A stretch of DNA of 64,000 bases from a virus. Lineage: Duplodnaviria; Caudoviricetes. Positions 1-64,000 of this stretch are shown here, piece by piece. Each line of letters begins with the position of its first letter. Position 1 is the stretch's first letter. Below the pieces are notes generated by a model, which worked only from the letters and a program-made list of their open reading frames with translations, was not told the origin of the DNA and searched no databases. The stretch spans positions 694 through 64,693 of the IMG/VR virus record IMGVR_UViG_3300005662_000042; one strand, written 5' to 3'. A program made the position numbers and the translations under genes.

Positions 1-1
1 A

Positions 2-196
2 ACAGGAGAGCACGGAGACGTCCACTTGACATTCCCAAATAACGTTGTTATTGGTATCAAGCGCGATGTAACTGTTTACCGCTTCTTCTGGCCAAAGAAG
101 GACTCAATCGAATATACAATGTATACTCGCGTTGGAACCCAAATTGAGCAGGCAGATGCATGGGTTGTAGTTAAAGACGTTAAGGTTGCTTCTTAA
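2..196 (+). CDS. Major capsid protein, C-terminal fragment (gene starts before the window)
   Basis: Frame open from base 2: TGEHGDVHLTFPNNVVIGIKRDVTVYRFFWPKKDSIEYTMYTRVGTQIEQADAWVVVKDVKVAS*. Resembles an HK97-fold capsid C-terminus; followed by a strong terminator and head-tail genes. Confidence 0.8.
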   Translation, partial: TGEHGDVHLTFPNNVVIGIKRDVTVYRFFWPKKDSIEYTMYTRVGTQIEQADAWVVVKDVKVAS

Positions 197-217
197 TTAA
201 ATAAGAATTAACTACCG

Positions 218-247
218 AAAGGCCCCCAATTAATTTTGGGGGCTTTT
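218..247 (+). terminator. Rho-independent terminator after the capsid gene
   Basis: AAAGGCCCCCAA-TTAAT-TTTGGGGGCTTTT: GC-rich stem with flanking A and T tracts. Confidence 0.85.
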
Positions 248-263
248 CATTTTAATTTTATAG

Positions 264-272
264 TGCTATAAT
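264..272 (+). promoter_or_regulatory. Extended -10 promoter (TGcTATAAT)
   Basis: TGnTATAAT upstream of the AGGAG RBS and ATG at 298. Confidence 0.6.
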
Positions 273-297
273 TTATATACTTACCAAAGGAGTAAAT

Positions 298-696
298 ATG
301 TCATTTGACACACTTAAGGTCAAAGATCTAAAGACGCTAGCAGCAAACTTTGCAGTTGACGTCGATGGACTAAAAAATAAAGCTGATGTAATTGCAGCTC
401 TAACAGAAGAAGGGGTTACCTGGGCAGTCTACCAAGGAACACTAAAAAACATAGAGAATTCAAAAGAAGACGCAGATGAAATTCTTCCTAGACTAGATCC
501 AAATCAGAAGCTTGATGAAGATATGATTCTAGTAAAGATGGATCGACCAAATGCTAGATATGATGCCCTAGGATTTACATTTACAAGAGATCATCCTTTT
601 GTAGCAATGAAACCAGATGTGGCTCAAGAAATTTTTGATAAGGAGGAAGGGTTTAGATTAGCTACGCCTAGAGAAGTACAGGAGTACTATAACTAA
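298..696 (+). CDS. Virion/head-associated protein with N-terminal HeH (Rho-N-like) helical motif
   Basis: LKVKDLKTLAANFAVDVDGLKNKADVIAAL fits a HeH/SAP-like pattern; lies directly after the capsid gene; AGGAG RBS. Confidence 0.55.
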   Translation: MSFDTLKVKDLKTLAANFAVDVDGLKNKADVIAALTEEGVTWAVYQGTLKNIENSKEDADEILPRLDPNQKLDEDMILVKMDRPNARYDALGFTFTRDHPFVAMKPDVAQEIFDKEEGFRLATPREVQEYYN

Positions 697-705
697 GCCT
701 AACAA

Positions 706-1689
706 ATGGCAGAGATATATAAGTATAGTAATACAGCAGTATCAAATAAGTTATATGTAAATGGAGAAGCAATTGAGCCAGACGGCGCAGTCACGGTAAA
801 CGTATTTGATATAACTAAAGATCCTCTTGTGTCTCCACGAATTGATCCAACACAATCTTTAACATTGCAAACTGCTCTACCTTCCGAGGTAGATACTGGG
901 GTTTACAGTTTTTATTTGCCATTGGGTTATACATCAAGAGATAGAAAATTCCGTTTAGTATGGAACTATGCTTATAAATCAGTCATGCATCAGCACGTAA
1001 CTTACCTAGATGTAGTTACACCATACGTTTCTATACAAGAAGCAATAGAAGATTTAGGATTTGGTTCTGATGCAAATGATCCAAATTATAAAACATATCA
1101 TGAAATAAGGATGGCAGAAAAATATGCCAGAAAAATGGTAGAGTTTTACACTGGGCAAAAGTTCTTTTTGTTTGACGATACATTTACAGTAATGGGAAAT
1201 GATTCAGACACGCTGCCATTGCCTAGGAAAATTCATACACTTTTTACTTTAGAGCAAAATGACCAGATGCTAGTAGATAAGTTAAACGACGTATCTTATG
1301 TTGGATACGATATTGAGCCTACTACAAGTGGTTTTGGAATTAGAGTAAATGTGGTTAATTTTGTAGATAACGATGTTTATATTGCAAATGGAATGGTTCC
1401 TCCGTCTATACATGACTCAAGCCCAAATATTTTTAGAAGGAATAAGCATTATGATATCTATGCAAGATTTGGATGGGAATATGTTCCAGATGAAGTAGAG
1501 CAGGCAACCATTGAAATAATGCGTACCTATTTTGCTAAAGATAGGGCATGGAAAGATAGATATATAAATAAAATTTCTACAACAGACTGGAATTTCCAAT
1601 ACGGTTCAGACGCATTTACTGGAACAGGATCTGCATACGCAGATAAGCTTCTTCTAGACTATGTGGTCACACAAATGGTAGTGGTGTAA
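706..1689 (+). CDS. Head-to-tail adaptor
   Basis: 327 aa; position; C-terminal 'RFGWEYVPDEVEQATIEIMRTY' typical of adaptors. Confidence 0.7.
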   Translation: MAEIYKYSNTAVSNKLYVNGEAIEPDGAVTVNVFDITKDPLVSPRIDPTQSLTLQTALPSEVDTGVYSFYLPLGYTSRDRKFRLVWNYAYKSVMHQHVTYLDVVTPYVSIQEAIEDLGFGSDANDPNYKTYHEIRMAEKYARKMVEFYTGQKFFLFDDTFTVMGNDSDTLPLPRKIHTLFTLEQNDQMLVDKLNDVSYVGYDIEPTTSGFGIRVNVVNFVDNDVYIANGMVPPSIHDSSPNIFRRNKHYDIYARFGWEYVPDEVEQATIEIMRTYFAKDRAWKDRYINKISTTDWNFQYGSDAFTGTGSAYADKLLLDYVVTQMVVV

Positions 1690-2114
1690 TGCTAGACGTA
1701 GTTGATGGATTGATGTCTATGAAGATGGACATATATGCTCAAAGTGAACAACAGGATCCAGACACTGGTGCAATCGTAAGAGAGTTTTCTTACATAAAAA
1801 CAATAGACTGCTATGCCAGAGGAATAATTACAGAAAGCCGAAATAGAAGTAATGACAATCAAAGCTTTTCAAATAAGTATTCTAATAACCAATACATAGA
1901 AGCTAGAACATCAGAAAGGCTAACGCCAAGAGATAAGATAAAAAACATTAGGGACGCCAGTGGTAAACCAATATGGTATGAGCTTAACTATCCAAGTGAC
2001 ACCCCAACAGTGTTTGACGTTGTAGGAACAACACCCATATCAGATCCTTTTGGAAATGTACTAGGGTACAACTCATCATTACAAAGAGCGGAGAACCAGC
2101 AAATTGGCATCTGA
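1689..2114 (+). CDS. Head closure/stopper protein
   Basis: 141 aa; TAATG coupling to the previous gene; position in the neck module. Confidence 0.6.
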   Translation: MLDVVDGLMSMKMDIYAQSEQQDPDTGAIVREFSYIKTIDCYARGIITESRNRSNDNQSFSNKYSNNQYIEARTSERLTPRDKIKNIRDASGKPIWYELNYPSDTPTVFDVVGTTPISDPFGNVLGYNSSLQRAENQQIGI

Positions 2115-2895
2115 AATTTTAGCAATTAGAGCAGCAAGCGGCTTAGTTAATTTAATGTCTAAGAAGCCAGTAAGTGGTGCAATAAAAGACAGTACAGTCG
2201 CACAAATATCTGCAGCTCTTTTTTATAAAACAAATGTAATGGCAAAGCTTGCGTCAAACCCGCAGTTTCAATCAGCATTTAGGAATATTATATTTGATCA
2301 GCTTCAGGTTGATTTTGGAGATTACATTGATGCAAAAGCCAGATCGGGCCCCAAATCTTTTCACCATGTATATGAATGGGGAAGGATTGGAGATGACGAA
2401 GCTCGATTATTTAAATTAAATAAGTTGCCAGCAGATGGACTATCTTTAAAAGTTAATTATGAATTAATAGACTCTCAGTCGTTTGTTCCATCTGAGAATT
2501 CTAATAATAAACATGTATTTATTAAAAAAGCAGAAGTTATGGAAGAGGGAAAGCCTGTAGTCATTGCGCCACGATTTTCTGAAAGACTAGTATTTGATGT
2601 AAGTGGATATACTGTATTCATGCCAAAGGGGCAACCTGTTACTGTAAGAAAGCCAGGCGGGGCTGGAACTAAAAACTCTTTCTTTTCTGCATATAAGTAT
2701 TTTTTTACTGGTCAACTTGTCAGTATGTCTATTAAAAAATCTGGATTCCAAAGACTTTTTAATTCATCTTTATCTAGAGCACTTGGAGTGCCAGTTCAAA
2801 TTAAAACAGTTAAATATAGTTTTTCTGCCAACCAGCTAGCAAACGAGGCAGATGTTGCAATATCATCATCTTTTGCGAGGTTGGCAAATGGCTAA
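2104..2895 (+). CDS. Neck/tail-completion protein
   Basis: 263-aa ORF between stopper and tail terminator. Confidence 0.5.
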   Translation: MASEILAIRAASGLVNLMSKKPVSGAIKDSTVAQISAALFYKTNVMAKLASNPQFQSAFRNIIFDQLQVDFGDYIDAKARSGPKSFHHVYEWGRIGDDEARLFKLNKLPADGLSLKVNYELIDSQSFVPSENSNNKHVFIKKAEVMEEGKPVVIAPRFSERLVFDVSGYTVFMPKGQPVTVRKPGGAGTKNSFFSAYKYFFTGQLVSMSIKKSGFQRLFNSSLSRALGVPVQIKTVKYSFSANQLANEADVAISSSFARLANG

Positions 2896-3397
2896 TTATA
2901 AACTAGATGCAATGTTTGAAATAAGAAAGTTTTTGTGGGGTAGGCTAACTGCTCTTAATATATTTGATCAAGAAGATTACTATTCGGATAATCTTAGAGA
3001 GTCTCTTATCCCAATAGTTCCAGTTCAACAGCAGCCAGAAATGAATCAATTTTTAAGTGGGAAAAAACATATAGTTTATGACAAGGTCGGGATGTCATAT
3101 GAGAATAACTGGATGATATGTTGCGAGCAGATACTGTTAACTATATATTCACCAGATCTTTTAGATATTGTCGAGATAAGAAACTTCCTGACTGATGAGT
3201 TTAGAAGAATGGACGAGTCGGCTAGAGATATGAACAGGTGGGCTGGCCTATCAGATAAATTTAAGTTCCATAGTATTCATATAGCCGATATATCTTCTAC
3301 AGCTCCATCAGAAGAAATACAGGGATTCTTTGCAGCAGATGTAATATTGGAAGCAAAATACTCCAGAATAACCAATGGCCAAGGCAGATTTGCCTAA
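2888..3397 (+). CDS. Tail terminator protein
   Basis: ATG at 2888 (MANYKLD) overlapping the previous stop; immediately precedes the major tail gene. Confidence 0.55.
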   Translation: MANYKLDAMFEIRKFLWGRLTALNIFDQEDYYSDNLRESLIPIVPVQQQPEMNQFLSGKKHIVYDKVGMSYENNWMICCEQILLTIYSPDLLDIVEIRNFLTDEFRRMDESARDMNRWAGLSDKFKFHSIHIADISSTAPSEEIQGFFAADVILEAKYSRITNGQGRFA

Positions 3398-3398
3398 C

Positions 3399-3427
3399 TT
3401 GCCTTTTATAAAATAGTAGAGTAAAAT
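3399..3427 (+). promoter_or_regulatory. Sigma70-type promoter for the major tail gene
   Basis: TTGCCT-17 nt-TAAAAT. Confidence 0.6.
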
Positions 3428-3498
3428 TAGAACAGAGGAAAGGGCCTAGCCAGCCAATATATATATATTAATTTCATATGAAATCAGGAGGAAATACA

Positions 3499-4242
3499 AT
3501 GGCACAATCACAAGGAGACGCCCGCAATATTCTCGTAGGCGCATCACCGCTATTTTTATCAGTAGAAGATTCAACATCAGCTGGTTATGATTCAAGCATG
3601 GAAGCAGGCGTACTAAACGCATTTGTTGCAAACAAGAATCAGTATGTACCAGCTTTTGAATCAGGAAAGTCTTACACAACAACACTAAACAGTGTTTTGA
3701 CTGAAAAAGCAGCAACACAAACAACAGCACCAGCAGAAGCAAAGGGTGGAGCTTACAGAAACGTAGGATTTACAAATAACGGTCTTCAGATCAGCTACCA
3801 GCCAACATTTGACTCAGTAACTGTTGACCAGTTGCTAGATACAGCTAAGTTGTTTAAGTCTGCAATGCAGGTTCAAATTTCAACAGAAATGTCAGAAGGT
3901 ACTCTAGAGAACATTCTTGCAGTATTCGGACAGAAGTCATCAACACTTACATCAGCAGGAACAGGTGCAACAGCAGTTGACACACTAGGTTTGGAAGCAG
4001 GTGCACTTGGTGCAGCTCCAACAGAGCGTCAGCTAATTGCAGTTGGACAGGCTCCAACTTCAGAGGCATCAGAAACTGAGCGTGTATATTATGCACGTCG
4101 TGTTCTTTCTGTTGAGCAGTCACAGTTCTCTTTGGCTCGTACAGCAGCAACAACATTCCCAGTAACATTCCGTCTGCTACCAGACGTAAATGCTGTTGGT
4201 TCAGAATACGGTAAGATTATTGACCGTGTTATAACACTTTAA
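3499..4242 (+). CDS. Major tail tube protein
   Basis: AGGAGG RBS, ATG at 3499; 'YRNVGFTNNGLQISYQPTFDSVTVDQLLD' siphoviral tail-tube pattern; followed by terminator, chaperone and TMP. Confidence 0.85.
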   Translation: MAQSQGDARNILVGASPLFLSVEDSTSAGYDSSMEAGVLNAFVANKNQYVPAFESGKSYTTTLNSVLTEKAATQTTAPAEAKGGAYRNVGFTNNGLQISYQPTFDSVTVDQLLDTAKLFKSAMQVQISTEMSEGTLENILAVFGQKSSTLTSAGTGATAVDTLGLEAGALGAAPTERQLIAVGQAPTSEASETERVYYARRVLSVEQSQFSLARTAATTFPVTFRLLPDVNAVGSEYGKIIDRVITL

Positions 4243-4262
4243 TTATTAATATAATTAATATC

Positions 4263-4288
4263 AAAGCCCCCAAGAAATTGGGGGCTTT
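4263..4288 (+). terminator. Terminator after the major tail gene
   Basis: AAAGCCCCCA-AGAAAT-TGGGGGCTTT; stem nearly identical to the capsid terminator. Confidence 0.8.
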
Positions 4289-4292
4289 GGTG

Positions 4293-4321
4293 TTGTATCC
4301 GTATAATGGTTATGCTATAAT
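4293..4321 (+). promoter_or_regulatory. Promoter for the tail chaperone/TMP operon
   Basis: TTGTAT-17 nt-TATAAT with extended TG. Confidence 0.65.
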
Positions 4322-4349
4322 AATTTAGACGATCCTTAAGGAGGATAAA

Positions 4350-4682
4350 ATGGCAACAACAGTATATGACGTAGAAGAGATTGAACTACAAAGCGGGGCT
4401 AAAGTAAAGCTCAAGCCATTATCAATCAAGCAACTACGCAAGTTTATGGAAGTAATTAAGAAAGTGCAAGATGCAGAAGACGAGACTGCAACACTTGGAA
4501 TTTTAGTTGAAGCATGCGGAGTAGCATTAGAAGTTCAACTACCAGATCTTGTTAAGGATATAGACAAGCTTGAAGAAGCATTAGACGTTCCAACAATCAA
4601 TCGCATTCTTGAAGTTTGCGGAGGAATTAAGATGGACGACCCAAACCTAATAGCGGCAGCGGTACTGGCTGGTCAGAACTAG
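4350..4682 (+). CDS. Tail assembly chaperone (gpG-like)
   Basis: 110 aa; AGGAGG RBS; between major tail gene and TMP. Confidence 0.85.
   Translation: MATTVYDVEEIELQSGAKVKLKPLSIKQLRKFMEVIKKVQDAEDETATLGILVEACGVALEVQLPDLVKDIDKLEEALDVPTINRILEVCGGIKMDDPNLIAAAVLAGQN
4640..4646 (+). other. -1 programmed ribosomal frameshift site C CCA AAC
   Basis: X XXY YYZ heptamer in the chaperone reading frame; the -1 frame is stop-free from 4631 to 5017. Confidence 0.8.
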
Positions 4683-5017
4683 ATTTAGCCGCTTTAGAGG
4701 GTCAAGTTTTTCTTCTAGGACACTGGAAGAATTACGAAGAACTAGAAGAAAATTTATCGATGCCAGAGTTAGTTCAAACAATAACAGCGATAAATGAAAA
4801 AGAGCATAACCAGAGAAGATTTGCAGCATCACTAAAAGGAATACAATTAGATGATGCTGTAGAAGAAAAAGAAAAAGGTTCTACCTTTGAAGACATCCAA
4901 AGAAGAGCCCTTGGAATACATACATCAGCAGATGATGTTGTTAGTTTACAAGGACCCTTTGCAGCACAAGCTGGATTTGGAATCGGAGCAGGGTTAGGAT
5001 ACTCTAGGAGTGATTAG
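4640..5017 (+). CDS. Tail assembly chaperone frameshifted extension (gpGT-like C-terminal part)
   Basis: Open -1 frame ...WSELDLAALEGQVFLLGHWKNYEELEENLSMPEL...; includes the called ORF 4760..5017. Confidence 0.75.
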   Translation, partial: PKPNSGSGTGWSELDLAALEGQVFLLGHWKNYEELEENLSMPELVQTITAINEKEHNQRRFAASLKGIQLDDAVEEKEKGSTFEDIQRRALGIHTSADDVVSLQGPFAAQAGFGIGAGLGYSRSD

Positions 5018-8000
5018 TGGCTGACGAACAAATTGTAACGAGTATAGTCGCCAAAGCCGACTTGTCTAGCCTTGTGTCTGAAGTACACAGGGCTAGTTCC
5101 AGTCTCCAACAATTACAAAGAGAGCTTCTTTCTTCAAACAGAGCAATAGCTTCTTCAACAAAGTTAGCAAACAACTTATTTAGAGATACATTAACAGGTA
5201 GCGGGCAGTTCTCTAGTCACTTTGTAAACCTTAATTCAGATGTAGACAAGTTTGGTAAAAACTTAGATGCTGGAAGATTAAAGCTTAAGAACTACTTCTC
5301 AACATTTAGAGAACATGCCACTACCCAAAAGGGTATGATTAGGGAACTTGCTAAAGAGCAAGTAATGCTTCAAAATTCAGTACTACAGCCGTTGGGAAGA
5401 AATGCCCAGGGGCTAATGCAGTATAACGTAATGATTCCAAGAGGTCTTGATGCTGTAAAGAATAGTGCACAGCTAGCTAGAATGGAAATGCAGATTATGA
5501 ATCGTGCATTGTCAGAAGGAGCTGGATCTTTAATTAACTGGGGTAAAAATACTCAGTGGGCTGGTAGACAGCTTACAGTAGGATTAACTGTCCCTCTTAC
5601 AATGTTCGGTGCTGCAGCAGGAAAAGCTTTTAGAGAAGCAGATCAAGAGCTTGTAAGACTAACAAAGGTTTATGGTGGATTAGCTTCAACTTCAGCAGCA
5701 GATTTAAAAGCAATTAGAGAAGAAGTTGTTCAGACAGCAAAGTCTTTATCTCAAACTATGGGAGCTTCTTTTAAAGACACAATTGCTTTAGGTGCTGATA
5801 TTGCTGCAACTGGAAAAATGGGTAACGATCTTTTAGGTTCTATAGAAGAAACAACAAGACTAGCAATACTTGGTGAAGTAGATAGACAAGATGCTATGAA
5901 AGCAACTCTTTCAATTCAAACAGCATTTAAGCAAAATACAGAAGAGCTTACGGCATCAATTAACTTTCTTAACGCAGTTGAAAACCAAACATCTACAACA
6001 CTTAATGATTTAGTAGAAGCAATTCCAAAAGCTGGTCCAGTTGTACAGCAGCTTGGCGGCAGCATTGAAGACTTAGCCCTTTATATGACTGCAATGAGAG
6101 AGGGTGGAATTAATGCTTCAGAAGGCGCAAACGCATTAAAGTCAGGTTTAGCTTCTTTAATTAATCCAACAAAACAAACAATCGGAATGATGTCAGATTT
6201 TGGTATAGATGTAATGGGAATGGTTGCAAAAAATACTGGAGACACAACTGGGTTATTAATGGATTTGCAATTTGCTCTAGATAAACTGGATCCTTTAAGT
6301 AAGGCTAGAGCAATGGAGCAGATGTTTGGAAAGTTCCAGTTTGCAAGAATGAGCGCACTTTTAAATAACCTAGGTAAAGAGGGAAGCCAGACTTTACAGG
6401 TTATGGAATTAATGAAAGCAAGCACTTCAGATTTAGCAGGAATTGCTGAGCGAGAATTAGGAATGATAACAGAGTCAGCTTCTGGAAAATACAGAAGAGC
6501 AATGGAATCGCTAAAAGCATCTCTTGCAGATATTGGAGAAGACTTTCTTCCAGTTGCAACAAAGCTTATAAATGCCGCATCAAAGATACTAGACTTCTTT
6601 AGTAATTTACCAGCACCAATTAAAAAAGCAGTAACATTTATGGCAGGATTTACTGCATTAGTTGGACCACTTATTATGTTAACGGGTGTGCTTGCTAACT
6701 TCTTTGGATATATAACAAAAGGAATTGTACAGCTTAGAGCATTTTTCATGAAAGCAAGCGGATGGAAAATGCTTACTCCAGAAATTATTGCCGCACAAAA
6801 AGCAGCAGAGATGGTCGAGAATGCATTTTATTCAGATGCAGCTGCGGCTCAGGTTCTTCACAATGCATTACAAAAACTTGTTTTAGATTATCAAAACCTT
6901 CAAGCTGCATCAATGAAGGGTGCAGTTCCAGTAAATCCAGGAGTAAGCACAGTTGGTGGATCCACAATAGTTACTGCTGGAAGAAGAATTGTAGATGCTT
7001 CTGATCCTTATGTGGGAGATCCTAATACAAGGGCAATGTCACACATTAATCCTAGAGACCCAAATAATCCTGCAACAATATTTGGAGGGGTCCCAGGAGC
7101 AGTTCCAGTAAACAGAGGAATAGCAAGAACTCCTCAAATGTACATGCATGATAGACTTCCAAACGTTGAGGGTCTAACAAGTGTTAAGGGAATATCAACT
7201 GGAATTGTTCCAGGAGAGGCAGCAAAATTCCATGCATTAATGGCAACACTTGGAATGCAGACAGAGCAAGAAGTAGCATCATTAAAGAAAACAATTGCTA
7301 TGGGTGGAACAGTAAGCAGAGAACTTCTGGATACATTCGATGATATTCTTCCAATAACTCAAAGATTTGCCGACAGCGCAGCAACACAAGCAGCAGCAAT
7401 AGTTCAACAATTAAGAAATTCAGAAATAACAGTTGAGCAAGCAAAGGCAAGAATACTTGCACTAAACGCACAAATAGAAGCAGACATGGGTGCTGCAGTA
7501 ACTGCATACGCTGCATCACGAGGAAGAACAATTGATTTAACAAGAGCTCCAATGATGGGCCAGCCAGTCGTTGATGCAAATGGACAGTTTACGCTAAGAG
7601 ATTTATATAAGAAAAAAGCAAATGCTTCTGTAATGGAAGAGTTTGGAAGACTTCGAGGCATAAGAACATTTGGAGCTCCTTACAGTATTCAAACTACTAG
7701 AATGCCTAGATTTAATGATGGTGGAGGCATCGAGTCTTTTGGCCCAGGCAAGACTATGGTTTCTGGACCATCTTCAATTAATTATGATGACAGACTTGGC
7801 AGTGTTCCAGTTGGCGGGTATGTATTAAATCAGCAAGCCGCAATGGATCCAGCTAATGCTGCATTAGTAGCTATGGCACCAAGTACTTATTTAAATAACG
7901 GTGGAAATATTACTGCAGCTCTTACTCCACGGGAAGTAGTATTCGGACCTCAAATTCAAAGAATGCCTGAGCTATATGCAGCAGTAGATGCAGCAAACAA

Positions 8001-11000
8001 TGGTTATAATTTTGGCGGGCAGATCATGGATGGAGTTACTGGCTATGGAAAGAAAACTGCAAGAACTCCAAATGTAGAAGATAAAGCTTATTACAAGAAG
8101 CAGTTAAAAGAATATTTAAGATTTATTAATAACCCAAGATATGAAGACGACATCAGAGTAAGAATGATTATGCTTGATGCTGCAGAGCTAGCACATACAG
8201 CAGGTATACCAGTAGACAAGGCTATAAAAATTGCTTCGAGTAATTTTGATTTAGCAAAGAGTGCATCTGGTGGATCAATTGAAAAGTTTATTGAACAAAG
8301 AATTAAGCAGGTCAAGGGCCTAGAGAGAAGATATCCATCATTAAAACATCCAGATTCTTCATCTACAAGAACTCCTAATAGCAAGGCTTTAAACTACAAG
8401 CTAAATGATGTTAGATCGGCAATGCTTAGGAGCCCAAGATTTAAAAATGTTTTTGATTTAATTGATGGAATATCTCCAACCACAATAAAGAACCCTGGCG
8501 GAATGCCTTTGCTAGAAGGACTTCATGTTAGAGGCCACGTACTTAGACACGGACAGGTAGGATACGCAACCAGAGGTCATATGGGAGTTGCAGCAGTACT
8601 TCCTCATGGAATTAATAGTTTAATGTCACGACTTCAGGGGATAGGAATTTCTCCAGATGTACTAAGTTTAACAGGCCCAGATGCAAGAAAGAATTTTGAA
8701 ATAGCGCTAAAGTCTGTCGGAATGCACAGAATGACAAGCGTAGACGACATTGCAACAGCGCTAGAAGACAATAATTTATTTAAGAGCAAATCAGAAATTC
8801 AATCAGGAAGAGCAATTAGAGCAACCTCAAAACAAAGAAATGATTTGCAAATGTTCCTAGAGGCAGTAATGTCTAGGAAAAAATGGGTTATGATCCCTAG
8901 AGGAAGACCTCCTATTATGACTCCAGTTCTTGCAAAATTAAATAAGGGTGGAATGATCCCAGGCGGAAGTATATCTAGGGGTAGAAGTTCTTATGGCAAC
9001 CCAATGCCTTTATTGGCACCAGAGAAGATGCTTAAAATTTTAACAACAGCAAAGCAATTAAGCTCAAGAGAAGCACTAGGCTCATTTGCCGATACACCAA
9101 TAACTCAGTACGGACATAGAATTGCTGGCAGCTCTGGCATGAGCTACCCGATACCTGGTGTATCTGGTGTATACAGAGACGCTAAAGGTAAACTAGTTTT
9201 TGTTAAAGGCGTCTCACATGAAGCAGTTGCAATTCATGAGCCAATAGGGGCGGACATTGTTAGAAAGGGGTTTAAGATAAATACCCCAGTAATGGGAGCT
9301 AGAACAGTATCTAATCCTTTAGACCCAACAAAAAATAGTAAACTTCTTGCTCTAGAATCAGACTACGACCCACGCTTTGTAAAAACTAATGTGCCATGGG
9401 ATGAAGGTACAGTAATTAGACAGCTTGCCGCTTCTCTTCTTATGAATAATAAAGATTTGTCTAGGTCAAATGTATTTGGTAACTTTAATCCAGATGTTGG
9501 ACAATCTGGAGTATTTACTAGAGCATCTGGAAATACAGCAGTCGCAAAAGCTGAAGAAATGAACTCAATGGAAAAACAAGCAATGATTAACTTGCTTGCT
9601 GTTAGAGGCGGAGCAAGAAAAGACTTTGCACGTGATACAGCTCCAATAGTTGCTAAGATGAGCCCAAGAAGATATGGTCGACTAATGAAGGATGCATTAG
9701 TGCAAGCTCGTCCAGAATTAGTAAAGATTATAAACGGATTGCCTAAAGAAATTCGTGGCCCTTATATTGCAATGCTTAAAAGGTTGGATGATGGAATCGA
9801 AGTTGATTGGAGTAAATACCATTCTTTGCATGCTAATCCAACATACCTTAATGCTGGAGGTCCAATCGGCGGAGGCTTAATTAGAAGAGGTAGATATGCC
9901 TACGGTGCTAAAAAAGATGGATCAAGAAGATCAGGAAATCCAGCAAAAAGAGCTGAGCAAGAAAGATTAAGAGCAGAAAGAGCAGCATCTTATCAGCCAA
10001 CAAGATCTGGCTCTTCTTACACAGCTACTGGTAATCCACAAGTACAGGTTACCCGTGTCCCTTATGTTGGAGGAACTGGAGTACGTGGAAACGCTTACAC
10101 TGGACAACTTACTCCTTCTGCAGCTAGAACTATTAGCACAATGAGGCTGGCACAATTCCCTTATATGAATATGCCAACTATGCCAATGAACATTCCAGGG
10201 ATTGGAAATACAGCAGCAATAACACAAGCATTTTCGTCTGTATCTTCTTCTATACAAAAGGGTTCAATAAGATTCAACCTAGAGCTACTCAACGCAGCTA
10301 GTAAAATGGGAATTGCCTATAAGCAGTCTACAATGTCAATCATAAATGTTTCAAAGACTGCAGTAGCAACAGCTAGAAATTTTGCAACATCATCAGCTGA
10401 TATGGCTAAAGGTTTTGTGCAAAGAAGACAAGCTGAAATATTAAGAGAGCAGGCTTTAGTTACAGCAAGACATTATCCTAATGGAGGATTCGATCCTTAT
10501 CAAAGATCATACTTCGGGCCTGGAATGGTCGGAGACTGGAGAAGCACTGGTCAAGATGGAATACAGAAAAGAAAAGTAGGAAGCCTCGGATTTAGAAAAA
10601 CAGAGTATATGATTGATGGTCAGCATATGACTAAGGCTCAAGCAAAGGCAGCAGGAGTTGCTTTGCCTCCAAGAGGTATGGGCATGGGCAGCCAAATGGG
10701 AATCGGAATGGCTGGATCAATGGGCGGTATGGCCTTGATGCAGAAAGAAAAGGTTAACGTACTTGGTTATGAAATGTCTGGAGCATCAGCAGGAATGGGT
10801 GTTATGGCTGCAAGCAGCATACTTCCATTCTTACCATATGCAAAAATGGGTGCTGGACTTAAGAGCGCAGGAACTGCATCAGTAGGTCTTGCAAAAGGAA
10901 TGGCAGCGGCAGCTAAAGCTGGAACATTCTTTATAAAAATACTTCCAAAATTGCTACACTTTGCCAAAGCCTTTGGCCCAATCGGATTAGTTATAACAGC

Positions 11001-14000
11001 AGCTGCAACCGCATTCTCAATATTTAAGGCCAATAACGACGCATGGCAAGATGCCAGAATGGGTCTTTCTATGACCGAAAAGGCGGCAGAGCAGGCTGGA
11101 GTTAAATACTTTAACCTTCAAGAAACAATGCAAGGCTATCTTGATAAGCAAAAGGCTGTAGCAATTGCAGGCAAGGCCTCACAGTATAATTCAATAGGAA
11201 TGCCTGGACTTCCACAGTCTATAGAAGACATGAAGAAGGCAAAAGAAGAGGGTAAGGGCCTAACAGATTTAATTGAATCTATTAATAGGTCTACAAGTGC
11301 TGCTGAAACTAAGAGACTCGTAGCAAATCAAAAAGCACAATATATTGCAGGTGGAATGAGCATAGCGGACGCAAATAGAAAAATATACGGAGCGATGCTT
11401 AACAGTGAAAAATCAGGTCAAGTATTTAATATTATAGGCAACAGTGCATTTGGATCAATTACTGATAAGGCTTCAGCAGCAGAATATTCTGTTAAGAGCT
11501 TAATCAATACATTAAATAATGGCGACGGAACCGCTGACTGGGGCAAAGAAGTTGGCGTAGGCTTTGAAGGATTAATAAATGTATTTAGCTCAGCTACAAA
11601 TTCTTTGATTGGAACAAAAGATGCTTTAGGAAATGTAATAGACGAGTACACTGCATATCAAATGGTTATGAGTGATGCAGAAAGTAATAATCCAAAAATT
11701 AATGAGGCAATAGGACAAAGTGTTTATTCAAATTTAATTGACTCACAGCCACTGTTAGAGCTAATTGCAAATAAATCAGATAGCATTAAAGGCATATTGG
11801 CAAAGTGGAAGTTGTTTACATCTGGAGTTAATATAGACTTAAGTAAGATTGATTCAACCTTAGCAATTAAATTAGCTGGATTTTCCCAAGCAATTGGAAC
11901 AGGAATTCAAAAATTAACTAATTCAGCTGATAATGCAACTACATTCTCTTCAGTTGGATCGGCACTAGAAAGATTAAAGAAGACCATCGGATCTGTATCT
12001 GCAGCATCTCAAAGAGCAGCTAATGCTGCACAAAGAAGTGCACAAGAAGAGTTAAAGCTAATTTCCAAAAAGATTAAACTTATTGATGATGAAAAAAATA
12101 AAAAGCTGGAAGCGCTAAGAGCAACACAAGAAGCATCTAACTATGCGCTATCTTTGCAAAAGCTACAGATAGAATATGCTGATGCGGTATCTCGTGGAGA
12201 CATGGCTACAGCAAATCGTGCTCAGCTAGAGATAGATCAGCTTACAATGAACAGGCAAACAGAACTTGCCACTAAAGCAATTGAAGATGCTGCAGCAAAA
12301 GCTAAGGCACCACTAGAAAAGAAGGCGACTGACATACAGGATGCCTCAGATAAACGATCTAATACTATTGCAACAAATCAAGACAAAGCCGCTTCTGCAT
12401 CAGAAATAGCTGCAAAGCTTACAGAGTTCCAAGAAAAATATAACGAAATAGTTGAAAGAGGAATTCAGGCTCAGGTACTTCCAGATGCAGAAAGAAAGAA
12501 AGAAGAAAAAGCAGTTAGAGAGTCTTTACTTGCATTTGCTAAAGAAGTTCAAAATGCTGGAACTGGAAGCTCTGCTCTTTCAAAAGAAATACGTAACGCA
12601 TTCTTTAAGCTAGGGCTATTTGACAAAGATGGAAAAGCAATTCCAGTAACTACAACAAAACCTACAGGCGGAATGCCAACAGGAGTTGATGCAAACGGCA
12701 AACCAATAATTCCAACTACCACTACAATAAACTCAGGGCTAACAGAGCAATTTGCTAAAGATATGAAGGCAGTAACCTCCCTTGCACTAGATATAACTGG
12801 AGGAACTACTTTAAATCAACTCAGACTAGATTTGCTAAAAGCTCTAGGAAAAAGCAGTTCAGCAACAGCTGACCCAACAACAGTTGGAGGCAAGGTTGTG
12901 CCTGGTAAAGGTGGAAATCCAACAAAGTACTTTGACTCTAAGGGTAACCAGATAACAAAAGAGCAATATGAAAGTATGCCATCTTCTTCACCTGGCGGCG
13001 GAACTAATTTTTCAGTACCTATAGATGGATTAAAGAGCAAATCTTTTGGAAGCATGTCTGCTGTACAGAGAGAATTTTTTGAGTTAAATGGTGGTAAAGG
13101 AGAGTACAAGAGTGTTGATGGATATAAATACTTAGCAAATGGTTTGGTCTACAAAGACAAAGCTATTGTAGGCCGATGGTGGCATTTCTTGCCAAATGGT
13201 AATGGCAGAGTTAAAACTTATAGTGAGGGATCCCCTGGAGGAGTTGTATCTGGTCCAGGAACTGGAACATCTGATTCTATTCCAGCAATGCTTTCAAATG
13301 GAGAGTATGTAATAAAAGCAGCTTCTGTTGCGAAATATGGAACTCAAACATTTGATGCACTGAATGCTGGAAAATATGCAGATGGTGGTTTAGTACTTAA
13401 TGAGCCAAGGCCTGCAGTCGACTATACCCCACTTCCCTCTACACCAATATCAAAGCTAGGTAAAACTACACAAGCGCAGATTAAGTATTTAAGAGATTGG
13501 ACCAATTTATTAAACACCTACTATGCTGCAAAGTACAAGGACATTTTTAGCTTTAAGCCAGGAGAAAAAATTGTAACTTCATTAGATACAATGCCTGTTG
13601 TCAAAGGCACCAAGGTAGTTAAAGATCCAGATAAAGCTTTACTTGATACCCAACAGTACGGGGGGCAATATAGACATTACGATTCTTCAATAACTATGGG
13701 CTTAGGCTTGGCTGGAAAACCAATGTTTATACCAAATCCAATAAATGAACCATCCACAATGAAAAATCTTAATCTAATCTCGTCCTTTCCGTTTTTAGCA
13801 AAAGGAATGTCTCCAGTTGATTACATAGAATCTATTTCAAAGGATGCACAAAAAAATCCATATGGAAGAATGGAAATTTTAACTACATTATTCCATGAAT
13901 TTGCTCATGCGCTACAATTTAGAATAAACGGATACATAAAAAATTCACAAAAATCAAGAGGATTAACTGATGTAGGAGATCCCAATAAGCCAACTCCAGG

Positions 14001-16392
14001 ATTCCTTAATATAGAATCTGGAGCCGATGTAATGGCTGGCGGTATATTTAAAGAAATGTATTCCAACGGATATATTCCTCAAATAAAAAAGTCTGTTATA
14101 GACACGCTTCTTAAAAGCCAAACTCTGACTGCATCTTACGGAGATGTCCCAGCATTTGATAAAAGAGATCCATCTTCTGAAAACTTCACCTGGCATCCAT
14201 ATAACAATAATTTTAGATTTAAATCTGTTATGACAGGATTTGGAATGGGTGACAGTGCATCTTTTGACGATACACTTACACTTAGAAAACAGTACCTCAC
14301 AGAAAATGGTGGAGTTCCAATAACATTTGCAGAAATAGGCGACTCTGCTGCAGCAATTGCTGCAATAACTCCAAACATGATTCCAAAGGGATTTCATAAA
14401 GGAGGGCCAGTCGGTCATAGGCATGGAAGAAATGCTCCTTCAACATCTGGCAATACAGCTCCTTCACAAGGTTCTTGGTGGGATAAACTTGGATTAAAGA
14501 TGTCTTATAAGCCAGACGGAATGATGAACCCTGTAGGAATGACTGGGTTTGGCATTCTTGATGCAATAAAATCTTTAGGTGCCGTAGCTATCGGCAGTGT
14601 TGTTCCATCTCTTCCTGCAAGAGAAAGAGACATAGCAAGCGCTGCAGAAACAACACTTGTAGGTCCAGCATCCAGATTATTTGGAAGTGAAAGATTCCCA
14701 AGTCCATGGGGAGAATCAGGGCTAGGAATGTCAAGCGGATGGTCAAAAGGAATGGATGTGGCTTCTATATTAGCAGCCGTTGTACCATTTGGAATGGTAG
14801 CCAGAACTTCTCAACAAACAGCAGTAAATGCTGCAGCATTTCCAGCAGCAAGAGCAGCAGCATCAGTAGGTCTTGCTAAACCAAAACCAACATTGCCATC
14901 ACTGATGCCTGATGTCTTAAAGCCCAAAAAAGTCATGCCATCCGAATATTCTTTAGCCTATGATGCATCTGGATCTATGCATAGAATAGAAGTTAAATTA
15001 GGAGATGAGGTTGCAGGATACCTAACATGGGATAAAGAGACGGGGGTTGTTGAAAACTTACAGGTATACCCTAAACACCAAGGCAAGAATGTTGCAACAG
15101 CAATGTACAACAAGGCTCAAACAATTGCCCCAATTACACACAGCTCATACAGAACTCCAGCTGGCGATATATTTGCACACAGCATTGGAGACCCAGTTGT
15201 ACCTTTAAACGATAGTTGGCTTCCAGGAGATTGGACACAGGCGCAACTTGACGCAGCAAAACTTAGAAATAAAAATCATGTAGTTACACAATTACCTAAA
15301 GTTAAAGATCCAGACCTAGATGGCTTCTCTGGACCAGATATAGTTGGAGGACAAAGAGTAGTAGGAACTGAAAACTGGGGCAGCCTAATAACAGAAAATA
15401 GTGATATTATGAAAATATTAACTGAATTAAGCGCATTTTATAAAGTTGATGTTCGTCCTTCAGTTATTAGACAGAAAATGACTCCTGGCACCGCTGGATA
15501 TCATCGCAGTGACACACAGTCAGTGTATTTCCCAGATAAAACTAGGGGTGCCGTTGTAGCTCATGAAATAACGCATGCGGCGGACTTTCAGGGAGCTTAT
15601 TGGTCTTTTGAGGACATGCTGAAGTATCTATTAAAGACAGATAGAAAAGCCGCAGAGATAGTATTTAATGAATCAATGATGAATTCTTATGGCGTAGCTA
15701 AAAGTGGTGGAAATAGACCAGCATGGCTTTATGATTCGGTAGCCAGTAATCTAGAAACATATGCACCACAGCATCTACCATACTGGAGAGGCCTATTAGA
15801 AAAAAATGCAAATTCGCAAATACCTAATATAAAGCCTGCAGGATTAGATTTGGGCAATCCTTATGCTGATATATATGGATTTAAATTAGCTTCAATGCTT
15901 AAGTCATCTATGCGTGAAGGGTCCACACACTATAGAAGTCCTAAATTTTGGGAAGCACTAATAGCAGATGAAAATATTCCTTCCCACCTTGCTAAAAAGG
16001 GAGAAGGTTATATCGCGGCATTAAATAGATATCGTGTGGATGAAACTACACCAAATGATTCATTCCAGCTTAAAAAATTATTGGAGTACGCAATAGCGAC
16101 TAAAATGGCTAAGGGTGGATTAGTGGGAATACCTAAATTTGAAGCGGGAATTAATGTGGTCCCAGCTGACATGTTAGCAATGATTCATAAGAATGAAGCG
16201 GTAATTCCAGCCAACATGAATCCATTTAATCCAAATGCTACATCTTCCGCCGTGGCATCAGGATCAGTATATAATATTAATGTAGAGCTAAACGGAACTA
16301 CAGTAACAGCAAAAGACGTTGCAATGGAAATACATAGAGAGATGAGAATAAAAGAAATGGCAGCTGGAGTAAATAGAACGGTGGGCAAATAA
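5017..16392 (+). CDS. Giant tape measure protein with embedded enzyme-like domains
   Basis: 3791 aa, GTG start, follows the chaperone. N-terminal TP901-type TMP core; hydrophobic segments at about 10680-11030; C-terminal GPGTGTSDSIPAMLSNGEYV and AMIHKNEAVIP motifs; internal kinase-like, HExxH (x2) and GNAT motifs. Confidence 0.92.
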   Translation: MADEQIVTSIVAKADLSSLVSEVHRASSSLQQLQRELLSSNRAIASSTKLANNLFRDTLTGSGQFSSHFVNLNSDVDKFGKNLDAGRLKLKNYFSTFREHATTQKGMIRELAKEQVMLQNSVLQPLGRNAQGLMQYNVMIPRGLDAVKNSAQLARMEMQIMNRALSEGAGSLINWGKNTQWAGRQLTVGLTVPLTMFGAAAGKAFREADQELVRLTKVYGGLASTSAADLKAIREEVVQTAKSLSQTMGASFKDTIALGADIAATGKMGNDLLGSIEETTRLAILGEVDRQDAMKATLSIQTAFKQNTEELTASINFLNAVENQTSTTLNDLVEAIPKAGPVVQQLGGSIEDLALYMTAMREGGINASEGANALKSGLASLINPTKQTIGMMSDFGIDVMGMVAKNTGDTTGLLMDLQFALDKLDPLSKARAMEQMFGKFQFARMSALLNNLGKEGSQTLQVMELMKASTSDLAGIAERELGMITESASGKYRRAMESLKASLADIGEDFLPVATKLINAASKILDFFSNLPAPIKKAVTFMAGFTALVGPLIMLTGVLANFFGYITKGIVQLRAFFMKASGWKMLTPEIIAAQKAAEMVENAFYSDAAAAQVLHNALQKLVLDYQNLQAASMKGAVPVNPGVSTVGGSTIVTAGRRIVDASDPYVGDPNTRAMSHINPRDPNNPATIFGGVPGAVPVNRGIARTPQMYMHDRLPNVEGLTSVKGISTGIVPGEAAKFHALMATLGMQTEQEVASLKKTIAMGGTVSRELLDTFDDILPITQRFADSAATQAAAIVQQLRNSEITVEQAKARILALNAQIEADMGAAVTAYAASRGRTIDLTRAPMMGQPVVDANGQFTLRDLYKKKANASVMEEFGRLRGIRTFGAPYSIQTTRMPRFNDGGGIESFGPGKTMVSGPSSINYDDRLGSVPVGGYVLNQQAAMDPANAALVAMAPSTYLNNGGNITAALTPREVVFGPQIQRMPELYAAVDAANNGYNFGGQIMDGVTGYGKKTARTPNVEDKAYYKKQLKEYLRFINNPRYEDDIRVRMIMLDAAELAHTAGIPVDKAIKIASSNFDLAKSASGGSIEKFIEQRIKQVKGLERRYPSLKHPDSSSTRTPNSKALNYKLNDVRSAMLRSPRFKNVFDLIDGISPTTIKNPGGMPLLEGLHVRGHVLRHGQVGYATRGHMGVAAVLPHGINSLMSRLQGIGISPDVLSLTGPDARKNFEIALKSVGMHRMTSVDDIATALEDNNLFKSKSEIQSGRAIRATSKQRNDLQMFLEAVMSRKKWVMIPRGRPPIMTPVLAKLNKGGMIPGGSISRGRSSYGNPMPLLAPEKMLKILTTAKQLSSREALGSFADTPITQYGHRIAGSSGMSYPIPGVSGVYRDAKGKLVFVKGVSHEAVAIHEPIGADIVRKGFKINTPVMGARTVSNPLDPTKNSKLLALESDYDPRFVKTNVPWDEGTVIRQLAASLLMNNKDLSRSNVFGNFNPDVGQSGVFTRASGNTAVAKAEEMNSMEKQAMINLLAVRGGARKDFARDTAPIVAKMSPRRYGRLMKDALVQARPELVKIINGLPKEIRGPYIAMLKRLDDGIEVDWSKYHSLHANPTYLNAGGPIGGGLIRRGRYAYGAKKDGSRRSGNPAKRAEQERLRAERAASYQPTRSGSSYTATGNPQVQVTRVPYVGGTGVRGNAYTGQLTPSAARTISTMRLAQFPYMNMPTMPMNIPGIGNTAAITQAFSSVSSSIQKGSIRFNLELLNAASKMGIAYKQSTMSIINVSKTAVATARNFATSSADMAKGFVQRRQAEILREQALVTARHYPNGGFDPYQRSYFGPGMVGDWRSTGQDGIQKRKVGSLGFRKTEYMIDGQHMTKAQAKAAGVALPPRGMGMGSQMGIGMAGSMGGMALMQKEKVNVLGYEMSGASAGMGVMAASSILPFLPYAKMGAGLKSAGTASVGLAKGMAAAAKAGTFFIKILPKLLHFAKAFGPIGLVITAAATAFSIFKANNDAWQDARMGLSMTEKAAEQAGVKYFNLQETMQGYLDKQKAVAIAGKASQYNSIGMPGLPQSIEDMKKAKEEGKGLTDLIESINRSTSAAETKRLVANQKAQYIAGGMSIADANRKIYGAMLNSEKSGQVFNIIGNSAFGSITDKASAAEYSVKSLINTLNNGDGTADWGKEVGVGFEGLINVFSSATNSLIGTKDALGNVIDEYTAYQMVMSDAESNNPKINEAIGQSVYSNLIDSQPLLELIANKSDSIKGILAKWKLFTSGVNIDLSKIDSTLAIKLAGFSQAIGTGIQKLTNSADNATTFSSVGSALERLKKTIGSVSAASQRAANAAQRSAQEELKLISKKIKLIDDEKNKKLEALRATQEASNYALSLQKLQIEYADAVSRGDMATANRAQLEIDQLTMNRQTELATKAIEDAAAKAKAPLEKKATDIQDASDKRSNTIATNQDKAASASEIAAKLTEFQEKYNEIVERGIQAQVLPDAERKKEEKAVRESLLAFAKEVQNAGTGSSALSKEIRNAFFKLGLFDKDGKAIPVTTTKPTGGMPTGVDANGKPIIPTTTTINSGLTEQFAKDMKAVTSLALDITGGTTLNQLRLDLLKALGKSSSATADPTTVGGKVVPGKGGNPTKYFDSKGNQITKEQYESMPSSSPGGGTNFSVPIDGLKSKSFGSMSAVQREFFELNGGKGEYKSVDGYKYLANGLVYKDKAIVGRWWHFLPNGNGRVKTYSEGSPGGVVSGPGTGTSDSIPAMLSNGEYVIKAASVAKYGTQTFDALNAGKYADGGLVLNEPRPAVDYTPLPSTPISKLGKTTQAQIKYLRDWTNLLNTYYAAKYKDIFSFKPGEKIVTSLDTMPVVKGTKVVKDPDKALLDTQQYGGQYRHYDSSITMGLGLAGKPMFIPNPINEPSTMKNLNLISSFPFLAKGMSPVDYIESISKDAQKNPYGRMEILTTLFHEFAHALQFRINGYIKNSQKSRGLTDVGDPNKPTPGFLNIESGADVMAGGIFKEMYSNGYIPQIKKSVIDTLLKSQTLTASYGDVPAFDKRDPSSENFTWHPYNNNFRFKSVMTGFGMGDSASFDDTLTLRKQYLTENGGVPITFAEIGDSAAAIAAITPNMIPKGFHKGGPVGHRHGRNAPSTSGNTAPSQGSWWDKLGLKMSYKPDGMMNPVGMTGFGILDAIKSLGAVAIGSVVPSLPARERDIASAAETTLVGPASRLFGSERFPSPWGESGLGMSSGWSKGMDVASILAAVVPFGMVARTSQQTAVNAAAFPAARAAASVGLAKPKPTLPSLMPDVLKPKKVMPSEYSLAYDASGSMHRIEVKLGDEVAGYLTWDKETGVVENLQVYPKHQGKNVATAMYNKAQTIAPITHSSYRTPAGDIFAHSIGDPVVPLNDSWLPGDWTQAQLDAAKLRNKNHVVTQLPKVKDPDLDGFSGPDIVGGQRVVGTENWGSLITENSDIMKILTELSAFYKVDVRPSVIRQKMTPGTAGYHRSDTQSVYFPDKTRGAVVAHEITHAADFQGAYWSFEDMLKYLLKTDRKAAEIVFNESMMNSYGVAKSGGNRPAWLYDSVASNLETYAPQHLPYWRGLLEKNANSQIPNIKPAGLDLGNPYADIYGFKLASMLKSSMREGSTHYRSPKFWEALIADENIPSHLAKKGEGYIAALNRYRVDETTPNDSFQLKKLLEYAIATKMAKGGLVGIPKFEAGINVVPADMLAMIHKNEAVIPANMNPFNPNATSSAVASGSVYNINVELNGTTVTAKDVAMEIHREMRIKEMAAGVNRTVGK

Positions 16393-16982
16393 TGAGTTTT
16401 CAAAAACTACCCAAAGGATCAATTCTATACATTGAGGCAACAGACCCATATGCAATTGATACAGCTACTAACTCTTTTGATTATAAAGGCGGAACTGCAG
16501 TTGCTCCAGGAAACACATATACATCTGCAGTAGCAACAACCAACGGGCTAGCCCTAAGCTCAAAAACACAATTAAGATTTAGAAGAGTTTCAGAGCATAA
16601 TAGAAGTCCATTGTCTTTTAATAATAATAGAATTGAGCAGTCTACCAGAATGGCAAACGGAACCCTTAGAAGATATTTTGTTGCAGATAAATTAAATATA
16701 TCTATGTCCTGGGAAATGCTTCCATCTTTTCGAAATGAAACAGTTGACGGAGGTTGGGGAGCTGAAGATTTAAAGAATTTTTATGAGAGCCCAGCTGGCC
16801 GTGGCCCCTTTAGAATAAAACTTAATCCAACAGCTTTTAATCCAGAGTTAGTTGAACAAGCCGATGGATTTTTAGCAGATGACTATACGTATACGGTTAT
16901 GTTTACTTCATGTGATTTTTCTATTGTAAAAAGAGGACTTCAGACCTACTGGAATGTTACCATATCACTGGAGCAAGTATGA
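16392..16982 (+). CDS. Distal tail (Dit-like) protein
   Basis: First gene after the TMP; 'RIEQSTRMANGTLRRYFVADKLNISMSWEMLP'. Confidence 0.65.
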   Translation: MSFQKLPKGSILYIEATDPYAIDTATNSFDYKGGTAVAPGNTYTSAVATTNGLALSSKTQLRFRRVSEHNRSPLSFNNNRIEQSTRMANGTLRRYFVADKLNISMSWEMLPSFRNETVDGGWGAEDLKNFYESPAGRGPFRIKLNPTAFNPELVEQADGFLADDYTYTVMFTSCDFSIVKRGLQTYWNVTISLEQV

Positions 16983-19900
16983 TACCTGTATCAACCGCTA
17001 CAAGAGATTTATTAAAAAAGGGATATTCTATTTCGACTTCGGCGGGAGCAACAATTGAGTACAACTTAAACTCAATGGTAGAAAATGTATCTGCAACTTC
17101 AGATGCAATGACAAATAATTATAGCGTGGCATTTAAAAAGCTTTTTCCAATAGATACAATATATAAGCCATTCAGACCACTATCACCAGGAATTAAATAT
17201 TTAGTGCATACAACTAATAGCACAGATACCCCTAAAGATTCTTTTGAAAACCCTAGAGATGTGTCATTAGGAACAAAGCCTAGGCTGTACTATCCTGGCC
17301 CAGACATTGTGTATAAATATTGGTTGGCACCAAAAGATACTAATATTAATATATCTGTAAACTATTTTGTAGATGATACTGTTACATCTGAACCTAAGAT
17401 AATACCTGTTAACAAAATTATTGCAAGATTTGAAACAAATCATGACAAACCAACTTCGTGGACCATAACTGGAGTTAAGCCAGACAACACAACAATATCT
17501 GTAACTGGTACAACACTTAATTCAAATGGAGAAGCAGTAATATACTACAACGGATCCACATGGTCTACAACAGAGCCAGCAACTTACACTACTACTCAAA
17601 ACCTAAAAAGAATATCTTTATCCGCTGTAAACTCAAAGACTGGAAAATTTATTGGAGTTATTGAGTTTAGTCCTAGGTGGGTTATAAATGTTGATTCTGA
17701 CATTATGTCATTTTTGGTCAATAAAGAAACAACATCAGATGATACATCAATTGTCCCAGTTGGAATAATTACAGCAAACTATTTAAATATGTTTATATCT
17801 AAGCCGCATACAACTTCCAGGTCAATTGTTGAGTATGATAGGAATGCAGCAATTGATAGTACTAAAATTTATTTATTAAAAAATGCATTAATTAAGCCAT
17901 ATATAAATGTTGGAGATGGAGCAACATCTCAAAAGGTTCCTCAAGGATCATTCTACGTAAATACATGGTCATTATCAGAATTTGGAGAAGCTTCAATAGA
18001 TGCTACAGATGCTGCAAAAATATTGCAAGATACATTATGCCCACAGTTGCTAGTACAAGACTCACCAATAACTTCAATTATAAAAAGAATATTAGACTCA
18101 ATTGGATTTTCTACATATAAAATTAACGTTAAGACGGTAGATGGTAAAGTTGATGATGACTCCATTCCTTCCCTGTCTTACTGGTGGTCTGACGGAGATA
18201 AGACAGTGTGGGATGTTTTACAAGAATTATGTAGAGACATACAGATGAATGCTTTTGTAGATGAATATAATACACTAAACTTTTACAGCAGAAATTTTAT
18301 ATATGATAAAACAAGAGAGCCATCGTGGACATTTACAAGCGAAAATATAAATGTTAACTCTGTGCTAGATTATGCCCCTAACATACAATCATTATCAACT
18401 AAAGAACTTTTTTCTGCAAACCAAGTAAGGGTTAGATACTCTACTGCATTTACAGCATCTAATACTGAGTCATCATCCCCACTTTGGAAATCAGATACAT
18501 CATTTCTTGGAGCTGGAGCATTAACAAAAAAAATTGATCTTTCTAGCACAGACTTTTCGCTTCAGCCTAGCGTAGTTAATTCTGATAGAACAGATAGAAT
18601 ACTTGATCAGTTTAGCGGATATGTTTTAATTAACGGCGAAATTATTGAATATGATGGAGTATATTATCAGTATGTTCCAGTAAACGGAACTACTCCAATA
18701 GAAGTATTAATTAAAAGCCAATCCGATATTTGGAAATACTCAGCATTGGCAAAACCAGGTTATAAGAATTTTCAACCAACTAACAGATATAGTATTAAAA
18801 CAAGAGGTGCATTATCAACATCTAAATCAGTTCATGAAGTTGCTCCAGATTCTTATATAAATAAAGCAGGAGAGAATGATACAAATAAATTTAATAAATA
18901 TTCAATCACATTAGCAACACCAGATATAGCAAAAGATAAGCCAGGTTCGGGTAGTTACTTTATTCCAACTGGAAGTACAAGTAAAGGAATTAGAAAAGGG
19001 TTTTTAGCTATTTCTAATCTAGACCAAAATAAAAAAAGTTTTGATATTGCAATTAAAAAATTTGAATCAGTAGCACCCTCTGGCCCTTATTTTTCATTTG
19101 GCACTAGAATGTTTTTTGAAAGTCAGCTTAATACACCAGAGCAGGTAGGGGGAATAGGATTCTGTTTAGATTCTGACGGTAAAAATGGATATTATTTGCT
19201 AGTAAGAACAACTGCATATGCAGAGCTACAAAAAGATATAATGCTAGTAAAAGTTCAAAATGGAAGACTTACTGTTTTAAAAGATAGCCAGCAAAGCTCC
19301 ACAAAAACACTAGCTGGAATATATGCTGGCGTTTCTTATAATATTGATATTTTACTTAAGCCTTCGGAGCCACTGCCTGGGGGAGCATTTAAAAATATAA
19401 TTACAGTATTTATTAATGGATATAAAATAACAGCGGTAGATTCAGGATATGACGGTCCAAGCATTTACGTACCACCGATATCAATAACAAAAAATGTCGG
19501 TGTTCATTGCGGTCAAGGAGTTGCATATTTTGAATACCTTTATGCTAAAACAATTCCACAAGCAGTTTATGAGAAAAATAGCAAGGCAATTATATATGAA
19601 TATAATGGCGTATATTCAGATGACACTGTCTCAATGCTGTATGGAGATATTATATATAATGATGGAGAATCAGTTTCTGACAACACTGGCCCAGTATTTG
19701 AATTTGGAACTACGGCCAGAGAGATTAAAAAAACAAAAATATCATATGAAGATAGACCAGCCATACCAATTACTTTTAGAACATCTTTAAATAAATATGT
19801 AACTGTATTAGATCAGAGATTACAGCCATTTGGAGCAGAGAGCTATGTTCTAAATAACACATCTACTACAGTAGCTCTAGATGATAATAATAATACAAGC

Positions 19901-20248
19901 TTTTATGTTTTAGGTAACTCAATTCAAAGATCGGGAGTTATAGACTATGATACAGACCAGTCTACAGATTCTTCAAATAAAGAGTCCGTAGTATTTGACT
20001 CAGTATGGATTCAAAGAGAGCAAGACGCTAAAGCTCTTGCTGAATGGATTAAGTCCAATGTATTAAATAAAGGAAGATTTGTAGACATGACGGTCTTCGG
20101 TAACCCAATAATTTCGGCTGGAGATATAGTTAGAATTAACTATCCAATACTAGGTATGGATACAGCAACTAATAAATATATAGTTACAAAATGCACCCTA
20201 GAATATAGAGAGGGGCTTACCACAACAATTGCATGTAGAGCAATCTAA
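16979..20248 (+). CDS. Baseplate hub/minor tail protein
   Basis: 1089 aa; C-terminal hub-like motif 'VFGNPIISAGDIVRINY...YIVTKCTLEYREGLTTTI'; central lectin-like beta region. Confidence 0.7.
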   Translation: MIPVSTATRDLLKKGYSISTSAGATIEYNLNSMVENVSATSDAMTNNYSVAFKKLFPIDTIYKPFRPLSPGIKYLVHTTNSTDTPKDSFENPRDVSLGTKPRLYYPGPDIVYKYWLAPKDTNINISVNYFVDDTVTSEPKIIPVNKIIARFETNHDKPTSWTITGVKPDNTTISVTGTTLNSNGEAVIYYNGSTWSTTEPATYTTTQNLKRISLSAVNSKTGKFIGVIEFSPRWVINVDSDIMSFLVNKETTSDDTSIVPVGIITANYLNMFISKPHTTSRSIVEYDRNAAIDSTKIYLLKNALIKPYINVGDGATSQKVPQGSFYVNTWSLSEFGEASIDATDAAKILQDTLCPQLLVQDSPITSIIKRILDSIGFSTYKINVKTVDGKVDDDSIPSLSYWWSDGDKTVWDVLQELCRDIQMNAFVDEYNTLNFYSRNFIYDKTREPSWTFTSENINVNSVLDYAPNIQSLSTKELFSANQVRVRYSTAFTASNTESSSPLWKSDTSFLGAGALTKKIDLSSTDFSLQPSVVNSDRTDRILDQFSGYVLINGEIIEYDGVYYQYVPVNGTTPIEVLIKSQSDIWKYSALAKPGYKNFQPTNRYSIKTRGALSTSKSVHEVAPDSYINKAGENDTNKFNKYSITLATPDIAKDKPGSGSYFIPTGSTSKGIRKGFLAISNLDQNKKSFDIAIKKFESVAPSGPYFSFGTRMFFESQLNTPEQVGGIGFCLDSDGKNGYYLLVRTTAYAELQKDIMLVKVQNGRLTVLKDSQQSSTKTLAGIYAGVSYNIDILLKPSEPLPGGAFKNIITVFINGYKITAVDSGYDGPSIYVPPISITKNVGVHCGQGVAYFEYLYAKTIPQAVYEKNSKAIIYEYNGVYSDDTVSMLYGDIIYNDGESVSDNTGPVFEFGTTAREIKKTKISYEDRPAIPITFRTSLNKYVTVLDQRLQPFGAESYVLNNTSTTVALDDNNNTSFYVLGNSIQRSGVIDYDTDQSTDSSNKESVVFDSVWIQREQDAKALAEWIKSNVLNKGRFVDMTVFGNPIISAGDIVRINYPILGMDTATNKYIVTKCTLEYREGLTTTIACRAI

Positions 20249-20256
20249 AGGCATAA

Positions 20257-20265
20257 TGGTATAAT
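20257..20265 (+). promoter_or_regulatory. Extended -10 promoter (TGgTATAAT)
   Basis: Directly upstream of ATG 20272. Confidence 0.5.
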
Positions 20266-20271
20266 AAATAA

Positions 20272-20598
20272 ATGGGAATTCAAGCAGGTAAAACGGTAGT
20301 ACTATATGACGATGACCCACGCCTTGCCGATGTGTGGAAAGGCAACACTGGAGAAACCAAGTCCAGGACTGAATCTGGAGACGGCGGCGGCGGAGACGGC
20401 GGCGGTGGAGACGGCGGAGATGGCCCTACAAGACCACAGCTTAACGATATAATACTAAAAGGATTTGAAACATATAATGATTCAAATGGCATGCAAAAGC
20501 AAAAAGCAAAGTTTAGAATTTATAACTCAAGCAAGCAAGAAATAGATGGCTTCTTATTTGCTTTGACCATATCTGATACTCAAGGAGGAAGAGCATGA
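20272..20598 (+). CDS. Minor tail protein with Gly/Asp linker
   Basis: 108 aa containing GDGGGGDGGGGDGGDG. Confidence 0.55.
   Translation: MGIQAGKTVVLYDDDPRLADVWKGNTGETKSRTESGDGGGGDGGGGDGGDGPTRPQLNDIILKGFETYNDSNGMQKQKAKFRIYNSSKQEIDGFLFALTISDTQGGRA
20377..20424 (+). repeat. GC-rich tandem repeat encoding a Gly/Asp linker
   Basis: GGAGAC(GGC)n units repeated about 4 times in an AT-rich background. Confidence 0.8.
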
Positions 20599-21455
20599 TA
20601 ACAAAGTTTGGAAAAAGATTCTTGACCAACTTTATAGCTGGTAACTCATCTCTTTCGTCAAAAGAAATGGCTATAGGAATTGCAACTTCAACAGAGTATC
20701 CTCTTGCAGATACTAACTCAAGACTAGGATTTGAATTCTATAGAATTCCAATTAGGCAGGGCGGAATAGATATTGATGCAACCTCATCACCAACAAAGTA
20801 CACAGTAATATTTTCTGCAACTCTTCCTACAAACATAGCAGGAAAAATTAACGAGATAGGAATATATTCTGGACAATCTTCTACCAGAAATATTTACGAT
20901 AGTAAGTTCCTTTCAAATTTTGAATTGCCATACCAATGGACTCCAGAGCCAGAATTAGATCAGGTAAATAGCAGAGTATTAGATAGCTCTTTGACATTTA
21001 CTTCAAACTCAACATCTCCAAGGGAGTACACTTACCCAATACTTGACTTGGACATTTCTGGATATAATCCACTTGATACAATGTGTCTTTCATACAAAGC
21101 AAATGACGCAAACCTGTCTTCTGTGAAAGCAAGACTATACAGCTCTGATTCAGACTATATGGAGTTTACTTTTACAGGGCATTCTGTAGGAAACAATATA
21201 AAGTCTTTATATATGTCTCAAGGTGTTACTACTGGTACATTTAATTCACAAGGTATAAATAAGCTTGGAATAATAATTACCCCAACCACTTCTGCAACTT
21301 CAGTATCTATGGACGGGCTAAGAATAAATGATGAGGATACTTTTGACCCAGACTATGGATTAATTGCTAGATCTATATTAGACTCAACAATGGTTAAAGT
21401 AATTGGAAGAGAAGCAGCAATAGAGTTTAAACTAGATTTATCGTTTGGTAGCTAG
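20595..21455 (+). CDS. Minor tail/baseplate protein
   Basis: 286 aa; 'MITKFGKRFL...MAIGIA...LGFEFYRIP...INEIGIY' is typical of fibre-anchoring tail proteins. Confidence 0.6.
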   Translation: MITKFGKRFLTNFIAGNSSLSSKEMAIGIATSTEYPLADTNSRLGFEFYRIPIRQGGIDIDATSSPTKYTVIFSATLPTNIAGKINEIGIYSGQSSTRNIYDSKFLSNFELPYQWTPEPELDQVNSRVLDSSLTFTSNSTSPREYTYPILDLDISGYNPLDTMCLSYKANDANLSSVKARLYSSDSDYMEFTFTGHSVGNNIKSLYMSQGVTTGTFNSQGINKLGIIITPTTSATSVSMDGLRINDEDTFDPDYGLIARSILDSTMVKVIGREAAIEFKLDLSFGS

Positions 21456-21456
21456 C

Positions 21457-24400
21457 ATGTCTGAGCAATATAAAGATTTAGGAATTACTCAAAGTAAAGA
21501 CGGAGACTATTGGGATATAGTCATTCCAGATTTAGACTTTGATACAGACTATGCTTTACAAGCAGGATGGGTCTATACAGATAAGTCAAAAGGAACAAGT
21601 GAGTTATCAGATAGATTTAATTTTACAACTGATGATCAGGTAGGACTGCTTGCACCTCAATTTACATTAAACGATTTATCTGCCGAAGGCTCCATACTTT
21701 ATATAAACTGGAACGGAAAAGATTCTAGCGGACTTGAATATCCCAGCTCTATTTTAAAACAGGTAAACGTATGGATTAAAGGTGGAGACTTCGGAACTGA
21801 ATTTAAGCAGTATGGAACATCTTTTACAAAAGCTGGTCTTATACAGATTAATGCAACAAAAAAAGCTACCTATTGTGTAAAGCTACAGGCGGAAACAAAG
21901 CTAAATAAATTCTCTTCATTCTCAAGCTCATTTTGTGTAACAATGTTAAGAGAGCCAAAGGCTGTATATGACATTAGACATCAGTGGGATAATGTAGGTA
22001 ACTTGTCAGTATTTTGGAAGTTTGATCCAACATTCAAAGATGATAATTTTGACAATACACTTGCAGACTCGTTTGGATTGCAGATGCTCGATACTGCAAA
22101 TGATACTGATGCTACATGGTGGACATCTGTAGAAAAAACTAAGTTGCCTCCACTTGAGCAAAAAATAACAATTTCTGTAAACCAGCTTCAAAAAGTATTT
22201 GGTCAGTCTACAGCATTTGAAATTGACTACGACACATTTATATATGTAAGAGATAAAAATTTACAAACAAGCTTAGTAACTGGCTACTTGCTCACAAAAT
22301 ATTCAGATCCTCTTACTGCTCCATCTATATCTGCAGTAAAGTCACCAATGGCATACAATGTTTCATATACAGCCAATTCACTTTTTGATAAAATATACGT
22401 AGAAGACAGCACAAATAACGGAGCAACATGGAATGTTGTTGCTGTTACTTCGTCTAACCCAGCCTATATTGCTACTACCAATTCACTAGAAAGAATGGTT
22501 AGGGCTAAGTTTTCAAAGAGGCTGGGTGGGTTTACTGGGTATAGCAATATTGTAACAGTTACACCAGACAAGATAGATCCAACAGATACAACAGCACCAG
22601 CAAATCCTACAGATGTTTCAGCAACAGCAACAGTTGATGCAAAAGACGGAACTGGATTTAGTGTTCAGGCAACAATATCTTTTACAAAATCTCCTGACTC
22701 AGATTGTCGTGGATATAGAGTAAGATGGACAACTCAAACAGAAAATCCTATTTATGAATATGGATATATTGATAATCCATCAAGTGGAACAACAGTTTCT
22801 TTTACTGTATCGGGACTAATACCTAATACAACATATTACTATCAAGTAGCATCTGTTGATCAGTTTAATAACACTCAGTCTTATACAACAGCAGGAACGT
22901 TTACAGCACAAGACAGCATTGCAACTGCTGAAGGCTCTCTTGCCAGATTAAAATCTTTTATATCAATTGGTGGTGCAACAGGAAACCTGTTTAAGCTTGG
23001 AACTGGAATATTAGATTCAATTAATACAAGTACAACAATAACTCCATCAATTACCGCTGCCCCACTCACTGGTTATCATGGAATACTTCTTAATAAGACT
23101 GGAAATAAAAATAACTTTTGGCTAACAACTGGTCAGATAAGAGTTGGTACCGATACACAGTTTATGTATTTTGATGGGGAAGATCTTTACTTAACGGGAG
23201 ACATTAATGCAAGATCTGGATCTATAACTGGAAACCTAACCATGACTGGCGGAGGGTCTGTTATTGCCAAGACTACATCTAATGCGCTAAATAAGGTTAC
23301 ACTCAGCCACCTAGGACTATTTGCATATGATGCCGCAGGTACAGAAACAACACAAATTATTTCAAATGCTGCAATAGGAGCTCCAACCTTTACAACAGTA
23401 AAAGCTTTAATCGGAAACTGGACAGTCGGAACAAATACAATATCTGCAGGCGGAGTCACATTAAACTCGTTGGGATCTATAGTAGCAACAAATAGCGGAT
23501 CATATGTAGGAATAAGACCACGCACTAGCTCTGGAACAGATGTTGTTCTATGGGCAGGAAATACAGAGTCTCCAGCAGCAAATAGTGCTGCATCAGGTCA
23601 GGCAGGATTTCAAGTAAACGCTAATGGACAGATGTATGCCACAGGAGCAATAATATCTGGTATTGTTACATTAGAATCTGGATCCTCACTTGGTGGATTA
23701 GTTCCAGACTCATCTAAGGTTTATTATTCAGCGACAGCACCGACCCCACCTACTGGCGGTCATAAAGAGGGAGATGCCTGGGTTGATACAGCAAACGGGA
23801 ATCGCATAAATGTTTGGAATGGAACTGCCTGGGTAATAGCACAAGATTCTGAAGCTGTAAAAGCAACTGTAGCACAAAAAAATAAAACAACCTATGGAAC
23901 AACACAGCCGTCTAGTCCTGTAATGGGAGACATATGGTTTGACACCAATACTGGAATAAACTATTTTAAAGTTTATAACGGTGCAGCGTGGGTAAGAATG
24001 AAAGACTCAGATATTACCGACGCTCAGGAACTAGCTGCAGCTGCACAGTCTTCTGCAGATTCAAAAGCACAAACTACATACGGAACAACAGAGCCAGCCT
24101 CTCCAAAAGCTGGAGATATTTGGTTTGATACAAATTTTGGATACTTTAAAAGATACAGCGGTACAGCTTGGGTACGAATGAAGGATGCAGACATTACTGC
24201 CGCCCAAGAAGCTGCTGCAAATGCCGCAACTAACGCAGGGCAAGCATTACTTAAAGCATCAGCTTTTGGAGTAGATGGATCTCTTGTATCAAGCTTAGGA
24301 GTAAAGCTAAATGAAGGCGGATCAATATATTCAACATACGATATAGGGACTGGCCCAAATAAACAAACTTTTGCAAAAAGTTATTATTCAAGCACAACAC

Positions 24401-25098
24401 CAGGCTATTTTATTGGGTGGGAAAATCAATCAGGAGTAATTTATCCAGCGTTTAATGTAGGTAATGATGCTGCATATGTTAGATACTCAAGCTATACTCA
24501 GTCTCTTGAAGTAAAAGGTAATATCGTTAATGGTGGAGATTACTGGAACGGCAATGGATCATTTCAGTTTGGTGGAGCAACAGGAATAACAAAAGGCACA
24601 ACGGGACAAGTTACAATTGGGTCAAATGTTTTAATTCAAGGAGACCTTACTGCAAAAGCGCTGCTTTCTGTAAATGGGACCAAGACAGTTGATATAAATA
24701 ATGCTACAATTACATTGAAAGATACAGGCTCTGATTTTGGTTCATTTGGGGCTATGTATATATATAACAATAACTTTGCTGACACAGCTTCATTTGGAGC
24801 AACTGGCATTAGCATGAGTCAAGGTTTACAAACTTATGCACAATTTTGGAATGGAACCGATTATAAGTTTGCAGTAGGTTCTGGGAACTCAATAACTATT
24901 GAGTCAAATGGTGGAGGCGGAGGCACTGCACGGCCAATATATTTAAATGGAGTTGTTCAAATGGTTTTTGGTATAGGGCCAACAACAGTAGTCCAAGCAA
25001 CTGGAACCGATCAATTTACAAGAGCATTAAGAAATATAACAGTAGCAACTGTTGCGCCATCAGGCGGCATACAGGGAGACATCTGGATACAGATATAG
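21457..25098 (+). CDS. Tail fibre/minor tail protein with FN3-like domains and internal repeats
   Basis: ATG at 21457; FN3-like 'PANPTDVSAT...GYRVRW...GLIPNTTYYYQVASVDQFNN'; three GD(A/I)W(V/F)DT...W repeats. Confidence 0.75.
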   Translation: MSEQYKDLGITQSKDGDYWDIVIPDLDFDTDYALQAGWVYTDKSKGTSELSDRFNFTTDDQVGLLAPQFTLNDLSAEGSILYINWNGKDSSGLEYPSSILKQVNVWIKGGDFGTEFKQYGTSFTKAGLIQINATKKATYCVKLQAETKLNKFSSFSSSFCVTMLREPKAVYDIRHQWDNVGNLSVFWKFDPTFKDDNFDNTLADSFGLQMLDTANDTDATWWTSVEKTKLPPLEQKITISVNQLQKVFGQSTAFEIDYDTFIYVRDKNLQTSLVTGYLLTKYSDPLTAPSISAVKSPMAYNVSYTANSLFDKIYVEDSTNNGATWNVVAVTSSNPAYIATTNSLERMVRAKFSKRLGGFTGYSNIVTVTPDKIDPTDTTAPANPTDVSATATVDAKDGTGFSVQATISFTKSPDSDCRGYRVRWTTQTENPIYEYGYIDNPSSGTTVSFTVSGLIPNTTYYYQVASVDQFNNTQSYTTAGTFTAQDSIATAEGSLARLKSFISIGGATGNLFKLGTGILDSINTSTTITPSITAAPLTGYHGILLNKTGNKNNFWLTTGQIRVGTDTQFMYFDGEDLYLTGDINARSGSITGNLTMTGGGSVIAKTTSNALNKVTLSHLGLFAYDAAGTETTQIISNAAIGAPTFTTVKALIGNWTVGTNTISAGGVTLNSLGSIVATNSGSYVGIRPRTSSGTDVVLWAGNTESPAANSAASGQAGFQVNANGQMYATGAIISGIVTLESGSSLGGLVPDSSKVYYSATAPTPPTGGHKEGDAWVDTANGNRINVWNGTAWVIAQDSEAVKATVAQKNKTTYGTTQPSSPVMGDIWFDTNTGINYFKVYNGAAWVRMKDSDITDAQELAAAAQSSADSKAQTTYGTTEPASPKAGDIWFDTNFGYFKRYSGTAWVRMKDADITAAQEAAANAATNAGQALLKASAFGVDGSLVSSLGVKLNEGGSIYSTYDIGTGPNKQTFAKSYYSSTTPGYFIGWENQSGVIYPAFNVGNDAAYVRYSSYTQSLEVKGNIVNGGDYWNGNGSFQFGGATGITKGTTGQVTIGSNVLIQGDLTAKALLSVNGTKTVDINNATITLKDTGSDFGSFGAMYIYNNNFADTASFGATGISMSQGLQTYAQFWNGTDYKFAVGSGNSITIESNGGGGGTARPIYLNGVVQMVFGIGPTTVVQATGTDQFTRALRNITVATVAPSGGIQGDIWIQI
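23722..24225 (+). repeat. Three imperfect repeats within the tail fibre
   Basis: YYSATAPT..GDAWVDTANGNRINVWNGTAW; TYGTTQPSSPVMGDIWFDTNTGINYFKVYNGAAWVRMKDSDIT; TYGTTEPASPKAGDIWFDTNFGYFKRYSGTAWVRMKDADIT. Confidence 0.85.
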
Positions 25099-25106
25099 GA
25101 TAGTTT

Positions 25107-28079
25107 ATGCCATCAGATATATATGCAAAAACGTCAAGCGGCTGGTCTGGAGCTGTAAAAAAGATATATGCAAAAACAGGATCAAGCTGGTCAGCAGCAG
25201 CCAGATTTGTCTATGCCTATATAAATAGTGGTTGGACAAGAGTCTGGCCGCTTTCTGGAATATATTCAACAACAAGTCCTTTTGTATCAAGAACAAATTC
25301 TTCTTCAGAATTAAGTTACGGAACGGTACTAAGAGTTGGGTCAACAATTAGAGGTAATAGGGGAACATGGAACCCTAATGGATATACCATATCTTCATAT
25401 GAATATAAATGGAGGGCATACACTACCGAAACTGGATTAGGAACTCAATACGACTCAGGGCTCTCAACCCTTTCTGGTACTACCAATGATCAATTAATAG
25501 ATGGAACAAGTTTTGATAGAGGATGGCTAACTTTTTTTGTTAGGGCAAAGGCATCTGGAGGATCTGCATATGACGGATCCGATGAATCTTTAAGGTACTA
25601 CGTTGTCAGACAAAGGCCACGCATATCTATTGGCACAACACCGTCATTTAATAATAATTCTCCAAAAGTTGATGATGTCATGTCGTACTCCTCTTCATGG
25701 GATACATCAGATGCATATTTGCCAGAGGGAACAAGAACAACTATTAAATGGTATAGAAATTCTTCTGCCTCAACCACTGGTGGAATTGAAATTCAAAGTA
25801 GCGGGTACTCTTATACTGTCAAAGAAGCAGACATTGATAATTATATTTATGCAGTAGAAACAACTTTTAATTCAGGATCAGACTATGACCTAGGTACCAC
25901 GACTGGTGTTTCAGCTACCGCAATAACAAGCAGCCCAGCACAATCAGGCTTACTTCCCCCAGGACCGTTAACTGTGACTACATCCTCAACAACAAGCAGT
26001 TGGTCACTAAATATAACATTCGGTGCAAATACTACTTCAGCAAAAATAGAATACGGCGGAAGTATATATTATGGATATAGCGCAACAATTACATCATCAG
26101 GAACATTTACTCCAGTCGGACCATTTGCAAGCGATACAGAAAATTATTTTAGAGTAACCCCGTATAATCAAACCAAGCCTGGAGACCCAGTAACGGGTAG
26201 CGTAAGAACTAAAGTTCTTGTAACACCCCCAGGACCAGCTAGAAATGTTACTGCAGATAACGTGGCTGGAAGAGACTACAATGATGGTCAAGTACTTATA
26301 ACTTGGGATCCACCGTTAAATAACGGCGGTGCTCCAGTAGACTACTATAGGGTCCAGTATGCTTATGACTATGACGTAAGCACATGGTATACGCTATCAG
26401 ATAACTGGACCGCAAGTCCGATGTATGCTGGCCCATTTAGTGATGGGTATACTGTAAGGTCAAAAGTTTTTGCACATAATTCAGAAGGATATTCTGCAAG
26501 TGCGGTCTCTCCTCCACCAGGAACTTATGTAAATACAAAGGCAGAGCCTCTAGTTATTACAAGTGCTACTCGTCAATCTTCTACATCAATTCGCGTTGCC
26601 TTTACTCCAAGCGTACTCTACGGCGGAACAAAAGGAACGGGAGGAAGCAATGTTTTATACTTCTTAAGAACAGCATCAGATGAAGGATTCACATCTAGGC
26701 AAGTTACTACTTCTCCATTTACAATTACTGGACTAAATCCAGGATATGAGTATAGAGTCTTTATAAGAGCCTCAAATGATCAGGGAACTGCCGATTCAAA
26801 TTCTGTTTATGTTTCTTTAGTAAATCCACCAGCGATAATTTCTGGCATAACACCAGATATTACACCAAAGTCTGGCACAGCAGGAGTAACTCAATATTCT
26901 GTAAGTAATGGAGCATGGTCAGGCTCTCCAACCAGCTATACATATTCATGGAGATATAGAGAAACATCAACAATTTATCCAGCAGCACCAGGTGTAAATA
27001 ATCAATCAACATATACGCCCCCAGCAAACTTTGTCACACTTTACGGAAACACATTAAGATGTGTTGTTACTGCAACCAATGCTGGAGGATCAACCGACGC
27101 CAGCTCTGGAGATGTAAGCGTTTCCGCTCCAGTATCTGCTCCTACAGGTTCTGTATCAATTTCTCCATCGGGAACAGTTCAGGCACGGACTCAAATAACC
27201 GCAACATCATCTTTTACAAACTCGCCAACTTCATCTTATATTGAAATAAGAAAAGCAACAGGAAGAACTCCTACTCAATCAGACACACTAGTTACCTCTT
27301 CTAATTCAACCCAGGTTTCACATACAATTACAGATTCTGAGGCATCGGGAACACCAGATAGATTTATTGCATTTGGGTATGCATCAAATTCTGGTGGAAC
27401 TTCTCCAACATATTCTTCAAATGTTATTACATCAACTCCGTATGTTCCTCCAAATGTTGCCCCATCGGGAGGCTCTGTATCAGTAAGTCCCGCATCTGGC
27501 ACAGCGGGATCAACTACATACACAGCTTCAATATCTGGGTGGTCTGGAACACCTAGTACATTTAGTGCTACTTACTCATGGCAGTACATGAATACAAGTT
27601 TTTCCTGGGTTCAATTTACAACTGGATCAACTGCAATACCGCCGTCAAACGTAACGGCATATGCATGGAGAGTTGTTGCTACTGTTTCAAATGGAGTTTC
27701 TCCAAATGCCGAAGCCACATCAGCATTTTCTGTAAGTGCTCCAACTACCACCACTACAACTACTACAAGCACAACCACTACAGCATGTGTTTGTGTTTAT
27801 CAGGATATGGGAGATTACCATTATTCGCCAGACTGTTGCCCAGGTGGGTCACCAAGAACTGGCTCTTTAAGTGGAAATACTGTAAATAACTGTTGCCCAA
27901 ATGTTACAAAGCCAACCACTACTACAACAACCACTACAACTGCTGGAAGGCCTACCGTATACTGGAAATGCAATCAGGCTGACGTAAATAACTCAAGCAA
28001 CCCATGTACCTTTGTAGGGCAATGTCGATTTGCTGGCAATACCTATTTTGCTGCAGGATGTACATCTTGTTGCGATTAG
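25107..28079 (+). CDS. Tail fibre/receptor-binding protein with Ig/FN3 modules, Thr tracts and Cys-rich tip
   Basis: 990 aa; FN3-like 'PGPARNVTA...ITWDPPLNNGGAPVDYYRVQY'; two poly-Thr tracts; 12 Cys in the last ~100 aa. Confidence 0.75.
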   Translation: MPSDIYAKTSSGWSGAVKKIYAKTGSSWSAAARFVYAYINSGWTRVWPLSGIYSTTSPFVSRTNSSSELSYGTVLRVGSTIRGNRGTWNPNGYTISSYEYKWRAYTTETGLGTQYDSGLSTLSGTTNDQLIDGTSFDRGWLTFFVRAKASGGSAYDGSDESLRYYVVRQRPRISIGTTPSFNNNSPKVDDVMSYSSSWDTSDAYLPEGTRTTIKWYRNSSASTTGGIEIQSSGYSYTVKEADIDNYIYAVETTFNSGSDYDLGTTTGVSATAITSSPAQSGLLPPGPLTVTTSSTTSSWSLNITFGANTTSAKIEYGGSIYYGYSATITSSGTFTPVGPFASDTENYFRVTPYNQTKPGDPVTGSVRTKVLVTPPGPARNVTADNVAGRDYNDGQVLITWDPPLNNGGAPVDYYRVQYAYDYDVSTWYTLSDNWTASPMYAGPFSDGYTVRSKVFAHNSEGYSASAVSPPPGTYVNTKAEPLVITSATRQSSTSIRVAFTPSVLYGGTKGTGGSNVLYFLRTASDEGFTSRQVTTSPFTITGLNPGYEYRVFIRASNDQGTADSNSVYVSLVNPPAIISGITPDITPKSGTAGVTQYSVSNGAWSGSPTSYTYSWRYRETSTIYPAAPGVNNQSTYTPPANFVTLYGNTLRCVVTATNAGGSTDASSGDVSVSAPVSAPTGSVSISPSGTVQARTQITATSSFTNSPTSSYIEIRKATGRTPTQSDTLVTSSNSTQVSHTITDSEASGTPDRFIAFGYASNSGGTSPTYSSNVITSTPYVPPNVAPSGGSVSVSPASGTAGSTTYTASISGWSGTPSTFSATYSWQYMNTSFSWVQFTTGSTAIPPSNVTAYAWRVVATVSNGVSPNAEATSAFSVSAPTTTTTTTTSTTTTACVCVYQDMGDYHYSPDCCPGGSPRTGSLSGNTVNNCCPNVTKPTTTTTTTTTAGRPTVYWKCNQADVNNSSNPCTFVGQCRFAGNTYFAAGCTSCCD

Positions 28080-28081
28080 TA

Positions 28082-28110
28082 TTGACAAGATTATATGAAA
28101 TTGGTATCAT
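28082..28110 (+). promoter_or_regulatory. Sigma70-type promoter
   Basis: TTGACA-17 nt-TATCAT with TG extension. Confidence 0.7.
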
Positions 28111-28116
28111 TAAATC

Positions 28117-28476
28117 ATGCTTCTAAGTAAAGATAATATACATATAATTCTTGAAGGTCAAGAACACAATTTTAATGAAAATATACATAGTCTTGCTTGT
28201 TTTATTATTAATGAAACAGTTGTTGAAAATGGCATATACTCATTAGAACTCATAAACTTATTTAATAATTCAGTTATTGAAGAAAAAGAGCAATATGAAG
28301 ATGGAGATATCTTGCTTACCTTAACACATAAGGAAGACGGAGAAGAGCAATATATGCAGGTGGATGAGAGAATGGGATCTATTATGCTCAGTAACCCTCA
28401 ATTAATTGAAGTTCCCGAAGGATCCCAGTGGGTTGTAATAGGCTCAAAATATATAGATGGGATTTTTTATCCATGA
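28117..28476 (+). CDS. Hypothetical protein (fibre-associated, acidic)
   Basis: 119-aa ORF directly after the promoter; ends 'GSKYIDGIFYP'. Confidence 0.6.
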   Translation: MLLSKDNIHIILEGQEHNFNENIHSLACFIINETVVENGIYSLELINLFNNSVIEEKEQYEDGDILLTLTHKEDGEEQYMQVDERMGSIMLSNPQLIEVPEGSQWVVIGSKYIDGIFYP

Positions 28477-28736
28477 CAGAAAAGAATAGATTTGAACAGT
28501 ATTTAGAAAAGCAAAAAGAAAGAGCTGAGAGCGAAGGCAAAAAAGATGTAAAGCCTTGGGACCTTCTTAATCCTAATACTGAGTATGTAGATTCAGAAAT
28601 CTCATCAGAAAGATTTAATATATGTAAGGTTTGTCCAGAGCTATTTCAAATGACCAAACAGTGTAAAAAGTGTGGGTGCTTTATGGCATTAAAAACTAAG
28701 TTAAAAAATGCAAGCTGCCCGATTGGTAAATGGTAA
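28473..28736 (+). CDS. Small Cys-rich metal-binding protein (DUF6171-like)
   Basis: ATGA overlap; RFNICKVCPEL...QCKKCGCFMALKTKL..ASCPIGKW. Confidence 0.65.
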   Translation: MTEKNRFEQYLEKQKERAESEGKKDVKPWDLLNPNTEYVDSEISSERFNICKVCPELFQMTKQCKKCGCFMALKTKLKNASCPIGKW

Positions 28737-29638
28737 TGGCTAGCATATTCGTTCAAATACCCTCATACCACGACCTAGAACTGGCTAGAACAATTCAGGA
28801 TTGTTTAAAAAAAAGTTCAGGTAAACATGTTATAAATTTTGGAGTACATTTAACTTACTTTAATAATAACGACATTAATATTCCTAATTTAAATAATGTC
28901 AAGTTTAGTATAAGCCGTGCTCCAGATAATATAGGGGTGGGAACTTCAAGGCATATAGCAAATGAATTCTATAATGGAGAAGATTATTATTTGCAGATAG
29001 ATTCTCACATGCGATTTGGTGAGTTCTGGGATGATATTCTAATTAATAATTATCTAAAGTATAAGTCTATGGGATCTAATCCAGCTATATCCTGTTACCC
29101 TGGAGCATACGAGTATAATGGATTTGACGTGGACATTTTAAATACAAAGTCTCACGTTGCATATACTGAATTTATTCAAGAGTTAAGCTTTCAAAATAAC
29201 TATGTTCCGCACCAAAGAGCAGTTGGAAATTTTGGAAACAATGTTTTTTCAAAATCTGTGTCAGCCGCATCAATATTTTCAAGTGGAGAAATGGCATCTA
29301 TAAAACCAAATAAGAAGATGTTTTTTTGGGGAGAAGAAATTTTAACAGCCATAAGGCTATATACCCATGGGTTTGATATAATGTTGCCAGAGGCTCAATT
29401 CTTTTACCATCTATACTATGACCACGCAAAAGGCTATAAAAATTTAAGAAGGCAGGTAACGGAAGATTTCCCTATAGAGTCTTCTGTTCTTGAAACAAAT
29501 TCACAAAAAGAGCTTAAAAGGATTATCATCGATAAGCCAGTGGGGGATCAAGAGCTGGGATCAATAAGGACCCTAGAAGAATACGAGTTATTTGCGGGCA
29601 TCAATTTTATTGACAAAAAGATTACGCAAGTGTTATAA
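28736..29638 (+). CDS. GlcNAc transferase-like glycosyltransferase (PF11397/GT60-like)
   Basis: IFVQIPSYHD, GVGTSR, EDYYLQIDSHMRFGEFWD, FFWGEE...RLYTHGFDI, YHLY motifs. Confidence 0.75.
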   Translation: MASIFVQIPSYHDLELARTIQDCLKKSSGKHVINFGVHLTYFNNNDINIPNLNNVKFSISRAPDNIGVGTSRHIANEFYNGEDYYLQIDSHMRFGEFWDDILINNYLKYKSMGSNPAISCYPGAYEYNGFDVDILNTKSHVAYTEFIQELSFQNNYVPHQRAVGNFGNNVFSKSVSAASIFSSGEMASIKPNKKMFFWGEEILTAIRLYTHGFDIMLPEAQFFYHLYYDHAKGYKNLRRQVTEDFPIESSVLETNSQKELKRIIIDKPVGDQELGSIRTLEEYELFAGINFIDKKITQVL

Positions 29639-29639
29639 T
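29610..29639 (+). promoter_or_regulatory. Sigma70-type promoter
   Basis: TTGACA-18 nt-TATAAT with TGn extension. Confidence 0.6.
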
Positions 29640-29656
29640 ATATAAGGAGGAATAAA

Positions 29657-29881
29657 ATGACAACACTATCAAAAGCAGAAAAGTTACAAATTATTGAATC
29701 AAGATCTAGAGGTATTGAGTACAAAAAGTTTGGACTAGAAATAGATCTAGTAGTAGAAAATGCTAAAACATCACCAGACTCTGAAGCAGTTTCAGTTATT
29801 GAAGATGCTATTTCAGAATGTTCAAATCAGCTGTCTGTTCTAAATTCAGAACTTGCAGAAGTAAATGCAATAGAAGAATAA
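29657..29881 (+). CDS. Hypothetical helical protein
   Basis: 74 aa; AGGAGG RBS. Confidence 0.65.
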   Translation: MTTLSKAEKLQIIESRSRGIEYKKFGLEIDLVVENAKTSPDSEAVSVIEDAISECSNQLSVLNSELAEVNAIEE

Positions 29882-29886
29882 TATAA

Positions 29887-30060
29887 ATGGAAAAATTAGA
29901 ATTAATTGTTAATGCCCTGCAAGAAAGAATTGGCCAGTTAGTTTCAGGATATGAAACTCAAATTGCAGTCCTTAGAGCAGAGATAACCGATATTATGAAT
30001 AAGCAGGCAGCACAAGAAGAGTATTCAAAATCTATTGATGCTAAGCTAGAAGAGGTTTAA
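29887..30060 (+). CDS. Small coiled-coil protein (not in the ORF track)
   Basis: MEKLELIVNALQERIGQLVSGYETQIAVLRAEITDIMNKQAAQEEYSKSIDAKLEEV*; fills the gap exactly. Confidence 0.65.
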   Translation: MEKLELIVNALQERIGQLVSGYETQIAVLRAEITDIMNKQAAQEEYSKSIDAKLEEV

Positions 30061-30061
30061 A

Positions 30062-30481
30062 GTGACTGTAACATTTCAAGATGGCGAACCAGTAGACCCA
30101 AAAAAATTACAGGATTTGCAAACTCAAATCGATAACATTTCATTAAAAGCTAATGACGCATACGATCTAAGTAAAACTACATCTGAGAATGTAACAGTCC
30201 TATCAGTAATGCATTTAAAAGCAGGCGTAGTAGAATTTGAAAATGGTCTTACCGCAGGGTTTAACAATTCAGAAACTATAGATATTGGATGGGGTGCAGA
30301 CTATGTTGCATCCTATGTTACCGTAACTCCAGGAGGAAATCTTTATAAAAATAACATAAGGTACTCAGTATCTGGAGCTATTAACGCACAAAAACTAAAC
30401 GTATGGTCAGAAAAAGCTGTGTCAGGACCAGTTCGTTTCCATTGGGTCTCAGCTGGTAAAAAGAATCTACCAAACCCATAA
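30062..30481 (+). CDS. Minor virion protein with beta-sandwich (lectin/gp53-like) C-terminus
   Basis: 139 aa; 'FQDGEPVDPKKL' N-terminus; C-terminal 'VRFHWVSAG'. Confidence 0.45.
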   Translation: MTVTFQDGEPVDPKKLQDLQTQIDNISLKANDAYDLSKTTSENVTVLSVMHLKAGVVEFENGLTAGFNNSETIDIGWGADYVASYVTVTPGGNLYKNNIRYSVSGAINAQKLNVWSEKAVSGPVRFHWVSAGKKNLPNP

Positions 30482-30487
30482 CAGCTA

Positions 30488-30515
30488 TTGACAACTTTTT
30501 TAAATATGTTACAAT
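30488..30515 (+). promoter_or_regulatory. Promoter for the replication-region operon
   Basis: TTGACA-16 nt-TACAAT with TGn extension. Confidence 0.6.
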
Positions 30516-30527
30516 TACTGTAACAAC

Positions 30528-30552
30528 AAAGTCACGATCTCGTGACTTTTTT
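30528..30552 (+). other. 9-bp perfect inverted repeat with T tract (terminator-like or operator)
   Basis: AAAGTCACG-ATCT-CGTGACTTT followed by TTT. Confidence 0.7.
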
Positions 30553-30569
30553 ACATATTGAGGTAAATA

Positions 30570-31370
30570 ATGAGCAACGATTTAAAGTGGATGATCTCAT
30601 CCGACCAGCAGTTCCCATATCAGGATGATAAAATGATCGCACTTTGGTTTAAGGTTATGAAGTGGTTTAAGCCAGACGTTGTTGATTACCTAGGTGATAC
30701 AGATGACCAGGCATGCTACAGTAAGTATACAGAAGGCCGTTCTGCAGAATTCTTAAATCTTCATAAAACTGACAGCAGAGATTTAATTGTTCCAATGATG
30801 CGACACGAAGCAAAAGGCGCAAGAGATTTTTATGCTAAGACAAGAGATATGCTACCAGATGCACAACTATTTTCAGCACTAGGAAATCATGATGTTAGAA
30901 TTTTTAACTATGTAGATGCAAAACTTCCTGATTACATTAATGAGGTAACACCAGAAGCTCTATGGGGATTAGATTCATTGGGATATGAGTACATTCATTA
31001 CAACGAATTGCCGAAGCGTCGCTTTGGAGACATTCACGTTCACCATGGACTTTCAATTGCAGCAACTGGTTCTGTTCGTAAAGATATGGAAGACCTTCAA
31101 ATTTCATTAATTAGAGGGCACTCTCATAGAATTGCTTCTCACCTAGTTACATACGAGTTAAGAAATAATGGCGAAGGAGAAACTCTGCGTGGGTATGAGC
31201 TTGGGCATATGTGTGACGAAAAAGGCCCAGGAATGAAATATATGCAACACCACGATTGGCAAAAGGGTTTTGCGATTGCTCATATTGTTAACGATTATCC
31301 ACATATTCAAATGATCCACGTAGCGCCAGACTACTCATGTGTTGTTGATGGGAAGCTATTTACACTATGA
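30570..31370 (+). CDS. Calcineurin-like metallophosphoesterase
   Basis: SDxQ, GDxxD, GNHD, HHG, GHSHR motifs. Confidence 0.85.
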   Translation: MSNDLKWMISSDQQFPYQDDKMIALWFKVMKWFKPDVVDYLGDTDDQACYSKYTEGRSAEFLNLHKTDSRDLIVPMMRHEAKGARDFYAKTRDMLPDAQLFSALGNHDVRIFNYVDAKLPDYINEVTPEALWGLDSLGYEYIHYNELPKRRFGDIHVHHGLSIAATGSVRKDMEDLQISLIRGHSHRIASHLVTYELRNNGEGETLRGYELGHMCDEKGPGMKYMQHHDWQKGFAIAHIVNDYPHIQMIHVAPDYSCVVDGKLFTL

Positions 31371-31558
31371 TGCTCAATTGTACTAAATGCAGGGGAAGAG
31401 TATTTATTGACAGAGTCTTTTCTCAAAAGTTGCACATGGAATTGTTTTGCGTAATGTGTGGCAAAAGATGGATGATCAATAAAGATACAAGTAAACTAGG
31501 GAAATGGTTAGAGCAATTAGAAAAAACAAAAGAAAAAAGTTTAGCTATTTCTTCCTAA
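31367..31558 (+). CDS. Zinc-ribbon protein
   Basis: CTKC...CVMCG; ATGA overlap. Confidence 0.7.
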   Translation: MMLNCTKCRGRVFIDRVFSQKLHMELFCVMCGKRWMINKDTSKLGKWLEQLEKTKEKSLAISS

Positions 31559-31986
31559 ACAATAAGATACACAAAGTTCTCAGCTCATCTTGGGCAAAAG
31601 ACGAGCTTATTGCTTGGTGCTATCCAGATAAAAAAAGAGTCATGTATTCATATTCTCAGGTTGTTAAAAGCATGGAGAATGCATATTCTACAAAGCAGGT
31701 TGCTCAAATACTAAATAAGCATAAGGTAACTATTGAAGATTATATCTTAGACGGCAAAATAAGATATCCTCAAAAAGTCTACCCTATTGGAAATGATGAG
31801 AGCACATGGTATAAATTTATGTATAGCGAGTCTGATATAATCGATATACATCAGTTTATATTAGAAGCGGGATATTCAAAAGATATGCCGTCAAAAAATG
31901 AGTTGAGGGCTCTTCTCAAACACAACACTATATTGTATACTAAGACAACAGAGGGGAACTTTGTACCAGTATGGAAAGCAGAGTAG
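31504..31986 (+). CDS. HTH DNA-binding protein (MerR/excisionase-like)
   Basis: AYSTKQVAQILNKHKVTIEDYILDGKI. Confidence 0.65.
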   Translation: MVRAIRKNKRKKFSYFFLNNKIHKVLSSSWAKDELIAWCYPDKKRVMYSYSQVVKSMENAYSTKQVAQILNKHKVTIEDYILDGKIRYPQKVYPIGNDESTWYKFMYSESDIIDIHQFILEAGYSKDMPSKNELRALLKHNTILYTKTTEGNFVPVWKAE

Positions 31987-32093
31987 TACCAGCAAGAGTT
32001 GTTGTATGCGAATTATGTAAGAAAGAATTGGTAGTGCGTTGGGGCATTTTTGCCCATGACACTTTGAGCAGACATAGGAAGGCGGATCATTAA
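31971..32093 (+). CDS. 40-aa C2H2-like zinc-finger protein (not in the ORF track)
   Basis: MESRVVPARVVVCELCKKELVVRWGIFAHDTLSRHRKADH*; its stop overlaps the next ATG (TAATG). Confidence 0.55.
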   Translation: MESRVVPARVVVCELCKKELVVRWGIFAHDTLSRHRKADH

Positions 32094-32302
32094 TGGAAAA
32101 AGGAACACACGTCAGAGTGGATCTATCCTTTACACGTAACTTGGGTAATTTTGAAAGTATAAAAATAGGAATTGGCGTAGATGACTTCGTTAGAGACGGA
32201 GAGACAGTCACAGCTGCAACAGATAGAGTATACAAGTTTGTTGAAGATAAGCTTTTAGAAAAGACTCGTGAAGTAGAAGAAGAGCTCAAGCGTGGCAAAT
32301 GA
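32093..32302 (+). CDS. Hypothetical protein
   Basis: 69 aa; RVDLSFTRNLGNFESIKIGIG; coupled to neighbours. Confidence 0.65.
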   Translation: MEKGTHVRVDLSFTRNLGNFESIKIGIGVDDFVRDGETVTAATDRVYKFVEDKLLEKTREVEEELKRGK

Positions 32303-32606
32303 AAAGCAGCCGTACATCCTAATTAGCCTATACCTTTCTTTGTATAAAGAAAAATACAATAAGGTTTTGACTATTAATAAGTTTAGAGAAAAGTGGGCTA
32401 TGCAAGATGTTATTGATAGTGTAGGATATGATCGTGCAGTTGAGCTTTTAAAGTATTATTTCAAGACGGCAAAGTCGGGACACCCACTTAACTTCTTCTA
32501 TAATAACTTTGATAGAATTGATAATTTAGAAAAAGAAATTAAGAAGGATAAGGCAGTTCGCAGTGTCCTTCTAGAAGAAACTAAGAAGATGGTGGAAAAC
32601 GAATAA
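32292..32606 (+). CDS. Hypothetical protein (possible helicase loader/initiator partner)
   Basis: 104 aa directly upstream of, and coupled to, the DnaB-like gene. Confidence 0.55.
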   Translation: MANEKQPYILISLYLSLYKEKYNKVLTINKFREKWAMQDVIDSVGYDRAVELLKYYFKTAKSGHPLNFFYNNFDRIDNLEKEIKKDKAVRSVLLEETKKMVENE

Positions 32607-33850
32607 TGAATACAGAAGCAACATTAATTTCTGCGGTATGCAAGAACAAAGATATTAGCACACTGCTTGCTGATAATGTTGATGAGCTATTTACTTCCCA
32701 TAAAGATATTTGGGAAGGCTTAAAGTCATACTATTATAAATTTAAAGCTGTTCCAGAGGTAGGTATTCTTCAGGAAAGGTTTAAAGATTTTGAGCCAGTA
32801 GATGCTAAGGCCGAGACTGGCTATTATCTAGACCAGCTTAAGAATGAGTTCATATCAAATAAACTGAAGAGTATTATTATTAAGGGAGGCTCTGCGCTAA
32901 AGGAAGATGCAGCCTCTAGAGTGCTTGCACAAATGCAAAGCGACTTAGCAGGCTTAAGTCGTTTTACAAATAATGTCAGAGACTTAGATATTATTGATGT
33001 AGAAAATGCAGCACGACATTATGAAGCAACCAAGGAGCGTTCATCCGTAATGGGTGGTGCTCCAGGAATCCTGACGGGCTTCAGCGCAATCGACAAAGCG
33101 TACCCAACTGGAATGGCTCCAGGACACCTTATCGTTGCCATTGGTTGGCCAGGGCGTGGTAAGACATGGTTTACGTCATATCTTGCATGCAAAGCTTGGG
33201 AGCAAGGGTTTAAGCCCATGATTGTTTCTCTTGAAATGTCTCCCGAAAACATGCGTGATCGTATCTTTACAATGCTAGGCTCTGGAATATTCAGAGCAAG
33301 CGATTTGTCAAAGGGTGATATCAACATTGATGATTTCCGTAACTGGGGAAATAAGAAGTTTGAGGGAAAGAATAGTTTTGTTCTAATCTCAAATGAAGGT
33401 GCATCAGAAGTTACACCTGCAACTATTCAAGGTAAGATAGATCAGCATAAGCCAGACCTAGTTATTCTTGATTATCACCAACTATTTAATGACAATAAAA
33501 GAAGTAATTCTGAAGTAGAAAGAAACAGAAACGTATCTCGTGAATTTAAGATGCTTGCCGTGTCAAATAATATTCCTATTATTGACATTACTGCAGCAAC
33601 TGCAGATGATGTATCTGATCAAGATAATCCTCCGATGATGTCTCAGGTTGCTTGGTCTAAAGCAATTGAATACGATGCAGACATGGCTTTGGCAGTACAC
33701 AGATACCCTCAAACCAATATGATTGAGATTGTTTCTAGGAAGAATAGACACGGTCATGACTTTAATTTTTACCTAGATTGGGATATCAACAGGGGTATCG
33801 TCAAAGAGATTTACGAAAACCCTTTTGAAAATGACTCACAAAAGAATTAA
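32606..33850 (+). CDS. dnaB: DnaB-like replicative helicase
   Basis: Walker A GWPGRGKT, SLEMS, ILDYHQL, IEYDAD, KNRHG. Confidence 0.92.
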   Translation: MNTEATLISAVCKNKDISTLLADNVDELFTSHKDIWEGLKSYYYKFKAVPEVGILQERFKDFEPVDAKAETGYYLDQLKNEFISNKLKSIIIKGGSALKEDAASRVLAQMQSDLAGLSRFTNNVRDLDIIDVENAARHYEATKERSSVMGGAPGILTGFSAIDKAYPTGMAPGHLIVAIGWPGRGKTWFTSYLACKAWEQGFKPMIVSLEMSPENMRDRIFTMLGSGIFRASDLSKGDINIDDFRNWGNKKFEGKNSFVLISNEGASEVTPATIQGKIDQHKPDLVILDYHQLFNDNKRSNSEVERNRNVSREFKMLAVSNNIPIIDITAATADDVSDQDNPPMMSQVAWSKAIEYDADMALAVHRYPQTNMIEIVSRKNRHGHDFNFYLDWDINRGIVKEIYENPFENDSQKN

Positions 33851-34133
33851 AAGATTTCAAATTGATGTAGAGTTTTATGATAATGCTCAGCTGATTAGCC
33901 TTAAGCCACAGTATGAGAATTTACTTACTCATGACATGAGGTCTAAAGGGTACGCTAGAGTACTTGACATAGACACAGCATTTTCGGTAGAATTTACAGG
34001 TGAGACATGGAAGTTCTTAATGACACTCCATGGAATATATGTAGGAAAGAAGCAAGCATGGCTATCAGAGGGTATAACGCAAGGAAAGTTGATTCCACGT
34101 ACTATGCGCCCAACCATATCAAATCAATCATAA
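33831..34133 (+). CDS. Hypothetical protein
   Basis: About 100-aa ORF between helicase and primase. Confidence 0.55.
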   Translation: MTHKRIKRFQIDVEFYDNAQLISLKPQYENLLTHDMRSKGYARVLDIDTAFSVEFTGETWKFLMTLHGIYVGKKQAWLSEGITQGKLIPRTMRPTISNQS

Positions 34134-35056
34134 AGGCTTTAGGTTTAGATATTGTTGCAGAGCCAGGTAACGAGGTTATGTTCTACTGTCCTTTTCATTC
34201 CAATAGGCACACAGCAAGCTGTTGCATAAACAAATCTTCTGGGGCATGGCTATGCTTTAATCCTTCTTGTGGTGAAACTGGAACCCTGACAGAGCTGGTT
34301 AGAAGAGTATTACACAAAAATGATTTTGAGGCCATTAGATTTATTGCTGCTCAGGAGCAAGAAGCGTTAAACAATTTTGATGAAGTTATGGCAAGTATGT
34401 TTGAGGTTAAACCAGACTTCGAGGAGTTTCCTCAAGACACTTTGGATAGATTACATGCAGACCTTTACGGTCATAAGCAAGCAAGAGATTACTTAAACTC
34501 AAGAGGAATTGTAGATCAATCCATGAAAGACTTTAATCTTGGGTATTCTAATGCAATGGGAATGGTCATTACACCAGTTCATAGTCCAGACGGGATGCCT
34601 ATTGGCTTGGTAGGTAGATCAATTGAGGGTAAAGCTTTTAAGAATAGCACCAGCTTGCCAAAGAGCAAAACCTTATTTAATGTTCATCGTGCTAAAAAAA
34701 TTGGAGACCACGTTATAGTGGTAGAGTCAAACTTTGATGCAATAAGAATACATCAGGCAGGGTTTCCAAATGTGGTCGCAACTCTAGGCGGCATTTTGTC
34801 AACAGAGCAGCACAAGATTTTAAATAGATATTTTAATAAGATAACAATAATGACCGACTCAGACTTGGCTGGCAGGGAGCTAGGGCTAAGCATAGCCAAT
34901 AGATTAAAAAATAAAGACATCTTGTGGGGATCTTATGAATATGGTAAGATATATCCACATGATGCAAAAGATGCAGGCGATATGACCGATGAGGAAATTA
35001 AAGCCTGTATTAAAAATTCAGTATCTGATATCGAATATCGATCTTGGAGCCCATAA
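34058..35056 (+). CDS. dnaG: DNA primase (zinc finger + TOPRIM)
   Basis: CPFH...C..C zinc-binding domain; VVESNFDA and DSDLAG TOPRIM motifs. Confidence 0.9.
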   Translation: MAIRGYNARKVDSTYYAPNHIKSIIKALGLDIVAEPGNEVMFYCPFHSNRHTASCCINKSSGAWLCFNPSCGETGTLTELVRRVLHKNDFEAIRFIAAQEQEALNNFDEVMASMFEVKPDFEEFPQDTLDRLHADLYGHKQARDYLNSRGIVDQSMKDFNLGYSNAMGMVITPVHSPDGMPIGLVGRSIEGKAFKNSTSLPKSKTLFNVHRAKKIGDHVIVVESNFDAIRIHQAGFPNVVATLGGILSTEQHKILNRYFNKITIMTDSDLAGRELGLSIANRLKNKDILWGSYEYGKIYPHDAKDAGDMTDEEIKACIKNSVSDIEYRSWSP

Positions 35057-35106
35057 AAATAAAATAAAGATGGATATATACCATCAACTATAGAGAAGAG
35101 GAACAA

Positions 35107-35775
35107 ATGGGAATAGTAAAAGGTCTTAAGGACTTAAATAAAGTAATGGACAAGCCACAGTCTTCAGGTGGAGAAGGAACCAAAGCTCGCTGGGTAAAGC
35201 TAGAAGATAGCGAAAGCGTAAAGATTCGTTTTCTTCAAGAACTTGATCCAGACTCACCAACATATAACGAAAAGTTAGGTCTAGGTTTTATTGCTGTAGA
35301 GCATACAAATCCAAAAGACTATCGCCGTAAGGCACTTTGTTCAATGGACGATCAGGGAAAGTGCTACGGTTGCGAGCAGCATCGTAAGGACTACAAGGCT
35401 GGTTGGAAAGGCCGTTCAAGACTGTACATTAACGTATTAGTAGATGATGGCAAAGAAGATCCTTATGTAGGAATTCTTTCACAGGGTTCAAGTGGCAAAA
35501 CAGTAACACCAACACTTATCGAGTATGCTGGTGAAATGGGAAGCATTACTAACCTAATGTGGCGTATTAAGCGCACAGGAACAAAAACCGATACAAGTTA
35601 TACAATCATCCCTCTAGCTAAGGATGAAACACCGTTTGACGGGACAACTCTTGAGCTTTACAAGCTTGAGGAAACTGCAGTACGTGATCTTCCGTACACA
35701 GACCAGGAGTCATTCTTTGCTGGAGAGCATTCAAGCGAAGAAGATTCTAGTTCATCTAGCAGCGTAGACTGGTAA
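35107..35775 (+). CDS. Single-stranded DNA-binding protein (gp32-like)
   Basis: H...C...C..C zinc motif; KRTGTKTDTSY; acidic/Ser-rich tail; position in the replication module. Confidence 0.7.
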   Translation: MGIVKGLKDLNKVMDKPQSSGGEGTKARWVKLEDSESVKIRFLQELDPDSPTYNEKLGLGFIAVEHTNPKDYRRKALCSMDDQGKCYGCEQHRKDYKAGWKGRSRLYINVLVDDGKEDPYVGILSQGSSGKTVTPTLIEYAGEMGSITNLMWRIKRTGTKTDTSYTIIPLAKDETPFDGTTLELYKLEETAVRDLPYTDQESFFAGEHSSEEDSSSSSSVDW

Positions 35776-35786
35776 TACAAGTATAT

Positions 35787-35829
35787 GCAGGGCTAGTCTA
35801 TTGACTAGCCCTGCGTTATTTGTTAGAAT
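35787..35829 (+). promoter_or_regulatory. 12-bp hairpin overlapping the -35 of the dnaE-operon promoter
   Basis: GCAGGGCTAGTC-TATT-GACTAGCCCTGC; TTGACT(35801)-17 nt-TAGAAT(35824). Confidence 0.65.
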
Positions 35830-35835
35830 ATCAAT

Positions 35836-36042
35836 ATGATATCTTACGAAATACCAGATCCGTTTGATACTTTTGTAGCAAACAAGTACAAAGATTATAA
35901 AGGAATGCTTTATGATTTCTTTGCAAAAGAATGGCATTTAAAAGCAGCTTGCTGTGGAGAAGATTTATATGCACCAAACAAAAAAACAATGATTAAGATT
36001 AGACTTTATCATACAAGAAACGAATGCATGGGCGGATACTAA
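35836..36042 (+). CDS. Small putative metal-binding protein
   Basis: 68 aa; ACCG...HTRNEC; TAATG coupling to dnaE. Confidence 0.6.
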   Translation: MISYEIPDPFDTFVANKYKDYKGMLYDFFAKEWHLKAACCGEDLYAPNKKTMIKIRLYHTRNECMGGY

Positions 36043-39000
36043 TGAGTTTTACACACCTACATGTTCACTCATACTATTCATTAATGGATGGACTTAATTC
36101 TCCATTAGAGTTAGTGCAAGCCGCAAAAGCAGCAGGACAAACAGCAATTGCAATTACAGATCACGGCACGTTGTCTTCACACAGAGAAATGCAGATTGCT
36201 TGTAGGGAAGAGGGCATAAAGCCAATCCTGGGAGTAGAGGCTTATATATCTCCAACAGATAGGTTTGACAAGTCTTCAAAAACAGATAAGTCTATTCAGG
36301 CTTACAACCACATAATTTTGTTAGCAAAAAATAAAAAGGGTCTGGAGAATATAAACACACTACAGGAAATTGCTTGGAACGAAGGGTTTTATCATAAGCC
36401 TAGAATAGATAGGGAAATACTAAATGAATACTCGGAAGGAATTATTGTCCTTTCTGGATGCCTTAATGGGCTTATCTCTAAGGCTATCGAGAAGGGCGAA
36501 TTCTCTGAAGCTAAAATGGTGCTCAAAGATTTTCAGAAAACTTTCGGCAAAGATTTTTATGTTGAGGTACAGTCTCACAATCCAGAAGAAATAAACTCTA
36601 AGCTACTAGAACTTGCCGACGAGCTAGGGATCAAGGCGGTGGCAACAGGTGATGCTCACTTTGCTAAAGAAGAAGATAGAGTATTAGAAGAAGCAATGCT
36701 TATTCTGTCCACGTCCCCAAAAATGGATAAGGATGCTGACTTTGAAATGTCTAGACAGATTAAAGATATTAATGATAGGTTAAACTACCTATATCCAGAT
36801 CGTAGAATATCATTTCAAGACTATAATCTATTTATACAGTCACGTTCTGAAATTGAAGCAGACTTTAATAAGGCTGGAATTACACGCAAAGACATTTATG
36901 AAAATACCATGGAGATTGCTGACAAAATTGGAGAATACGATTTTAACAGTGGTTTAGATCTACTCCCAGTACCTAAGACTGATGCAGACCAGAAACTGTC
37001 TCAGATGGCCTCAGAAGGCCTTAAAAGACTAAATCTAGTCGACCAGGTCTACCTGGAGAGACTTAAAGAAGAGCTATCTGTAATTAAAGATAAGTCATTT
37101 GCTTCCTATTTTCTTGTTGTAGCAGATATGATTAATTGGGCAAAAGAAAATGATATTAAGGTTGGCCCAGGTCGTGGCTCTGCTGCAGGCTCCTTGGTTT
37201 GCTATGCCCTAGGAATTACAGATGTAGATCCAATTAAATATGATTTATTGTTTTTTAGATTTATTAACCCAGAGCGTAATGACTTTCCTGATATCGATAC
37301 TGACTTTGAAGACCGACGAAGAAAAGAAGTTAAAGATTATTTAAAGAAAAAGTTTAAGCATGTTGCTTCAATTTCTACATATACTTATTTTAAGGATAAG
37401 GGTGTGATTAGAGATGCTGCACGTGTATTCATGGTTCCACTTTCAGATGTTAACCGTGCAATGAAATCAATTGATACCTTTGAAGACTTTATTGAGTCTC
37501 CGAACACTAAAGAATTTAGAAACAAGTATCCCGAAGTTGTATGGCTTGCAGATAGACTTCGTGGAAGAATTAGATCTGTTGGAGTGCATGCCGCAGGTGT
37601 TGTTGTCGCAAAAGATGACCTAAGAAAATATGCACCAGTAGAATCAAGAGCTGATGCAAGCGACTTGGTTTCTGGTAGAATTCCAGTCGTCGCATACGAC
37701 ATGGATACGGTTGCTGATATAGGTCTTATTAAACTAGATGCGCTAGGACTTAAGACTTTATCAGTGATCTCAGACACACTCGCATCAATTAAAAAGCGTA
37801 CAGGGAAAGACATTAATCTTTCTGAGTTGTCACTTGATGATGCTAGCGTTTATAAAGTATTGAGCGATGGGTATACAAAAGGAGTTTTTCAAGCTGAAGC
37901 AACACCATACACTAATCTTTTAATTAAAATGGGTGTAGACAAGTTTGAGGATCTTGCTGCATCAAATGCTCTTGTACGACCAGGTGCTATGAATACTGTG
38001 GGAGCTTCTTATATTAAGCGCAAGCATGGGGATGAGGCAGTTCAATTTATTCATCCAATTATGAAGCCTTTCACAGAAAATACTTATGGGGTTATTATTT
38101 ATCAGGAGCAGGTTATGCAAGCTTGCGTACACCTTGGAGGAATGACTTGGTCAGAGGCTGACAAAGTGCGTAAGATTATTGGAAAGAAGAAAGATGCAAA
38201 AGAGTTCGACGAGTTCAAGGATCGCTTTATTGATGGTGCTTCAAAACACATTTCTAAGAAGCAAGCCGAAACGCTATGGCATACTTTCGAGGCTCATGCT
38301 GGCTATTCTTTTAACCGCTCTCATGCTGTTGCTTATTCCATGCTTAGTTATTATACGGCTTGGCTTAAAACTTACTACCCTCTTGAGTTCATGTTTTCAA
38401 TTCTTAAAAACGAAAACGATAAAGATGCTAGAACAGAATACCTAATTGAAGCAAAAAGATTGGGGCTTAGCGTTAAGCTTCCACATATAAATGAGTCAGA
38501 CATATACTTCTCACTTCAAGGTGAGTCTATCCGTTTTGGGTTAGCTGAAGTAAAGTTTATTTCAGATAGTATTGCAAATAAAATAATTGATAAGAGGCCA
38601 TACAGAGATTATGCTGAATTTATTGAAAAGGCATCGAGTAAAGGTTCTGGCATTAATAGCCGTGCTATTAATGCTCTTAACGCCATCGGCGGTGCTGCGT
38701 TTGATGATAACAAAAGGCAAGGAAATGAAAAAGACAATTACTACGAATACTTAGGTATTCCAACCTTTAACCTTGAAGGAATCCCTCCAAGAATTAAAGC
38801 GCAGGCTAGACCTATTGAAGAGTTTGATGACCTAGGATCATTTGTTATGTTTGGCATGGTAAAAAGTATTAAGCGTGGTTCAGGGTGGGCAAGAGTAGAA
38901 CTAGTTGACGAGACAGGTTCTATTGGACTATTTCATACAGAGCAGACACAAATTGAAACTGGACAAATGTATTTTATCCTTGTAGGAGATAATAGAATTG

Positions 39001-39308
39001 CAAGATACGTAAAGGTCAGCGACATGAGCCCAGACTCAGAAAATTCTTTTGTAGATTATTTATATAAAAAGAAGTATGATCTAGAAGAAGATGAGTATTA
39101 CGTAGTAGATTTTACTCCATACGTAACAAAGGCTGGCAAAACAATGAGCCACATAGTTCTGGCAAATGCTGACAAGGAGTTAACCAGAGCAATTGTTTTT
39201 CCTACAATGTATAAAATGTCTCTTGCAAAGATGCGAGAGGGAATGAAGTGTAAGGTTGTGCTGTCTAAATTAGATGATGGCACTTTAAATGTAAAGGAAA
39301 TAAAATGA
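36042..39308 (+). CDS. dnaE: DNA polymerase III alpha subunit
   Basis: PHP domain HLHVHSYYSLMDG; GRGSAAGSLV; PDIDTD; GYSFNRSHA. Confidence 0.97.
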   Translation: MSFTHLHVHSYYSLMDGLNSPLELVQAAKAAGQTAIAITDHGTLSSHREMQIACREEGIKPILGVEAYISPTDRFDKSSKTDKSIQAYNHIILLAKNKKGLENINTLQEIAWNEGFYHKPRIDREILNEYSEGIIVLSGCLNGLISKAIEKGEFSEAKMVLKDFQKTFGKDFYVEVQSHNPEEINSKLLELADELGIKAVATGDAHFAKEEDRVLEEAMLILSTSPKMDKDADFEMSRQIKDINDRLNYLYPDRRISFQDYNLFIQSRSEIEADFNKAGITRKDIYENTMEIADKIGEYDFNSGLDLLPVPKTDADQKLSQMASEGLKRLNLVDQVYLERLKEELSVIKDKSFASYFLVVADMINWAKENDIKVGPGRGSAAGSLVCYALGITDVDPIKYDLLFFRFINPERNDFPDIDTDFEDRRRKEVKDYLKKKFKHVASISTYTYFKDKGVIRDAARVFMVPLSDVNRAMKSIDTFEDFIESPNTKEFRNKYPEVVWLADRLRGRIRSVGVHAAGVVVAKDDLRKYAPVESRADASDLVSGRIPVVAYDMDTVADIGLIKLDALGLKTLSVISDTLASIKKRTGKDINLSELSLDDASVYKVLSDGYTKGVFQAEATPYTNLLIKMGVDKFEDLAASNALVRPGAMNTVGASYIKRKHGDEAVQFIHPIMKPFTENTYGVIIYQEQVMQACVHLGGMTWSEADKVRKIIGKKKDAKEFDEFKDRFIDGASKHISKKQAETLWHTFEAHAGYSFNRSHAVAYSMLSYYTAWLKTYYPLEFMFSILKNENDKDARTEYLIEAKRLGLSVKLPHINESDIYFSLQGESIRFGLAEVKFISDSIANKIIDKRPYRDYAEFIEKASSKGSGINSRAINALNAIGGAAFDDNKRQGNEKDNYYEYLGIPTFNLEGIPPRIKAQARPIEEFDDLGSFVMFGMVKSIKRGSGWARVELVDETGSIGLFHTEQTQIETGQMYFILVGDNRIARYVKVSDMSPDSENSFVDYLYKKKYDLEEDEYYVVDFTPYVTKAGKTMSHIVLANADKELTRAIVFPTMYKMSLAKMREGMKCKVVLSKLDDGTLNVKEIK

Positions 39309-39517
39309 CAGAAGAAAATACAGCATCTGCGCCAGAAGATATATTCAAGTCACTTAGCGTTACAAGAATTTTAGTTGGTGCGATAGAAACCCTAGGAGAA
39401 ATAACTATACCAACCAGCGTATTTTTAAATGCGACTGCAGAAGATAAAGAATTGCAGGTTGATTACAACTCAGATGATCAGACATTTGTGTTTAAGCTAA
39501 AGTCTTCAAATGAATAA
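39305..39517 (+). CDS. Hypothetical protein
   Basis: 70 aa; ATGA overlap. Confidence 0.6.
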   Translation: MTEENTASAPEDIFKSLSVTRILVGAIETLGEITIPTSVFLNATAEDKELQVDYNSDDQTFVFKLKSSNE

Positions 39518-39845
39518 GACGTCCTACGACCTGGATAAGCTTGCTTTAATTTTGCATGAGACAGCAATTGAAAAAGGTTTTTGGGATAACCCAAAGAACT
39601 TTGATGTCTTTGGGAACAAGCTTGCACTAGTTCATTCTGAAGTTACAGAAGTCCTTGAAGCAATTAGAAAGAATAAAGGTTCGGAAGAGATTGTTGAAGA
39701 AATGGCTGATGTTCTAATTAGAACTCTTGATCTTTATGCATCAATGTTTAATGGAGGATTCATTACTCACAGCTTAGATGAAATTTTATTTAAGAAAATG
39801 GAAATAAATAAAGATAGACCAAAGCTTCACGGCAATTTATTTTAA
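39510..39845 (+). CDS. mazG: MazG-like nucleotide pyrophosphohydrolase
   Basis: LVHSEVTEVLEA...EEMADVLIR all-alpha NTP-PPase motif. Confidence 0.8.
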   Translation: MNKTSYDLDKLALILHETAIEKGFWDNPKNFDVFGNKLALVHSEVTEVLEAIRKNKGSEEIVEEMADVLIRTLDLYASMFNGGFITHSLDEILFKKMEINKDRPKLHGNLF

Positions 39846-39854
39846 TGATATAAT
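39846..39854 (+). promoter_or_regulatory. Extended -10 promoter for recA
   Basis: TGaTATAAT 22 nt before the ATG. Confidence 0.5.
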
Positions 39855-39875
39855 TGTATAAAAGAAAGAGAAAAA

Positions 39876-40880
39876 ATGACTATAGCAATAGATGATATTC
39901 TAGCGGCACTAGATCCAAAAACAAGAGCAAGAGTAAAAGCAGCACAAGATGTAAAAGTTGAAAAGCAAAAGACACCAAGCATTGGGTTAAATATGGCCCT
40001 TAAAGGTGGACTTGGGTATGGGCGACAAGTTCTTGTATGGGGAAATAAGTCTGCAGGTAAATCTTCGTTTTGCTTGCAGATGATTGCCTTGGCACAAAAA
40101 GAAGGAAAGACCTGTGCATGGATTGATGCAGAAGCTTCATATGACCAAACATGGGCCGAGACATTGGGCGTAGATTCATCTTCTCTTATCTATTCTCCAG
40201 CAAAAACAGTAAATGATATGGTTGATGTTGCTACAAAGCTAATGGATGCAGGAGTGGATATAATTGTTGTAGACTCTATATCTGCATTGTTGCCAGCAAT
40301 TTATTTTGAAAAAGATGGAAATGAAATGAAGGATTTGCAAGATACAAAGCAAATCGGCGCAGAAGCAAAGGATATGACCCACGCAGTCAAGATGTTAAAC
40401 TATGCAAACAAAAACACACTACTTGTTCTCATCTCTCAACAGCGAAATCAGTTTGGATCCATGCATGCTAGTCACATCCCAACAGGTGGCATGGCAGTCA
40501 AGTTCTTTTCTTCCACAGTCATTAAGCTCTGGTCGTCTGAAGCTGAGGCTAATGCTATTAAGGCTGGCGTTAAAGTTGGCGACAAAATTATCGAACAAAG
40601 AGTCGGAAGACCAGTTAACTGGATTATTGATTACAACAAGCTCGGCCCCCCAAATCTATCAGGACAATACGACTTTTATTACCAAGGGGAAGCTCTTGGT
40701 GTAGATATTGTAGGTGAAACCCTAGATGCTGCTGAAATGTGCGGAATTATTGAAAAGGGTGGCGCATGGTATACTATAAATAAAGAAAGAATACAGGGTA
40801 GACCAAAGGCTGTTCAGTATTTACGTGATAATCCAGATGTAGTTCTGTCTTTGCAGAAGGAAATAGATGCCAAATATTAA
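39876..40880 (+). CDS. recA: RecA/UvsX-like recombinase
   Basis: GNKSAGKS Walker A; WIDAE; VVDSISAL; PTGGMAVKFFSS; KGGAWY. Confidence 0.93.
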   Translation: MTIAIDDILAALDPKTRARVKAAQDVKVEKQKTPSIGLNMALKGGLGYGRQVLVWGNKSAGKSSFCLQMIALAQKEGKTCAWIDAEASYDQTWAETLGVDSSSLIYSPAKTVNDMVDVATKLMDAGVDIIVVDSISALLPAIYFEKDGNEMKDLQDTKQIGAEAKDMTHAVKMLNYANKNTLLVLISQQRNQFGSMHASHIPTGGMAVKFFSSTVIKLWSSEAEANAIKAGVKVGDKIIEQRVGRPVNWIIDYNKLGPPNLSGQYDFYYQGEALGVDIVGETLDAAEMCGIIEKGGAWYTINKERIQGRPKAVQYLRDNPDVVLSLQKEIDAKY

Positions 40881-41055
40881 TGAGTTTTTAAATAGTAAAG
40901 ATTCTGAGTTTGCTAACTTAGAAGAAATCGCTGGTCAAAAGCCATGCTCTAAATGCGAAGAGTTTTCCAGTAGTTATTTCTGGGATGCTTCTAGTTTTAC
41001 TATGAACTGGAAATGTAAAAGTGGGCACCCAAATCAGGTAAAGGTTAACCTATGA
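40867..41055 (+). CDS. Small zinc-ribbon protein
   Basis: CSKC...CKSGH. Confidence 0.6.
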   Translation: MPNINEFLNSKDSEFANLEEIAGQKPCSKCEEFSSSYFWDASSFTMNWKCKSGHPNQVKVNL

Positions 41056-41825
41056 TAGAAAAGATTGTAATCGCCCCACAAATTATAGTTTATAAAAATG
41101 CTTTATCAAATAGCAGATCTATTATAGATATGATTGAGTCTGCAGACGAAGTCAAATGGGAAACCTGGTATGAAAATGGATGGAGATCTTCAGTAGACTT
41201 TGATAAAACAAAAGGAGAAGAGTCCTCTCCAATACAAGACATATGCAATGCGTTTGACTATGTTGCAAATGATTACATGTCAGACTATTTAGGTGATAGA
41301 GGGGTCTGGCCTACCTTTATAAAAAATTGGGATAGTACTAATCTAAATCAAGATAACTATAAGATAGACTTCTTTAAGTATAGCCACCTATCTTTTGAAA
41401 ACATGAAATGGGAATCAGATTTATTAATGAAATACCATGTAGACGAATTTGATGCAGACGGTGTATTTAAGAAATACAAAAATATAGTTACAATAAACTT
41501 TTACCTAAATGACGATTACGAAGGTGGCGAGATCTGTGCTTACAATAAGGACTTGAATGTAAGCTATAGGTATAAGCCAGTGGCTGGAGATGCAGTTGTT
41601 ATGCCCTCTGCTAGTCCATTTTTTCATGCAGTAAAGCCATTCTATATGAAGGATAGATATTTTTTAAGATTATTTATTACATACGATCAAGGAGAAGATG
41701 TGGCTAACAACTATGGAGATTTCTATTCTGAAGAGCACCATGTCGGACATCAGGCAGAAAAAGATTTTATAGATAAAGATTTTCAATTTTTAAATGTTAA
41801 CATTAAAGAAGTAGAGGTAAGATAA
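41052..41825 (+). CDS. 2OG-Fe(II) oxygenase, prolyl-4-hydroxylase-like
   Basis: HxD (YHVD), INFYLNDDYEGGEI, FHAVKP, DRYFL. Confidence 0.85.
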   Translation: MIEKIVIAPQIIVYKNALSNSRSIIDMIESADEVKWETWYENGWRSSVDFDKTKGEESSPIQDICNAFDYVANDYMSDYLGDRGVWPTFIKNWDSTNLNQDNYKIDFFKYSHLSFENMKWESDLLMKYHVDEFDADGVFKKYKNIVTINFYLNDDYEGGEICAYNKDLNVSYRYKPVAGDAVVMPSASPFFHAVKPFYMKDRYFLRLFITYDQGEDVANNYGDFYSEEHHVGHQAEKDFIDKDFQFLNVNIKEVEVR

Positions 41826-42130
41826 TGTCTGAAAGATCTGAAGTCAAAAGAGACGGAGCTAAGGCTCAAAAAAATTCAGGTAGGGGAGATTACCAAAAAG
41901 GAGATGCACAATGGAATCAGTTCCTTGTAGATTACAAAGAAGCTGGAACGTCATTCACTTTAAACAAAGACAACTGGGCAAAAATCTGTACTGATACATT
42001 TAAAGTAAATAGAAATATGCACCCAGCGTTAAAAATTATTATTGGAAGTGAGTCTAAAGTTAGACTTGGTATTATTGAGTGGTCCGTACTGGAAGAACTC
42101 ATAGAGTTTTGGGAGGATAACAATGTATAA
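41825..42130 (+). CDS. PD-(D/E)xK nuclease, Holliday junction resolvase-like
   Basis: KNSGRG...KGDA...LVDYKE. Confidence 0.65.
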   Translation: MSERSEVKRDGAKAQKNSGRGDYQKGDAQWNQFLVDYKEAGTSFTLNKDNWAKICTDTFKVNRNMHPALKIIIGSESKVRLGIIEWSVLEELIEFWEDNNV

Positions 42131-42815
42131 ACTTGATGTTTATTTAGGGAATAATGTAAAGAGCGCAAAGATAAAGCCACTTACAGCCAAGAGGGACTGG
42201 ATGGAAACTCTTGCATACAACTGCTACCCAATGACCTCAGCAAATCTATTAGGGTACTATATTTATTTTGAAGAAGACGTTTCTTTTATTTGGGATGGAG
42301 ACAATTTAACTCCAGCCAAGCCTACAAATGGATCTGAAAATGTTTGGGTCGGTAGACCATTTGGTACAGTAAGCTTTGAAACTAATTTAGTGTTTAAGTC
42401 TGATCCAGACACTAGCATTTTAATTGGTCCACCACCAAATCATTTTATTGAAGGTGCAAACGTTATTAGCAGTCTAGTATCATCTTCATTTTTTACAGGA
42501 GCATTACCTATAGTCTGGAAGCTTCATGTTCCAAACAAAGAATATTTTATTCCAGCAGGCACCCCCATAGCATCAGTATTGCCACTGTCACTATCTGCAT
42601 TTGATAATTCAGAAATTAATTTTACTGGCGAGGTTTATGAGGGATACAGATTGCATAATGATTCAGAGTACATAGACTGGATTCATAATCAATATGCTGA
42701 GAATGATGTTTGGCCTAAAGTATATGAAAAAGGTAAAGATCATAAAGGTAATAAAGTCGGAGAGCATGAGGTTCAAAGATTAAAGATGCATATTAAATAC
42801 GGTGATAAGAAATGA
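42123..42815 (+). CDS. DUF6065-like (dUTPase-fold-like) hypothetical protein
   Basis: KRDWM...YNCYPMTSANLLGY...GTPIASVLP. Confidence 0.55.
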   Translation: MYKLDVYLGNNVKSAKIKPLTAKRDWMETLAYNCYPMTSANLLGYYIYFEEDVSFIWDGDNLTPAKPTNGSENVWVGRPFGTVSFETNLVFKSDPDTSILIGPPPNHFIEGANVISSLVSSSFFTGALPIVWKLHVPNKEYFIPAGTPIASVLPLSLSAFDNSEINFTGEVYEGYRLHNDSEYIDWIHNQYAENDVWPKVYEKGKDHKGNKVGEHEVQRLKMHIKYGDKK

Positions 42816-42916
42816 CTATCTTTTTATTTGGAGTAATGGTAGGATTAGTAGTTGGTTACCCGCTTGGGTTATTCATTGACAAAATAGATAAAAGGATTAA
42901 AAATGGCGGAAGATAA
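42812..42916 (+). CDS. 34-aa membrane peptide (not in the ORF track)
   Basis: MTIFLFGVMVGLVVGYPLGLFIDKIDKRIKNGGR*; ATGA overlap. Confidence 0.5.
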   Translation: MTIFLFGVMVGLVVGYPLGLFIDKIDKRIKNGGR

Positions 42917-43241
42917 AAATACACTTCAACTTATTAGCGATATCACAGAGTTTAATGACCTGCATGAGTATATGAAAGACGAACACCTGGATAAAGCGCT
43001 GGCTATAGTTGTAAAGATATTGATGAACCCAGAGGTTCCTTCTGCAAAAGCCCCTATGCTAATTATGGAGCTTCAGGCAATGTCCACTAAATTTGCAGTA
43101 ATGGCTTCTGTTTATTCTACAATTGCTAAGGACAAAGCTGGAACAGTAAATAATAATAAGAAGAATGTATATTATTCAGTGAAGGAGTCCATAGACAAAC
43201 TTGTAGATGCGCTTAAGTATGTCGTTAGGTATAACTCATGA
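42903..43241 (+). CDS. Hypothetical helical protein
   Basis: 112-aa ORF in the recombination module. Confidence 0.65.
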   Translation: MAEDKNTLQLISDITEFNDLHEYMKDEHLDKALAIVVKILMNPEVPSAKAPMLIMELQAMSTKFAVMASVYSTIAKDKAGTVNNNKKNVYYSVKESIDKLVDALKYVVRYNS

Positions 43242-43315
43242 GTTGGCTTCAGGCTTTAATTATCTTTGGTCCTATTCTTGTATTGGTTGTGGCTTTTTGG
43301 GAGGACATTAGATAA
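43238..43315 (+). CDS. 25-aa membrane peptide (not in the ORF track)
   Basis: MSWLQALIIFGPILVLVVAFWEDIR*; ATGA at the start and TAATG at the end. Confidence 0.5.
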   Translation: MSWLQALIIFGPILVLVVAFWEDIR

Positions 43316-44106
43316 TGGGTAGAGAAATAGTTAGAAATTTAAAGTTTAAAAAGCATACTGGAAAATTTTTTGATCCAGAGCTTTTTGCACAGCTTTTGGA
43401 TGAGTCGTATAGAAATACAAAACGTGCAGATGGCGATATGACTAAGAAGTCATTTAGCCCTAGTTCGCTAGGATATGGCCACGGAACATGTCCTAGATAT
43501 TGGTACATGGCATTTTCTGGTGCAATGTTTATCGATAACAATGATGCTATCGCAGTAGCTAATATGGCACAAGGAACTCAGGCTCATGAAAGATTACAGA
43601 ATCTTATTAAGACTATGCCTCAGTGGAGAGCAGAAGAAGAAGAGATTGTTAATGAGTACCCACCTATTAGAGGCTTCATAGATTTAATTATGGAGTACGA
43701 TGGAGAGACAGTAATTGGTGAAATCAAAACGGCAAAGCAAGAGGTCTGGGATACTAGACAGTCAGAGATGAAATCATCAGCAAACCATATGCTTCAGCTT
43801 CTTACATATATGAAGCTTAAGAATGCAAAAGAGGGCTTCTTTCTGTATGAAAATAAAAACACTCAAGAGGTACTAGTCATTCCGATTTCAATGAATGAAA
43901 AGAATACAAAGATTATTGAGGACGCATTCCTATGGATGCAGGAGGTCTGGGATAATTTCCAAAATGGCGATCTTCCAATGAGGCCTGCAGGTGCAACTAA
44001 ATCTAAAATGCCCTGTACATATTGCCCAATTAAAAAAGAATGCTATTCAAAAGAAACTCCAGTCGGAACAGTTCAAATTGAGAAGTATCAGGTGCCAGTT
44101 ATATGA
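43315..44106 (+). CDS. Cas4-like PD-(D/E)xK exonuclease
   Basis: CPR, GTQAHE, RGFID...GEIKT, HxxQLxxY, CxxCxxxxxC Fe-S cysteines. Confidence 0.85.
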   Translation: MGREIVRNLKFKKHTGKFFDPELFAQLLDESYRNTKRADGDMTKKSFSPSSLGYGHGTCPRYWYMAFSGAMFIDNNDAIAVANMAQGTQAHERLQNLIKTMPQWRAEEEEIVNEYPPIRGFIDLIMEYDGETVIGEIKTAKQEVWDTRQSEMKSSANHMLQLLTYMKLKNAKEGFFLYENKNTQEVLVIPISMNEKNTKIIEDAFLWMQEVWDNFQNGDLPMRPAGATKSKMPCTYCPIKKECYSKETPVGTVQIEKYQVPVI

Positions 44107-44381
44107 TATGCTTAAATACTGATTGCTCAAAATCATTTGATCCAAAGACACATAATCAAAAGTATTGTTCAGATGAATGTTGTAGAGTAGCTACTAATAA
44201 AAAAATAATGGAAAAGTATTATGAAAAAAAAGCAATCAAGAATGGTGCAAAAAGAAATTGCAAAAAATGTAATGTAGTTTTAAGTAGATATAACTCTTTG
44301 AACATATGCTCTAGGTGTGAAAAAAATAAATCAGTAGAAAATAAAAAAAAGATTATTGGAATGATCAATGACATTAGCTAG
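44103..44381 (+). CDS. Zinc-finger protein
   Basis: CxxxxC...YCSDEC; CKKC...CSRC. Confidence 0.65.
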   Translation: MICLNTDCSKSFDPKTHNQKYCSDECCRVATNKKIMEKYYEKKAIKNGAKRNCKKCNVVLSRYNSLNICSRCEKNKSVENKKKIIGMINDIS

Positions 44382-44934
44382 CCTAGTTAAAACAAAAGCA
44401 AACAGGGTGTTGGGGATAGATGCATCTACAACTTCTATAGCATTTTGCCTTATGGAAAATGATACCCCTATCAAATGGGGTAAGATCAACCTTGTAGGTA
44501 ATGATATATATGAGAAAATTCATGATGCTAAAAACAAGATGCATATGATGCTAGGTGAATTAAAGAGCGATTATATTGCGGTAGAAGGTGCTATACTTGT
44601 TAGATCACCCGATGCTGTGATAAAATTATCTTATGTCTATGGTGTTGTTATTGCTGAGTTAATGTCTACGGGGGCCTCAGTTATTACTATATCTCCCAGC
44701 TCCTGGCAGTCGTATATTGGGAATAAGAACCCTACAAAAGATGAAAAGCAGGCAATAAGAGTAAAAAATCCTGGTTATGCAGAATCATGGTATAAAAATC
44801 AACTGCGTAATATGAGGAAACAAAGAACGGCAGATTATTTTAATAAGAAATATAAATTAGATGTAGTAGATTTTGACGTTGCAGATTCATTTGGAATTGC
44901 ACACTATGCAAACAAAGTGCTTACAGAAAGGTAA
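44368..44934 (+). CDS. RuvC-like Holliday junction resolvase
   Basis: LGIDASTT, IAVEG, DVADSFGIA. Confidence 0.75.
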   Translation: MTLASLVKTKANRVLGIDASTTSIAFCLMENDTPIKWGKINLVGNDIYEKIHDAKNKMHMMLGELKSDYIAVEGAILVRSPDAVIKLSYVYGVVIAELMSTGASVITISPSSWQSYIGNKNPTKDEKQAIRVKNPGYAESWYKNQLRNMRKQRTADYFNKKYKLDVVDFDVADSFGIAHYANKVLTER

Positions 44935-44936
44935 AC

Positions 44937-45695
44937 ATGATTATTCAAATTATAGGACTCCCAGGCTCAGGTAAAACAGAGTTAGCTAAGGCACTTAAGG
45001 AGCGCATTAATGCTATTCACCTTAACGCAGATGAAGTTCGTGCAACAGTAAACTCAGACCTAGGATTTTCTCCAGACGACAGGCTTGAGCAGTCAAGACG
45101 AATGGGTGAAATGGCAAGGCTAATTGCCAAGCAAGGGGTTGCTCCAGTAATCGTTGACTTTGTCTGTCCAACAGAACTTACACGTGCAGCATTTGGTACA
45201 CCAGATATTTTAGTTTGGGTTGATAGAATTAAGCAGGGAAGATTTGAAGACACCAACAAGATGTGGGAAGACCCAGAAAAATTTGATGCAAGAATACCTG
45301 CAGACTATACAGTTGAACAAGAAGCAGATTATATAATTAATAAGTTTAATCTTCACGACTGGTCTGCTCCAACAACATTAATGCTTGGTCGCTACCAACC
45401 ATGGCATGAAGGCCACCATGCACTCTATAAAGAAGCTGGCAAAAGAACAGATCAAGTACTTCTTGGAGTACGCAATACATACAACACAAGTGAAAAGGAT
45501 CCATTAAAATTTGATCAGGTAAAAGAATATATTGCCAAGGATGAATTTATGGACGGTGCATTAGTATTAAGACTACCAAACATTACTAACATAGTTTATG
45601 GTCGTGATGTAGGATACAAGATTGAACAAGTAGATTTGGGGGCAGACATTCATGCTATTTCAGCTACTCAGAAACGTAAAGAAATGGGTATCTGA
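44937..45695 (+). CDS. cysC: APS kinase (CysC-like) fused to an HxGH nucleotidyltransferase
   Basis: GLPGSGKT, LNADEVR, DLGFSPDDRLEQSRR, VDFVCP; C-terminal GRYQPWHEGH. Confidence 0.75.
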   Translation: MIIQIIGLPGSGKTELAKALKERINAIHLNADEVRATVNSDLGFSPDDRLEQSRRMGEMARLIAKQGVAPVIVDFVCPTELTRAAFGTPDILVWVDRIKQGRFEDTNKMWEDPEKFDARIPADYTVEQEADYIINKFNLHDWSAPTTLMLGRYQPWHEGHHALYKEAGKRTDQVLLGVRNTYNTSEKDPLKFDQVKEYIAKDEFMDGALVLRLPNITNIVYGRDVGYKIEQVDLGADIHAISATQKRKEMGI

Positions 45696-45757
45696 TTTCT
45701 TTTTGACTAATGATTGGGCAGATAAAGAAGCTCAACTATATTTTGAACAGGATAAAG

Positions 45758-45961
45758 ATGACAGTAACAAAGGCTAGATCATTTACTAAAGCACTGAGCT
45801 ATAGAATCTGGGGTACACTTTCTTCATTTGTTGTTGCCTATGTGATAACAGGGGATGCCACACTTTCAGGAGCCATAGCCTTTTGGGAAACAGTAGTTAA
45901 GGTATTTATTTATTATGCTCACGAAAGAGGCTGGAATAAAATTCAGTGGGGTAGAAAATGA
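45758..45961 (+). CDS. DUF2061-like membrane protein
   Basis: RSFTKALSYRIWGT...YYAHERGWNKIQWG. Confidence 0.8.
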   Translation: MTVTKARSFTKALSYRIWGTLSSFVVAYVITGDATLSGAIAFWETVVKVFIYYAHERGWNKIQWGRK

Positions 45962-46101
45962 AATTCTATCAAAGCAAAGAGTGGCTATACAGAAGGTATG
46001 TTGTACAAAAGAAAACTGTAACTGAGATAGGCAAAGAGTGTCAAGTCTCAGCTATGACTATTCAAAGATACTTGGAAAAGTTTGGGATAATAAAAAAATG
46101 A
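45958..46101 (+). CDS. Small HTH protein (not in the ORF track)
   Basis: MKFYQSKEWLYRRYVVQKKTVTEIGKECQVSAMTIQRYLEKFGIIKK*; ATGA overlaps at both ends. Confidence 0.65.
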   Translation: MKFYQSKEWLYRRYVVQKKTVTEIGKECQVSAMTIQRYLEKFGIIKK

Positions 46102-46703
46102 TAAAAAATATATTTATTATTGGAGAAAGCCAGATTGCATACGCATCTGGAGGGGTTGTTCATGCTGGCCCATTAAAGGCTTTAGAGTATGGCTCACACA
46201 GTAGATCAAAGTCTGGATATGATTTAAAGTTCTTGTGGCAACACAGCCGAACAACATATAAGATTGACTTTGCCTATCTAGAAGATTTATTTAAAAATAA
46301 TATATCTGAGCTAGGCGAGCACTCAGTAATTGTTTCAGAGTTTGGAGGTATGGATGCAGCTTTAAATCAGTACCAAAAGCATAACAATATGGAAGAAGTT
46401 ATTACTAGGTACACTAGTGAAATTATTAAATTTTCTAAAAAATATAACACTAAGTTAATATTCATGTCACCTTGGTGGCTAGTTGAAGATGACAATCACT
46501 ATAAAACCTGGGACGATATGACTCTTCTTTTTAGAAAAATATCAAAAGAAAATAACCTACCTGATCCAATAGAAGTTATGCATAACGTAGTTGGAAGAAT
46601 GTACCCTGTATTAGACGAGTGGAAGCATCATGTTCCAGAAGACTCTGAGCGCATAGTTGACTATGTAATATTAAAGGTAAGTGAGTACTACGGAAATGAT
46701 TAA
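46098..46703 (+). CDS. SGNH/GDSL-like protein, paralog A
   Basis: IFIIGES N-terminal block; FGGMD; C-terminal DEWKHH. Confidence 0.5.
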   Translation: MIKNIFIIGESQIAYASGGVVHAGPLKALEYGSHSRSKSGYDLKFLWQHSRTTYKIDFAYLEDLFKNNISELGEHSVIVSEFGGMDAALNQYQKHNNMEEVITRYTSEIIKFSKKYNTKLIFMSPWWLVEDDNHYKTWDDMTLLFRKISKENNLPDPIEVMHNVVGRMYPVLDEWKHHVPEDSERIVDYVILKVSEYYGND

Positions 46704-47298
46704 AAACATATTTATTATAGGTGACAGTGCAGTGGCGTATGCTTCTGGAGGAATTGAAGTTCCATCTCCTGTTACTCATCTTAAATATGGATCCCACACT
46801 AGAGTAAAGAATGGTTACAATTTAATTTTCTTGTGGCAAGAAAGCAGAGGCGCTTATAAGGTTGACTTTGATTACCTAGAAAATTTATTTAAAGATAATA
46901 TTTCTGATTTAGGCGAAAGCTCTGTAATTGTTGGTGAGTTTGGTGGTATGGATGCTGCCATGCAGTACTATAATAAGTATAATAATATGGAATCGGTTAT
47001 TCGTAATTATACTAGCGAAACAATTAGATTCGGGAAAAAATATAATACTAAAGTAATCTTTATGTCACCATGGTGGCAGTATGAGGATGATGAAGATTAT
47101 CAGATGTGGGAAGATATGTCTCCTATTTTTAGAAAAATATCAGAAGAAAATGGCTTGCCAAAACCGATAGAGCCAATGTATAATGTTATTAATAGAATGT
47201 TTGAAACTGTAGATGAATGGAAACACCATACGCCAGAAGACTCTGAGCGTTGGGTAGATTATGTAATTTTAAAGGTGGAAGAATCTTATGGCTCTTAG
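46696..47298 (+). CDS. SGNH/GDSL-like protein, paralog B
   Basis: IFIIGDS; FGGMD; DEWKHH; colinear with paralog A. Confidence 0.5.
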   Translation: MIKNIFIIGDSAVAYASGGIEVPSPVTHLKYGSHTRVKNGYNLIFLWQESRGAYKVDFDYLENLFKDNISDLGESSVIVGEFGGMDAAMQYYNKYNNMESVIRNYTSETIRFGKKYNTKVIFMSPWWQYEDDEDYQMWEDMSPIFRKISEENGLPKPIEPMYNVINRMFETVDEWKHHTPEDSERWVDYVILKVEESYGS

Positions 47299-47614
47299 TT
47301 CAGTATTTCCAGATGTAAAAAATTTTCATTGCGAGGACCTTTATTTAAGGGCCACTGGCGCACCTGCAGGTAATAGTATATGGAGAACCTGCCATGAGAT
47401 TGCCCATATGTTAATTGAGAAAAATATATCTTACGGCAATTCAGCTTTAGAGCCAGCCAGAATATTTTCAACGGCGGATTCGGTAGAGCAGTTAAAGGTA
47501 CGTATTGACGATAAGCTAAATCGAGTTAAGAATAATCAGGGTTTTGCAGGCGATAATGATATTGATGATCTAATAGGCTACCTAGTTCTATATAAAATAG
47601 CAAAGTCAGTTTGA
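47288..47614 (+). CDS. Nucleotide-modification-associated domain 1 (DUF1599-like) protein
   Basis: LIEKNISYGNS...RIDDKLNR...DLIGYLVL. Confidence 0.7.
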   Translation: MALSSVFPDVKNFHCEDLYLRATGAPAGNSIWRTCHEIAHMLIEKNISYGNSALEPARIFSTADSVEQLKVRIDDKLNRVKNNQGFAGDNDIDDLIGYLVLYKIAKSV

Positions 47615-47639
47615 GTTTTTAGTCAACTAGAAGTATAAT
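47611..47639 (+). promoter_or_regulatory. Promoter for terminase genes
   Basis: TTGAGT-17 nt-TATAAT; the spacer contains TTTTAGTCAACTAG. Confidence 0.6.
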
Positions 47640-47647
47640 ATATATCT

Positions 47648-48184
47648 ATGGATATTGAATTAGCTGATCATTTTGATCGCATGAATAAGGTAGTCGAAGA
47701 GCTACTAAGAGGTAATAACCCTACTCAAATTGCCACCCTAACTGGGTTTAAGAGGGCAGAAGTAGTAGAGCTAATAGATCAGTGGAAGAATGTTGTCCAC
47801 AACGACACATCAGCCCGTGAACGTGCTAAAGAGGCCATCTCTGGTGCGGACCAGCATTACGCTATGCTAATCAAAGAAGCTTGGAAAACAGTTGAAGATG
47901 CTGATCTGGCAGGGCAGCTTAGCGTTAAGTCTGGCGCACTTAAATTAATTGCAGATATTGAAGGCAAAAGAATTGGAATGCTTCAAGAGGTTGGCTTATT
48001 AGATAATGCAGAGCTTGCTGGACAAATGGCTGAAGCTGAAAGAAAACAAGAAGTCTTGGTTAAGATCTTAAAGGAAGTAACTGCATCTTGTCCAAAATGT
48101 AAGATTGAAGTTGCTAAACGCTTATCACAAATCACTGGTATTGTTGAGCCTATAGAGATTATCGAGGAAGTCAGTGGAGTTTGA
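47648..48184 (+). CDS. terS: Terminase small subunit
   Basis: N-terminal HTH; helical; overlaps the large-subunit start. Confidence 0.65.
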   Translation: MDIELADHFDRMNKVVEELLRGNNPTQIATLTGFKRAEVVELIDQWKNVVHNDTSARERAKEAISGADQHYAMLIKEAWKTVEDADLAGQLSVKSGALKLIADIEGKRIGMLQEVGLLDNAELAGQMAEAERKQEVLVKILKEVTASCPKCKIEVAKRLSQITGIVEPIEIIEEVSGV

Positions 48185-49964
48185 TTTTAATGATTTCATC
48201 GACATCCTGGACGGGGAAGAGTTTGATGAAAGGCCCGTTGACCTTAGAACATTTGTAACAGACAAAAACTATCTAGGGCTGCCAGAATTATCAGAGTATC
48301 AGTATACTCTGATTGAAAGATCTTCTCAGATATATAAAGAGTCAACACTGATAAAGCTGTTTGGTGAAAAAGAAGGCATGCTTAGATATAGGCAAACATG
48401 CAATGAGGTTGTTGCCCAACTAGGCAAAGGTAGCGGTAAAGATTATTGCTCAACTATCTCTGTTGCATATATTGTATATCTATTGCTATGCTTAAAGGAT
48501 CCAGCTTCATACTATGGCAAACCTCCAGGAGATTCTATAGATATTATTAACATTGCTATTAACGCCCAGCAGGCCAACAACGTTTTCTTTAAGGGCTTTA
48601 AGAATAGAGTCACACACTCTCCTTGGTTTATAGGTAAATATTTTGAAAAAGCTTCAGAAATCAAGTTTGATAAGAACGTAACTGTATACTCTGGACACTC
48701 AGAAAGAGAAGCATTTGAAGGATATAACGTTCTTGTTGCAGTGCTTGATGAAATTTCTGGATTTGCTTTAGATAGCACAAGTGGCCACGATCAAGCAAAA
48801 ACTGCAAGTGGAATTTATGACATGTATAGGGCCTCAGTAGATTCTCGTTTTCCAGATTACGGTAAAGTAATTCTTTTATCATTCCCGCGTTTTAAAAACG
48901 ATTATATACAGCAAAGATACGATGAGATTATATCTGAAAAAGAAATTATATCAAGATCACATAGATTTAAATTAGATCCAGATTTACCAGAGAACACAGT
49001 TGGTAATGAGTTCGACATCTTCTGGGATGAAGATCAAATTGTTTCATACAAATATCCTAGAGTGTATGCAATACGCAGACCCACATGGGAAGTTAATCCA
49101 ACCAGAAGTATTGAAGATTTTAAGATTGCATTTTATAGAGACGTAACAGATGCTCTAGGAAGATTTGCTTGCATGCCTCCAGAAGCTATAGATGCATTTT
49201 TTAAATCTCGTGAAAAGGTTGAGATGGCATTTAATGATCTTTCAATAGCGGTAGATAAATTTGGAAGATTTGAAGAATGGTTTTTGCCAGAAGAGGATAA
49301 AGATTATTTTATACACGTAGACTTAGCACAAAAACATGACCATTGTGCAGTCTCTATGGCGCACATTGATAGATGGGTGAGCGTAAAGGTTACAGACACA
49401 TATTCGCAACCAGCTCCTATTGTAAAGGTTGATGCCGTAATGTACTGGACTCCAACATCAGATAAGTCGGTGGACTTTGGAGAAGTTAGAGATTATATAC
49501 TATCATTAAGGTCAAGAGGATTTAATATTAGAATATGCACATTTGATAGATGGAATTCTCATGACATGATGCAGCAACTAAAACAGTATGGAATAAGCAC
49601 AGAAACTTTATCCGTAGCAAAGAAGCATTATGACGATATGGCTATGGTGGTTTTAGAAGAAAGACTGAATGGTCCACATATACCATTGCTAGTAGATGAA
49701 CTACTTGAGTTAAGAATTATGCGTGATAAAGTTGATCACCCTAGAAAAGGATCAAAAGACTTAGCAGACGCTGTTTGTGGATCTATATATAATGCAATTA
49801 GTTTAACAAGAGCAGCATTTGGAGACATAGAAGTTCATGATTACTCTTCAGTAAAAAAACAGTATAGAGAAAGTTTAGTAAAGGAAAGTCCTAATTTAAT
49901 AAAGGCTCCTTCAGCAATGCCTAGGGACCTTTCTGACGCATTAAGTGGAATGGAAATATTATGA
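48174..49964 (+). CDS. terL: Terminase large subunit
   Basis: LGKGSGKD Walker A; AVLDE Walker B; HVDLA and KDLADAV nuclease motifs. Confidence 0.9.
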   Translation: MEFDFNDFIDILDGEEFDERPVDLRTFVTDKNYLGLPELSEYQYTLIERSSQIYKESTLIKLFGEKEGMLRYRQTCNEVVAQLGKGSGKDYCSTISVAYIVYLLLCLKDPASYYGKPPGDSIDIINIAINAQQANNVFFKGFKNRVTHSPWFIGKYFEKASEIKFDKNVTVYSGHSEREAFEGYNVLVAVLDEISGFALDSTSGHDQAKTASGIYDMYRASVDSRFPDYGKVILLSFPRFKNDYIQQRYDEIISEKEIISRSHRFKLDPDLPENTVGNEFDIFWDEDQIVSYKYPRVYAIRRPTWEVNPTRSIEDFKIAFYRDVTDALGRFACMPPEAIDAFFKSREKVEMAFNDLSIAVDKFGRFEEWFLPEEDKDYFIHVDLAQKHDHCAVSMAHIDRWVSVKVTDTYSQPAPIVKVDAVMYWTPTSDKSVDFGEVRDYILSLRSRGFNIRICTFDRWNSHDMMQQLKQYGISTETLSVAKKHYDDMAMVVLEERLNGPHIPLLVDELLELRIMRDKVDHPRKGSKDLADAVCGSIYNAISLTRAAFGDIEVHDYSSVKKQYRESLVKESPNLIKAPSAMPRDLSDALSGMEIL

Positions 49965-50206
49965 GTATATATCAAGAAAAAGCTAAAGAGTGCAAATGCT
50001 GCGGCAAGCATGTTCCTCTTCCTATATTGTTAAAAGATTTTAATGGCATCACACTTTGCCCAACAACATACTACAATGTTTTGGAGTACAAAAAACTTTG
50101 GGAAAATCTAGGGCATAGGCCTCCAGGTAATTTAAGTAAACATTTTTCAGAGTATGTTCAAACAATTGTTTACACATCCATGACAAGTGATAACTCCAAT
50201 GAATAA
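49961..50206 (+). CDS. Hypothetical protein
   Basis: 81 aa; CKCC...LCP. Confidence 0.6.
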   Translation: MSIYQEKAKECKCCGKHVPLPILLKDFNGITLCPTTYYNVLEYKKLWENLGHRPPGNLSKHFSEYVQTIVYTSMTSDNSNE

Positions 50207-50531
50207 TGAAGATTATTATAATGAAAAAATTAATTATTATATTGAAATAGGTGCAATAAGAATAGCTGGCATTGATCCTAACGGAGAATACATATTTGAA
50301 CTAGATGAAGATATAACAAAAGCACTTGCCCCAGAACTTTGGGAGTCACATATGGAGTATGTTGATGAATCTTTGCTAGAGCTTTATGAAGATGGTCTAA
50401 TAGATGTAGAGTATGATGAAAATTTAGAAGCTACAATAATATTGTCTTCTGAAGGATTTGAAATTGCAAAAGAGAGAGGCTTGCTTCCTATAAGGCCAGA
50501 AGGAATATATGATGACGAATCTGAATTTTGA
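50187..50531 (+). CDS. Acidic hypothetical protein
   Basis: 114 aa; Glu/Asp-rich. Confidence 0.6.
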   Translation: MITPMNNEDYYNEKINYYIEIGAIRIAGIDPNGEYIFELDEDITKALAPELWESHMEYVDESLLELYEDGLIDVEYDENLEATIILSSEGFEIAKERGLLPIRPEGIYDDESEF

Positions 50532-50919
50532 AGAAGAGGTTTTTGAAAATAGAAGATTTTTATTTCAAAACATAGCTAAAACTTTTCCAAGCAATCCTTG
50601 GGTAATAAAGGCAACTGAAAAAATGAAGGGGTATTCAAAAGAAGAATATACTGTCATGCTAAAAGAAGCATATGACTTTCAAGATAAATTTGATATAGCA
50701 ATTGATTTAGGAATTTCTGCAAAAACAAAAGAAGGTCATGACCTTTTTATTTTATTTATTGACCACATAAGATGGTTTTTTGAAGTAGATAGCAGTGCTT
50801 ATGATGAGTTAATACAGCTGTGTAGCCCTAATGCTACCCAGTTTCTTATAGTTAATAAATCATATTCTGATTTATTATTTGATATACTTATTGAGTATAG
50901 ATCAGAGTTAGGGGTATGA
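50509..50919 (+). CDS. Hypothetical protein, possibly TipAS-like helical domain
   Basis: 'AIDLGISAKTKEGHDLFILFIDHIRWFFEVDSSAYDELI' loosely resembles the TipAS pattern. Confidence 0.4.
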   Translation: MMTNLNFEEEVFENRRFLFQNIAKTFPSNPWVIKATEKMKGYSKEEYTVMLKEAYDFQDKFDIAIDLGISAKTKEGHDLFILFIDHIRWFFEVDSSAYDELIQLCSPNATQFLIVNKSYSDLLFDILIEYRSELGV

Positions 50920-51866
50920 TGAAGGCAATAGTTGTTAAATCTTTTGGTGGACCAGAGGTAATGGAATATATAGACTATCGTGATCCAGTTCCAGTAAAAG
51001 ATCAGATCCTTGTAGATACTAGGATGATAGGTGTTAATTATGCAGACACTTATCAAACTGAAAATAGCTATCTAGTTCAGACACTTCCTCCAGTGGTCCC
51101 TGGTATAGAAGCTTCTTTTATGATTGATGGTAAGTTGTATGTCGGTCATACTGCCAGTGGCGCTTATGCAGAAAAGCTTGTTGTGAATAAAGACAGAATA
51201 TTTGAAGTTCCAGACGGGGTGACAGAAGAAGAGGCTTTGTCTGTAGTCTGTCAAGGAACAACTGCTTATGGAATTGTTAAAGACATATGTAATATTAAAT
51301 CTGGGGACCTAGTTCTTATTAATGGTGCATCCAGCGCTGTGGGAATGATACTGATACAGCTATGCAAGATAGTAGGAGCAACAGTAATTGGTGTCACTGG
51401 AAGCGATAAAAAAATAGATTTTATAAAGTCTTTAGGGGCCGACTTTGCTTGCCTAGACGACATTTCTGAAATAAAAAAAATATTACGCAGCATAGGAGAA
51501 AAGCCTAAATTTATACTTGAGTCTTATGGGGGAAAGCATTTTATGAACTATTATTTCATGCTGGAAGCTGGAGGGCATATATGTTCATACGGCGCTTCCT
51601 CTAGGGAAGGATTGCCATCTATTCAAATCAGAGATATATTAAAAGACACAAAGATAGTTTCTGGTTTTTGGGGAACAAAAATGTTTGAAAACTCAAATAA
51701 GCTTAGCATTGCAGTAAATGATTTGTTTAATTTAATTAAAGAAGGAAAGATAAAAATTATTATAGGAGAATCTATGGAGTTAAAAGATGCAAAAATAATG
51801 CATGAAAAAATAAGAAATAGAGAAACCTTCGGGAAGTTAATTTTAAAAAACAATATAGATGGGTAA
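50916..51866 (+). CDS. qor: NADPH:quinone oxidoreductase (zinc-free MDR family)
   Basis: MKAIVVKSFGGPEV, GVNYAD, GAYAE, VLINGASSAVG, R...GKLIL. Confidence 0.88.
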   Translation: MMKAIVVKSFGGPEVMEYIDYRDPVPVKDQILVDTRMIGVNYADTYQTENSYLVQTLPPVVPGIEASFMIDGKLYVGHTASGAYAEKLVVNKDRIFEVPDGVTEEEALSVVCQGTTAYGIVKDICNIKSGDLVLINGASSAVGMILIQLCKIVGATVIGVTGSDKKIDFIKSLGADFACLDDISEIKKILRSIGEKPKFILESYGGKHFMNYYFMLEAGGHICSYGASSREGLPSIQIRDILKDTKIVSGFWGTKMFENSNKLSIAVNDLFNLIKEGKIKIIIGESMELKDAKIMHEKIRNRETFGKLILKNNIDG

Positions 51867-51872
51867 AGGTAA

Positions 51873-52715
51873 ATGAATTTAAACGAGATTGATATTTCAT
51901 TACTAAAAAGATACTTTGGACGTACAAAACCAAATTATGAAGAAGAGATAATGTTTTATGAGAAGGATTTAAACATTAAACCTGATGAACGTATAACGTA
52001 TAAGTATAATAATGAAGGATTTAGATGCGATGACTTTACTAAAAAAAAGTCTGGGATGCATATCCTGTTTGGAGGATGCTCTGAAACAGAAGGGGCATCA
52101 AATAGTCTAGAGGACGTCTGGGCCAATGTGCTTTACCATAAAATTAAAGAAAATAACGAGGTTGCAGGTTACTACAACGTAGGCAAAGCAGGACTTACTG
52201 TAGCTGGTGTAGTAATGAATGTATTTCAATATGCATATGATTATGGATGTCCAGATTATATATTTTTGCAATTGCCAGATCAAACCAGATACGTGACCTG
52301 GTCAGAATCAATGGGGTGGTATCCAAAATATCAGGTAAGCGATAGTGAGATAGATAATGATATTGATACTGAGCATTTTTTTAAGAATCATGAAGCTCCA
52401 GAAGTTATAAAAGTTAATATATTGTTTAATTATTTTCTATTAAGAAATTTAATACAGTTCTGTAAAATAAATAATATAAAGTTAATATGGTCAACATGGC
52501 ATGCTCCAACAGCTCGGACTATTACAGATTCTGTAGCTAACCTAGACGGATACATAAACACAAGTAATTTTGATAAAGACTACTGGGACATACGAATAAG
52601 GGACTTAAGGGCAAGAGACGGATATCATTTTGGCAGAGGCTTTCACAAAATATGGGCAGAAAAATTTTATGAGGAGTTTTTATATGATAAAAATAATAAA
52701 AAGAATGATCGTTAA
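51873..52715 (+). CDS. SGNH-like protein
   Basis: YKYNNEGFRCDDF, ILFGGCSETEG, YNVGKAG, RARDGYHFG (DxxH). Confidence 0.65.
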   Translation: MNLNEIDISLLKRYFGRTKPNYEEEIMFYEKDLNIKPDERITYKYNNEGFRCDDFTKKKSGMHILFGGCSETEGASNSLEDVWANVLYHKIKENNEVAGYYNVGKAGLTVAGVVMNVFQYAYDYGCPDYIFLQLPDQTRYVTWSESMGWYPKYQVSDSEIDNDIDTEHFFKNHEAPEVIKVNILFNYFLLRNLIQFCKINNIKLIWSTWHAPTARTITDSVANLDGYINTSNFDKDYWDIRIRDLRARDGYHFGRGFHKIWAEKFYEEFLYDKNNKKNDR

Positions 52716-52761
52716 AAGAAAAATAAAAAATATGATGAAAAAGAAAAGATACAATTACTAA
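52684..52761 (+). CDS. 25-aa basic peptide (not in the ORF track)
   Basis: MIKIIKRMIVKRKIKNMMKKKRYNY*; TAATG-coupled to the carbamoyltransferase. Confidence 0.5.
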   Translation: MIKIIKRMIVKRKIKNMMKKKRYNY

Positions 52762-54185
52762 TGGTAATACTAGGAATAAATGAAACATCTCATGATGCTT
52801 CCGTTTCTTTAATAAAGGATGGAGAAATACTATTTGCTGCCCACTCTGAAAGATATAGCAAGCAAAAAAATGATTGGTATAACAATGAAGAAATTATTCT
52901 AGATGCATTAAATTATGCAACACCTACTAATATCGCCTACTATGAAAAGCCATATTTAAAAAAATCCAGATTGATTCTTAGGGGAGGAGCAGGGGATTGG
53001 AAGCCAAACTTTCCTATGGACTTGCCAGTAAAATATTTTAGCCACCACTATTCTCATGCCTGTGCTGGATACTACACTAGTAAGTTTACAGATGCAGCCA
53101 TAGTGGTCTTAGATGCAATTGGAGAATATAACACATCAACAATTTGGGTCGGTGAAGGAGAAAAGATTAAATTAAGATTTAAACAAAACTACCCAGTAAG
53201 TTTTGGTTTGTTTTATTCAGCGTTTACTAAATTAATTGGGCTGGTTCCAAATCAAGAAGAGTATATAATGATGGGAATGGCGGCTTATGGAGACTGGAAA
53301 AAACATTACCTAAAGGTAAATAGCTATTTTGATTCAAAGATAAACCAAAAATATAATTTTCACAAGGGGATACATGACTGGGGCTCTATAGAGAATGATC
53401 AGGATAGGTTTGATATAGCAGCAGCTGTTCAACATGTGTATCAAATAAGATTAGCAGAGTTTATGCACATGGCAAAAAAAATAACTGGTAAAAAAAATTT
53501 AGTGTTTATGGGAGGCTGTGCTCTTAATTCTTCTGCAAATACAATGCTATGGAGTATATTCGATGACGTCTGGATTATGCCTAACCCAGGGGATGCTGGA
53601 AGTTCACTTGGAGCTGCTGCAGCATTATATGGGAAGCACATTGATTGGAAAACTCCTTATTTAGGACACGACCTGGGTGGAGAATACCCAATACAGAAAA
53701 TTGTAGATGGAATACTTAAAGATGGAATAGTGGCAGTAGCATCAGGCAGAGCAGAATATGGCCCAAGGGCCCTAGGAAACAGAAGTATTCTTGCAGACCC
53801 TAGAGATCCTTCTATAAAAGATAAAGTAAATTTAATTAAACAGAGAGAGCTATTTAGGCCATTTGCACCAGTAGTTCTTGAAGATCATGCCCATAAGTGG
53901 TTTGACATGGACTTTAAGAGTCCTTATATGCAGTACACAGTTAAATGCCTGCAGCCAGACAAGATACCTTCGGTAGTTCATGAGGACGGCACCTCTAGAG
54001 TTCAGACAGTAAATAAGGAACAGCACTATGGGCTATATAGGGTATTAAATAAGTTCTATCTAAAAACAGGAGTGCCAGTATTATTAAATACCAGCTTAAA
54101 TATTAAGGGGCAGCCCCTATTGAATGATCAAGATGATGTAAGGAAATGGGAACTAGAGTATAACTTTAGTATATTAAATGGATAA
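52761..54185 (+). CDS. Carbamoyltransferase (CmcH/NodU family)
   Basis: HDASV, HHYSHA, DAIGE, MGMAAYG, GGCALN, GPRALGNRSILADPR, RPFAP, DGTSRVQTV, LLNTSLN. Confidence 0.92.
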   Translation: MVILGINETSHDASVSLIKDGEILFAAHSERYSKQKNDWYNNEEIILDALNYATPTNIAYYEKPYLKKSRLILRGGAGDWKPNFPMDLPVKYFSHHYSHACAGYYTSKFTDAAIVVLDAIGEYNTSTIWVGEGEKIKLRFKQNYPVSFGLFYSAFTKLIGLVPNQEEYIMMGMAAYGDWKKHYLKVNSYFDSKINQKYNFHKGIHDWGSIENDQDRFDIAAAVQHVYQIRLAEFMHMAKKITGKKNLVFMGGCALNSSANTMLWSIFDDVWIMPNPGDAGSSLGAAAALYGKHIDWKTPYLGHDLGGEYPIQKIVDGILKDGIVAVASGRAEYGPRALGNRSILADPRDPSIKDKVNLIKQRELFRPFAPVVLEDHAHKWFDMDFKSPYMQYTVKCLQPDKIPSVVHEDGTSRVQTVNKEQHYGLYRVLNKFYLKTGVPVLLNTSLNIKGQPLLNDQDDVRKWELEYNFSILNG

Positions 54186-54786
54186 CCGTAAAACAATTAC
54201 TATAAATTCACCCCCAGGCTCTGGTAACATGTTTTGTCAATATCTAATGAGAGAAAATTTTAATATGGTACTTAGATGGGTAGATCACCAGCCAGATAGT
54301 TTTGATCCTAATGGTATAAATATATGTTTATTAAGAAATCCATATGCAGCAATTGCTTCTGGAATTGAGGTTAACTTTACTCACATGAACGAGGATGAGC
54401 AAAAAATATTTTTAAAGCATTTGGATGCTGCTATTTATAATTCAATGCTTCGTCACACAAATCAATATAATTTATTTTTAAATAAATCACAAAGCCTTGA
54501 TTATGTAACTCCAGTAGGTTTTAATTTGTTGACACAAGAACCAGATTTATTTTTAAATAAAGTTTCTAAAAAATTTGACATTAGCTTTAAAGAAAACAGA
54601 GTCAGTCCAGAACAAGTTAAAGAAAAAATGAGGTCTATTAAAGATTTAAAGTATAGACTGCCTAGAGAATACTCTTTTGTTCGCAAAGAGATAGACTTGG
54701 CCGTGTATAAATACAATCCTATAAAAATTTGTTATGAAAACTATATTGAGTACAAGAGAAGTATAGATTTTAAAATTGATATATAG
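54178..54786 (+). CDS. Sulfotransferase-like P-loop protein
   Basis: SPPGSGNMF (5'-PSB-like) and LLRNPYAAIAS (3'-PB-like). Confidence 0.55.
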   Translation: MDNRKTITINSPPGSGNMFCQYLMRENFNMVLRWVDHQPDSFDPNGINICLLRNPYAAIASGIEVNFTHMNEDEQKIFLKHLDAAIYNSMLRHTNQYNLFLNKSQSLDYVTPVGFNLLTQEPDLFLNKVSKKFDISFKENRVSPEQVKEKMRSIKDLKYRLPREYSFVRKEIDLAVYKYNPIKICYENYIEYKRSIDFKIDI

Positions 54787-54792
54787 CTTCTA

Positions 54793-54822
54793 TTGACATT
54801 TCGTAGGTGCATAAAGTATACT
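54793..54822 (+). promoter_or_regulatory. Promoter for the tRNA cluster
   Basis: TTGACA-18 nt-TATACT. Confidence 0.6.
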
Positions 54823-54831
54823 TTACTTAAG

Positions 54832-54905
54832 GTGCCAGTAGCTTAGTTGGTTAAAGCCCCGAACTCATAATTCGGTAATCGTAGGTTCAAGTCCTACCTG
54901 GCACA
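54832..54905 (+). tRNA. tRNA with CAT anticodon, probably Ile2 (Met not excluded)
   Basis: Acceptor GTGCCAG/CTGGCAC; anticodon arm CCGAA-CTCATAA-TTCGG; C4-G69 and C5-G68 pairs. Confidence 0.8.
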
Positions 54906-54906
54906 C

Positions 54907-54978
54907 ACCTCTGTAGCTCAGCGGAAGAGCAACAGACTTCTAATCTGTTGGTCGCTGGTTCGATTCCAGCCAGGGGTG
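54907..54978 (+). tRNA. tRNA-Arg(TCT)
   Basis: Acceptor ACCTCTG/CAGGGGT; anticodon arm ACAGA-CTTCTAA-TCTGT; T arm GCTGG-TTCGATT-CCAGC. Confidence 0.88.
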
Positions 54979-54999
54979 CGTATAATAAATAAAAATAGA

Positions 55000-55070
55000 T
55001 TTGGGTTCGTCTAATGGTCGGACACTCGCCTCCGAAGCGATAAACGCAGGTCCGATTCCTGCACCCAAAG
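55000..55070 (+). tRNA. tRNA-Arg(CCG), atypical
   Basis: Acceptor TTTGGGT/ACCCAAA; loop CTCCGAA; T loop reads TCCGATT; mismatch at the top of the anticodon stem. Confidence 0.6.
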
Positions 55071-55074
55071 TTTT

Positions 55075-55147
55075 GCCCGTATAGCCCAGTGGTAGAGGCA
55101 GTAGACTTAAAATTTACACAGCGTTGGTTCGAATCCAACTACGGGTA
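55075..55147 (+). tRNA. tRNA-Leu(TAA) with short variable loop
   Basis: Acceptor GCCCGTA/TACGGGT; anticodon arm GTAGA-CTTAAAA-TTTAC; variable region ACAGC. Confidence 0.82.
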
Positions 55148-55148
55148 C

Positions 55149-55221
55149 GTTCCTATAGCTCAGTTGGTAGAGCAGCAGACTTTTAATCTGCGGGTCGATG
55201 GTTCGAGCCCATCTGGGGACA
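55149..55221 (+). tRNA. tRNA-Lys(TTT)
   Basis: GTTCCTA/TGGGGAC; GCAGA-CTTTTAA-TCTGC. Confidence 0.9.
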
Positions 55222-55225
55222 CTAG

Positions 55226-55298
55226 TGGGGATTAGCTCAGCTGGCAGAGCGGGAAACTGTTAATTTCTAGGTCGCAGGTTCGAGCCCTGCATCCCCAG
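55226..55298 (+). tRNA. tRNA-Asn(GTT)
   Basis: TGGGGAT/ATCCCCA; GGAAA-CTGTTAA-TTTCT. Confidence 0.9.
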
Positions 55299-55322
55299 CA
55301 AAAAGAAAGGTATAATTATATA

Positions 55323-56276
55323 ATGAGTAATAAAATTTTAGTAGCCATAATAAGTGCTAATGAAAAAGATCTAAAGCAAACAGTTCAGAGTGCTATAGAA
55401 AATTCTGATAGCCCAGACAACCTTTCTTTTGTTATATTTGATTCACGACTAAATAACTTCCCCAAAGCTGACTTTGAAAATTTTAAAAATGTTTTTTATA
55501 TGAATATGGAATTTAGTGGTACTCAAGGGGTTGGATTGGCTAGACTTATTGCTTCGTCTATAGTTATGCCAGACACAGATTATGTTTTACAGTTAGATTC
55601 TCATATGATATTTGTTAAAAGCTGGGATTCTGAATTAATAAAAAGATTTACTAAACTTGAATCATTGGTAGATAAGCCAGTCATAAGCTCAAGAGCACCA
55701 GCATGGTACTACGATAAAGATGGCGAAATTGTATACTCCAGCACCTCAAATCTTGTGCAAAAGTTAATATTCAAAGAGCCAAAAGTTTCTTCATTTCAAG
55801 ATGGATACCCTACAATAGAGGGAGTTCCTTATTCTAGCGAAGATTACATAGAACATAATTTAATATCTGCTCAGTTTACATTTAGCAGGCCAGATCTTTA
55901 TTCGGAAATTTTACATGACCCTAGGATTGTTTGGGGTGGCGATGAGCCAATATATTCTCTACGTGCATGGTCTAGAGGATATCGAATGTTTTCTATTAAT
56001 GCAGACATATGCTTTCATTACAACAAGCAAACAACAAAAGGCGCATTTGAAAAAGATAACAAAGACGACTGGAGAAGCTTAAAGAATAATGACCCTAGGC
56101 TTTTCCCATTCTATATGAAAAGATACAATGACGGAAAAAGAATTATGAGAGAGATTTTGCTGGGTGAATATATAGGGTATTGGGGAGCACCCTCATTAGA
56201 AAAATTAAAAGAGTTTGAGATAGCATGCGGTATTAACTTTAAAGACTTCTATGATATTGTAGACAAAAATGCCTAA
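55323..56276 (+). CDS. Second GlcNAc transferase-like glycosyltransferase (PF11397/GT60-like)
   Basis: GVGLAR, DYVLQLDSHMIFVKSWD, WGGDEPIYSLRAWSRGY, FHY; the C-terminus also resembles the 28736 copy. Confidence 0.75.
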   Translation: MSNKILVAIISANEKDLKQTVQSAIENSDSPDNLSFVIFDSRLNNFPKADFENFKNVFYMNMEFSGTQGVGLARLIASSIVMPDTDYVLQLDSHMIFVKSWDSELIKRFTKLESLVDKPVISSRAPAWYYDKDGEIVYSSTSNLVQKLIFKEPKVSSFQDGYPTIEGVPYSSEDYIEHNLISAQFTFSRPDLYSEILHDPRIVWGGDEPIYSLRAWSRGYRMFSINADICFHYNKQTTKGAFEKDNKDDWRSLKNNDPRLFPFYMKRYNDGKRIMREILLGEYIGYWGAPSLEKLKEFEIACGINFKDFYDIVDKNA

Positions 56277-57291
56277 AAACCCTCAAGAAGAATTTATTGA
56301 TTTATTTCACACAGATCAAGAAAAGTTTTTAAATTTTAGAAAGACTTTGCAGGCCAGATCATTTCTGCTAGGAAATAATAAAAATTTAAACAAAATCTCT
56401 GAAATATATGCTAATAGCAATGTTATTCCTGAAGACATTAAAGATGTTGAGTTTGAGGGAAGATATTCTTTATGCAAACAAAATATAACGGGAGAAAAAA
56501 ATGTAGTAGAGGGTCCAGATTTTTTATATAAATTAAATCAAGATGGGTTCAGAAGCACAGACTTTTTAGAATTTGATAAAAATAAAAATAATATTCTGTT
56601 TGCTGGATGCTCAATAACTTTTGGGCAAGGTTTGCCAGAAGATCTGGTGTGGCCACAAGTTCTGATGAGTAGTTTAGTCTCTCAAAACCCTGAAGAAGAT
56701 TTTGCTTCATATAATATAGGCATACCTGGAGTAGGAATATTTGCAATATATAAAAATATATTGGCATTTATTGAGTCAGTGGGTATTCCAAACAAAATTT
56801 TTGTTTTATTCCCAAATATCTCACGAGGATTTATTTATTCAGATGAAAGATCTGATTTTATTCATTCAGATATGCATAGCAATAAAGATTTAGATTCCAA
56901 TGACTATAAGTATATTAAAGGCTACCAGCATATGGAGCAACTTCTTACTGTAGTAACATTGATAAACTCACTAGAGTATCTATGCCAGTCACTTAATATT
57001 GAACTAATGTGGTCAACGTGGGAGTTTGATGGAAATGCTTTATTTAATGAATTAAATTTTAAAAATTTTGTTACTTTTAAAGAAGATCCGTGGGAAAAGT
57101 ATGTCAGCCCTTTTCAGTTTAATAAAAATAGGGCCAATCGTGAAGCAATATTTAAAAAATATAACAAAAGATCTTTGCCCTACTGGACTAGCGCTAGAGA
57201 TGGACACCCTGGCGCATGCTTTATGCAAAACGTAGCAAATAACTTTTTAAAGGAGATAAGCAATGAAGATATTAATATTTATAAAAAATAA
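56269..57291 (+). CDS. SGNH-like protein (paralog of 51873)
   Basis: YKLNQDGFRSTDF, ILFAGCSITFGQG, YNIGIPG, ARDGHPG. Confidence 0.65.
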   Translation: MPKNPQEEFIDLFHTDQEKFLNFRKTLQARSFLLGNNKNLNKISEIYANSNVIPEDIKDVEFEGRYSLCKQNITGEKNVVEGPDFLYKLNQDGFRSTDFLEFDKNKNNILFAGCSITFGQGLPEDLVWPQVLMSSLVSQNPEEDFASYNIGIPGVGIFAIYKNILAFIESVGIPNKIFVLFPNISRGFIYSDERSDFIHSDMHSNKDLDSNDYKYIKGYQHMEQLLTVVTLINSLEYLCQSLNIELMWSTWEFDGNALFNELNFKNFVTFKEDPWEKYVSPFQFNKNRANREAIFKKYNKRSLPYWTSARDGHPGACFMQNVANNFLKEISNEDINIYKK

Positions 57292-57346
57292 GCTTTTTAA
57301 GCCAAAAAAACCAAAGCATTCAAAAGGATATGACTATACATACTAA
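57263..57346 (+). CDS. 27-aa basic peptide (not in the ORF track)
   Basis: AGGAG RBS; MKILIFIKNKLFKPKKPKHSKGYDYTY*. Confidence 0.45.
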   Translation: MKILIFIKNKLFKPKKPKHSKGYDYTY

Positions 57347-57355
57347 CAATTTTAG

Positions 57356-57384
57356 TTGACTAGTAAAACTAGGATTGGTATAAT
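57356..57384 (+). promoter_or_regulatory. Promoter for hsp20
   Basis: TTGACT-17 nt-TATAAT with TG extension; the -35 lies inside TTTTAGTTGACTAG. Confidence 0.7.
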
Positions 57385-57440
57385 AAGATAGTACCTGCCA
57401 AATGGGGGTACTAATTTAACTCGCTTAAAAGGAGCACACA

Positions 57441-57857
57441 ATGGTAACACAATTTGCTATGGATCTTTTCAAGGATCCATTTTTTATTGGTTTCAACCGA
57501 GAGTTGGAACGATTTAACAGTCTAAGTAAGGTAAACAATACGGCGTTCCCGCCTTATGATTTGCTAAAGTTAGATGAAGACAACTATCAGCTTTCGCTGG
57601 CAGTAGCTGGATTCACCAAGGAAGATTTAACTGTATCAATCGAAGACGGAAGCCTTTGGATCACAGGTGAAATTACATCAGCAACAGATGGAGAAGTTGT
57701 CCATAAAGGAATTGCTGCACGTAAGTTCACAAGAATCTTTGAGCTAAGTGAATATATGGAAGTCTCAAGCGTAGAGCTAAAGGACGGCATGTTAAATATC
57801 CGTGTAGTTAGAAATCTGCCAAAAGAGAAGCAGCCTAAGATCTTAAAGATCAAATAA
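57441..57857 (+). CDS. hsp20: Small heat shock protein (Hsp20/IbpA-like)
   Basis: FPPYDL, AVAGF, HKGIAARKFTRIF, LKDGMLNI. Confidence 0.92.
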   Translation: MVTQFAMDLFKDPFFIGFNRELERFNSLSKVNNTAFPPYDLLKLDEDNYQLSLAVAGFTKEDLTVSIEDGSLWITGEITSATDGEVVHKGIAARKFTRIFELSEYMEVSSVELKDGMLNIRVVRNLPKEKQPKILKIK

Positions 57858-57908
57858 TATTGAGACCTGAGCATGTCCATAAACTGCTCATTAATTTAAA
57901 GGAGAATC

Positions 57909-58316
57909 ATGTTTGAGTATTATGTTAAGAAGGTTACAAAGGTTGTGGACGGAGATACAATTGATGTAGACATTGATCTCGGATTTGATATATCATTTAG
58001 CTCAAGAGTAAGACTTGCTGGTATAGATACACCAGAGAGCAGAACAACAAATAAGATGGAAAAGGCATTAGGCTTAGAGGCAAAAGCTTATCTAAAGCAT
58101 GAAATAGATGCAGCTAAATCTGTAGTAATTAAAACAGAGAAGATGGACAGCTCTGAAAAGTATGGAAGAATTTTAGGGTGGGTATTCTTGGATGGATCAG
58201 ATGTATCTTTAAATGAAAAGATGATTCAAGACGGACATGCGTGGGGATACATGGGAGAAACAAAGATTAAAGACTTTGATGCATTGGCAAAGGCCAGGAA
58301 GAAGAGCGGTAAGTAA
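57909..58316 (+). CDS. Thermonuclease (SNase-like) family nuclease
   Basis: VVDGDT, RVRLAGIDTPE, KYGRILG. Confidence 0.85.
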   Translation: MFEYYVKKVTKVVDGDTIDVDIDLGFDISFSSRVRLAGIDTPESRTTNKMEKALGLEAKAYLKHEIDAAKSVVIKTEKMDSSEKYGRILGWVFLDGSDVSLNEKMIQDGHAWGYMGETKIKDFDALAKARKKSGK

Positions 58317-58504
58317 TGCCAGTATACGAATATAAATGCTCATATGACGAAGCACATGCTTTAATGTCAGTGAACAGATCAATTACAGAAAACGACCCTG
58401 GGTATACATGTGTTGAATGTGAATCGGAAATGATTAGACACTTCACTCCATTCGGAATACAATTTAAAGGTAATGGCTTTTATAAAACAGATAATCCTAA
58501 ATAG
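58316..58504 (+). CDS. FmdB-family zinc-ribbon protein
   Basis: MPVYEYKC...CVEC...FKGNGFYKTD. Confidence 0.85.
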   Translation: MPVYEYKCSYDEAHALMSVNRSITENDPGYTCVECESEMIRHFTPFGIQFKGNGFYKTDNPK

Positions 58505-58556
58505 TTAAAGTGGTATAATTAACTAAGTAAACAAATTGTTTGTTTAGGAGTTATAG

Positions 58557-60659
58557 TTGACTAGGACTAAAGCATGGAGATTATCATTAGCAGCAATTTT
58601 AGGCTTTGGCTGGCTATTCATGACGCCTGCTTACAGCGATGATCCGCTAACTATAGCACAAGAAAGAATTTCTAAATTAAACGAAGATATAAATAATTTA
58701 TCAGACAAAGAGTATACACAAGAATTAATATCAGTAGCTGAAGACAAATACGAGGATGCTGTAGATGCAAAAAATAATAAAACTTCATCAGAAGAGGCAT
58801 ATGATGGAGCAGTAGAAACAGAAGCAGAGTCATTATCTAACCTCAATACAAAAATATCAAACCTTTCCTCAGCCCAGTCCTCAGTAGATGGACAAACAGC
58901 CACAGTTGCTTTAGCTTTAACACACAAAGATGATGCTCAAGAAGCATTGTCCATAGCCAACCTTAATCTTCAAACCACAGAGTCTAATATGCAGGCTGCT
59001 GGAGGAGAAGGGTTAGCATATACTGTTTATCATTTAACAAGAACATTTAACAACGTAGCAGTACCAAGTGGAGTTATTTGTTCTGGTACCTGGAACTCAA
59101 ACCATATGTCCCTGCCAGTTTGTGGTAATAGATATGAAAACTTTATAGTTAAATTTACTGGACAGATAACAGTACCAGATCATTGGACATCAACCTTCTT
59201 TGCAGGATATACAGACGATGGGTTTAGAATGTTTGTTGACGGACAACTTGCATCTAATCAATGGGTAGAGCAGGGAGCACGGTGGAGCCCATATACTCCA
59301 GTCTATGATGTTAGTGAAGATAAAACATTAGATGTAGAAATTTGGTGGTACAACGGTGGAGGTCCAGGGTCTTACCATCTTGGATGGGCTATTCCTGGAG
59401 GATGGACTGGGGCAGGCTGTGATTACACTGGTGGTTGGGGAGTAGACTTTAGTTGTAATCTTGGAACATTTTCTTCTGGCCCAGGCGCAACACAAGAGCA
59501 GATAAATGATTATAACCAAGCCCTTGCAGCAAGAACATCTGCCTTGGCAGTTTATAACGATAAGTTATCTATTTACAATCAAGAGGTTGCAACACTGAAT
59601 GAGTTACAAGATGATTTAGAGCAAGCGCAGGATCAAAAAGATCAAGCAGAAACCACATATGAAATTGCAGAACTAAACACTGCTCTAACATTAGCAGCAA
59701 AAGATTTAGCAATTGAAAACTACAACAATGCAATTGAAGATATGAATGATGCTATTACTGCTGCTGAAGAAGAGTATGCTGCTCAATGGGACTTTGAAGA
59801 GAAGCAGAGAATTAATGCTGCTATTGCTACTGCCCTTGCGAATATGCCACAGCCAGAACCAACACCAGAGGTTACAGTTGAACCTACCCCAGAACCTTCT
59901 CCAGAACCATCAACAGAGCCAACTGAAGAGCCTACTGAAGAACCTACGCCAGAGCCTTCTCCAGAGCCTACAGAAGGGCCTACAGAAGATCCTAAGCCAG
60001 AACCAACTGATGAGCCTACCCCAGAACCAGAACCAACAGATGAGCCAGTCGTAGACCCAACAGAAGAGCCAACTCCTGAACCACAACCAGAACCAACCCC
60101 AGAACCAGAACCAACAGATGAGCCTGAAATAGAAGATGAAGAGTTGGCTGAACTCATTCCTGAAAAGGGAACTGGAACTGCAGAAGACTTGTCTGGAGTT
60201 ATTGCTAACCTAACAAGTAAGGACAATAAGTTAGTTACACTTTCTCCTGAACAGGTAGCAGCAGTTAGCCAAACTCTTAAGTCTTTGACACAAGAAGCAA
60301 AGGTGGAAATTGCTGGAGATCTTGGTATTAAGGCATCAGAGGTTGCACAGATTGCCGAGCAGATGAAGGACAACCCAGCGCTTGCTTCAGCATTTGTTGA
60401 GTTTTCAGAAAGATCAGAGGCGGCAGGAGATACCCCAATGCCGTTTACATTAGCAGACGCAGTAACAGAGGTACAGACAGAGGAATTTCTAGCAGACCCC
60501 CTTGGAGTATTGCTAGACATAGATTTTTCTAAAGTCCTGAACCCTTCCGAATGGGGTAAGGACATGACGGACGATCAAAGAGAAAAGGCACAGGAGGTTG
60601 TGGTGCCAGTAATTATCGCATCAAATATTATTGCAGCAGCAATGACTAGGAGGATATAA
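58557..60659 (+). CDS. Secreted/membrane-anchored PA14-domain protein with coiled coil and Pro/Glu/Thr stalk
   Basis: TTG start with signal peptide; PA14-like KFTGQI...TDDGFRMFVDG...EIWWYNGGG; EPT repeats; hydrophobic C-terminus. Confidence 0.7.
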   Translation: MTRTKAWRLSLAAILGFGWLFMTPAYSDDPLTIAQERISKLNEDINNLSDKEYTQELISVAEDKYEDAVDAKNNKTSSEEAYDGAVETEAESLSNLNTKISNLSSAQSSVDGQTATVALALTHKDDAQEALSIANLNLQTTESNMQAAGGEGLAYTVYHLTRTFNNVAVPSGVICSGTWNSNHMSLPVCGNRYENFIVKFTGQITVPDHWTSTFFAGYTDDGFRMFVDGQLASNQWVEQGARWSPYTPVYDVSEDKTLDVEIWWYNGGGPGSYHLGWAIPGGWTGAGCDYTGGWGVDFSCNLGTFSSGPGATQEQINDYNQALAARTSALAVYNDKLSIYNQEVATLNELQDDLEQAQDQKDQAETTYEIAELNTALTLAAKDLAIENYNNAIEDMNDAITAAEEEYAAQWDFEEKQRINAAIATALANMPQPEPTPEVTVEPTPEPSPEPSTEPTEEPTEEPTPEPSPEPTEGPTEDPKPEPTDEPTPEPEPTDEPVVDPTEEPTPEPQPEPTPEPEPTDEPEIEDEELAELIPEKGTGTAEDLSGVIANLTSKDNKLVTLSPEQVAAVSQTLKSLTQEAKVEIAGDLGIKASEVAQIAEQMKDNPALASAFVEFSERSEAAGDTPMPFTLADAVTEVQTEEFLADPLGVLLDIDFSKVLNPSEWGKDMTDDQREKAQEVVVPVIIASNIIAAAMTRRI
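59850..60135 (+). repeat. Low-complexity (E/P/T) tandem repeats
   Basis: PEPTPE/EPTEEPT units; in-frame coding repeat. Confidence 0.9.
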
Positions 60660-60853
60660 TGAAAATAATCAAAGCCATATTTAAATATATTTGGGAAGTT
60701 ATAAAAGAGAGCATAGCTCAGGTATTTACCCTTTTGGGGTTCTTTATTGCCTGGCTGACACTTACTGGGTCAGCCCAGCAAGTGGTCGGGGTAGCTACAG
60801 TAATTGCTACAGCTATCTGGTTACTTACAATACCACTTCGAAAAGAAGAGTAA
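60659..60853 (+). CDS. Small two-TM membrane protein (holin-like)
   Basis: Two hydrophobic segments; upstream of the endolysin. Confidence 0.5.
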   Translation: MKIIKAIFKYIWEVIKESIAQVFTLLGFFIAWLTLTGSAQQVVGVATVIATAIWLLTIPLRKEE

Positions 60854-60870
60854 TAGTGTATAATTGTACT

Positions 60871-61086
60871 ATGAGGAAAATAATTTCTATTGCCGTAGCT
60901 GGCCTATTAATGGTATCATTAACTGCATGCGATTCTTTAAATAGGTATCGCTATCCTTGCCAAGACCCTAAGAATTGGGAAACTGCAGAATGTACTCCTC
61001 CAGAATGTGAAGCCTCACAGACTTGCACAAAAGATGTAATAAAAGTTACACCTACTACACCAGAACAGGAAATAACAAATGGCTAA
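60871..61086 (+). CDS. Cys-rich lipoprotein
   Basis: MRKIISIAVAGLLMVSLTA-C lipobox; four further Cys. Confidence 0.65.
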   Translation: MRKIISIAVAGLLMVSLTACDSLNRYRYPCQDPKNWETAECTPPECEASQTCTKDVIKVTPTTPEQEITNG

Positions 61087-61486
61087 ACAAAAACTAACGC
61101 CTGCCGACTTAGATGCCCGCTTGAAGTTTATTCTAGGAATAACACTTGGTAGCATTCTTTTTATGACAGCGCTTGGAATTATTTATGGCTTGCTTTTTGT
61201 AACACAGCCAATCGGAGCTCAGTCAGAAAATGACAAAATGTTCTTCAATGTGCTAGGCAGCATTGCAACATTTATTACAGGAACACTTGCTGGAATATTG
61301 ATTGGCAACTCTGGAGCCAAAGACATCATGGCAGCCCAGATAGCAAATAAAGAAGTAGATGCAAAGAATACACAGGCAGATAAAAAGCTCGAAGCAGAAA
61401 TTGATGCTACTGCAGCACGACTAGCAGCAAAGCCAGATGGGGCAATGCCAGAAGAGCAACCAGTAGATTTAGATTGGGACAAATAA
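61079..61486 (+). CDS. Two-TM membrane protein (holin/lysis accessory)
   Basis: Two TM helices; directly precedes the CHAP gene. Confidence 0.55.
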   Translation: MAKQKLTPADLDARLKFILGITLGSILFMTALGIIYGLLFVTQPIGAQSENDKMFFNVLGSIATFITGTLAGILIGNSGAKDIMAAQIANKEVDAKNTQADKKLEAEIDATAARLAAKPDGAMPEEQPVDLDWDK

Positions 61487-61488
61487 AA

Positions 61489-62067
61489 ATGGCAGATCAA
61501 GGTACAGCAGCACGTTTAATTGAAGTTGCTACAGCAGAACTAGGAACTATTGAAGGTCCTAAAGATAACGAAACAAAGTATGGTGCTTACACAAAAGCTA
61601 ACTTCCAACCATGGTGCGGAAGTTTTGTTAACTGGTGCGGTAACGAGGCAGGAGTAAAGATTCCTAATACTGTTTACACCCCAGGTGGCGCTGCAGCATT
61701 TAAGAAAGCGGGGGCATGGATTGACGGAGACATTGCAGATCCAGAGCCAGGAGATATCGCCTATTTTGATTTCCCTTCAGACGGTGTTGATAGAATTTCT
61801 CATGTTGGAATTGTTATCAAGGATAACGAAGACGGAACTGTATGGTGTATAGAAGGAAACACTAGCCCAGATAAAAAGGGAAGCCAAAGAAATGGCGGAC
61901 AGGTTTCAAAGAAGCTCCGTGCATTTAAAAAGAATAAAGCTGGAGAAATGATTTCTATAGTAGGTTTTGGCCGCCCAAAGTTTGGCACAGTCTCTAAAGT
62001 TGTAGATAAGCCAGCGGCAAAAACTACATCATCTAAACCAAAGAAGTGTCCTACTTGCGGTAAATGA
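61489..62067 (+). CDS. CHAP-domain endolysin
   Basis: QPWCGSFV (Cys), SHVGIV (His), IEGNT. Confidence 0.85.
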   Translation: MADQGTAARLIEVATAELGTIEGPKDNETKYGAYTKANFQPWCGSFVNWCGNEAGVKIPNTVYTPGGAAAFKKAGAWIDGDIADPEPGDIAYFDFPSDGVDRISHVGIVIKDNEDGTVWCIEGNTSPDKKGSQRNGGQVSKKLRAFKKNKAGEMISIVGFGRPKFGTVSKVVDKPAAKTTSSKPKKCPTCGK

Positions 62068-62207
62068 AAAAATATTCAATTAAGATAGAAATCGATGCAG
62101 TAGTAGAGGCATTTAGCCCTGAAGATGCAAAAGAATATGTCAGTGATATATTTGGAACTGATGAAGAAATTATCTCAGTAAAAATTAAAAAAATAGAAGA
62201 AAAATAA
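62064..62207 (+). CDS. 47-aa hypothetical protein (not in the ORF track)
   Basis: MKKYSIKIEIDAVVEAFSPEDAKEYVSDIFGTDEEIISVKIKKIEEK*; ATGA overlap. Confidence 0.6.
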   Translation: MKKYSIKIEIDAVVEAFSPEDAKEYVSDIFGTDEEIISVKIKKIEEK

Positions 62208-62223
62208 TATATTGTCTTTTGTA

Positions 62224-62253
62224 TTGACAAGCCCTAAGTAACACCTGTATAAT
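62224..62253 (+). promoter_or_regulatory. Promoter for the whiB operon
   Basis: TTGACA-18 nt-TATAAT. Confidence 0.6.
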
Positions 62254-62286
62254 AACATATAGGTTCAAAATAGATAAACAGGAAAA

Positions 62287-62520
62287 ATGTTACATCTTTA
62301 TGAAAATGGAATAGAGCTTTTAAGAAAAAAAGCTAATGGTAAAAATTTAGACATTTATTGGAACAATTATGATTTGATTGTTTGGAATAAAGACGATGGC
62401 GGGTTCTTTAGCACCAGCGGTGCTTATAGAAATAATAGCTGGGGAATCAAAAAAGAATTCTCAGTAAATGAAAAAGGAACATGGGCCCTGCCAGGTAAGT
62501 ATGTCAAATATTTTAGATAA
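62287..62520 (+). CDS. Hypothetical protein
   Basis: 77 aa; AGGA RBS. Confidence 0.6.
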   Translation: MLHLYENGIELLRKKANGKNLDIYWNNYDLIVWNKDDGGFFSTSGAYRNNSWGIKKEFSVNEKGTWALPGKYVKYFR

Positions 62521-62797
62521 CTACAGATACGATGAAAATGATATAGAGTGGCAAGATTTAGCGGCATGTTTAGGAATGGACACGCTACTATTTTTTGAAA
62601 AATATGAGTCAGATATCCAGATTGCAAAAGCTGTAGATCAATGCTGCCTTTCATGCCCAGTAAGAAAGATGTGCTACCAGGCTGGTATAGATAATACTGA
62701 GTACGGTGTTTGGGGCGGAGTATACTTAACTCTAGGAAAAGCTGATAAGATGAAGAATGAGCACAAAACAAAAGAAATTTGGAAGAAGATAAAATGA
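62501..62797 (+). CDS. whiB: WhiB-family Fe-S transcription factor
   Basis: WQDLAAC...C..C.....C and GVWGG. Confidence 0.9.
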   Translation: MSNILDNYRYDENDIEWQDLAACLGMDTLLFFEKYESDIQIAKAVDQCCLSCPVRKMCYQAGIDNTEYGVWGGVYLTLGKADKMKNEHKTKEIWKKIK

Positions 62798-63102
62798 TAT
62801 TTATAAATAAAGACAAAGATCACTTTAAGTATGGAATAAATCAATGGACTGGTGAGCCGAACAAGCCAGTGTTTTATAATGCAGAAATGAAAAAAAGATT
62901 AAGGGAATTGCCAAAGCCTATGTTCCTACTTATGGATGTAGTCCAATACCCAGAATTCTTGGCATTACGTTTATATGAAGATAATTTTATTCAATTTGAT
63001 GGAATAGAAAAAGAAAAAGTAATTGATTATGTAACAAAAGCAAAAAAACTACTTGAGTCTTACGGTGTTCGAGTAGAACTAGAAGGGAAGCCAGCATCTT
63101 GA
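62794..63102 (+). CDS. Hypothetical protein
   Basis: About 102 aa; ATGA overlap with whiB. Confidence 0.6.
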   Translation: MIFINKDKDHFKYGINQWTGEPNKPVFYNAEMKKRLRELPKPMFLLMDVVQYPEFLALRLYEDNFIQFDGIEKEKVIDYVTKAKKLLESYGVRVELEGKPAS

Positions 63103-63338
63103 ACGAAAAAATATTTTGTTACTCATGTAACAAAACAAAGAATAAGCTAAATTTGAAGAAATCATCTTTATTAAATATAAATCTATTCTTGTGTCAAACA
63201 TGCATAGATGAAAAGTTTGAGCCTAGATGGGTTGTACTTATTGCTGGAAGACAAAATGGGCATGAACATGTCAAAGATTTTATACAAAAGAAGCGATATG
63301 TAGGTACAGAAATATTAGCATCTGAGCTTCTAACTTAG
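63099..63338 (+). CDS. Zinc-binding hypothetical protein
   Basis: CYSC...CQTC; TTG start. Confidence 0.55.
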   Translation: MNEKIFCYSCNKTKNKLNLKKSSLLNINLFLCQTCIDEKFEPRWVVLIAGRQNGHEHVKDFIQKKRYVGTEILASELLT

Positions 63339-63367
63339 ATTAAATATACTGTATAATATGATATATA

Positions 63368-63682
63368 ATGGAAATATCATATCTAACAATACTAATATCA
63401 ATATTAGCAGCGACCCTCAGCGGATTTGGAACTGCAATAATTGCTGGAGTTAGAGACGCTAAAAAAGAAAGAAATAGGCGGGAAGAAAAAGAAAAAGACC
63501 AGCTTAGATTAGATATAAAAGACCTTAAAATAGAGCTATATCAGTTAGAAAAAGAATTAACTGAATGGAAAGATAAATATTATAAGGCAATACAGGACCT
63601 AATTGAAATGAGATCTGAATTAGATAGTGTTATGAGCCAGCTAAATCACATGGAATATCATGAGATGCTGGACACAGAATAA
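63368..63682 (+). CDS. Membrane-anchored coiled-coil protein
   Basis: N-terminal TM followed by heptad repeats. Confidence 0.65.
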   Translation: MEISYLTILISILAATLSGFGTAIIAGVRDAKKERNRREEKEKDQLRLDIKDLKIELYQLEKELTEWKDKYYKAIQDLIEMRSELDSVMSQLNHMEYHEMLDTE

Positions 63683-63703
63683 TTAAAATAGTACAATAAA
63701 TAC

Positions 63704-64000
63704 ATGACTTGTATTGTTGCTATTGCCCAGGGTGGTGTCGTTTATATGGCATCAGATCATGCTGCCTCAGACGATAAAACTGGTTGGATCCTGTCAAGAA
63801 AAGAACCAAAGTGTTTTAAAGTTGGTCAGTATGCTATTGCATTTACAGATTCATTTCGCATGGGGCAAATTCTTCAGTATATGTGGACTCCACCAAAATA
63901 CACACCAACAAAAACTAATTCTGGATTAGATAAGTTTATGAGAACTAAGTTTGTTGATTCTGTTAAGGCTGCATTTAAAGAGCATGGATACGGAAGCATT
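63704..64000 (+). CDS. Ntn-hydrolase (HslV/proteasome beta-like), truncated by the window end
   Basis: MTCIVAIAQGGVVYMASDHAASD...KCFKVG: Thr at position 2, downstream D and K as in proteasome-type subunits. Confidence 0.65.
   Translation, partial: MTCIVAIAQGGVVYMASDHAASDDKTGWILSRKEPKCFKVGQYAIAFTDSFRMGQILQYMWTPPKYTPTKTNSGLDKFMRTKFVDSVKAAFKEHGYGSI

Follow-up and report, generated by a model that had tools for sequence, protein, structure and literature searches.

Tape measure proteins (TMPs) are usually regarded as rulers, with a wall hydrolase at most. Thermus phage P23-45 encodes a 5,002-aa TMP, gp96, that is fused to a virion RNA polymerase transcribing the pre-early genes (PMC10770324). 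T5 pb2 is a trimer with its C-terminus in the tail tip, and its cleavage site separates a hydrophobic stretch from a muralytic metallopeptidase motif (PMC10038345). In another group, the polyvalent proteins, the phage-type MPTases have an Asp three residues past HExxH, and self-processing by the peptidase has been raised as a possibility; tape measure proteins are unmentioned in that paper (PMC5512222). A literature search on TMPs with a kinase, an acetyltransferase, a metallopeptidase or a polyvalent protein found, in the library searched, no description of the architecture seen here.

The TMP reported here lies in a window of 64,000 nucleotides, the whole stretch of phage DNA that was analysed. 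It resembles P23-45 gp96 in being a giant TMP with membrane segments, a metallopeptidase region and a putative cytoplasm-dependent enzyme within the ruler polypeptide. However, gp96 has an N-terminal RNA polymerase of demonstrated activity, whereas here a kinase fold is predicted in mid-protein and zincin and GNAT cassettes towards the C-terminus; no sequence relation between the two proteins was found. With T5 pb2 and gp36 of Streptomyces phage Annadreamy (2,076 aa) our protein shares a TP901/T5-type ruler with hydrophobic stretches and an enzyme module placed before a conserved C-terminal tip segment, with a likely cleavage nearby. Annadreamy gp36 is 32% identical to it in the N-terminal scaffold and has a joint and the C-terminal motif 'AMLHKNE-V' in common. 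The enzymes of pb2 and Annadreamy are muralytic M23 peptidases, while our TMP presents HExxH and GNAT modules in the same slot and a kinase fold in its core. This fold was not found in a profile search of Annadreamy.

Polyvalent proteins also combine a kinase, a GNAT and zincin-like peptidases, frequently several of them, in one huge ejected polypeptide (Iyer et al. 2017, PMC5512222). Moreover, one of our cassettes, D2, has the Asp three residues past HExxH, like phage-type MPTases (PMC5512222). Polyvalent proteins are carried differently, being head-packaged or delivered by conjugation (portal/MuF, ArdC and the like), whereas the carrier here is a tail TMP, and their kinase clade lacks the C-lobe that is predicted in our kinase-like module B (PMC5512222). 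The likeness to polyvalent proteins drawn in the earlier note holds for the kinds of domain and, in D2, for the HExxHxxD motif, but not at the level of family, as D2 had no HMM match to MPTase-PolyVal PF18818 at E <= 10.

The gene and its tail neighbourhood are as follows:

5017..16392, plus strand: whole tape measure ORF, 3,791 aa, GTG start, cysteine-free and uninterrupted
3478-4242: major tail protein with Ig domain
4350..5017, plus strand: two small ORFs, of 110 and 85 aa, immediately before the TMP gene in the tail assembly chaperone position, gene order like that of Annadreamy (PHROG matches of these ORFs and the major tail gene taken together: phrog_10504, phrog_10474, phrog_2175)
16392..20248, plus strand: downstream tail genes, a 196-aa ORF and a 1,089-aa minor tail protein (phrog_10359, synteny with Annadreamy)

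The product of 5017..16392 is a true TP901-type TMP in a normal siphovirus tail module. PF10145 matches aa 239-438 (E 4.7e-26, 92.4 bits, cut-off 33.2), TIGR01760 matches with E 7.5e-32 (110.7 bits, NCBIfam cut-off 28.8), and PHROG TMP families match aa 15-860. The TMP model was the sole match in the NCBIfam search, and a PADLOC search gave none. The gene lies 3' of the major tail and chaperone genes and 5' of the distal and minor tail genes, the tail module is syntenic with that of Annadreamy, and aa 53-665 are 32% identical to TMPs of Streptomyces phages. GC content is uniform, and the reading frame has zero internal stops. The phage is a siphovirus of about 115 kb. Among cultured phages, the large Streptomyces phages (Stanwilliamsviridae) are nearest to it, and it probably infects an uncultured, low-GC freshwater actinobacterium. 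The source is an uncultured lake-type phage, on a metagenomic contig rated 48% complete. A DNA search of a phage collection with the whole gene gave no match, and tblastn of aa 793-3791 against that collection gave a single match of 41 aa, a TMP motif in Gordonia phage GAL1.

Along the protein we distinguish the following parts:

5017..7710, plus strand: N-terminal part of the TMP scaffold (aa 1-898), with the PF10145/TIGR01760 core and a hydrophobic segment at aa 537-568
7711..8019, plus strand: Gly-rich joint cluster (aa 899-1001) with three [FYLM]-x-x-G-G motifs
8020..8937, plus strand: module A (aa 1002-1307), a helical domain that precedes the kinase; conserved across the family, though less strictly than module B
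8938..9045, plus strand: joint LNKGGMIPGGSISRGRSSYG and linker, flexible and of low confidence in the model
9046..9849, plus strand: module B (aa ~1344-1611), predicted protein-kinase-like fold, from structure matches and invariant catalytic residues
9859..13374, plus strand: middle scaffold (aa 1615-2786), assigned in part by phrog_23013
13387..14394, plus strand: cassette C (aa 2791-3126), gluzincin-like, HEFAH at aa 2960-2964 (nt 13894-13908)
14404..14910, plus strand: Gly/Ala/Pro-rich linker with joint FHKGGPVGHRHGR at its start and a hydrophobic segment at aa 3178-3197
14929..15309, plus strand: predicted minimal GNAT fold (aa ~3305-3431), motif VYPKHQGKNVATAMY
15379..16104, plus strand: cassette D2 (aa 3455-3696), HEITHAAD at aa 3516 (nt 15562) and conserved RGLLEKNA downstream, pattern HExxHxxD...E
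16105..16392, plus strand: conserved C-terminal segment (aa 3697-3791) with joint MAKGG at its start, common to all relatives and partly to Annadreamy

This anatomy largely agrees with the one proposed in the earlier note: a giant TMP with a kinase fold, a GNAT fold, two HExxH modules and flexible joints between them. The modules are linked by short [FYLM]-x-x-G-G peptides within flexible linkers of low pLDDT, several of these joints being followed by basic stretches of R-G-R type. In the joint cluster at aa 899-1001 the TMP motif 'D-x-(I/V)P...G-E/G-x-V' occurs twice. The middle scaffold comprises a Gly/Pro-rich stretch, a hydrophobic Gly/Met/Ala-rich segment (aa 1979-2005) and a long Ala/Lys/Glu-rich part of helical appearance, and it is closed by the core-end motif GPGTGTSDSIPAMLSNGEYVI (aa 2741-2787). 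If T5 and 80alpha are a guide, aa 3697-3791 would be the part lodged in the tail tip (PMC10038345).

About 120 relatives were found, of 2,700-4,600 aa. They have in common aa 1-2800, the kinase included, and the ~90 aa at the C-terminal end. A variable slot ahead of the C-terminus houses the zincin and GNAT modules; of 115 relatives, 55 have nothing in this slot, many others have CHAP and LysM there, and one protein has OmpA. In Annadreamy the slot shows an M23-like motif (GPHLHFE) adjoining the same joint and C-terminal motif. Scans of related loci for the cassettes found three loci. According to a coverage map and insert statistics over the relatives, there are two classes of module: the helical-plus-kinase unit belongs to the conserved family core, while the zincin and GNAT modules are optional cassettes.

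The fold of module B was approached with an AF2 model of A and B together (aa 1001-1618, mean pLDDT a moderate 71). In an all-against-PDB structural search (VIA), all 50 matches listed were kinase-fold proteins (Z 9.2-4.8); the best among them was CotH (5jda, Z 9.2, 204 residues aligned), followed by PI4KII-alpha, CtkA, HipT/HipA, MavQ and Fam20. The PDB matches listed by Foldseek were likewise kinases or pseudokinases throughout, and the matches of both searches span model residues ~350-610. Module B contains a Gly-rich loop (G1381, G1384), K1397, E1408, D1480, N1485 and D1493 (DVG), besides a further invariant motif, GGARKDF. The seven catalytic residues are invariant in 117 distinct relatives of 41-88% identity, across which just 37 of 307 positions are invariant and 270 vary. 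Thus, the kinase-like block proposed in the earlier note at nt 9100-9830 (aa 1362-1605) is upheld by fold matches to kinases only and by K, E, D, N and D kept in 117 relatives; model and residues together support a bilobal protein-kinase-like (PKL) fold with a complete catalytic set.

CotH (PDB 5jda), PI4KII-alpha, CtkA, HipA/HipT, MavQ and Fam20C have the same bilobal fold and the same order of Gly-loop, Lys, Glu, D-x4-N and D-x-G. However, these atypical kinases are only 8-13% identical to module B, which has no HMM membership and is embedded in a virion protein. As Z values of 7-9 are tied across atypical kinase families, none can be named as its parent. Searches for Pkinase, PI3_PI4_kinase PF00454, HipA_C PF07804 and CotH PF08757 gave no HMM match, with thresholds of E <= 10 for the record and E <= 1 for the protein. 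Against PDB sequences, the A+B module profile gave no kinase sequence and no significant match, and phmmer with the A+B region gave nothing usable. Since there is no kinase HMM match we leave the substrate class wide: it may be protein, lipid or a small molecule, or the reaction may be AMPylation or glutamylation as in SidJ. The closest viral structural neighbours of the A+B model are, going by their annotations, multidomain phage proteins: ADP-ribosyltransferase, PI3/4-kinase-domain, portal or head-morphogenesis fusions and polyvalent-associated proteins. The search for stand-alone relatives of the kinase found three gene fragments and nothing else.

Module A, predicted by AF2 as a helical domain, had been described as a His-rich domain of unknown kind (8020-8937). 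We drop this label: aa 1002-1307 contain 2.6% His, against 1.16% in the whole protein, with one local His cluster that is absent from divergent relatives.

The C-terminal modules were modelled together in 911 residues (mean pLDDT 54; model residue + 2789 = protein residue), from an alignment that kept some noise. The GNAT part reached a pLDDT of about 90, and its top matches were all GNATs, both in VIA (Z 9.3-7.5, 89-106 residues aligned, rmsd 2.2-3.9) and in Foldseek (probability 0.84-1.00, mostly 0.96 or higher). The domain itself scores 14.4 bits with Pfam Acetyltransf_1 against a cut-off of 20.7. It has about 90 small relatives; among ten hits that were scanned, seven of the eight small ones were above the Acetyltransf_1 cut-off. 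Relatives matched at E 1e-6 to 1e-11 pass this model, for example P0146 with 37.8 bits. The acetyl-CoA loop, Q/R-x-x-G-x-G/A, reads Q-G-K-N-V-A, with Asn in place of the usual central Gly, and in the model it stands before the expected helix; the N-terminal substrate arm typical of GNATs is absent. Fold matches and relatives that pass Pfam thus bear out the GNAT motif noticed earlier at 15064 (about aa 3350), and an acetyltransferase (GNAT) fold inside the TMP is supported by model and sequence.

The two HExxH sites, read in the earlier note as metallopeptidases at 13894 and 15562, are at those positions and lie in conserved motifs, with a Glu further on in the next predicted helix, but neither has a peptidase HMM match. 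In cassette C, the sequence ESGADVMAGG lies about 36 residues past HEFAH; HEF[AG]H and E-x-x-A-D do not vary among nine relatives, down to 28% identity, and in the model the pair falls on consecutive predicted helices (model residues 159-191 and 210-227). The local pLDDT of cassette C is 30-70, and GNAT matches filled both fold-search lists for the cassette model. Searches of the record with PF04228 (YpfJ-type) and eCIS_core PF13699 gave no HMM match, nor is there one to M3. In hhalign with E. coli YpfJ both motifs were in register at a probability of 22%, and a profile of C matched M3 oligopeptidase A in the PDB by its HEFGHALQ motif only (E 1.1). In D2, H-E-x-x-H-x-x-D and R-G-x-x-E are invariant in ten relatives, down to 25% identity. 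Profiles of C and D2 found no significant match among PDB sequences, and phmmer with the cassette region found nothing usable. These profile searches also gave a chance match at a joint. As leads only, language-model look-alikes were a viral 'Zn-binding metallopeptidase' cluster for C (score <0.9) and an LPD23-bearing cluster for D2 (score 0.89). On the strength of their motifs, C and D2 may be zinc-peptidase-like modules.

By analogy with known TMPs, we think it somewhat more probable than the contrary that the scaffold, with its kinase core and C-terminal cassettes, delivers enzymes into the host. Three TMP copies would be extended or partly folded inside the tail tube. We assume that the modules are stored unfolded, which would be obligatory because the tail-tube lumen is too narrow for three folded 30-kDa domains side by side. 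On infection the TMP would exit the tail C-terminus first and enter the envelope via its hydrophobic segments, and the modules would refold after ejection. The ATP-dependent kinase and the acetyl-CoA-dependent GNAT could then work on host targets, either at the cytoplasmic face or inside it, before phage gene expression, and the HExxH modules could either detach other modules from the scaffold or cleave targets in the host or the wall. We favour delivery because folds that depend on ATP and acetyl-CoA require the cytoplasm, because all kinase catalytic residues are kept across the family, and because the RNA polymerase fused to the TMP in P23-45 gp96 works inside the host, ahead of phage gene expression. 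For the HExxH modules, the CHAP, LysM, OmpA and M23-like motif in the slot of relatives make a wall-directed or self-processing role, by analogy, as likely as an attack on host proteins.

A further proposal, which we hold to be possible at about one chance in four, is that the TMP works as a polyprotein of cargo modules connected by joints. At these [FYLM]-x-x-G-G joints phages would exchange modules, and the same joints would be cut after ejection by the built-in HExxH peptidases or by a host protease, freeing active kinase and acetyltransferase in the host cytoplasm before phage genes are read. On this view, the slot near the C-terminus would be a locus of an arms race, anti-host or anti-defence enzymes having replaced wall-cutting ones there.

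Alternatively, though we consider it unlikely, the enzymes could serve assembly in the producing cell, with HExxH trimming the TMP during maturation and kinase and GNAT modifying virion or TMP components. TMP cleavage in tail morphogenesis is established for T5 pb2 and lambda gpH and provides a precedent (PMC10038345), the producer cytoplasm freely supplies ATP and acetyl-CoA, and the top structural match, CotH, is a kinase of structural (spore-coat) proteins, although tied with other kinases. However, the 55 of 115 relatives that assemble cassette-free show that the zincin and GNAT modules cannot be required for assembly, and the shuffling of cassettes resembles diversifying selection rather than a housekeeping step. 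The argument from cassette-free relatives applies to the zincin and GNAT modules only, not to the conserved kinase.

Less likely still, the C-terminal cassettes could be tools for envelope penetration, in which HExxH cuts peptidoglycan peptides or wall-associated proteins in replacement of M23, CHAP or LysM. That many relatives have CHAP and LysM in this very slot, and one OmpA, would fit such a role, as would the GPHLHFE of Annadreamy right before the same joint and C-terminal motif, the muralytic C-terminal peptidase of T5 pb2 (PMC10038345) and the exit of the C-terminus first from the tail. Against it, acetyl-CoA, on which the GNAT of this cassette block depends, is not present outside the membrane, and the kinase is left unexplained. 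HExxH zincins are not known as a common type of peptidoglycan hydrolase. The HExxHxxD of D2 is moreover the pattern of polyvalent-protein peptidases, thought to be protein-directed (PMC5512222).

It is improbable that the modules are inert passengers, decayed enzyme folds retained as spacers or plugs, with the setting of tail length or the filling of the tube as their only role. The kinase and zincins do lack HMM-level membership in any enzyme family and the GNAT loop is atypical, but the catalytic positions of the kinase are invariant in 117 sequences down to 41% identity, with 270 of 307 positions variable, and HExxH and the downstream Glu are invariant at 25-28% identity; mere spacers would not keep such residues. 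Finally, that the giant ORF is an assembly chimera, a caveat of the earlier note that was not borne out, or a run-through of several genes has practically no probability, the chimera being refuted, as far as sequence data allow, by an identical 3,791-aa protein on four contigs (the longest of 115,864 bp) and by the order zincin, GNAT, zincin recurring at 60-78% identity in independent assemblies of separate metagenomes, with the conserved C-terminal segment standing after the cassettes as in every relative the reading frame stop-free and the GC content uniform.

In summary, we favour delivery of enzymes by the TMP. A family of lake phages keeps in its ruler a kinase fold that is catalytically intact by its residues, and some members add acetyltransferase and peptidase cassettes in a fixed slot. 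The pattern points to the tail lumen as another path, in addition to the head, by which ready-made enzymes may be delivered. If true, it would turn the case of the P23-45 RNA polymerase into a general principle, and TMPs would be a new place to seek the anti-defence or host-takeover enzymes of siphoviruses.

A single ORF, with its GTG start codon at 5017 and its stop codon at 16392, encodes a protein of 3,791 aa, which by its matches to three libraries is a tape measure protein (TMP). It matches Pfam PhageMin_Tail (aa 239-438, E 4.7e-26), NCBIfam TIGR01760 (E 7.5e-32), at least 12 PHROG TMP families (aa 15-860) and a PHROG family of TMP C-terminal motifs (aa 2741-2787). Judged from its neighbours, the gene occupies the position expected for a TMP: genes for a head-tail adaptor and for a major tail protein with an Ig domain lie 5' of it, as do two small ORFs in chaperone position, and an ORF of 196 aa and a minor tail protein of 1,089 aa lie 3'. 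This gene order matches that of Streptomyces phage Annadreamy. An earlier note had read the ORF as a TMP carrying enzyme-like payload domains; both the TMP call and its coordinates for the HEFAH, HEITH and GNAT motifs and the kinase-like block were right. The protein has no cysteine along its whole length (window 5017-16392). Cysteine avoidance is frequent among proteins threaded unfolded through narrow channels, and a cysteine-free TMP would fit storage in the tail tube and ejection through it.

Modules of the TMP (window 5017-16392, plus strand; aa positions)
aa 1-898: TMP scaffold
aa 899-1001: Gly-rich joints
aa 1002-1307: helical module A
aa ~1344-1611: kinase-fold module B
aa 1615-2786: scaffold; hydrophobic segment at 1979-2005, long part rich in Ala/Lys/Glu
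aa 2791-3126: cassette C (HEFAH), putative peptidase
aa 3130-3298: Gly/Ala/Pro linker that includes a hydrophobic segment
aa ~3305-3431: GNAT, predicted fold
aa 3455-3696: cassette D2 (HEITH), putative peptidase
aa 3697-3791: conserved C-terminus

The TMP is, on sequence similarity, one member of a large family. Word-seeded HMMER with aa 700-3791 as query retrieved 148 proteins (2,095-4,576 aa), nearly all with PF10145, whose contigs reach 117 kb. According to a BLAST coverage map of 120 relatives, aa 1-2800 and the final 50-100 aa are common to essentially all, and aa ~2800-3700 form a variable stretch. The window covers bases 694-64693 of an IMG/VR virus record of 64,693 bp; this record is rated 48% complete, and the earlier note had named an assembly chimera as a case that would undo its reading. 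We reject a chimera, since the identical 3,791-aa protein is present on 4 contigs and the full zincin-GNAT-zincin order is found again, at 60-78% identity, in other assemblies (proteins P0004, P0005 and P0008, and L039, a contig from a separate JGI metagenome).

Among cultured phages, the nearest are large siphoviruses of Streptomyces. We place the phage near this group (Stanwilliamsviridae) because its DnaE-like DNA polymerase III alpha (window 36024-39308) shares 57% identity with the enzymes of Streptomyces phages BillNye, Circinus and Wakanda; the TMP scaffold is 32% identical to Streptomyces phage TMPs over aa 53-665. Given a GC content of 33-42% and lake-type relatives, the host is likely a freshwater actinobacterium. 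The window also holds a six-tRNA cluster (54832-55299: Met-CAT, Arg-TCT, Arg-CCG, Leu-TAA, Lys-TTT, Asn-GTT) and, by PHROG matches, a Nol-like carbamoyltransferase (52761-54185) and a glycosyltransferase (28730-29638).

Peptides of the form [FYLM]-x-x-G-G, here called joints, lie at every module boundary (aa 899, 959, 997, 1308, 1611, 2787, 3126 and 3697). Eight are observed against 1.7 expected, a count reached by 1 of 2,000 shuffles; the pattern was defined post hoc, after looking, so this excess is weak evidence. Wherever predicted models cover them, joints lie in low-confidence linkers. Short relatives have three such motifs in succession just ahead of the C-terminus; longer relatives have their cassettes inserted among these three, which supports modular exchange at joints. 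Some relatives (loci L029:8782-10797, L003 and L009) have extra short inserts precisely at the A-B joint; one of these includes a duplicated FFNAGGPVG joint. This agrees with recombination or slippage there. Basic stretches follow three joints, at window 8938-9009 (GGMIPGGSISRGRSSYG), 9847-9915 (GGPIGGGLIRRGRYAYG) and 14392-14430 (GGPVGHRHGRN). As the T5 protein pb2 is cleaved after an Arg (PMC10038345), these could by analogy be candidate cleavage sites.

Structure prediction supports a kinase fold in module B, and sequence conservation shows that its catalytic set is complete. The model of aa 1001-1618, built from an alignment of 20 relatives (A1), has a mean pLDDT of 71, an N-lobe of five strands and a helix, and a helical C-lobe. 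Among the matches listed, Foldseek against the PDB returned solely kinases and pseudokinases (PAN3, SidJ, BRAF and others), with weak E values from 3e-3, and a structural search against representatives returned kinase-fold proteins in 50 of 50 (model residues ~350-610). The best of these is CotH (5jda; Z 9.2, rmsd 4.4, 204 aligned), followed by PI4KII-alpha (8.9), CtkA (8.5), HipT (8.3), MavQ and Fam20; with Z values tied across families, none can be singled out as the parent. In 117 distinct modules (41-88% identity), 37 of 307 positions are invariant, including the Gly-rich loop (G1381, G1384), beta3 Lys (K1397), alphaC Glu (E1408), D-x4-N (D1480, N1485) and D-x-G (D1493). The kinase-like block proposed earlier is thus borne out. 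Since kinase HMMs matched neither the protein nor the record, and a module B profile matched no PDB sequence, module B is a kinase-fold domain that forms its own family and is probably active. Downstream of its DVG, G-G-A-R-K-D-F (aa 1531-1537, window 9607-9627) is invariant in 117 of 117 relatives; it lies outside the canonical kinase set and may serve in substrate binding or in the activation segment.

Module A is helical in the model and conserved, less so than module B (20-relative alignment). The earlier label of a His-rich domain does not hold, as His makes up 2.6% of it against 1.16% of the whole protein and the local His cluster is missing from a divergent subgroup. Among predicted viral structures, the best matches of A plus B are multidomain phage proteins: a Mycobacterium phage Onyinye protein annotated as ADP-ribosyltransferase (E 2.8e-5), a PI3/4-kinase-domain protein (E 5.9e-5), portal and head-morphogenesis fusions, and halovirus PI3K/PI4K-domain proteins. 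These models hint, as a lead, that the helical-plus-kinase unit is also carried on head-ejected proteins.

A GNAT fold at aa ~3305-3431 is likewise supported by modelling, as proposed earlier. The GNAT part of the second model reaches pLDDT ~90, and all top Foldseek and VIA matches are GNATs (among them TmcA 2zpa, Z 9.3, and ESCO1, Z 8.9). When the cassette region was searched exhaustively by HMMER against 1.84 billion representatives, ~90 small proteins of 87-200 aa matched aa ~3300-3410; ten matches were scanned, and 7 of 8 small ones passed the Pfam Acetyltransf_1 cut-off (P0146, for one, at 37.8 bits). The TMP's own score, 14.4 bits, falls short of that cut-off (20.7 bits); the GNAT it carries is minimal, without N-terminal arm, with the CoA loop Q-G-K-N-V-A. 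By its matches, the small module is used in arrays elsewhere: P0136, a 3,303-aa protein unrelated to the TMP and without TMP signature, has many in tandem (Acetyltransf_1 E 4e-72, five stretches individually above threshold).

Cassettes C and D2 are, from motif conservation, probable HExxH peptidase modules. The 911-residue cassette model (mean pLDDT 54) is of low quality except in the GNAT part, and GNATs filled its fold-search lists. In C, L-F-H-E-F-[AG]-H-[AS]-L-Q and E-x-x-A-D-x-x-x-G-x-I are invariant in 9 relatives (identity down to 28%) and lie on consecutive predicted helices. Profile comparison puts both in register with E. coli YpfJ at a probability of just 22%, and against the PDB the sole contact is the HEFGHALQ motif of M3 oligopeptidase A (E 1.1). 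In D2, H-E-x-x-H-x-x-D and R-G-x-x-E-x-x-A are invariant in 10 relatives (down to 25%). An Asp three residues past HExxH is a reported trait of phage-type polyvalent-protein peptidases (PMC5512222). The motifs noted earlier stand; PF18818 gave no match.

The slot preceding the C-terminus is empty in 55 of 115 relatives with both anchors and holds inserts of 278-1,711 aa in the other 60. In differing combinations, 6 other relatives have cassette C, 5 have the D block and 5 have the GNAT alone; others hold CHAP or LysM, and one OmpA. The Annadreamy TMP (L041:9025-15255, gp36, 2,076 aa) has an M23-like motif, GPHLHFE, then GMKTGG and LAMLHKNETVLTAP; it shares the joint and the 'AMLHKNE-V' C-terminal motif with our TMP, and a profile search did not find the kinase module in it. 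Because of these occupants, the slot is, on sequence grounds, the classical place of the tip-proximal wall enzyme, here diversified.

TMPs with wall hydrolases are already known, as is one with a fused RNA polymerase, that of P23-45, which transcribes pre-early genes (PMC10770324). Peptidase, kinase and GNAT domains are known from polyvalent proteins, on other carriers, and the paper describing those proteins never mentions tape measures (PMC5512222). We found no description in the literature of a kinase, GNAT and HExxH architecture in a TMP. The T5 TMP is a trimer whose C-terminus lies in the tail tip; its cleavage site falls between a hydrophobic stretch and the motif of a muralytic peptidase (PMC10038345).

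Several roles can be weighed for these modules. Action in the producer cell, during assembly, is unlikely, and a purely envelope-directed role of the C-terminal cassettes is slightly less likely still. That the modules are inert spacers is very improbable beside their invariant motifs. We favour delivery. Ejection of TMPs, which form or line the channel, is established. The modules would be carried unfolded in the tube and refold once ejected; the HExxH modules may release modules at joints or cut host or wall targets, and the kinase and GNAT would be active where ATP and acetyl-CoA occur, at or inside the cytoplasmic face.

Follow-up and report, generated by a model that had tools for sequence, protein, structure and literature searches.

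A predicted atypical kinase module embedded in the tape measure protein of an uncultured phage

In a 64,000-nt stretch of phage DNA (the window, to which all positions refer), the gene for the tape measure protein (TMP) encodes an internal module with a predicted protein-kinase-like fold and a conserved set of kinase active-site residues. On balance we favour the reading, which we consider somewhat probable, that this is a catalytically competent atypical kinase of a new family, which would leave the tail with the TMP and act on a host target where the entry pore opens to the cytoplasm. The original prediction, of a HipA/PI3K-like atypical kinase domain inside the TMP, is borne out at the level of fold by an AlphaFold2 (AF2) model and by the Foldseek and VIA-align comparisons made with it.

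The motifs and the module all lie inside a single open reading frame (5017-16392, + strand, 3,791 codons). Its translation matched PF10145 PhageMin_Tail in Pfam (E = 4.7e-26) and TMP families in PHROG (E down to 1.4e-118), and the gene order is that of Streptomyces phage Annadreamy, namely tail tube, chaperones, TMP and minor tail proteins, with a sub-threshold match to the tail tube family PF25681 upstream (E = 3.3e-4, 20.8 bits against a cut-off of 27). [quoted passage not shown] We ruled out a frameshift artefact or a separate gene, since no stop interrupts the frame and its layout recurs in homologues of 2,700-4,500 aa; region 9100-9830 contains no competing open reading frame of at least 80 aa on either strand. 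The main features of the frame are as follows.

5017-16392, + strand: giant TMP gene, 3,791 aa, one open frame with the PF10145 and PHROG TMP matches
5731-6330, + strand: PF10145 core in the N-terminal TMP region, aa 239-438 (Pfam)
6625-6714, + strand: first hydrophobic, transmembrane-like segment, aa 537-566 (Kyte-Doolittle scan)
8929-8967, + strand: Gly-Gly linker LNKGGMIPGG, upstream of the kinase module; homologue coverage climbs steeply just downstream
8989-9075, + strand: N-terminal helical extension of the module, aa 1325-1353 (model helices 11-24 and 27-33)
9076-9837, + strand: kinase-fold core domain, aa 1354-1607 (AF2 model, VIA-align, span of homologues)
9853-9876, + strand: Gly-Gly linker AGGPIGGG, downstream of the module; homologue coverage falls past aa ~1605
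10969-11025, + strand: second hydrophobic segment, aa 1985-2003, beyond a Gly/Met-rich stretch (hydrophobicity scan)
16117-16383, + strand: conserved TMP C-terminus of ~90 aa, aa 3701-3789 (comparison with Annadreamy)

The module, which is confined to giant TMPs, defines a family of 157 clusters at 50% identity, carried essentially always by proteins of 2,000-4,500 aa or their fragments, with homologue matches covering query residues ~30-283; the N-terminal extension is conserved less than the kinase core. Among 100 long family members, only the N-terminal TMP core and the kinase module are shared with the TMP studied here. The wider N-core (aa ~50-600) is common to 94-95 of them, a hydrophobic segment near aa ~540 recurs among the members displayed (Kyte-Doolittle scan), and 85 have at least one hydrophobic segment downstream of the module. 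The position of the module is fixed: after the N-terminal core with its first hydrophobic segment, and before a later hydrophobic cluster. Further enzyme-like modules of these TMPs are variable, in the manner of effector cassettes. A second module, unrelated to the kinase module and with the pattern D-x-H-x-x-N ... [IL]D[FL]G, is present in ten TMPs of the family, and we count this as support for kinases recurring as TMP cargo; a weak PF00454 match (E = 0.008) in one fragment, P0247, falls in this second module and not in the kinase module. In our own TMP, the region just upstream (aa 1005-1310) gave a poor, mostly helical AF2 model (pLDDT 62), and the translation contains two HExxH motifs as well as sub-threshold Pfam matches to GNAT (E = 0.046) and an M13-type HExxH family (E = 0.17).

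The module is absent from cultured relatives such as Annadreamy, to whose TMP ours is 33% identical over aa 63-648 and 26% identical between the C-terminal ~90 aa and the final 90 aa. DnaE is 57% and the TMP core 33% identical to those of Streptomyces phages of 125-133 kb. Judged by sequence, the phage appears to be an uncultured relative of these Streptomyces phages, and its host is probably a low-GC actinobacterium.

The AF2 model of aa 1354-1607, a discrete module, is of high confidence (pLDDT 90.6, pTM 0.89) and two-lobed, with a beta-sheet and helix C in the N-lobe and a helical C-lobe (helices 194-287). The top Foldseek matches in the PDB were all kinases, the best being CtkA (probability 0.99), and when VIA-align was run against 48,161 solved chains the best 50 were all protein-kinase-like enzymes, with which a second VIA-align search agreed. 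The highest Z was 11.3, for CotH (213-215 residues aligned, rmsd 4.1-4.2), which exceeds the 7-8 typical of chance best hits; it was followed by CtkA (11.2), PI4KII (9.8 at best, 9.4-9.8 for the alpha and beta forms), MavQ (9.5), Fam20C (8.9), HipA/HipT (8.5-8.9) and PI3K/VPS34 (~8; 8.1-8.7). Among viral models in BFVD, the neighbours were kinase-like domains in large phage proteins labelled portal or ADP-ribosyltransferase, and included phage proteins named PI3K/PI4K catalytic domain. A language-model search, useful for leads only, pointed to PI3_PI4_kinase and HipA_2 clusters. The model thus places the module in the protein-kinase-like (PKL) fold superfamily; a modelled fold alone would tell neither the function nor the substrate class, protein or lipid. 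Of the HipA/CtkA/PI3K layout originally proposed, the structural side stood, in that all three are among the top matches with CotH and CtkA highest, while membership of the HipA or PI3K/PI4K families at the sequence level did not.

The predicted active-site motifs GVSGVY (9157-9174), VFVK (Lys at 9205), HEP, DLSRSN (9454-9471) and DVG (9493) are exactly where they had been placed, in the TMP frame and in the right order. Together with their conservation in 129 representative homologues (mean pairwise identity 44%, minimum 19%), they are the following.

9136-9174, + strand: extended Gly-rich loop, G1374-x-S1376 ... G-V-S-G1384-x-Y; G1374, S1376 and G1384 invariant in the 129 representatives
9205-9207, + strand: K1397 in VFVK, predicted ATP-phosphate-binding Lys on strand b3 (model strand 69-75); 129/129
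9238-9240, + strand: E1408 in HEP, predicted helix-C Glu pairing with the Lys (model helix 78-95); 129/129
9451-9471, + strand: catalytic loop K-D-L-S-R-S-N (K1479, D1480, N1485), after model helix 139-151; 114/129, 128/129 and 129/129, respectively
9493-9501, + strand: D-V-G, metal-binding DFG equivalent; D1493 129/129, G1495 125/129
9523-9528, + strand: A1503-S1504, at the activation-loop position after DVG; 128/129 and 126/129

Loss of these residues in homologues, like the lack of a protein-kinase-like fold, had been named as grounds for giving up the kinase assignment; the model has such a fold, and the residues are kept almost without exception. Only 17 of 288 columns are conserved at 97% or more, and six of the 17 are the canonical kinase residues G1384, K1397, E1408, D1480, N1485 and D1493. 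With such conservation across 129 homologues, the motif pattern is not a matter of chance. The placement in the model is also that of a kinase: the Gly-rich loop sits between strands 41-47 and 60-64 (b1/b2), the Lys is on b3, the Glu in helix C, the D-x4-N past helix E and the DxG next. By this order of secondary-structure elements, the motif residues would be equivalent to those of solved active sites.

That the module might be a pseudokinase, as had been suggested from the missing catalytic-loop His, finds no support. The loop position in question, two past the catalytic Asp, varies among homologues (S/Q/G/A/K), and the Asp, the Asn and the DxG Asp are kept. Nor do all kinase-fold enzymes have the His: at this position ePKs carry Lys and RIO kinases Ser. 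Pseudokinases, for their part, have usually lost the catalytic-loop Asp and the metal ligands (Asn and the DxG Asp). Since the six canonical residues are among the most conserved columns, a pseudokinase is unlikely, and we rejected it on the ground that the catalytic residues are invariant across homologues.

At the sequence level the module stands apart. It matched nothing in Pfam (E<=1), in the PHROGs, in a phmmer search of the PDB or in a profile search of the PDB with the module alignment. PF07804 HipA_C was not found at E<=1 in the TMP or in 42 family members, PF00454 was not found within the kinase module of the same set, and PF13657 Couple_hipA gave no Pfam match in the TMP. PF08757 CotH was absent from the TMP and from all six frames of the whole 64.7 kb record, in a search where positive controls matched. 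By hhalign, a single E. coli HipA gave no match and a HipA alignment, itself shallow with relatives at least 74% identical, gave a probability of 0.85%. The module was likewise not found by tblastn among 50,697 cultured phage records or by scanning 185,579 species genomes for its pattern, and a profile search among proteins of 130-1,239 aa returned six fragments only and no cellular bridge family. In the literature we found no report of a kinase within a tape measure protein. With its known fold, the module represents a sequence family that is new, as is its context, and that Pfam and PHROGs do not detect.

How would a kinase in this position be used? At infection the TMP, which occupies the tube of the tail, would be ejected into the cell envelope, and the module would exit the virion with it. 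A folded domain of ~30 kDa should not fit the lumen of a siphovirus tail in several copies, and we therefore assume an unfolded or metastable stored state; the module would probably still be non-native while leaving the virion. It could then refold where the entry pore meets the cytoplasm, the sole side with ATP, and phosphorylate a host target ahead of any phage gene expression. The target is more likely to be a protein, with a membrane lipid as a possibility, and its phosphorylation would help the phage in takeover, in counter-defence or in bringing in its DNA. The phage, we infer, probably brings a ready-made kinase to its host along with its DNA. Against delivery, the module may end up outside the cytoplasm and so without ATP; against the kinase reading itself, the Pfam, PHROG and PDB HMM searches gave no sequence-level link to any characterised kinase.

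Less likely, though the foremost of the alternatives, is a lipid or small-molecule kinase at the membrane that phosphorylates a host lipid such as phosphatidylinositol or a polyprenol at the entry site, altering local membrane properties or blocking superinfection. PI4KII, MavQ and PI3K/VPS34 are among the best structural matches, the language-model leads and the BFVD proteins named PI3K/PI4K point the same way, the module lies between hydrophobic TMP segments, and the probable host is an actinobacterium, a group that contains phosphatidylinositol. The two best matches, CotH and CtkA, are however protein kinases, and so, further down, are Fam20C, HipA and actin-fragmin kinase, and gaps of 1-2 in Z do not discriminate; moreover, the module has no PF00454 match and no lipid-binding element was identified in it. 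The more specific proposal of a PI4KII/MavQ-like lipid kinase, tethered between the TMP membrane segments and phosphorylating phosphatidylinositol or another actinobacterial membrane lipid at the point of DNA entry, we regard as a little less likely still. If true, it would mean that the virion enzymatically remodels host membrane lipids during genome delivery or superinfection exclusion.

By analogy with CotH, the kinase might instead act in the producer cell while tails are being put together, phosphorylating the TMP, the tail chaperones or further proteins of the virion. CotH, the top structural match, does this to proteins of the spore coat as the coat is built; the cytoplasm of a producer cell has ATP in free supply; the module has a constant place within the TMP and is not appended to one of its ends; and a conserved Ser (S1504) lies in the activation-loop region. 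We nonetheless hold this to be improbable: the closest cultured relatives make long tails with TMPs that lack the module, the other enzyme-like TMP modules behave as variable cassettes, and we know of no phage that needs phosphorylation for tail assembly.

More doubtful again is a nucleotide-binding switch that transfers nothing, in which the binding of cytoplasmic ATP would cause the TMP pore to refold or to gate. A place between transmembrane-like segments would suit a sensor of cytoplasmic ATP, and no substrate-binding feature was identified; yet conservation extends beyond the Lys, the Glu and the Gly-rich loop to the catalytic-loop Asp and both metal ligands. Finally, kinase-fold enzymes with non-kinase chemistry exist and the fold by itself does not show function, but AMPylation (SelO-like) or glutamylation (SidJ-like) of a host target is very unlikely, given that the full canonical set of K, E, D-x4-N and DxG is kept and that SelO and SidJ are absent from the best 50 matches in both VIA-align searches.

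Virion-borne or injected enzymes that act on the host before gene expression include T4 Alt, the virion RNA polymerases of N4 and P23-45, and MuF-fused toxins. A kinase built into the TMP, if true, would add phosphorylation to this pre-early toolkit and make the TMP a delivery scaffold for folded enzymes, in a module that over 150 sequence clusters from uncultured actinophage-related phages have in common. The predicted catalytic residues K1397, D1480 and D1493 make the proposal directly testable, and should the substrate prove to be a defence protein or a membrane lipid, it would bear on how infection is established in abundant low-GC actinobacteria.

Among known systems, the closest in structure is CotH (PDB 5JD9/5JDA; PF08757), the atypical spore-coat protein kinase of Bacillus, which shares the atypical kinase fold and the helical C-lobe. 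Identity is only 9-10%, there is no PF08757 match, and CotH is a free-standing bacterial protein of spore assembly whereas the module is embedded in a phage TMP. CtkA (JHP0940; PDB 3AKJ/3AKK/3AKL), a secreted Ser/Thr kinase of Helicobacter pylori, aligns over ~200 residues, is of similar size and is exported to act on another cell, as we infer for the module; it differs in being a stand-alone protein that acts on eukaryotic cells rather than part of a TMP, and at 11-14% identity there is no sequence-level relationship. The type II PI 4-kinases and the Legionella PI 3-kinase MavQ (PF00454) have, like the module, a D-x4-N loop followed by D-x-G, while the module lacks the His found in the DRHxxN loop of classes I and III. 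The likeness to the toxin kinases HipA and HipT (PF07804) is limited to the kinase-fold match: the module has no Couple_hipA N-domain, no catalytic-loop His (K-D-L-S-R-S-N) and no antitoxin context.

Two further comparisons concern context, and we take both as precedents for the favoured reading. Polyvalent proteins, which are thought to be delivered with phage or plasmid DNA, combine kinase, GNAT, ART and metallopeptidase domains (Iyer et al. 2017, PMC5512222); our TMP has a predicted kinase fold, HExxH motifs and a sub-threshold GNAT match. The paper nowhere mentions "tape measure", and it describes the kinases of these proteins as found mainly in elements of Verrucomicrobia, Chlamydia and Bacteroidetes and as lacking the whole C-terminal subdomain (PMC5512222), whereas the TMP module keeps a helical C-lobe. 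In Thermus phage P23-45, the N-terminal part of gp96, a TMP of 5,002 aa, serves as a virion RNA polymerase; it transcribes the pre-early genes, and the TMP pore is its proposed place of action while the genome enters (Chaban et al. 2024, PMC10770324). Neither the phage lineage nor the host is related to ours, and gp96 is a polymerase with shown activity where the module is a predicted kinase; what the two have in common is a giant TMP with an enzyme, predicted in our case, in its N-terminal portion.

The window carries a single open frame of 3,791 aa that sequence matches identify as the tape measure protein (TMP). Residues 239-438 are matched by PF10145 (E 4.7e-26), and 14 of the 16 PHROG families that match are tail length tape measure proteins (best E 1.4e-118), the other two being without known function. 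Upstream are two small chaperone-sized ORFs and one whose similarity to a tail tube protein family is weak and sub-threshold (PF25681, E 3.3e-4); downstream are ORFs of 196 and 1,089 aa. Genes are arranged in this order in Streptomyces phage Annadreamy too. The original prediction had placed an atypical kinase domain within the TMP on the strength of five motifs, and all five were found in the TMP frame at exactly the positions proposed.

Features of the TMP and of the replication module (window coordinates)
5017-16392, + strand: TMP ORF, 3,791 aa, single open frame
9157-9174: Gly-rich motif GVSGVY
9205-9207: K1397, b3-type Lys, on strand 69-75 of the model
9238-9240: E1408, Glu on helix 78-95 of the model
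9454-9471: catalytic loop DLSRSN
9493-9501: DVG, containing D1493
32606-40880: replication module (DnaB-like helicase, DnaG-type primase, DnaE-type Pol III alpha, RecA)

To characterize the domain we built an AlphaFold2 model from a 42-row alignment (pLDDT 90.6, pTM 0.89). In domain numbering (TMP residue minus 1324), the N-lobe comprises strand 41-47, a Gly loop at 57-62, strands 60-64 and 69-75, the latter bearing K73, and helix 78-95, bearing E84; two further strands and helix 139-151 follow, and then the catalytic loop (155-161), DVG (169-171) and a helical C-lobe. This is the kinase order of secondary-structure elements. Foldseek against the PDB, a check proposed at the outset, gave a list headed entirely by kinases, CtkA being the best match (probability 0.99, E 1.2e-3), and in a VIA-align comparison with 48,161 representative chains all of the best 50 were kinase-fold enzymes.

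VIA-align matches of the modelled domain
CotH: Z 11.3 (213 residues aligned, rmsd 4.2)
CtkA: Z 9.6 (11.2 in a second search)
MavQ: Z 9.5
PI4KII alpha: Z 9.4 (PI4KII reaches 9.8 in a second search)
Fam20C: Z 8.9
HipA: Z 8.5
actin-fragmin kinase: Z 8.2
Rio1: Z 7.2

A typical chance best match in VIA-align scores Z 7-8, and the top matches exceed this range; for the modelled fold, the kinase-only match list is a stronger argument than the height of Z. We consider it very probable that the module is a kinase-fold domain.

With residues 1325-1612 as query against 1.84 billion representative proteins, 157 clusters were obtained at E<=0.001, nearly all of them proteins of 2,000-4,500 aa or their fragments, matched over query residues ~30-283; in a word-indexed search, 133 giant TMPs came up, with identities of 46-100%. 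When 129 representatives were aligned (288 columns; mean pairwise identity 44%, minimum 19%), only 17 columns were at least 97% conserved. The motif residues, whose conservation the original prediction had made a test, were kept in 128-129 of the 129 (G1384, K1397, E1408, N1485 and D1493 in every one, D1480 in 128), and K1479 in 114. The missing catalytic-loop His was also borne out, position 2 after D1480 being variable (S/Q/G/A/K). As judged from this alignment, the module is shown to be under strong purifying selection, with catalytic residues intact and invariant, and we predict that it is likely an active phosphotransferase. In a related virus record (IMGVR_UViG_3300045125_000026), positions 2001-2855 of locus L038 match the module (best segment 61% identical), but the expected frame is interrupted by 14 stop codons; this copy could be frameshifted, decayed or poorly assembled.

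By sequence the module lies outside every described family. It had no match in Pfam, PHROGs, or PDB sequence or profile searches, and among shorter proteins a profile search detected no relative that stands alone or is cellular. The CotH profile matched nothing in the whole virus record, and did match in control genomes. The proposed HipA/PI3K-like identity thus holds for the fold (HipA Z 8.5, PI4KII alpha Z 9.4) and not for sequence: Pfam gave no match, and hhalign against a HipA alignment gave a probability of 0.85%, with a HipA profile that was shallow because its search returned close relatives only. In a language-model atlas the nearest named clusters, useful as a lead only, were HipA_2 and PI3_PI4_kinase (0.92). 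The nearest viral structural models are large phage proteins: one is annotated as HK97 portal (E 2.8e-6); others are annotated as PI3/4-kinase catalytic domain or, in Mycobacterium phage Onyinye and uncultured phages, as ADP-ribosyltransferase, and still others are uncharacterised Gordonia phage proteins. Since the nearest models are large phage proteins, kinase-like domains in big virion-type proteins are a wider theme.

Comparison of 100 long family members with the window's TMP showed that the N-terminal core (aa ~50-600) is common to 94-95 and the kinase module (aa 1350-1600) to 92-100, while the rest is present in 0-40. The module, with Gly-Gly joints on both sides, has a fixed place in this tail-filling protein: it follows a hydrophobic segment at ~aa 540 and precedes a later hydrophobic cluster. 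It sits at aa ~725-1010 in most members and at ~1330-1620 in the window's sub-clade, because ~600 extra residues are inserted ahead of it. Directly upstream, a His-rich module (8029-8946, aa 1005-1310) is present in ~8-13 of the 100; it has no Pfam match, and its AlphaFold2 model is mostly helical and of low confidence (pLDDT 62). The TMP tail end (13390-16100, aa ~2790-3695) has two HExxH motifs, HEFAH and HEITH, and sub-threshold matches to GNAT (PF00583, E 0.046, aa 3322-3371) and M13 peptidase (E 0.17); as only 0-3 of the 100 have them, these modules behave as variable cassettes. Kinases are a recurring cargo of TMPs. In addition to this module, ten TMPs of the family, from other contigs (P0102, P0104, P0110, P0112, P0129, P0130, P0134, P0225, P0241 and P0247), have another kinase-like module, unrelated to it in sequence, that bears the classical signature D-x-H-x-x-N ... 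[IL]D[FL]G and usually lies towards the C-terminus. In P0247 this second module comes immediately after the first and weakly matches PF00454 (E 0.008). In P0261, a 652-aa fragment from another contig, a HAD class-B acid phosphatase domain (PF03767, E 1.2e-6) comes after the kinase module (27% identical), placing kinase and phosphatase in a single polypeptide.

Among cultured phages, the nearest relatives belong to the Stanwilliamsviridae, Streptomyces phages with genomes of 125-133 kb, and the replication module also places this phage near them; the DnaE-type polymerase is 57% identical to those of BillNye and Circinus, and the TMP core 33% identical to Streptomyces phages. This makes an actinobacterium the probable host; the G+C content of ~37% suggests a low-GC one. 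The window covers 64 kb of an IMG/VR record that is 64,693 nt long and for which CheckV estimates a completeness of 48%. Elsewhere in the window, PF11397 (GlcNAc glycosyltransferase family) matches two genes (28730-29638, E 2.3e-31; 55323-56276, E 1.3e-24), near which are a carbamoyltransferase (52761-54185), an APS-kinase-like gene (44937-45695) and a 2OG-Fe(II) oxygenase (41052-41825). In the 2,076-aa Annadreamy TMP, the N-core runs almost directly into the hydrophobic cluster without a kinase module, and the module was not found in any cultured phage record. Besides the N-core, only the last ~90 residues of the window's TMP (16117-16383, aa 3701-3789) are conserved with that of Annadreamy (26% identical); they are probably the tail-tip-binding end.

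In general, TMPs are kept metastable in the tail tube and expelled into the envelope as a DNA conduit (PMC10770324, PMC13277306). Because of this expulsion, the kinase module would leave the virion with the TMP and then refold, and its need for ATP would place its action on the cytoplasmic side of the pore. We rate the chances of such post-ejection action on the host as roughly even. Likeness to CotH, CtkA, HipA and Fam20C argues for a putative protein substrate; likeness to PI4KII and MavQ, the membrane-flanked position and a probable actinophage origin argue for a putative lipid substrate. Tail length is usually ~1.5 Å per TMP residue, so that 3,791 residues would specify a tail of ~570 nm; fitting such a TMP with several globular modules into the tail is a difficulty.

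In our literature search, no earlier description of a TMP-borne kinase came up. The fold and the idea of virion-delivered enzymes are already known; the novelty lies in a kinase family, invisible to Pfam, that is a conserved core element in a large clade of giant TMPs. Polyvalent proteins, proposed to be delivered with DNA and to cleave themselves by their own metallopeptidases (Iyer et al. 2017, PMC5512222), resemble the repertoire of this TMP, with its kinase, two HExxH motifs and sub-threshold GNAT match; that paper makes no mention of TMPs, and the kinase it describes is of another, C-lobe-less type. An experimental precedent for an enzyme carried in a TMP is that of phage P23-45: the N-terminal portion of this TMP is a virion RNA polymerase, by which pre-early genes are transcribed (PMC10770324).
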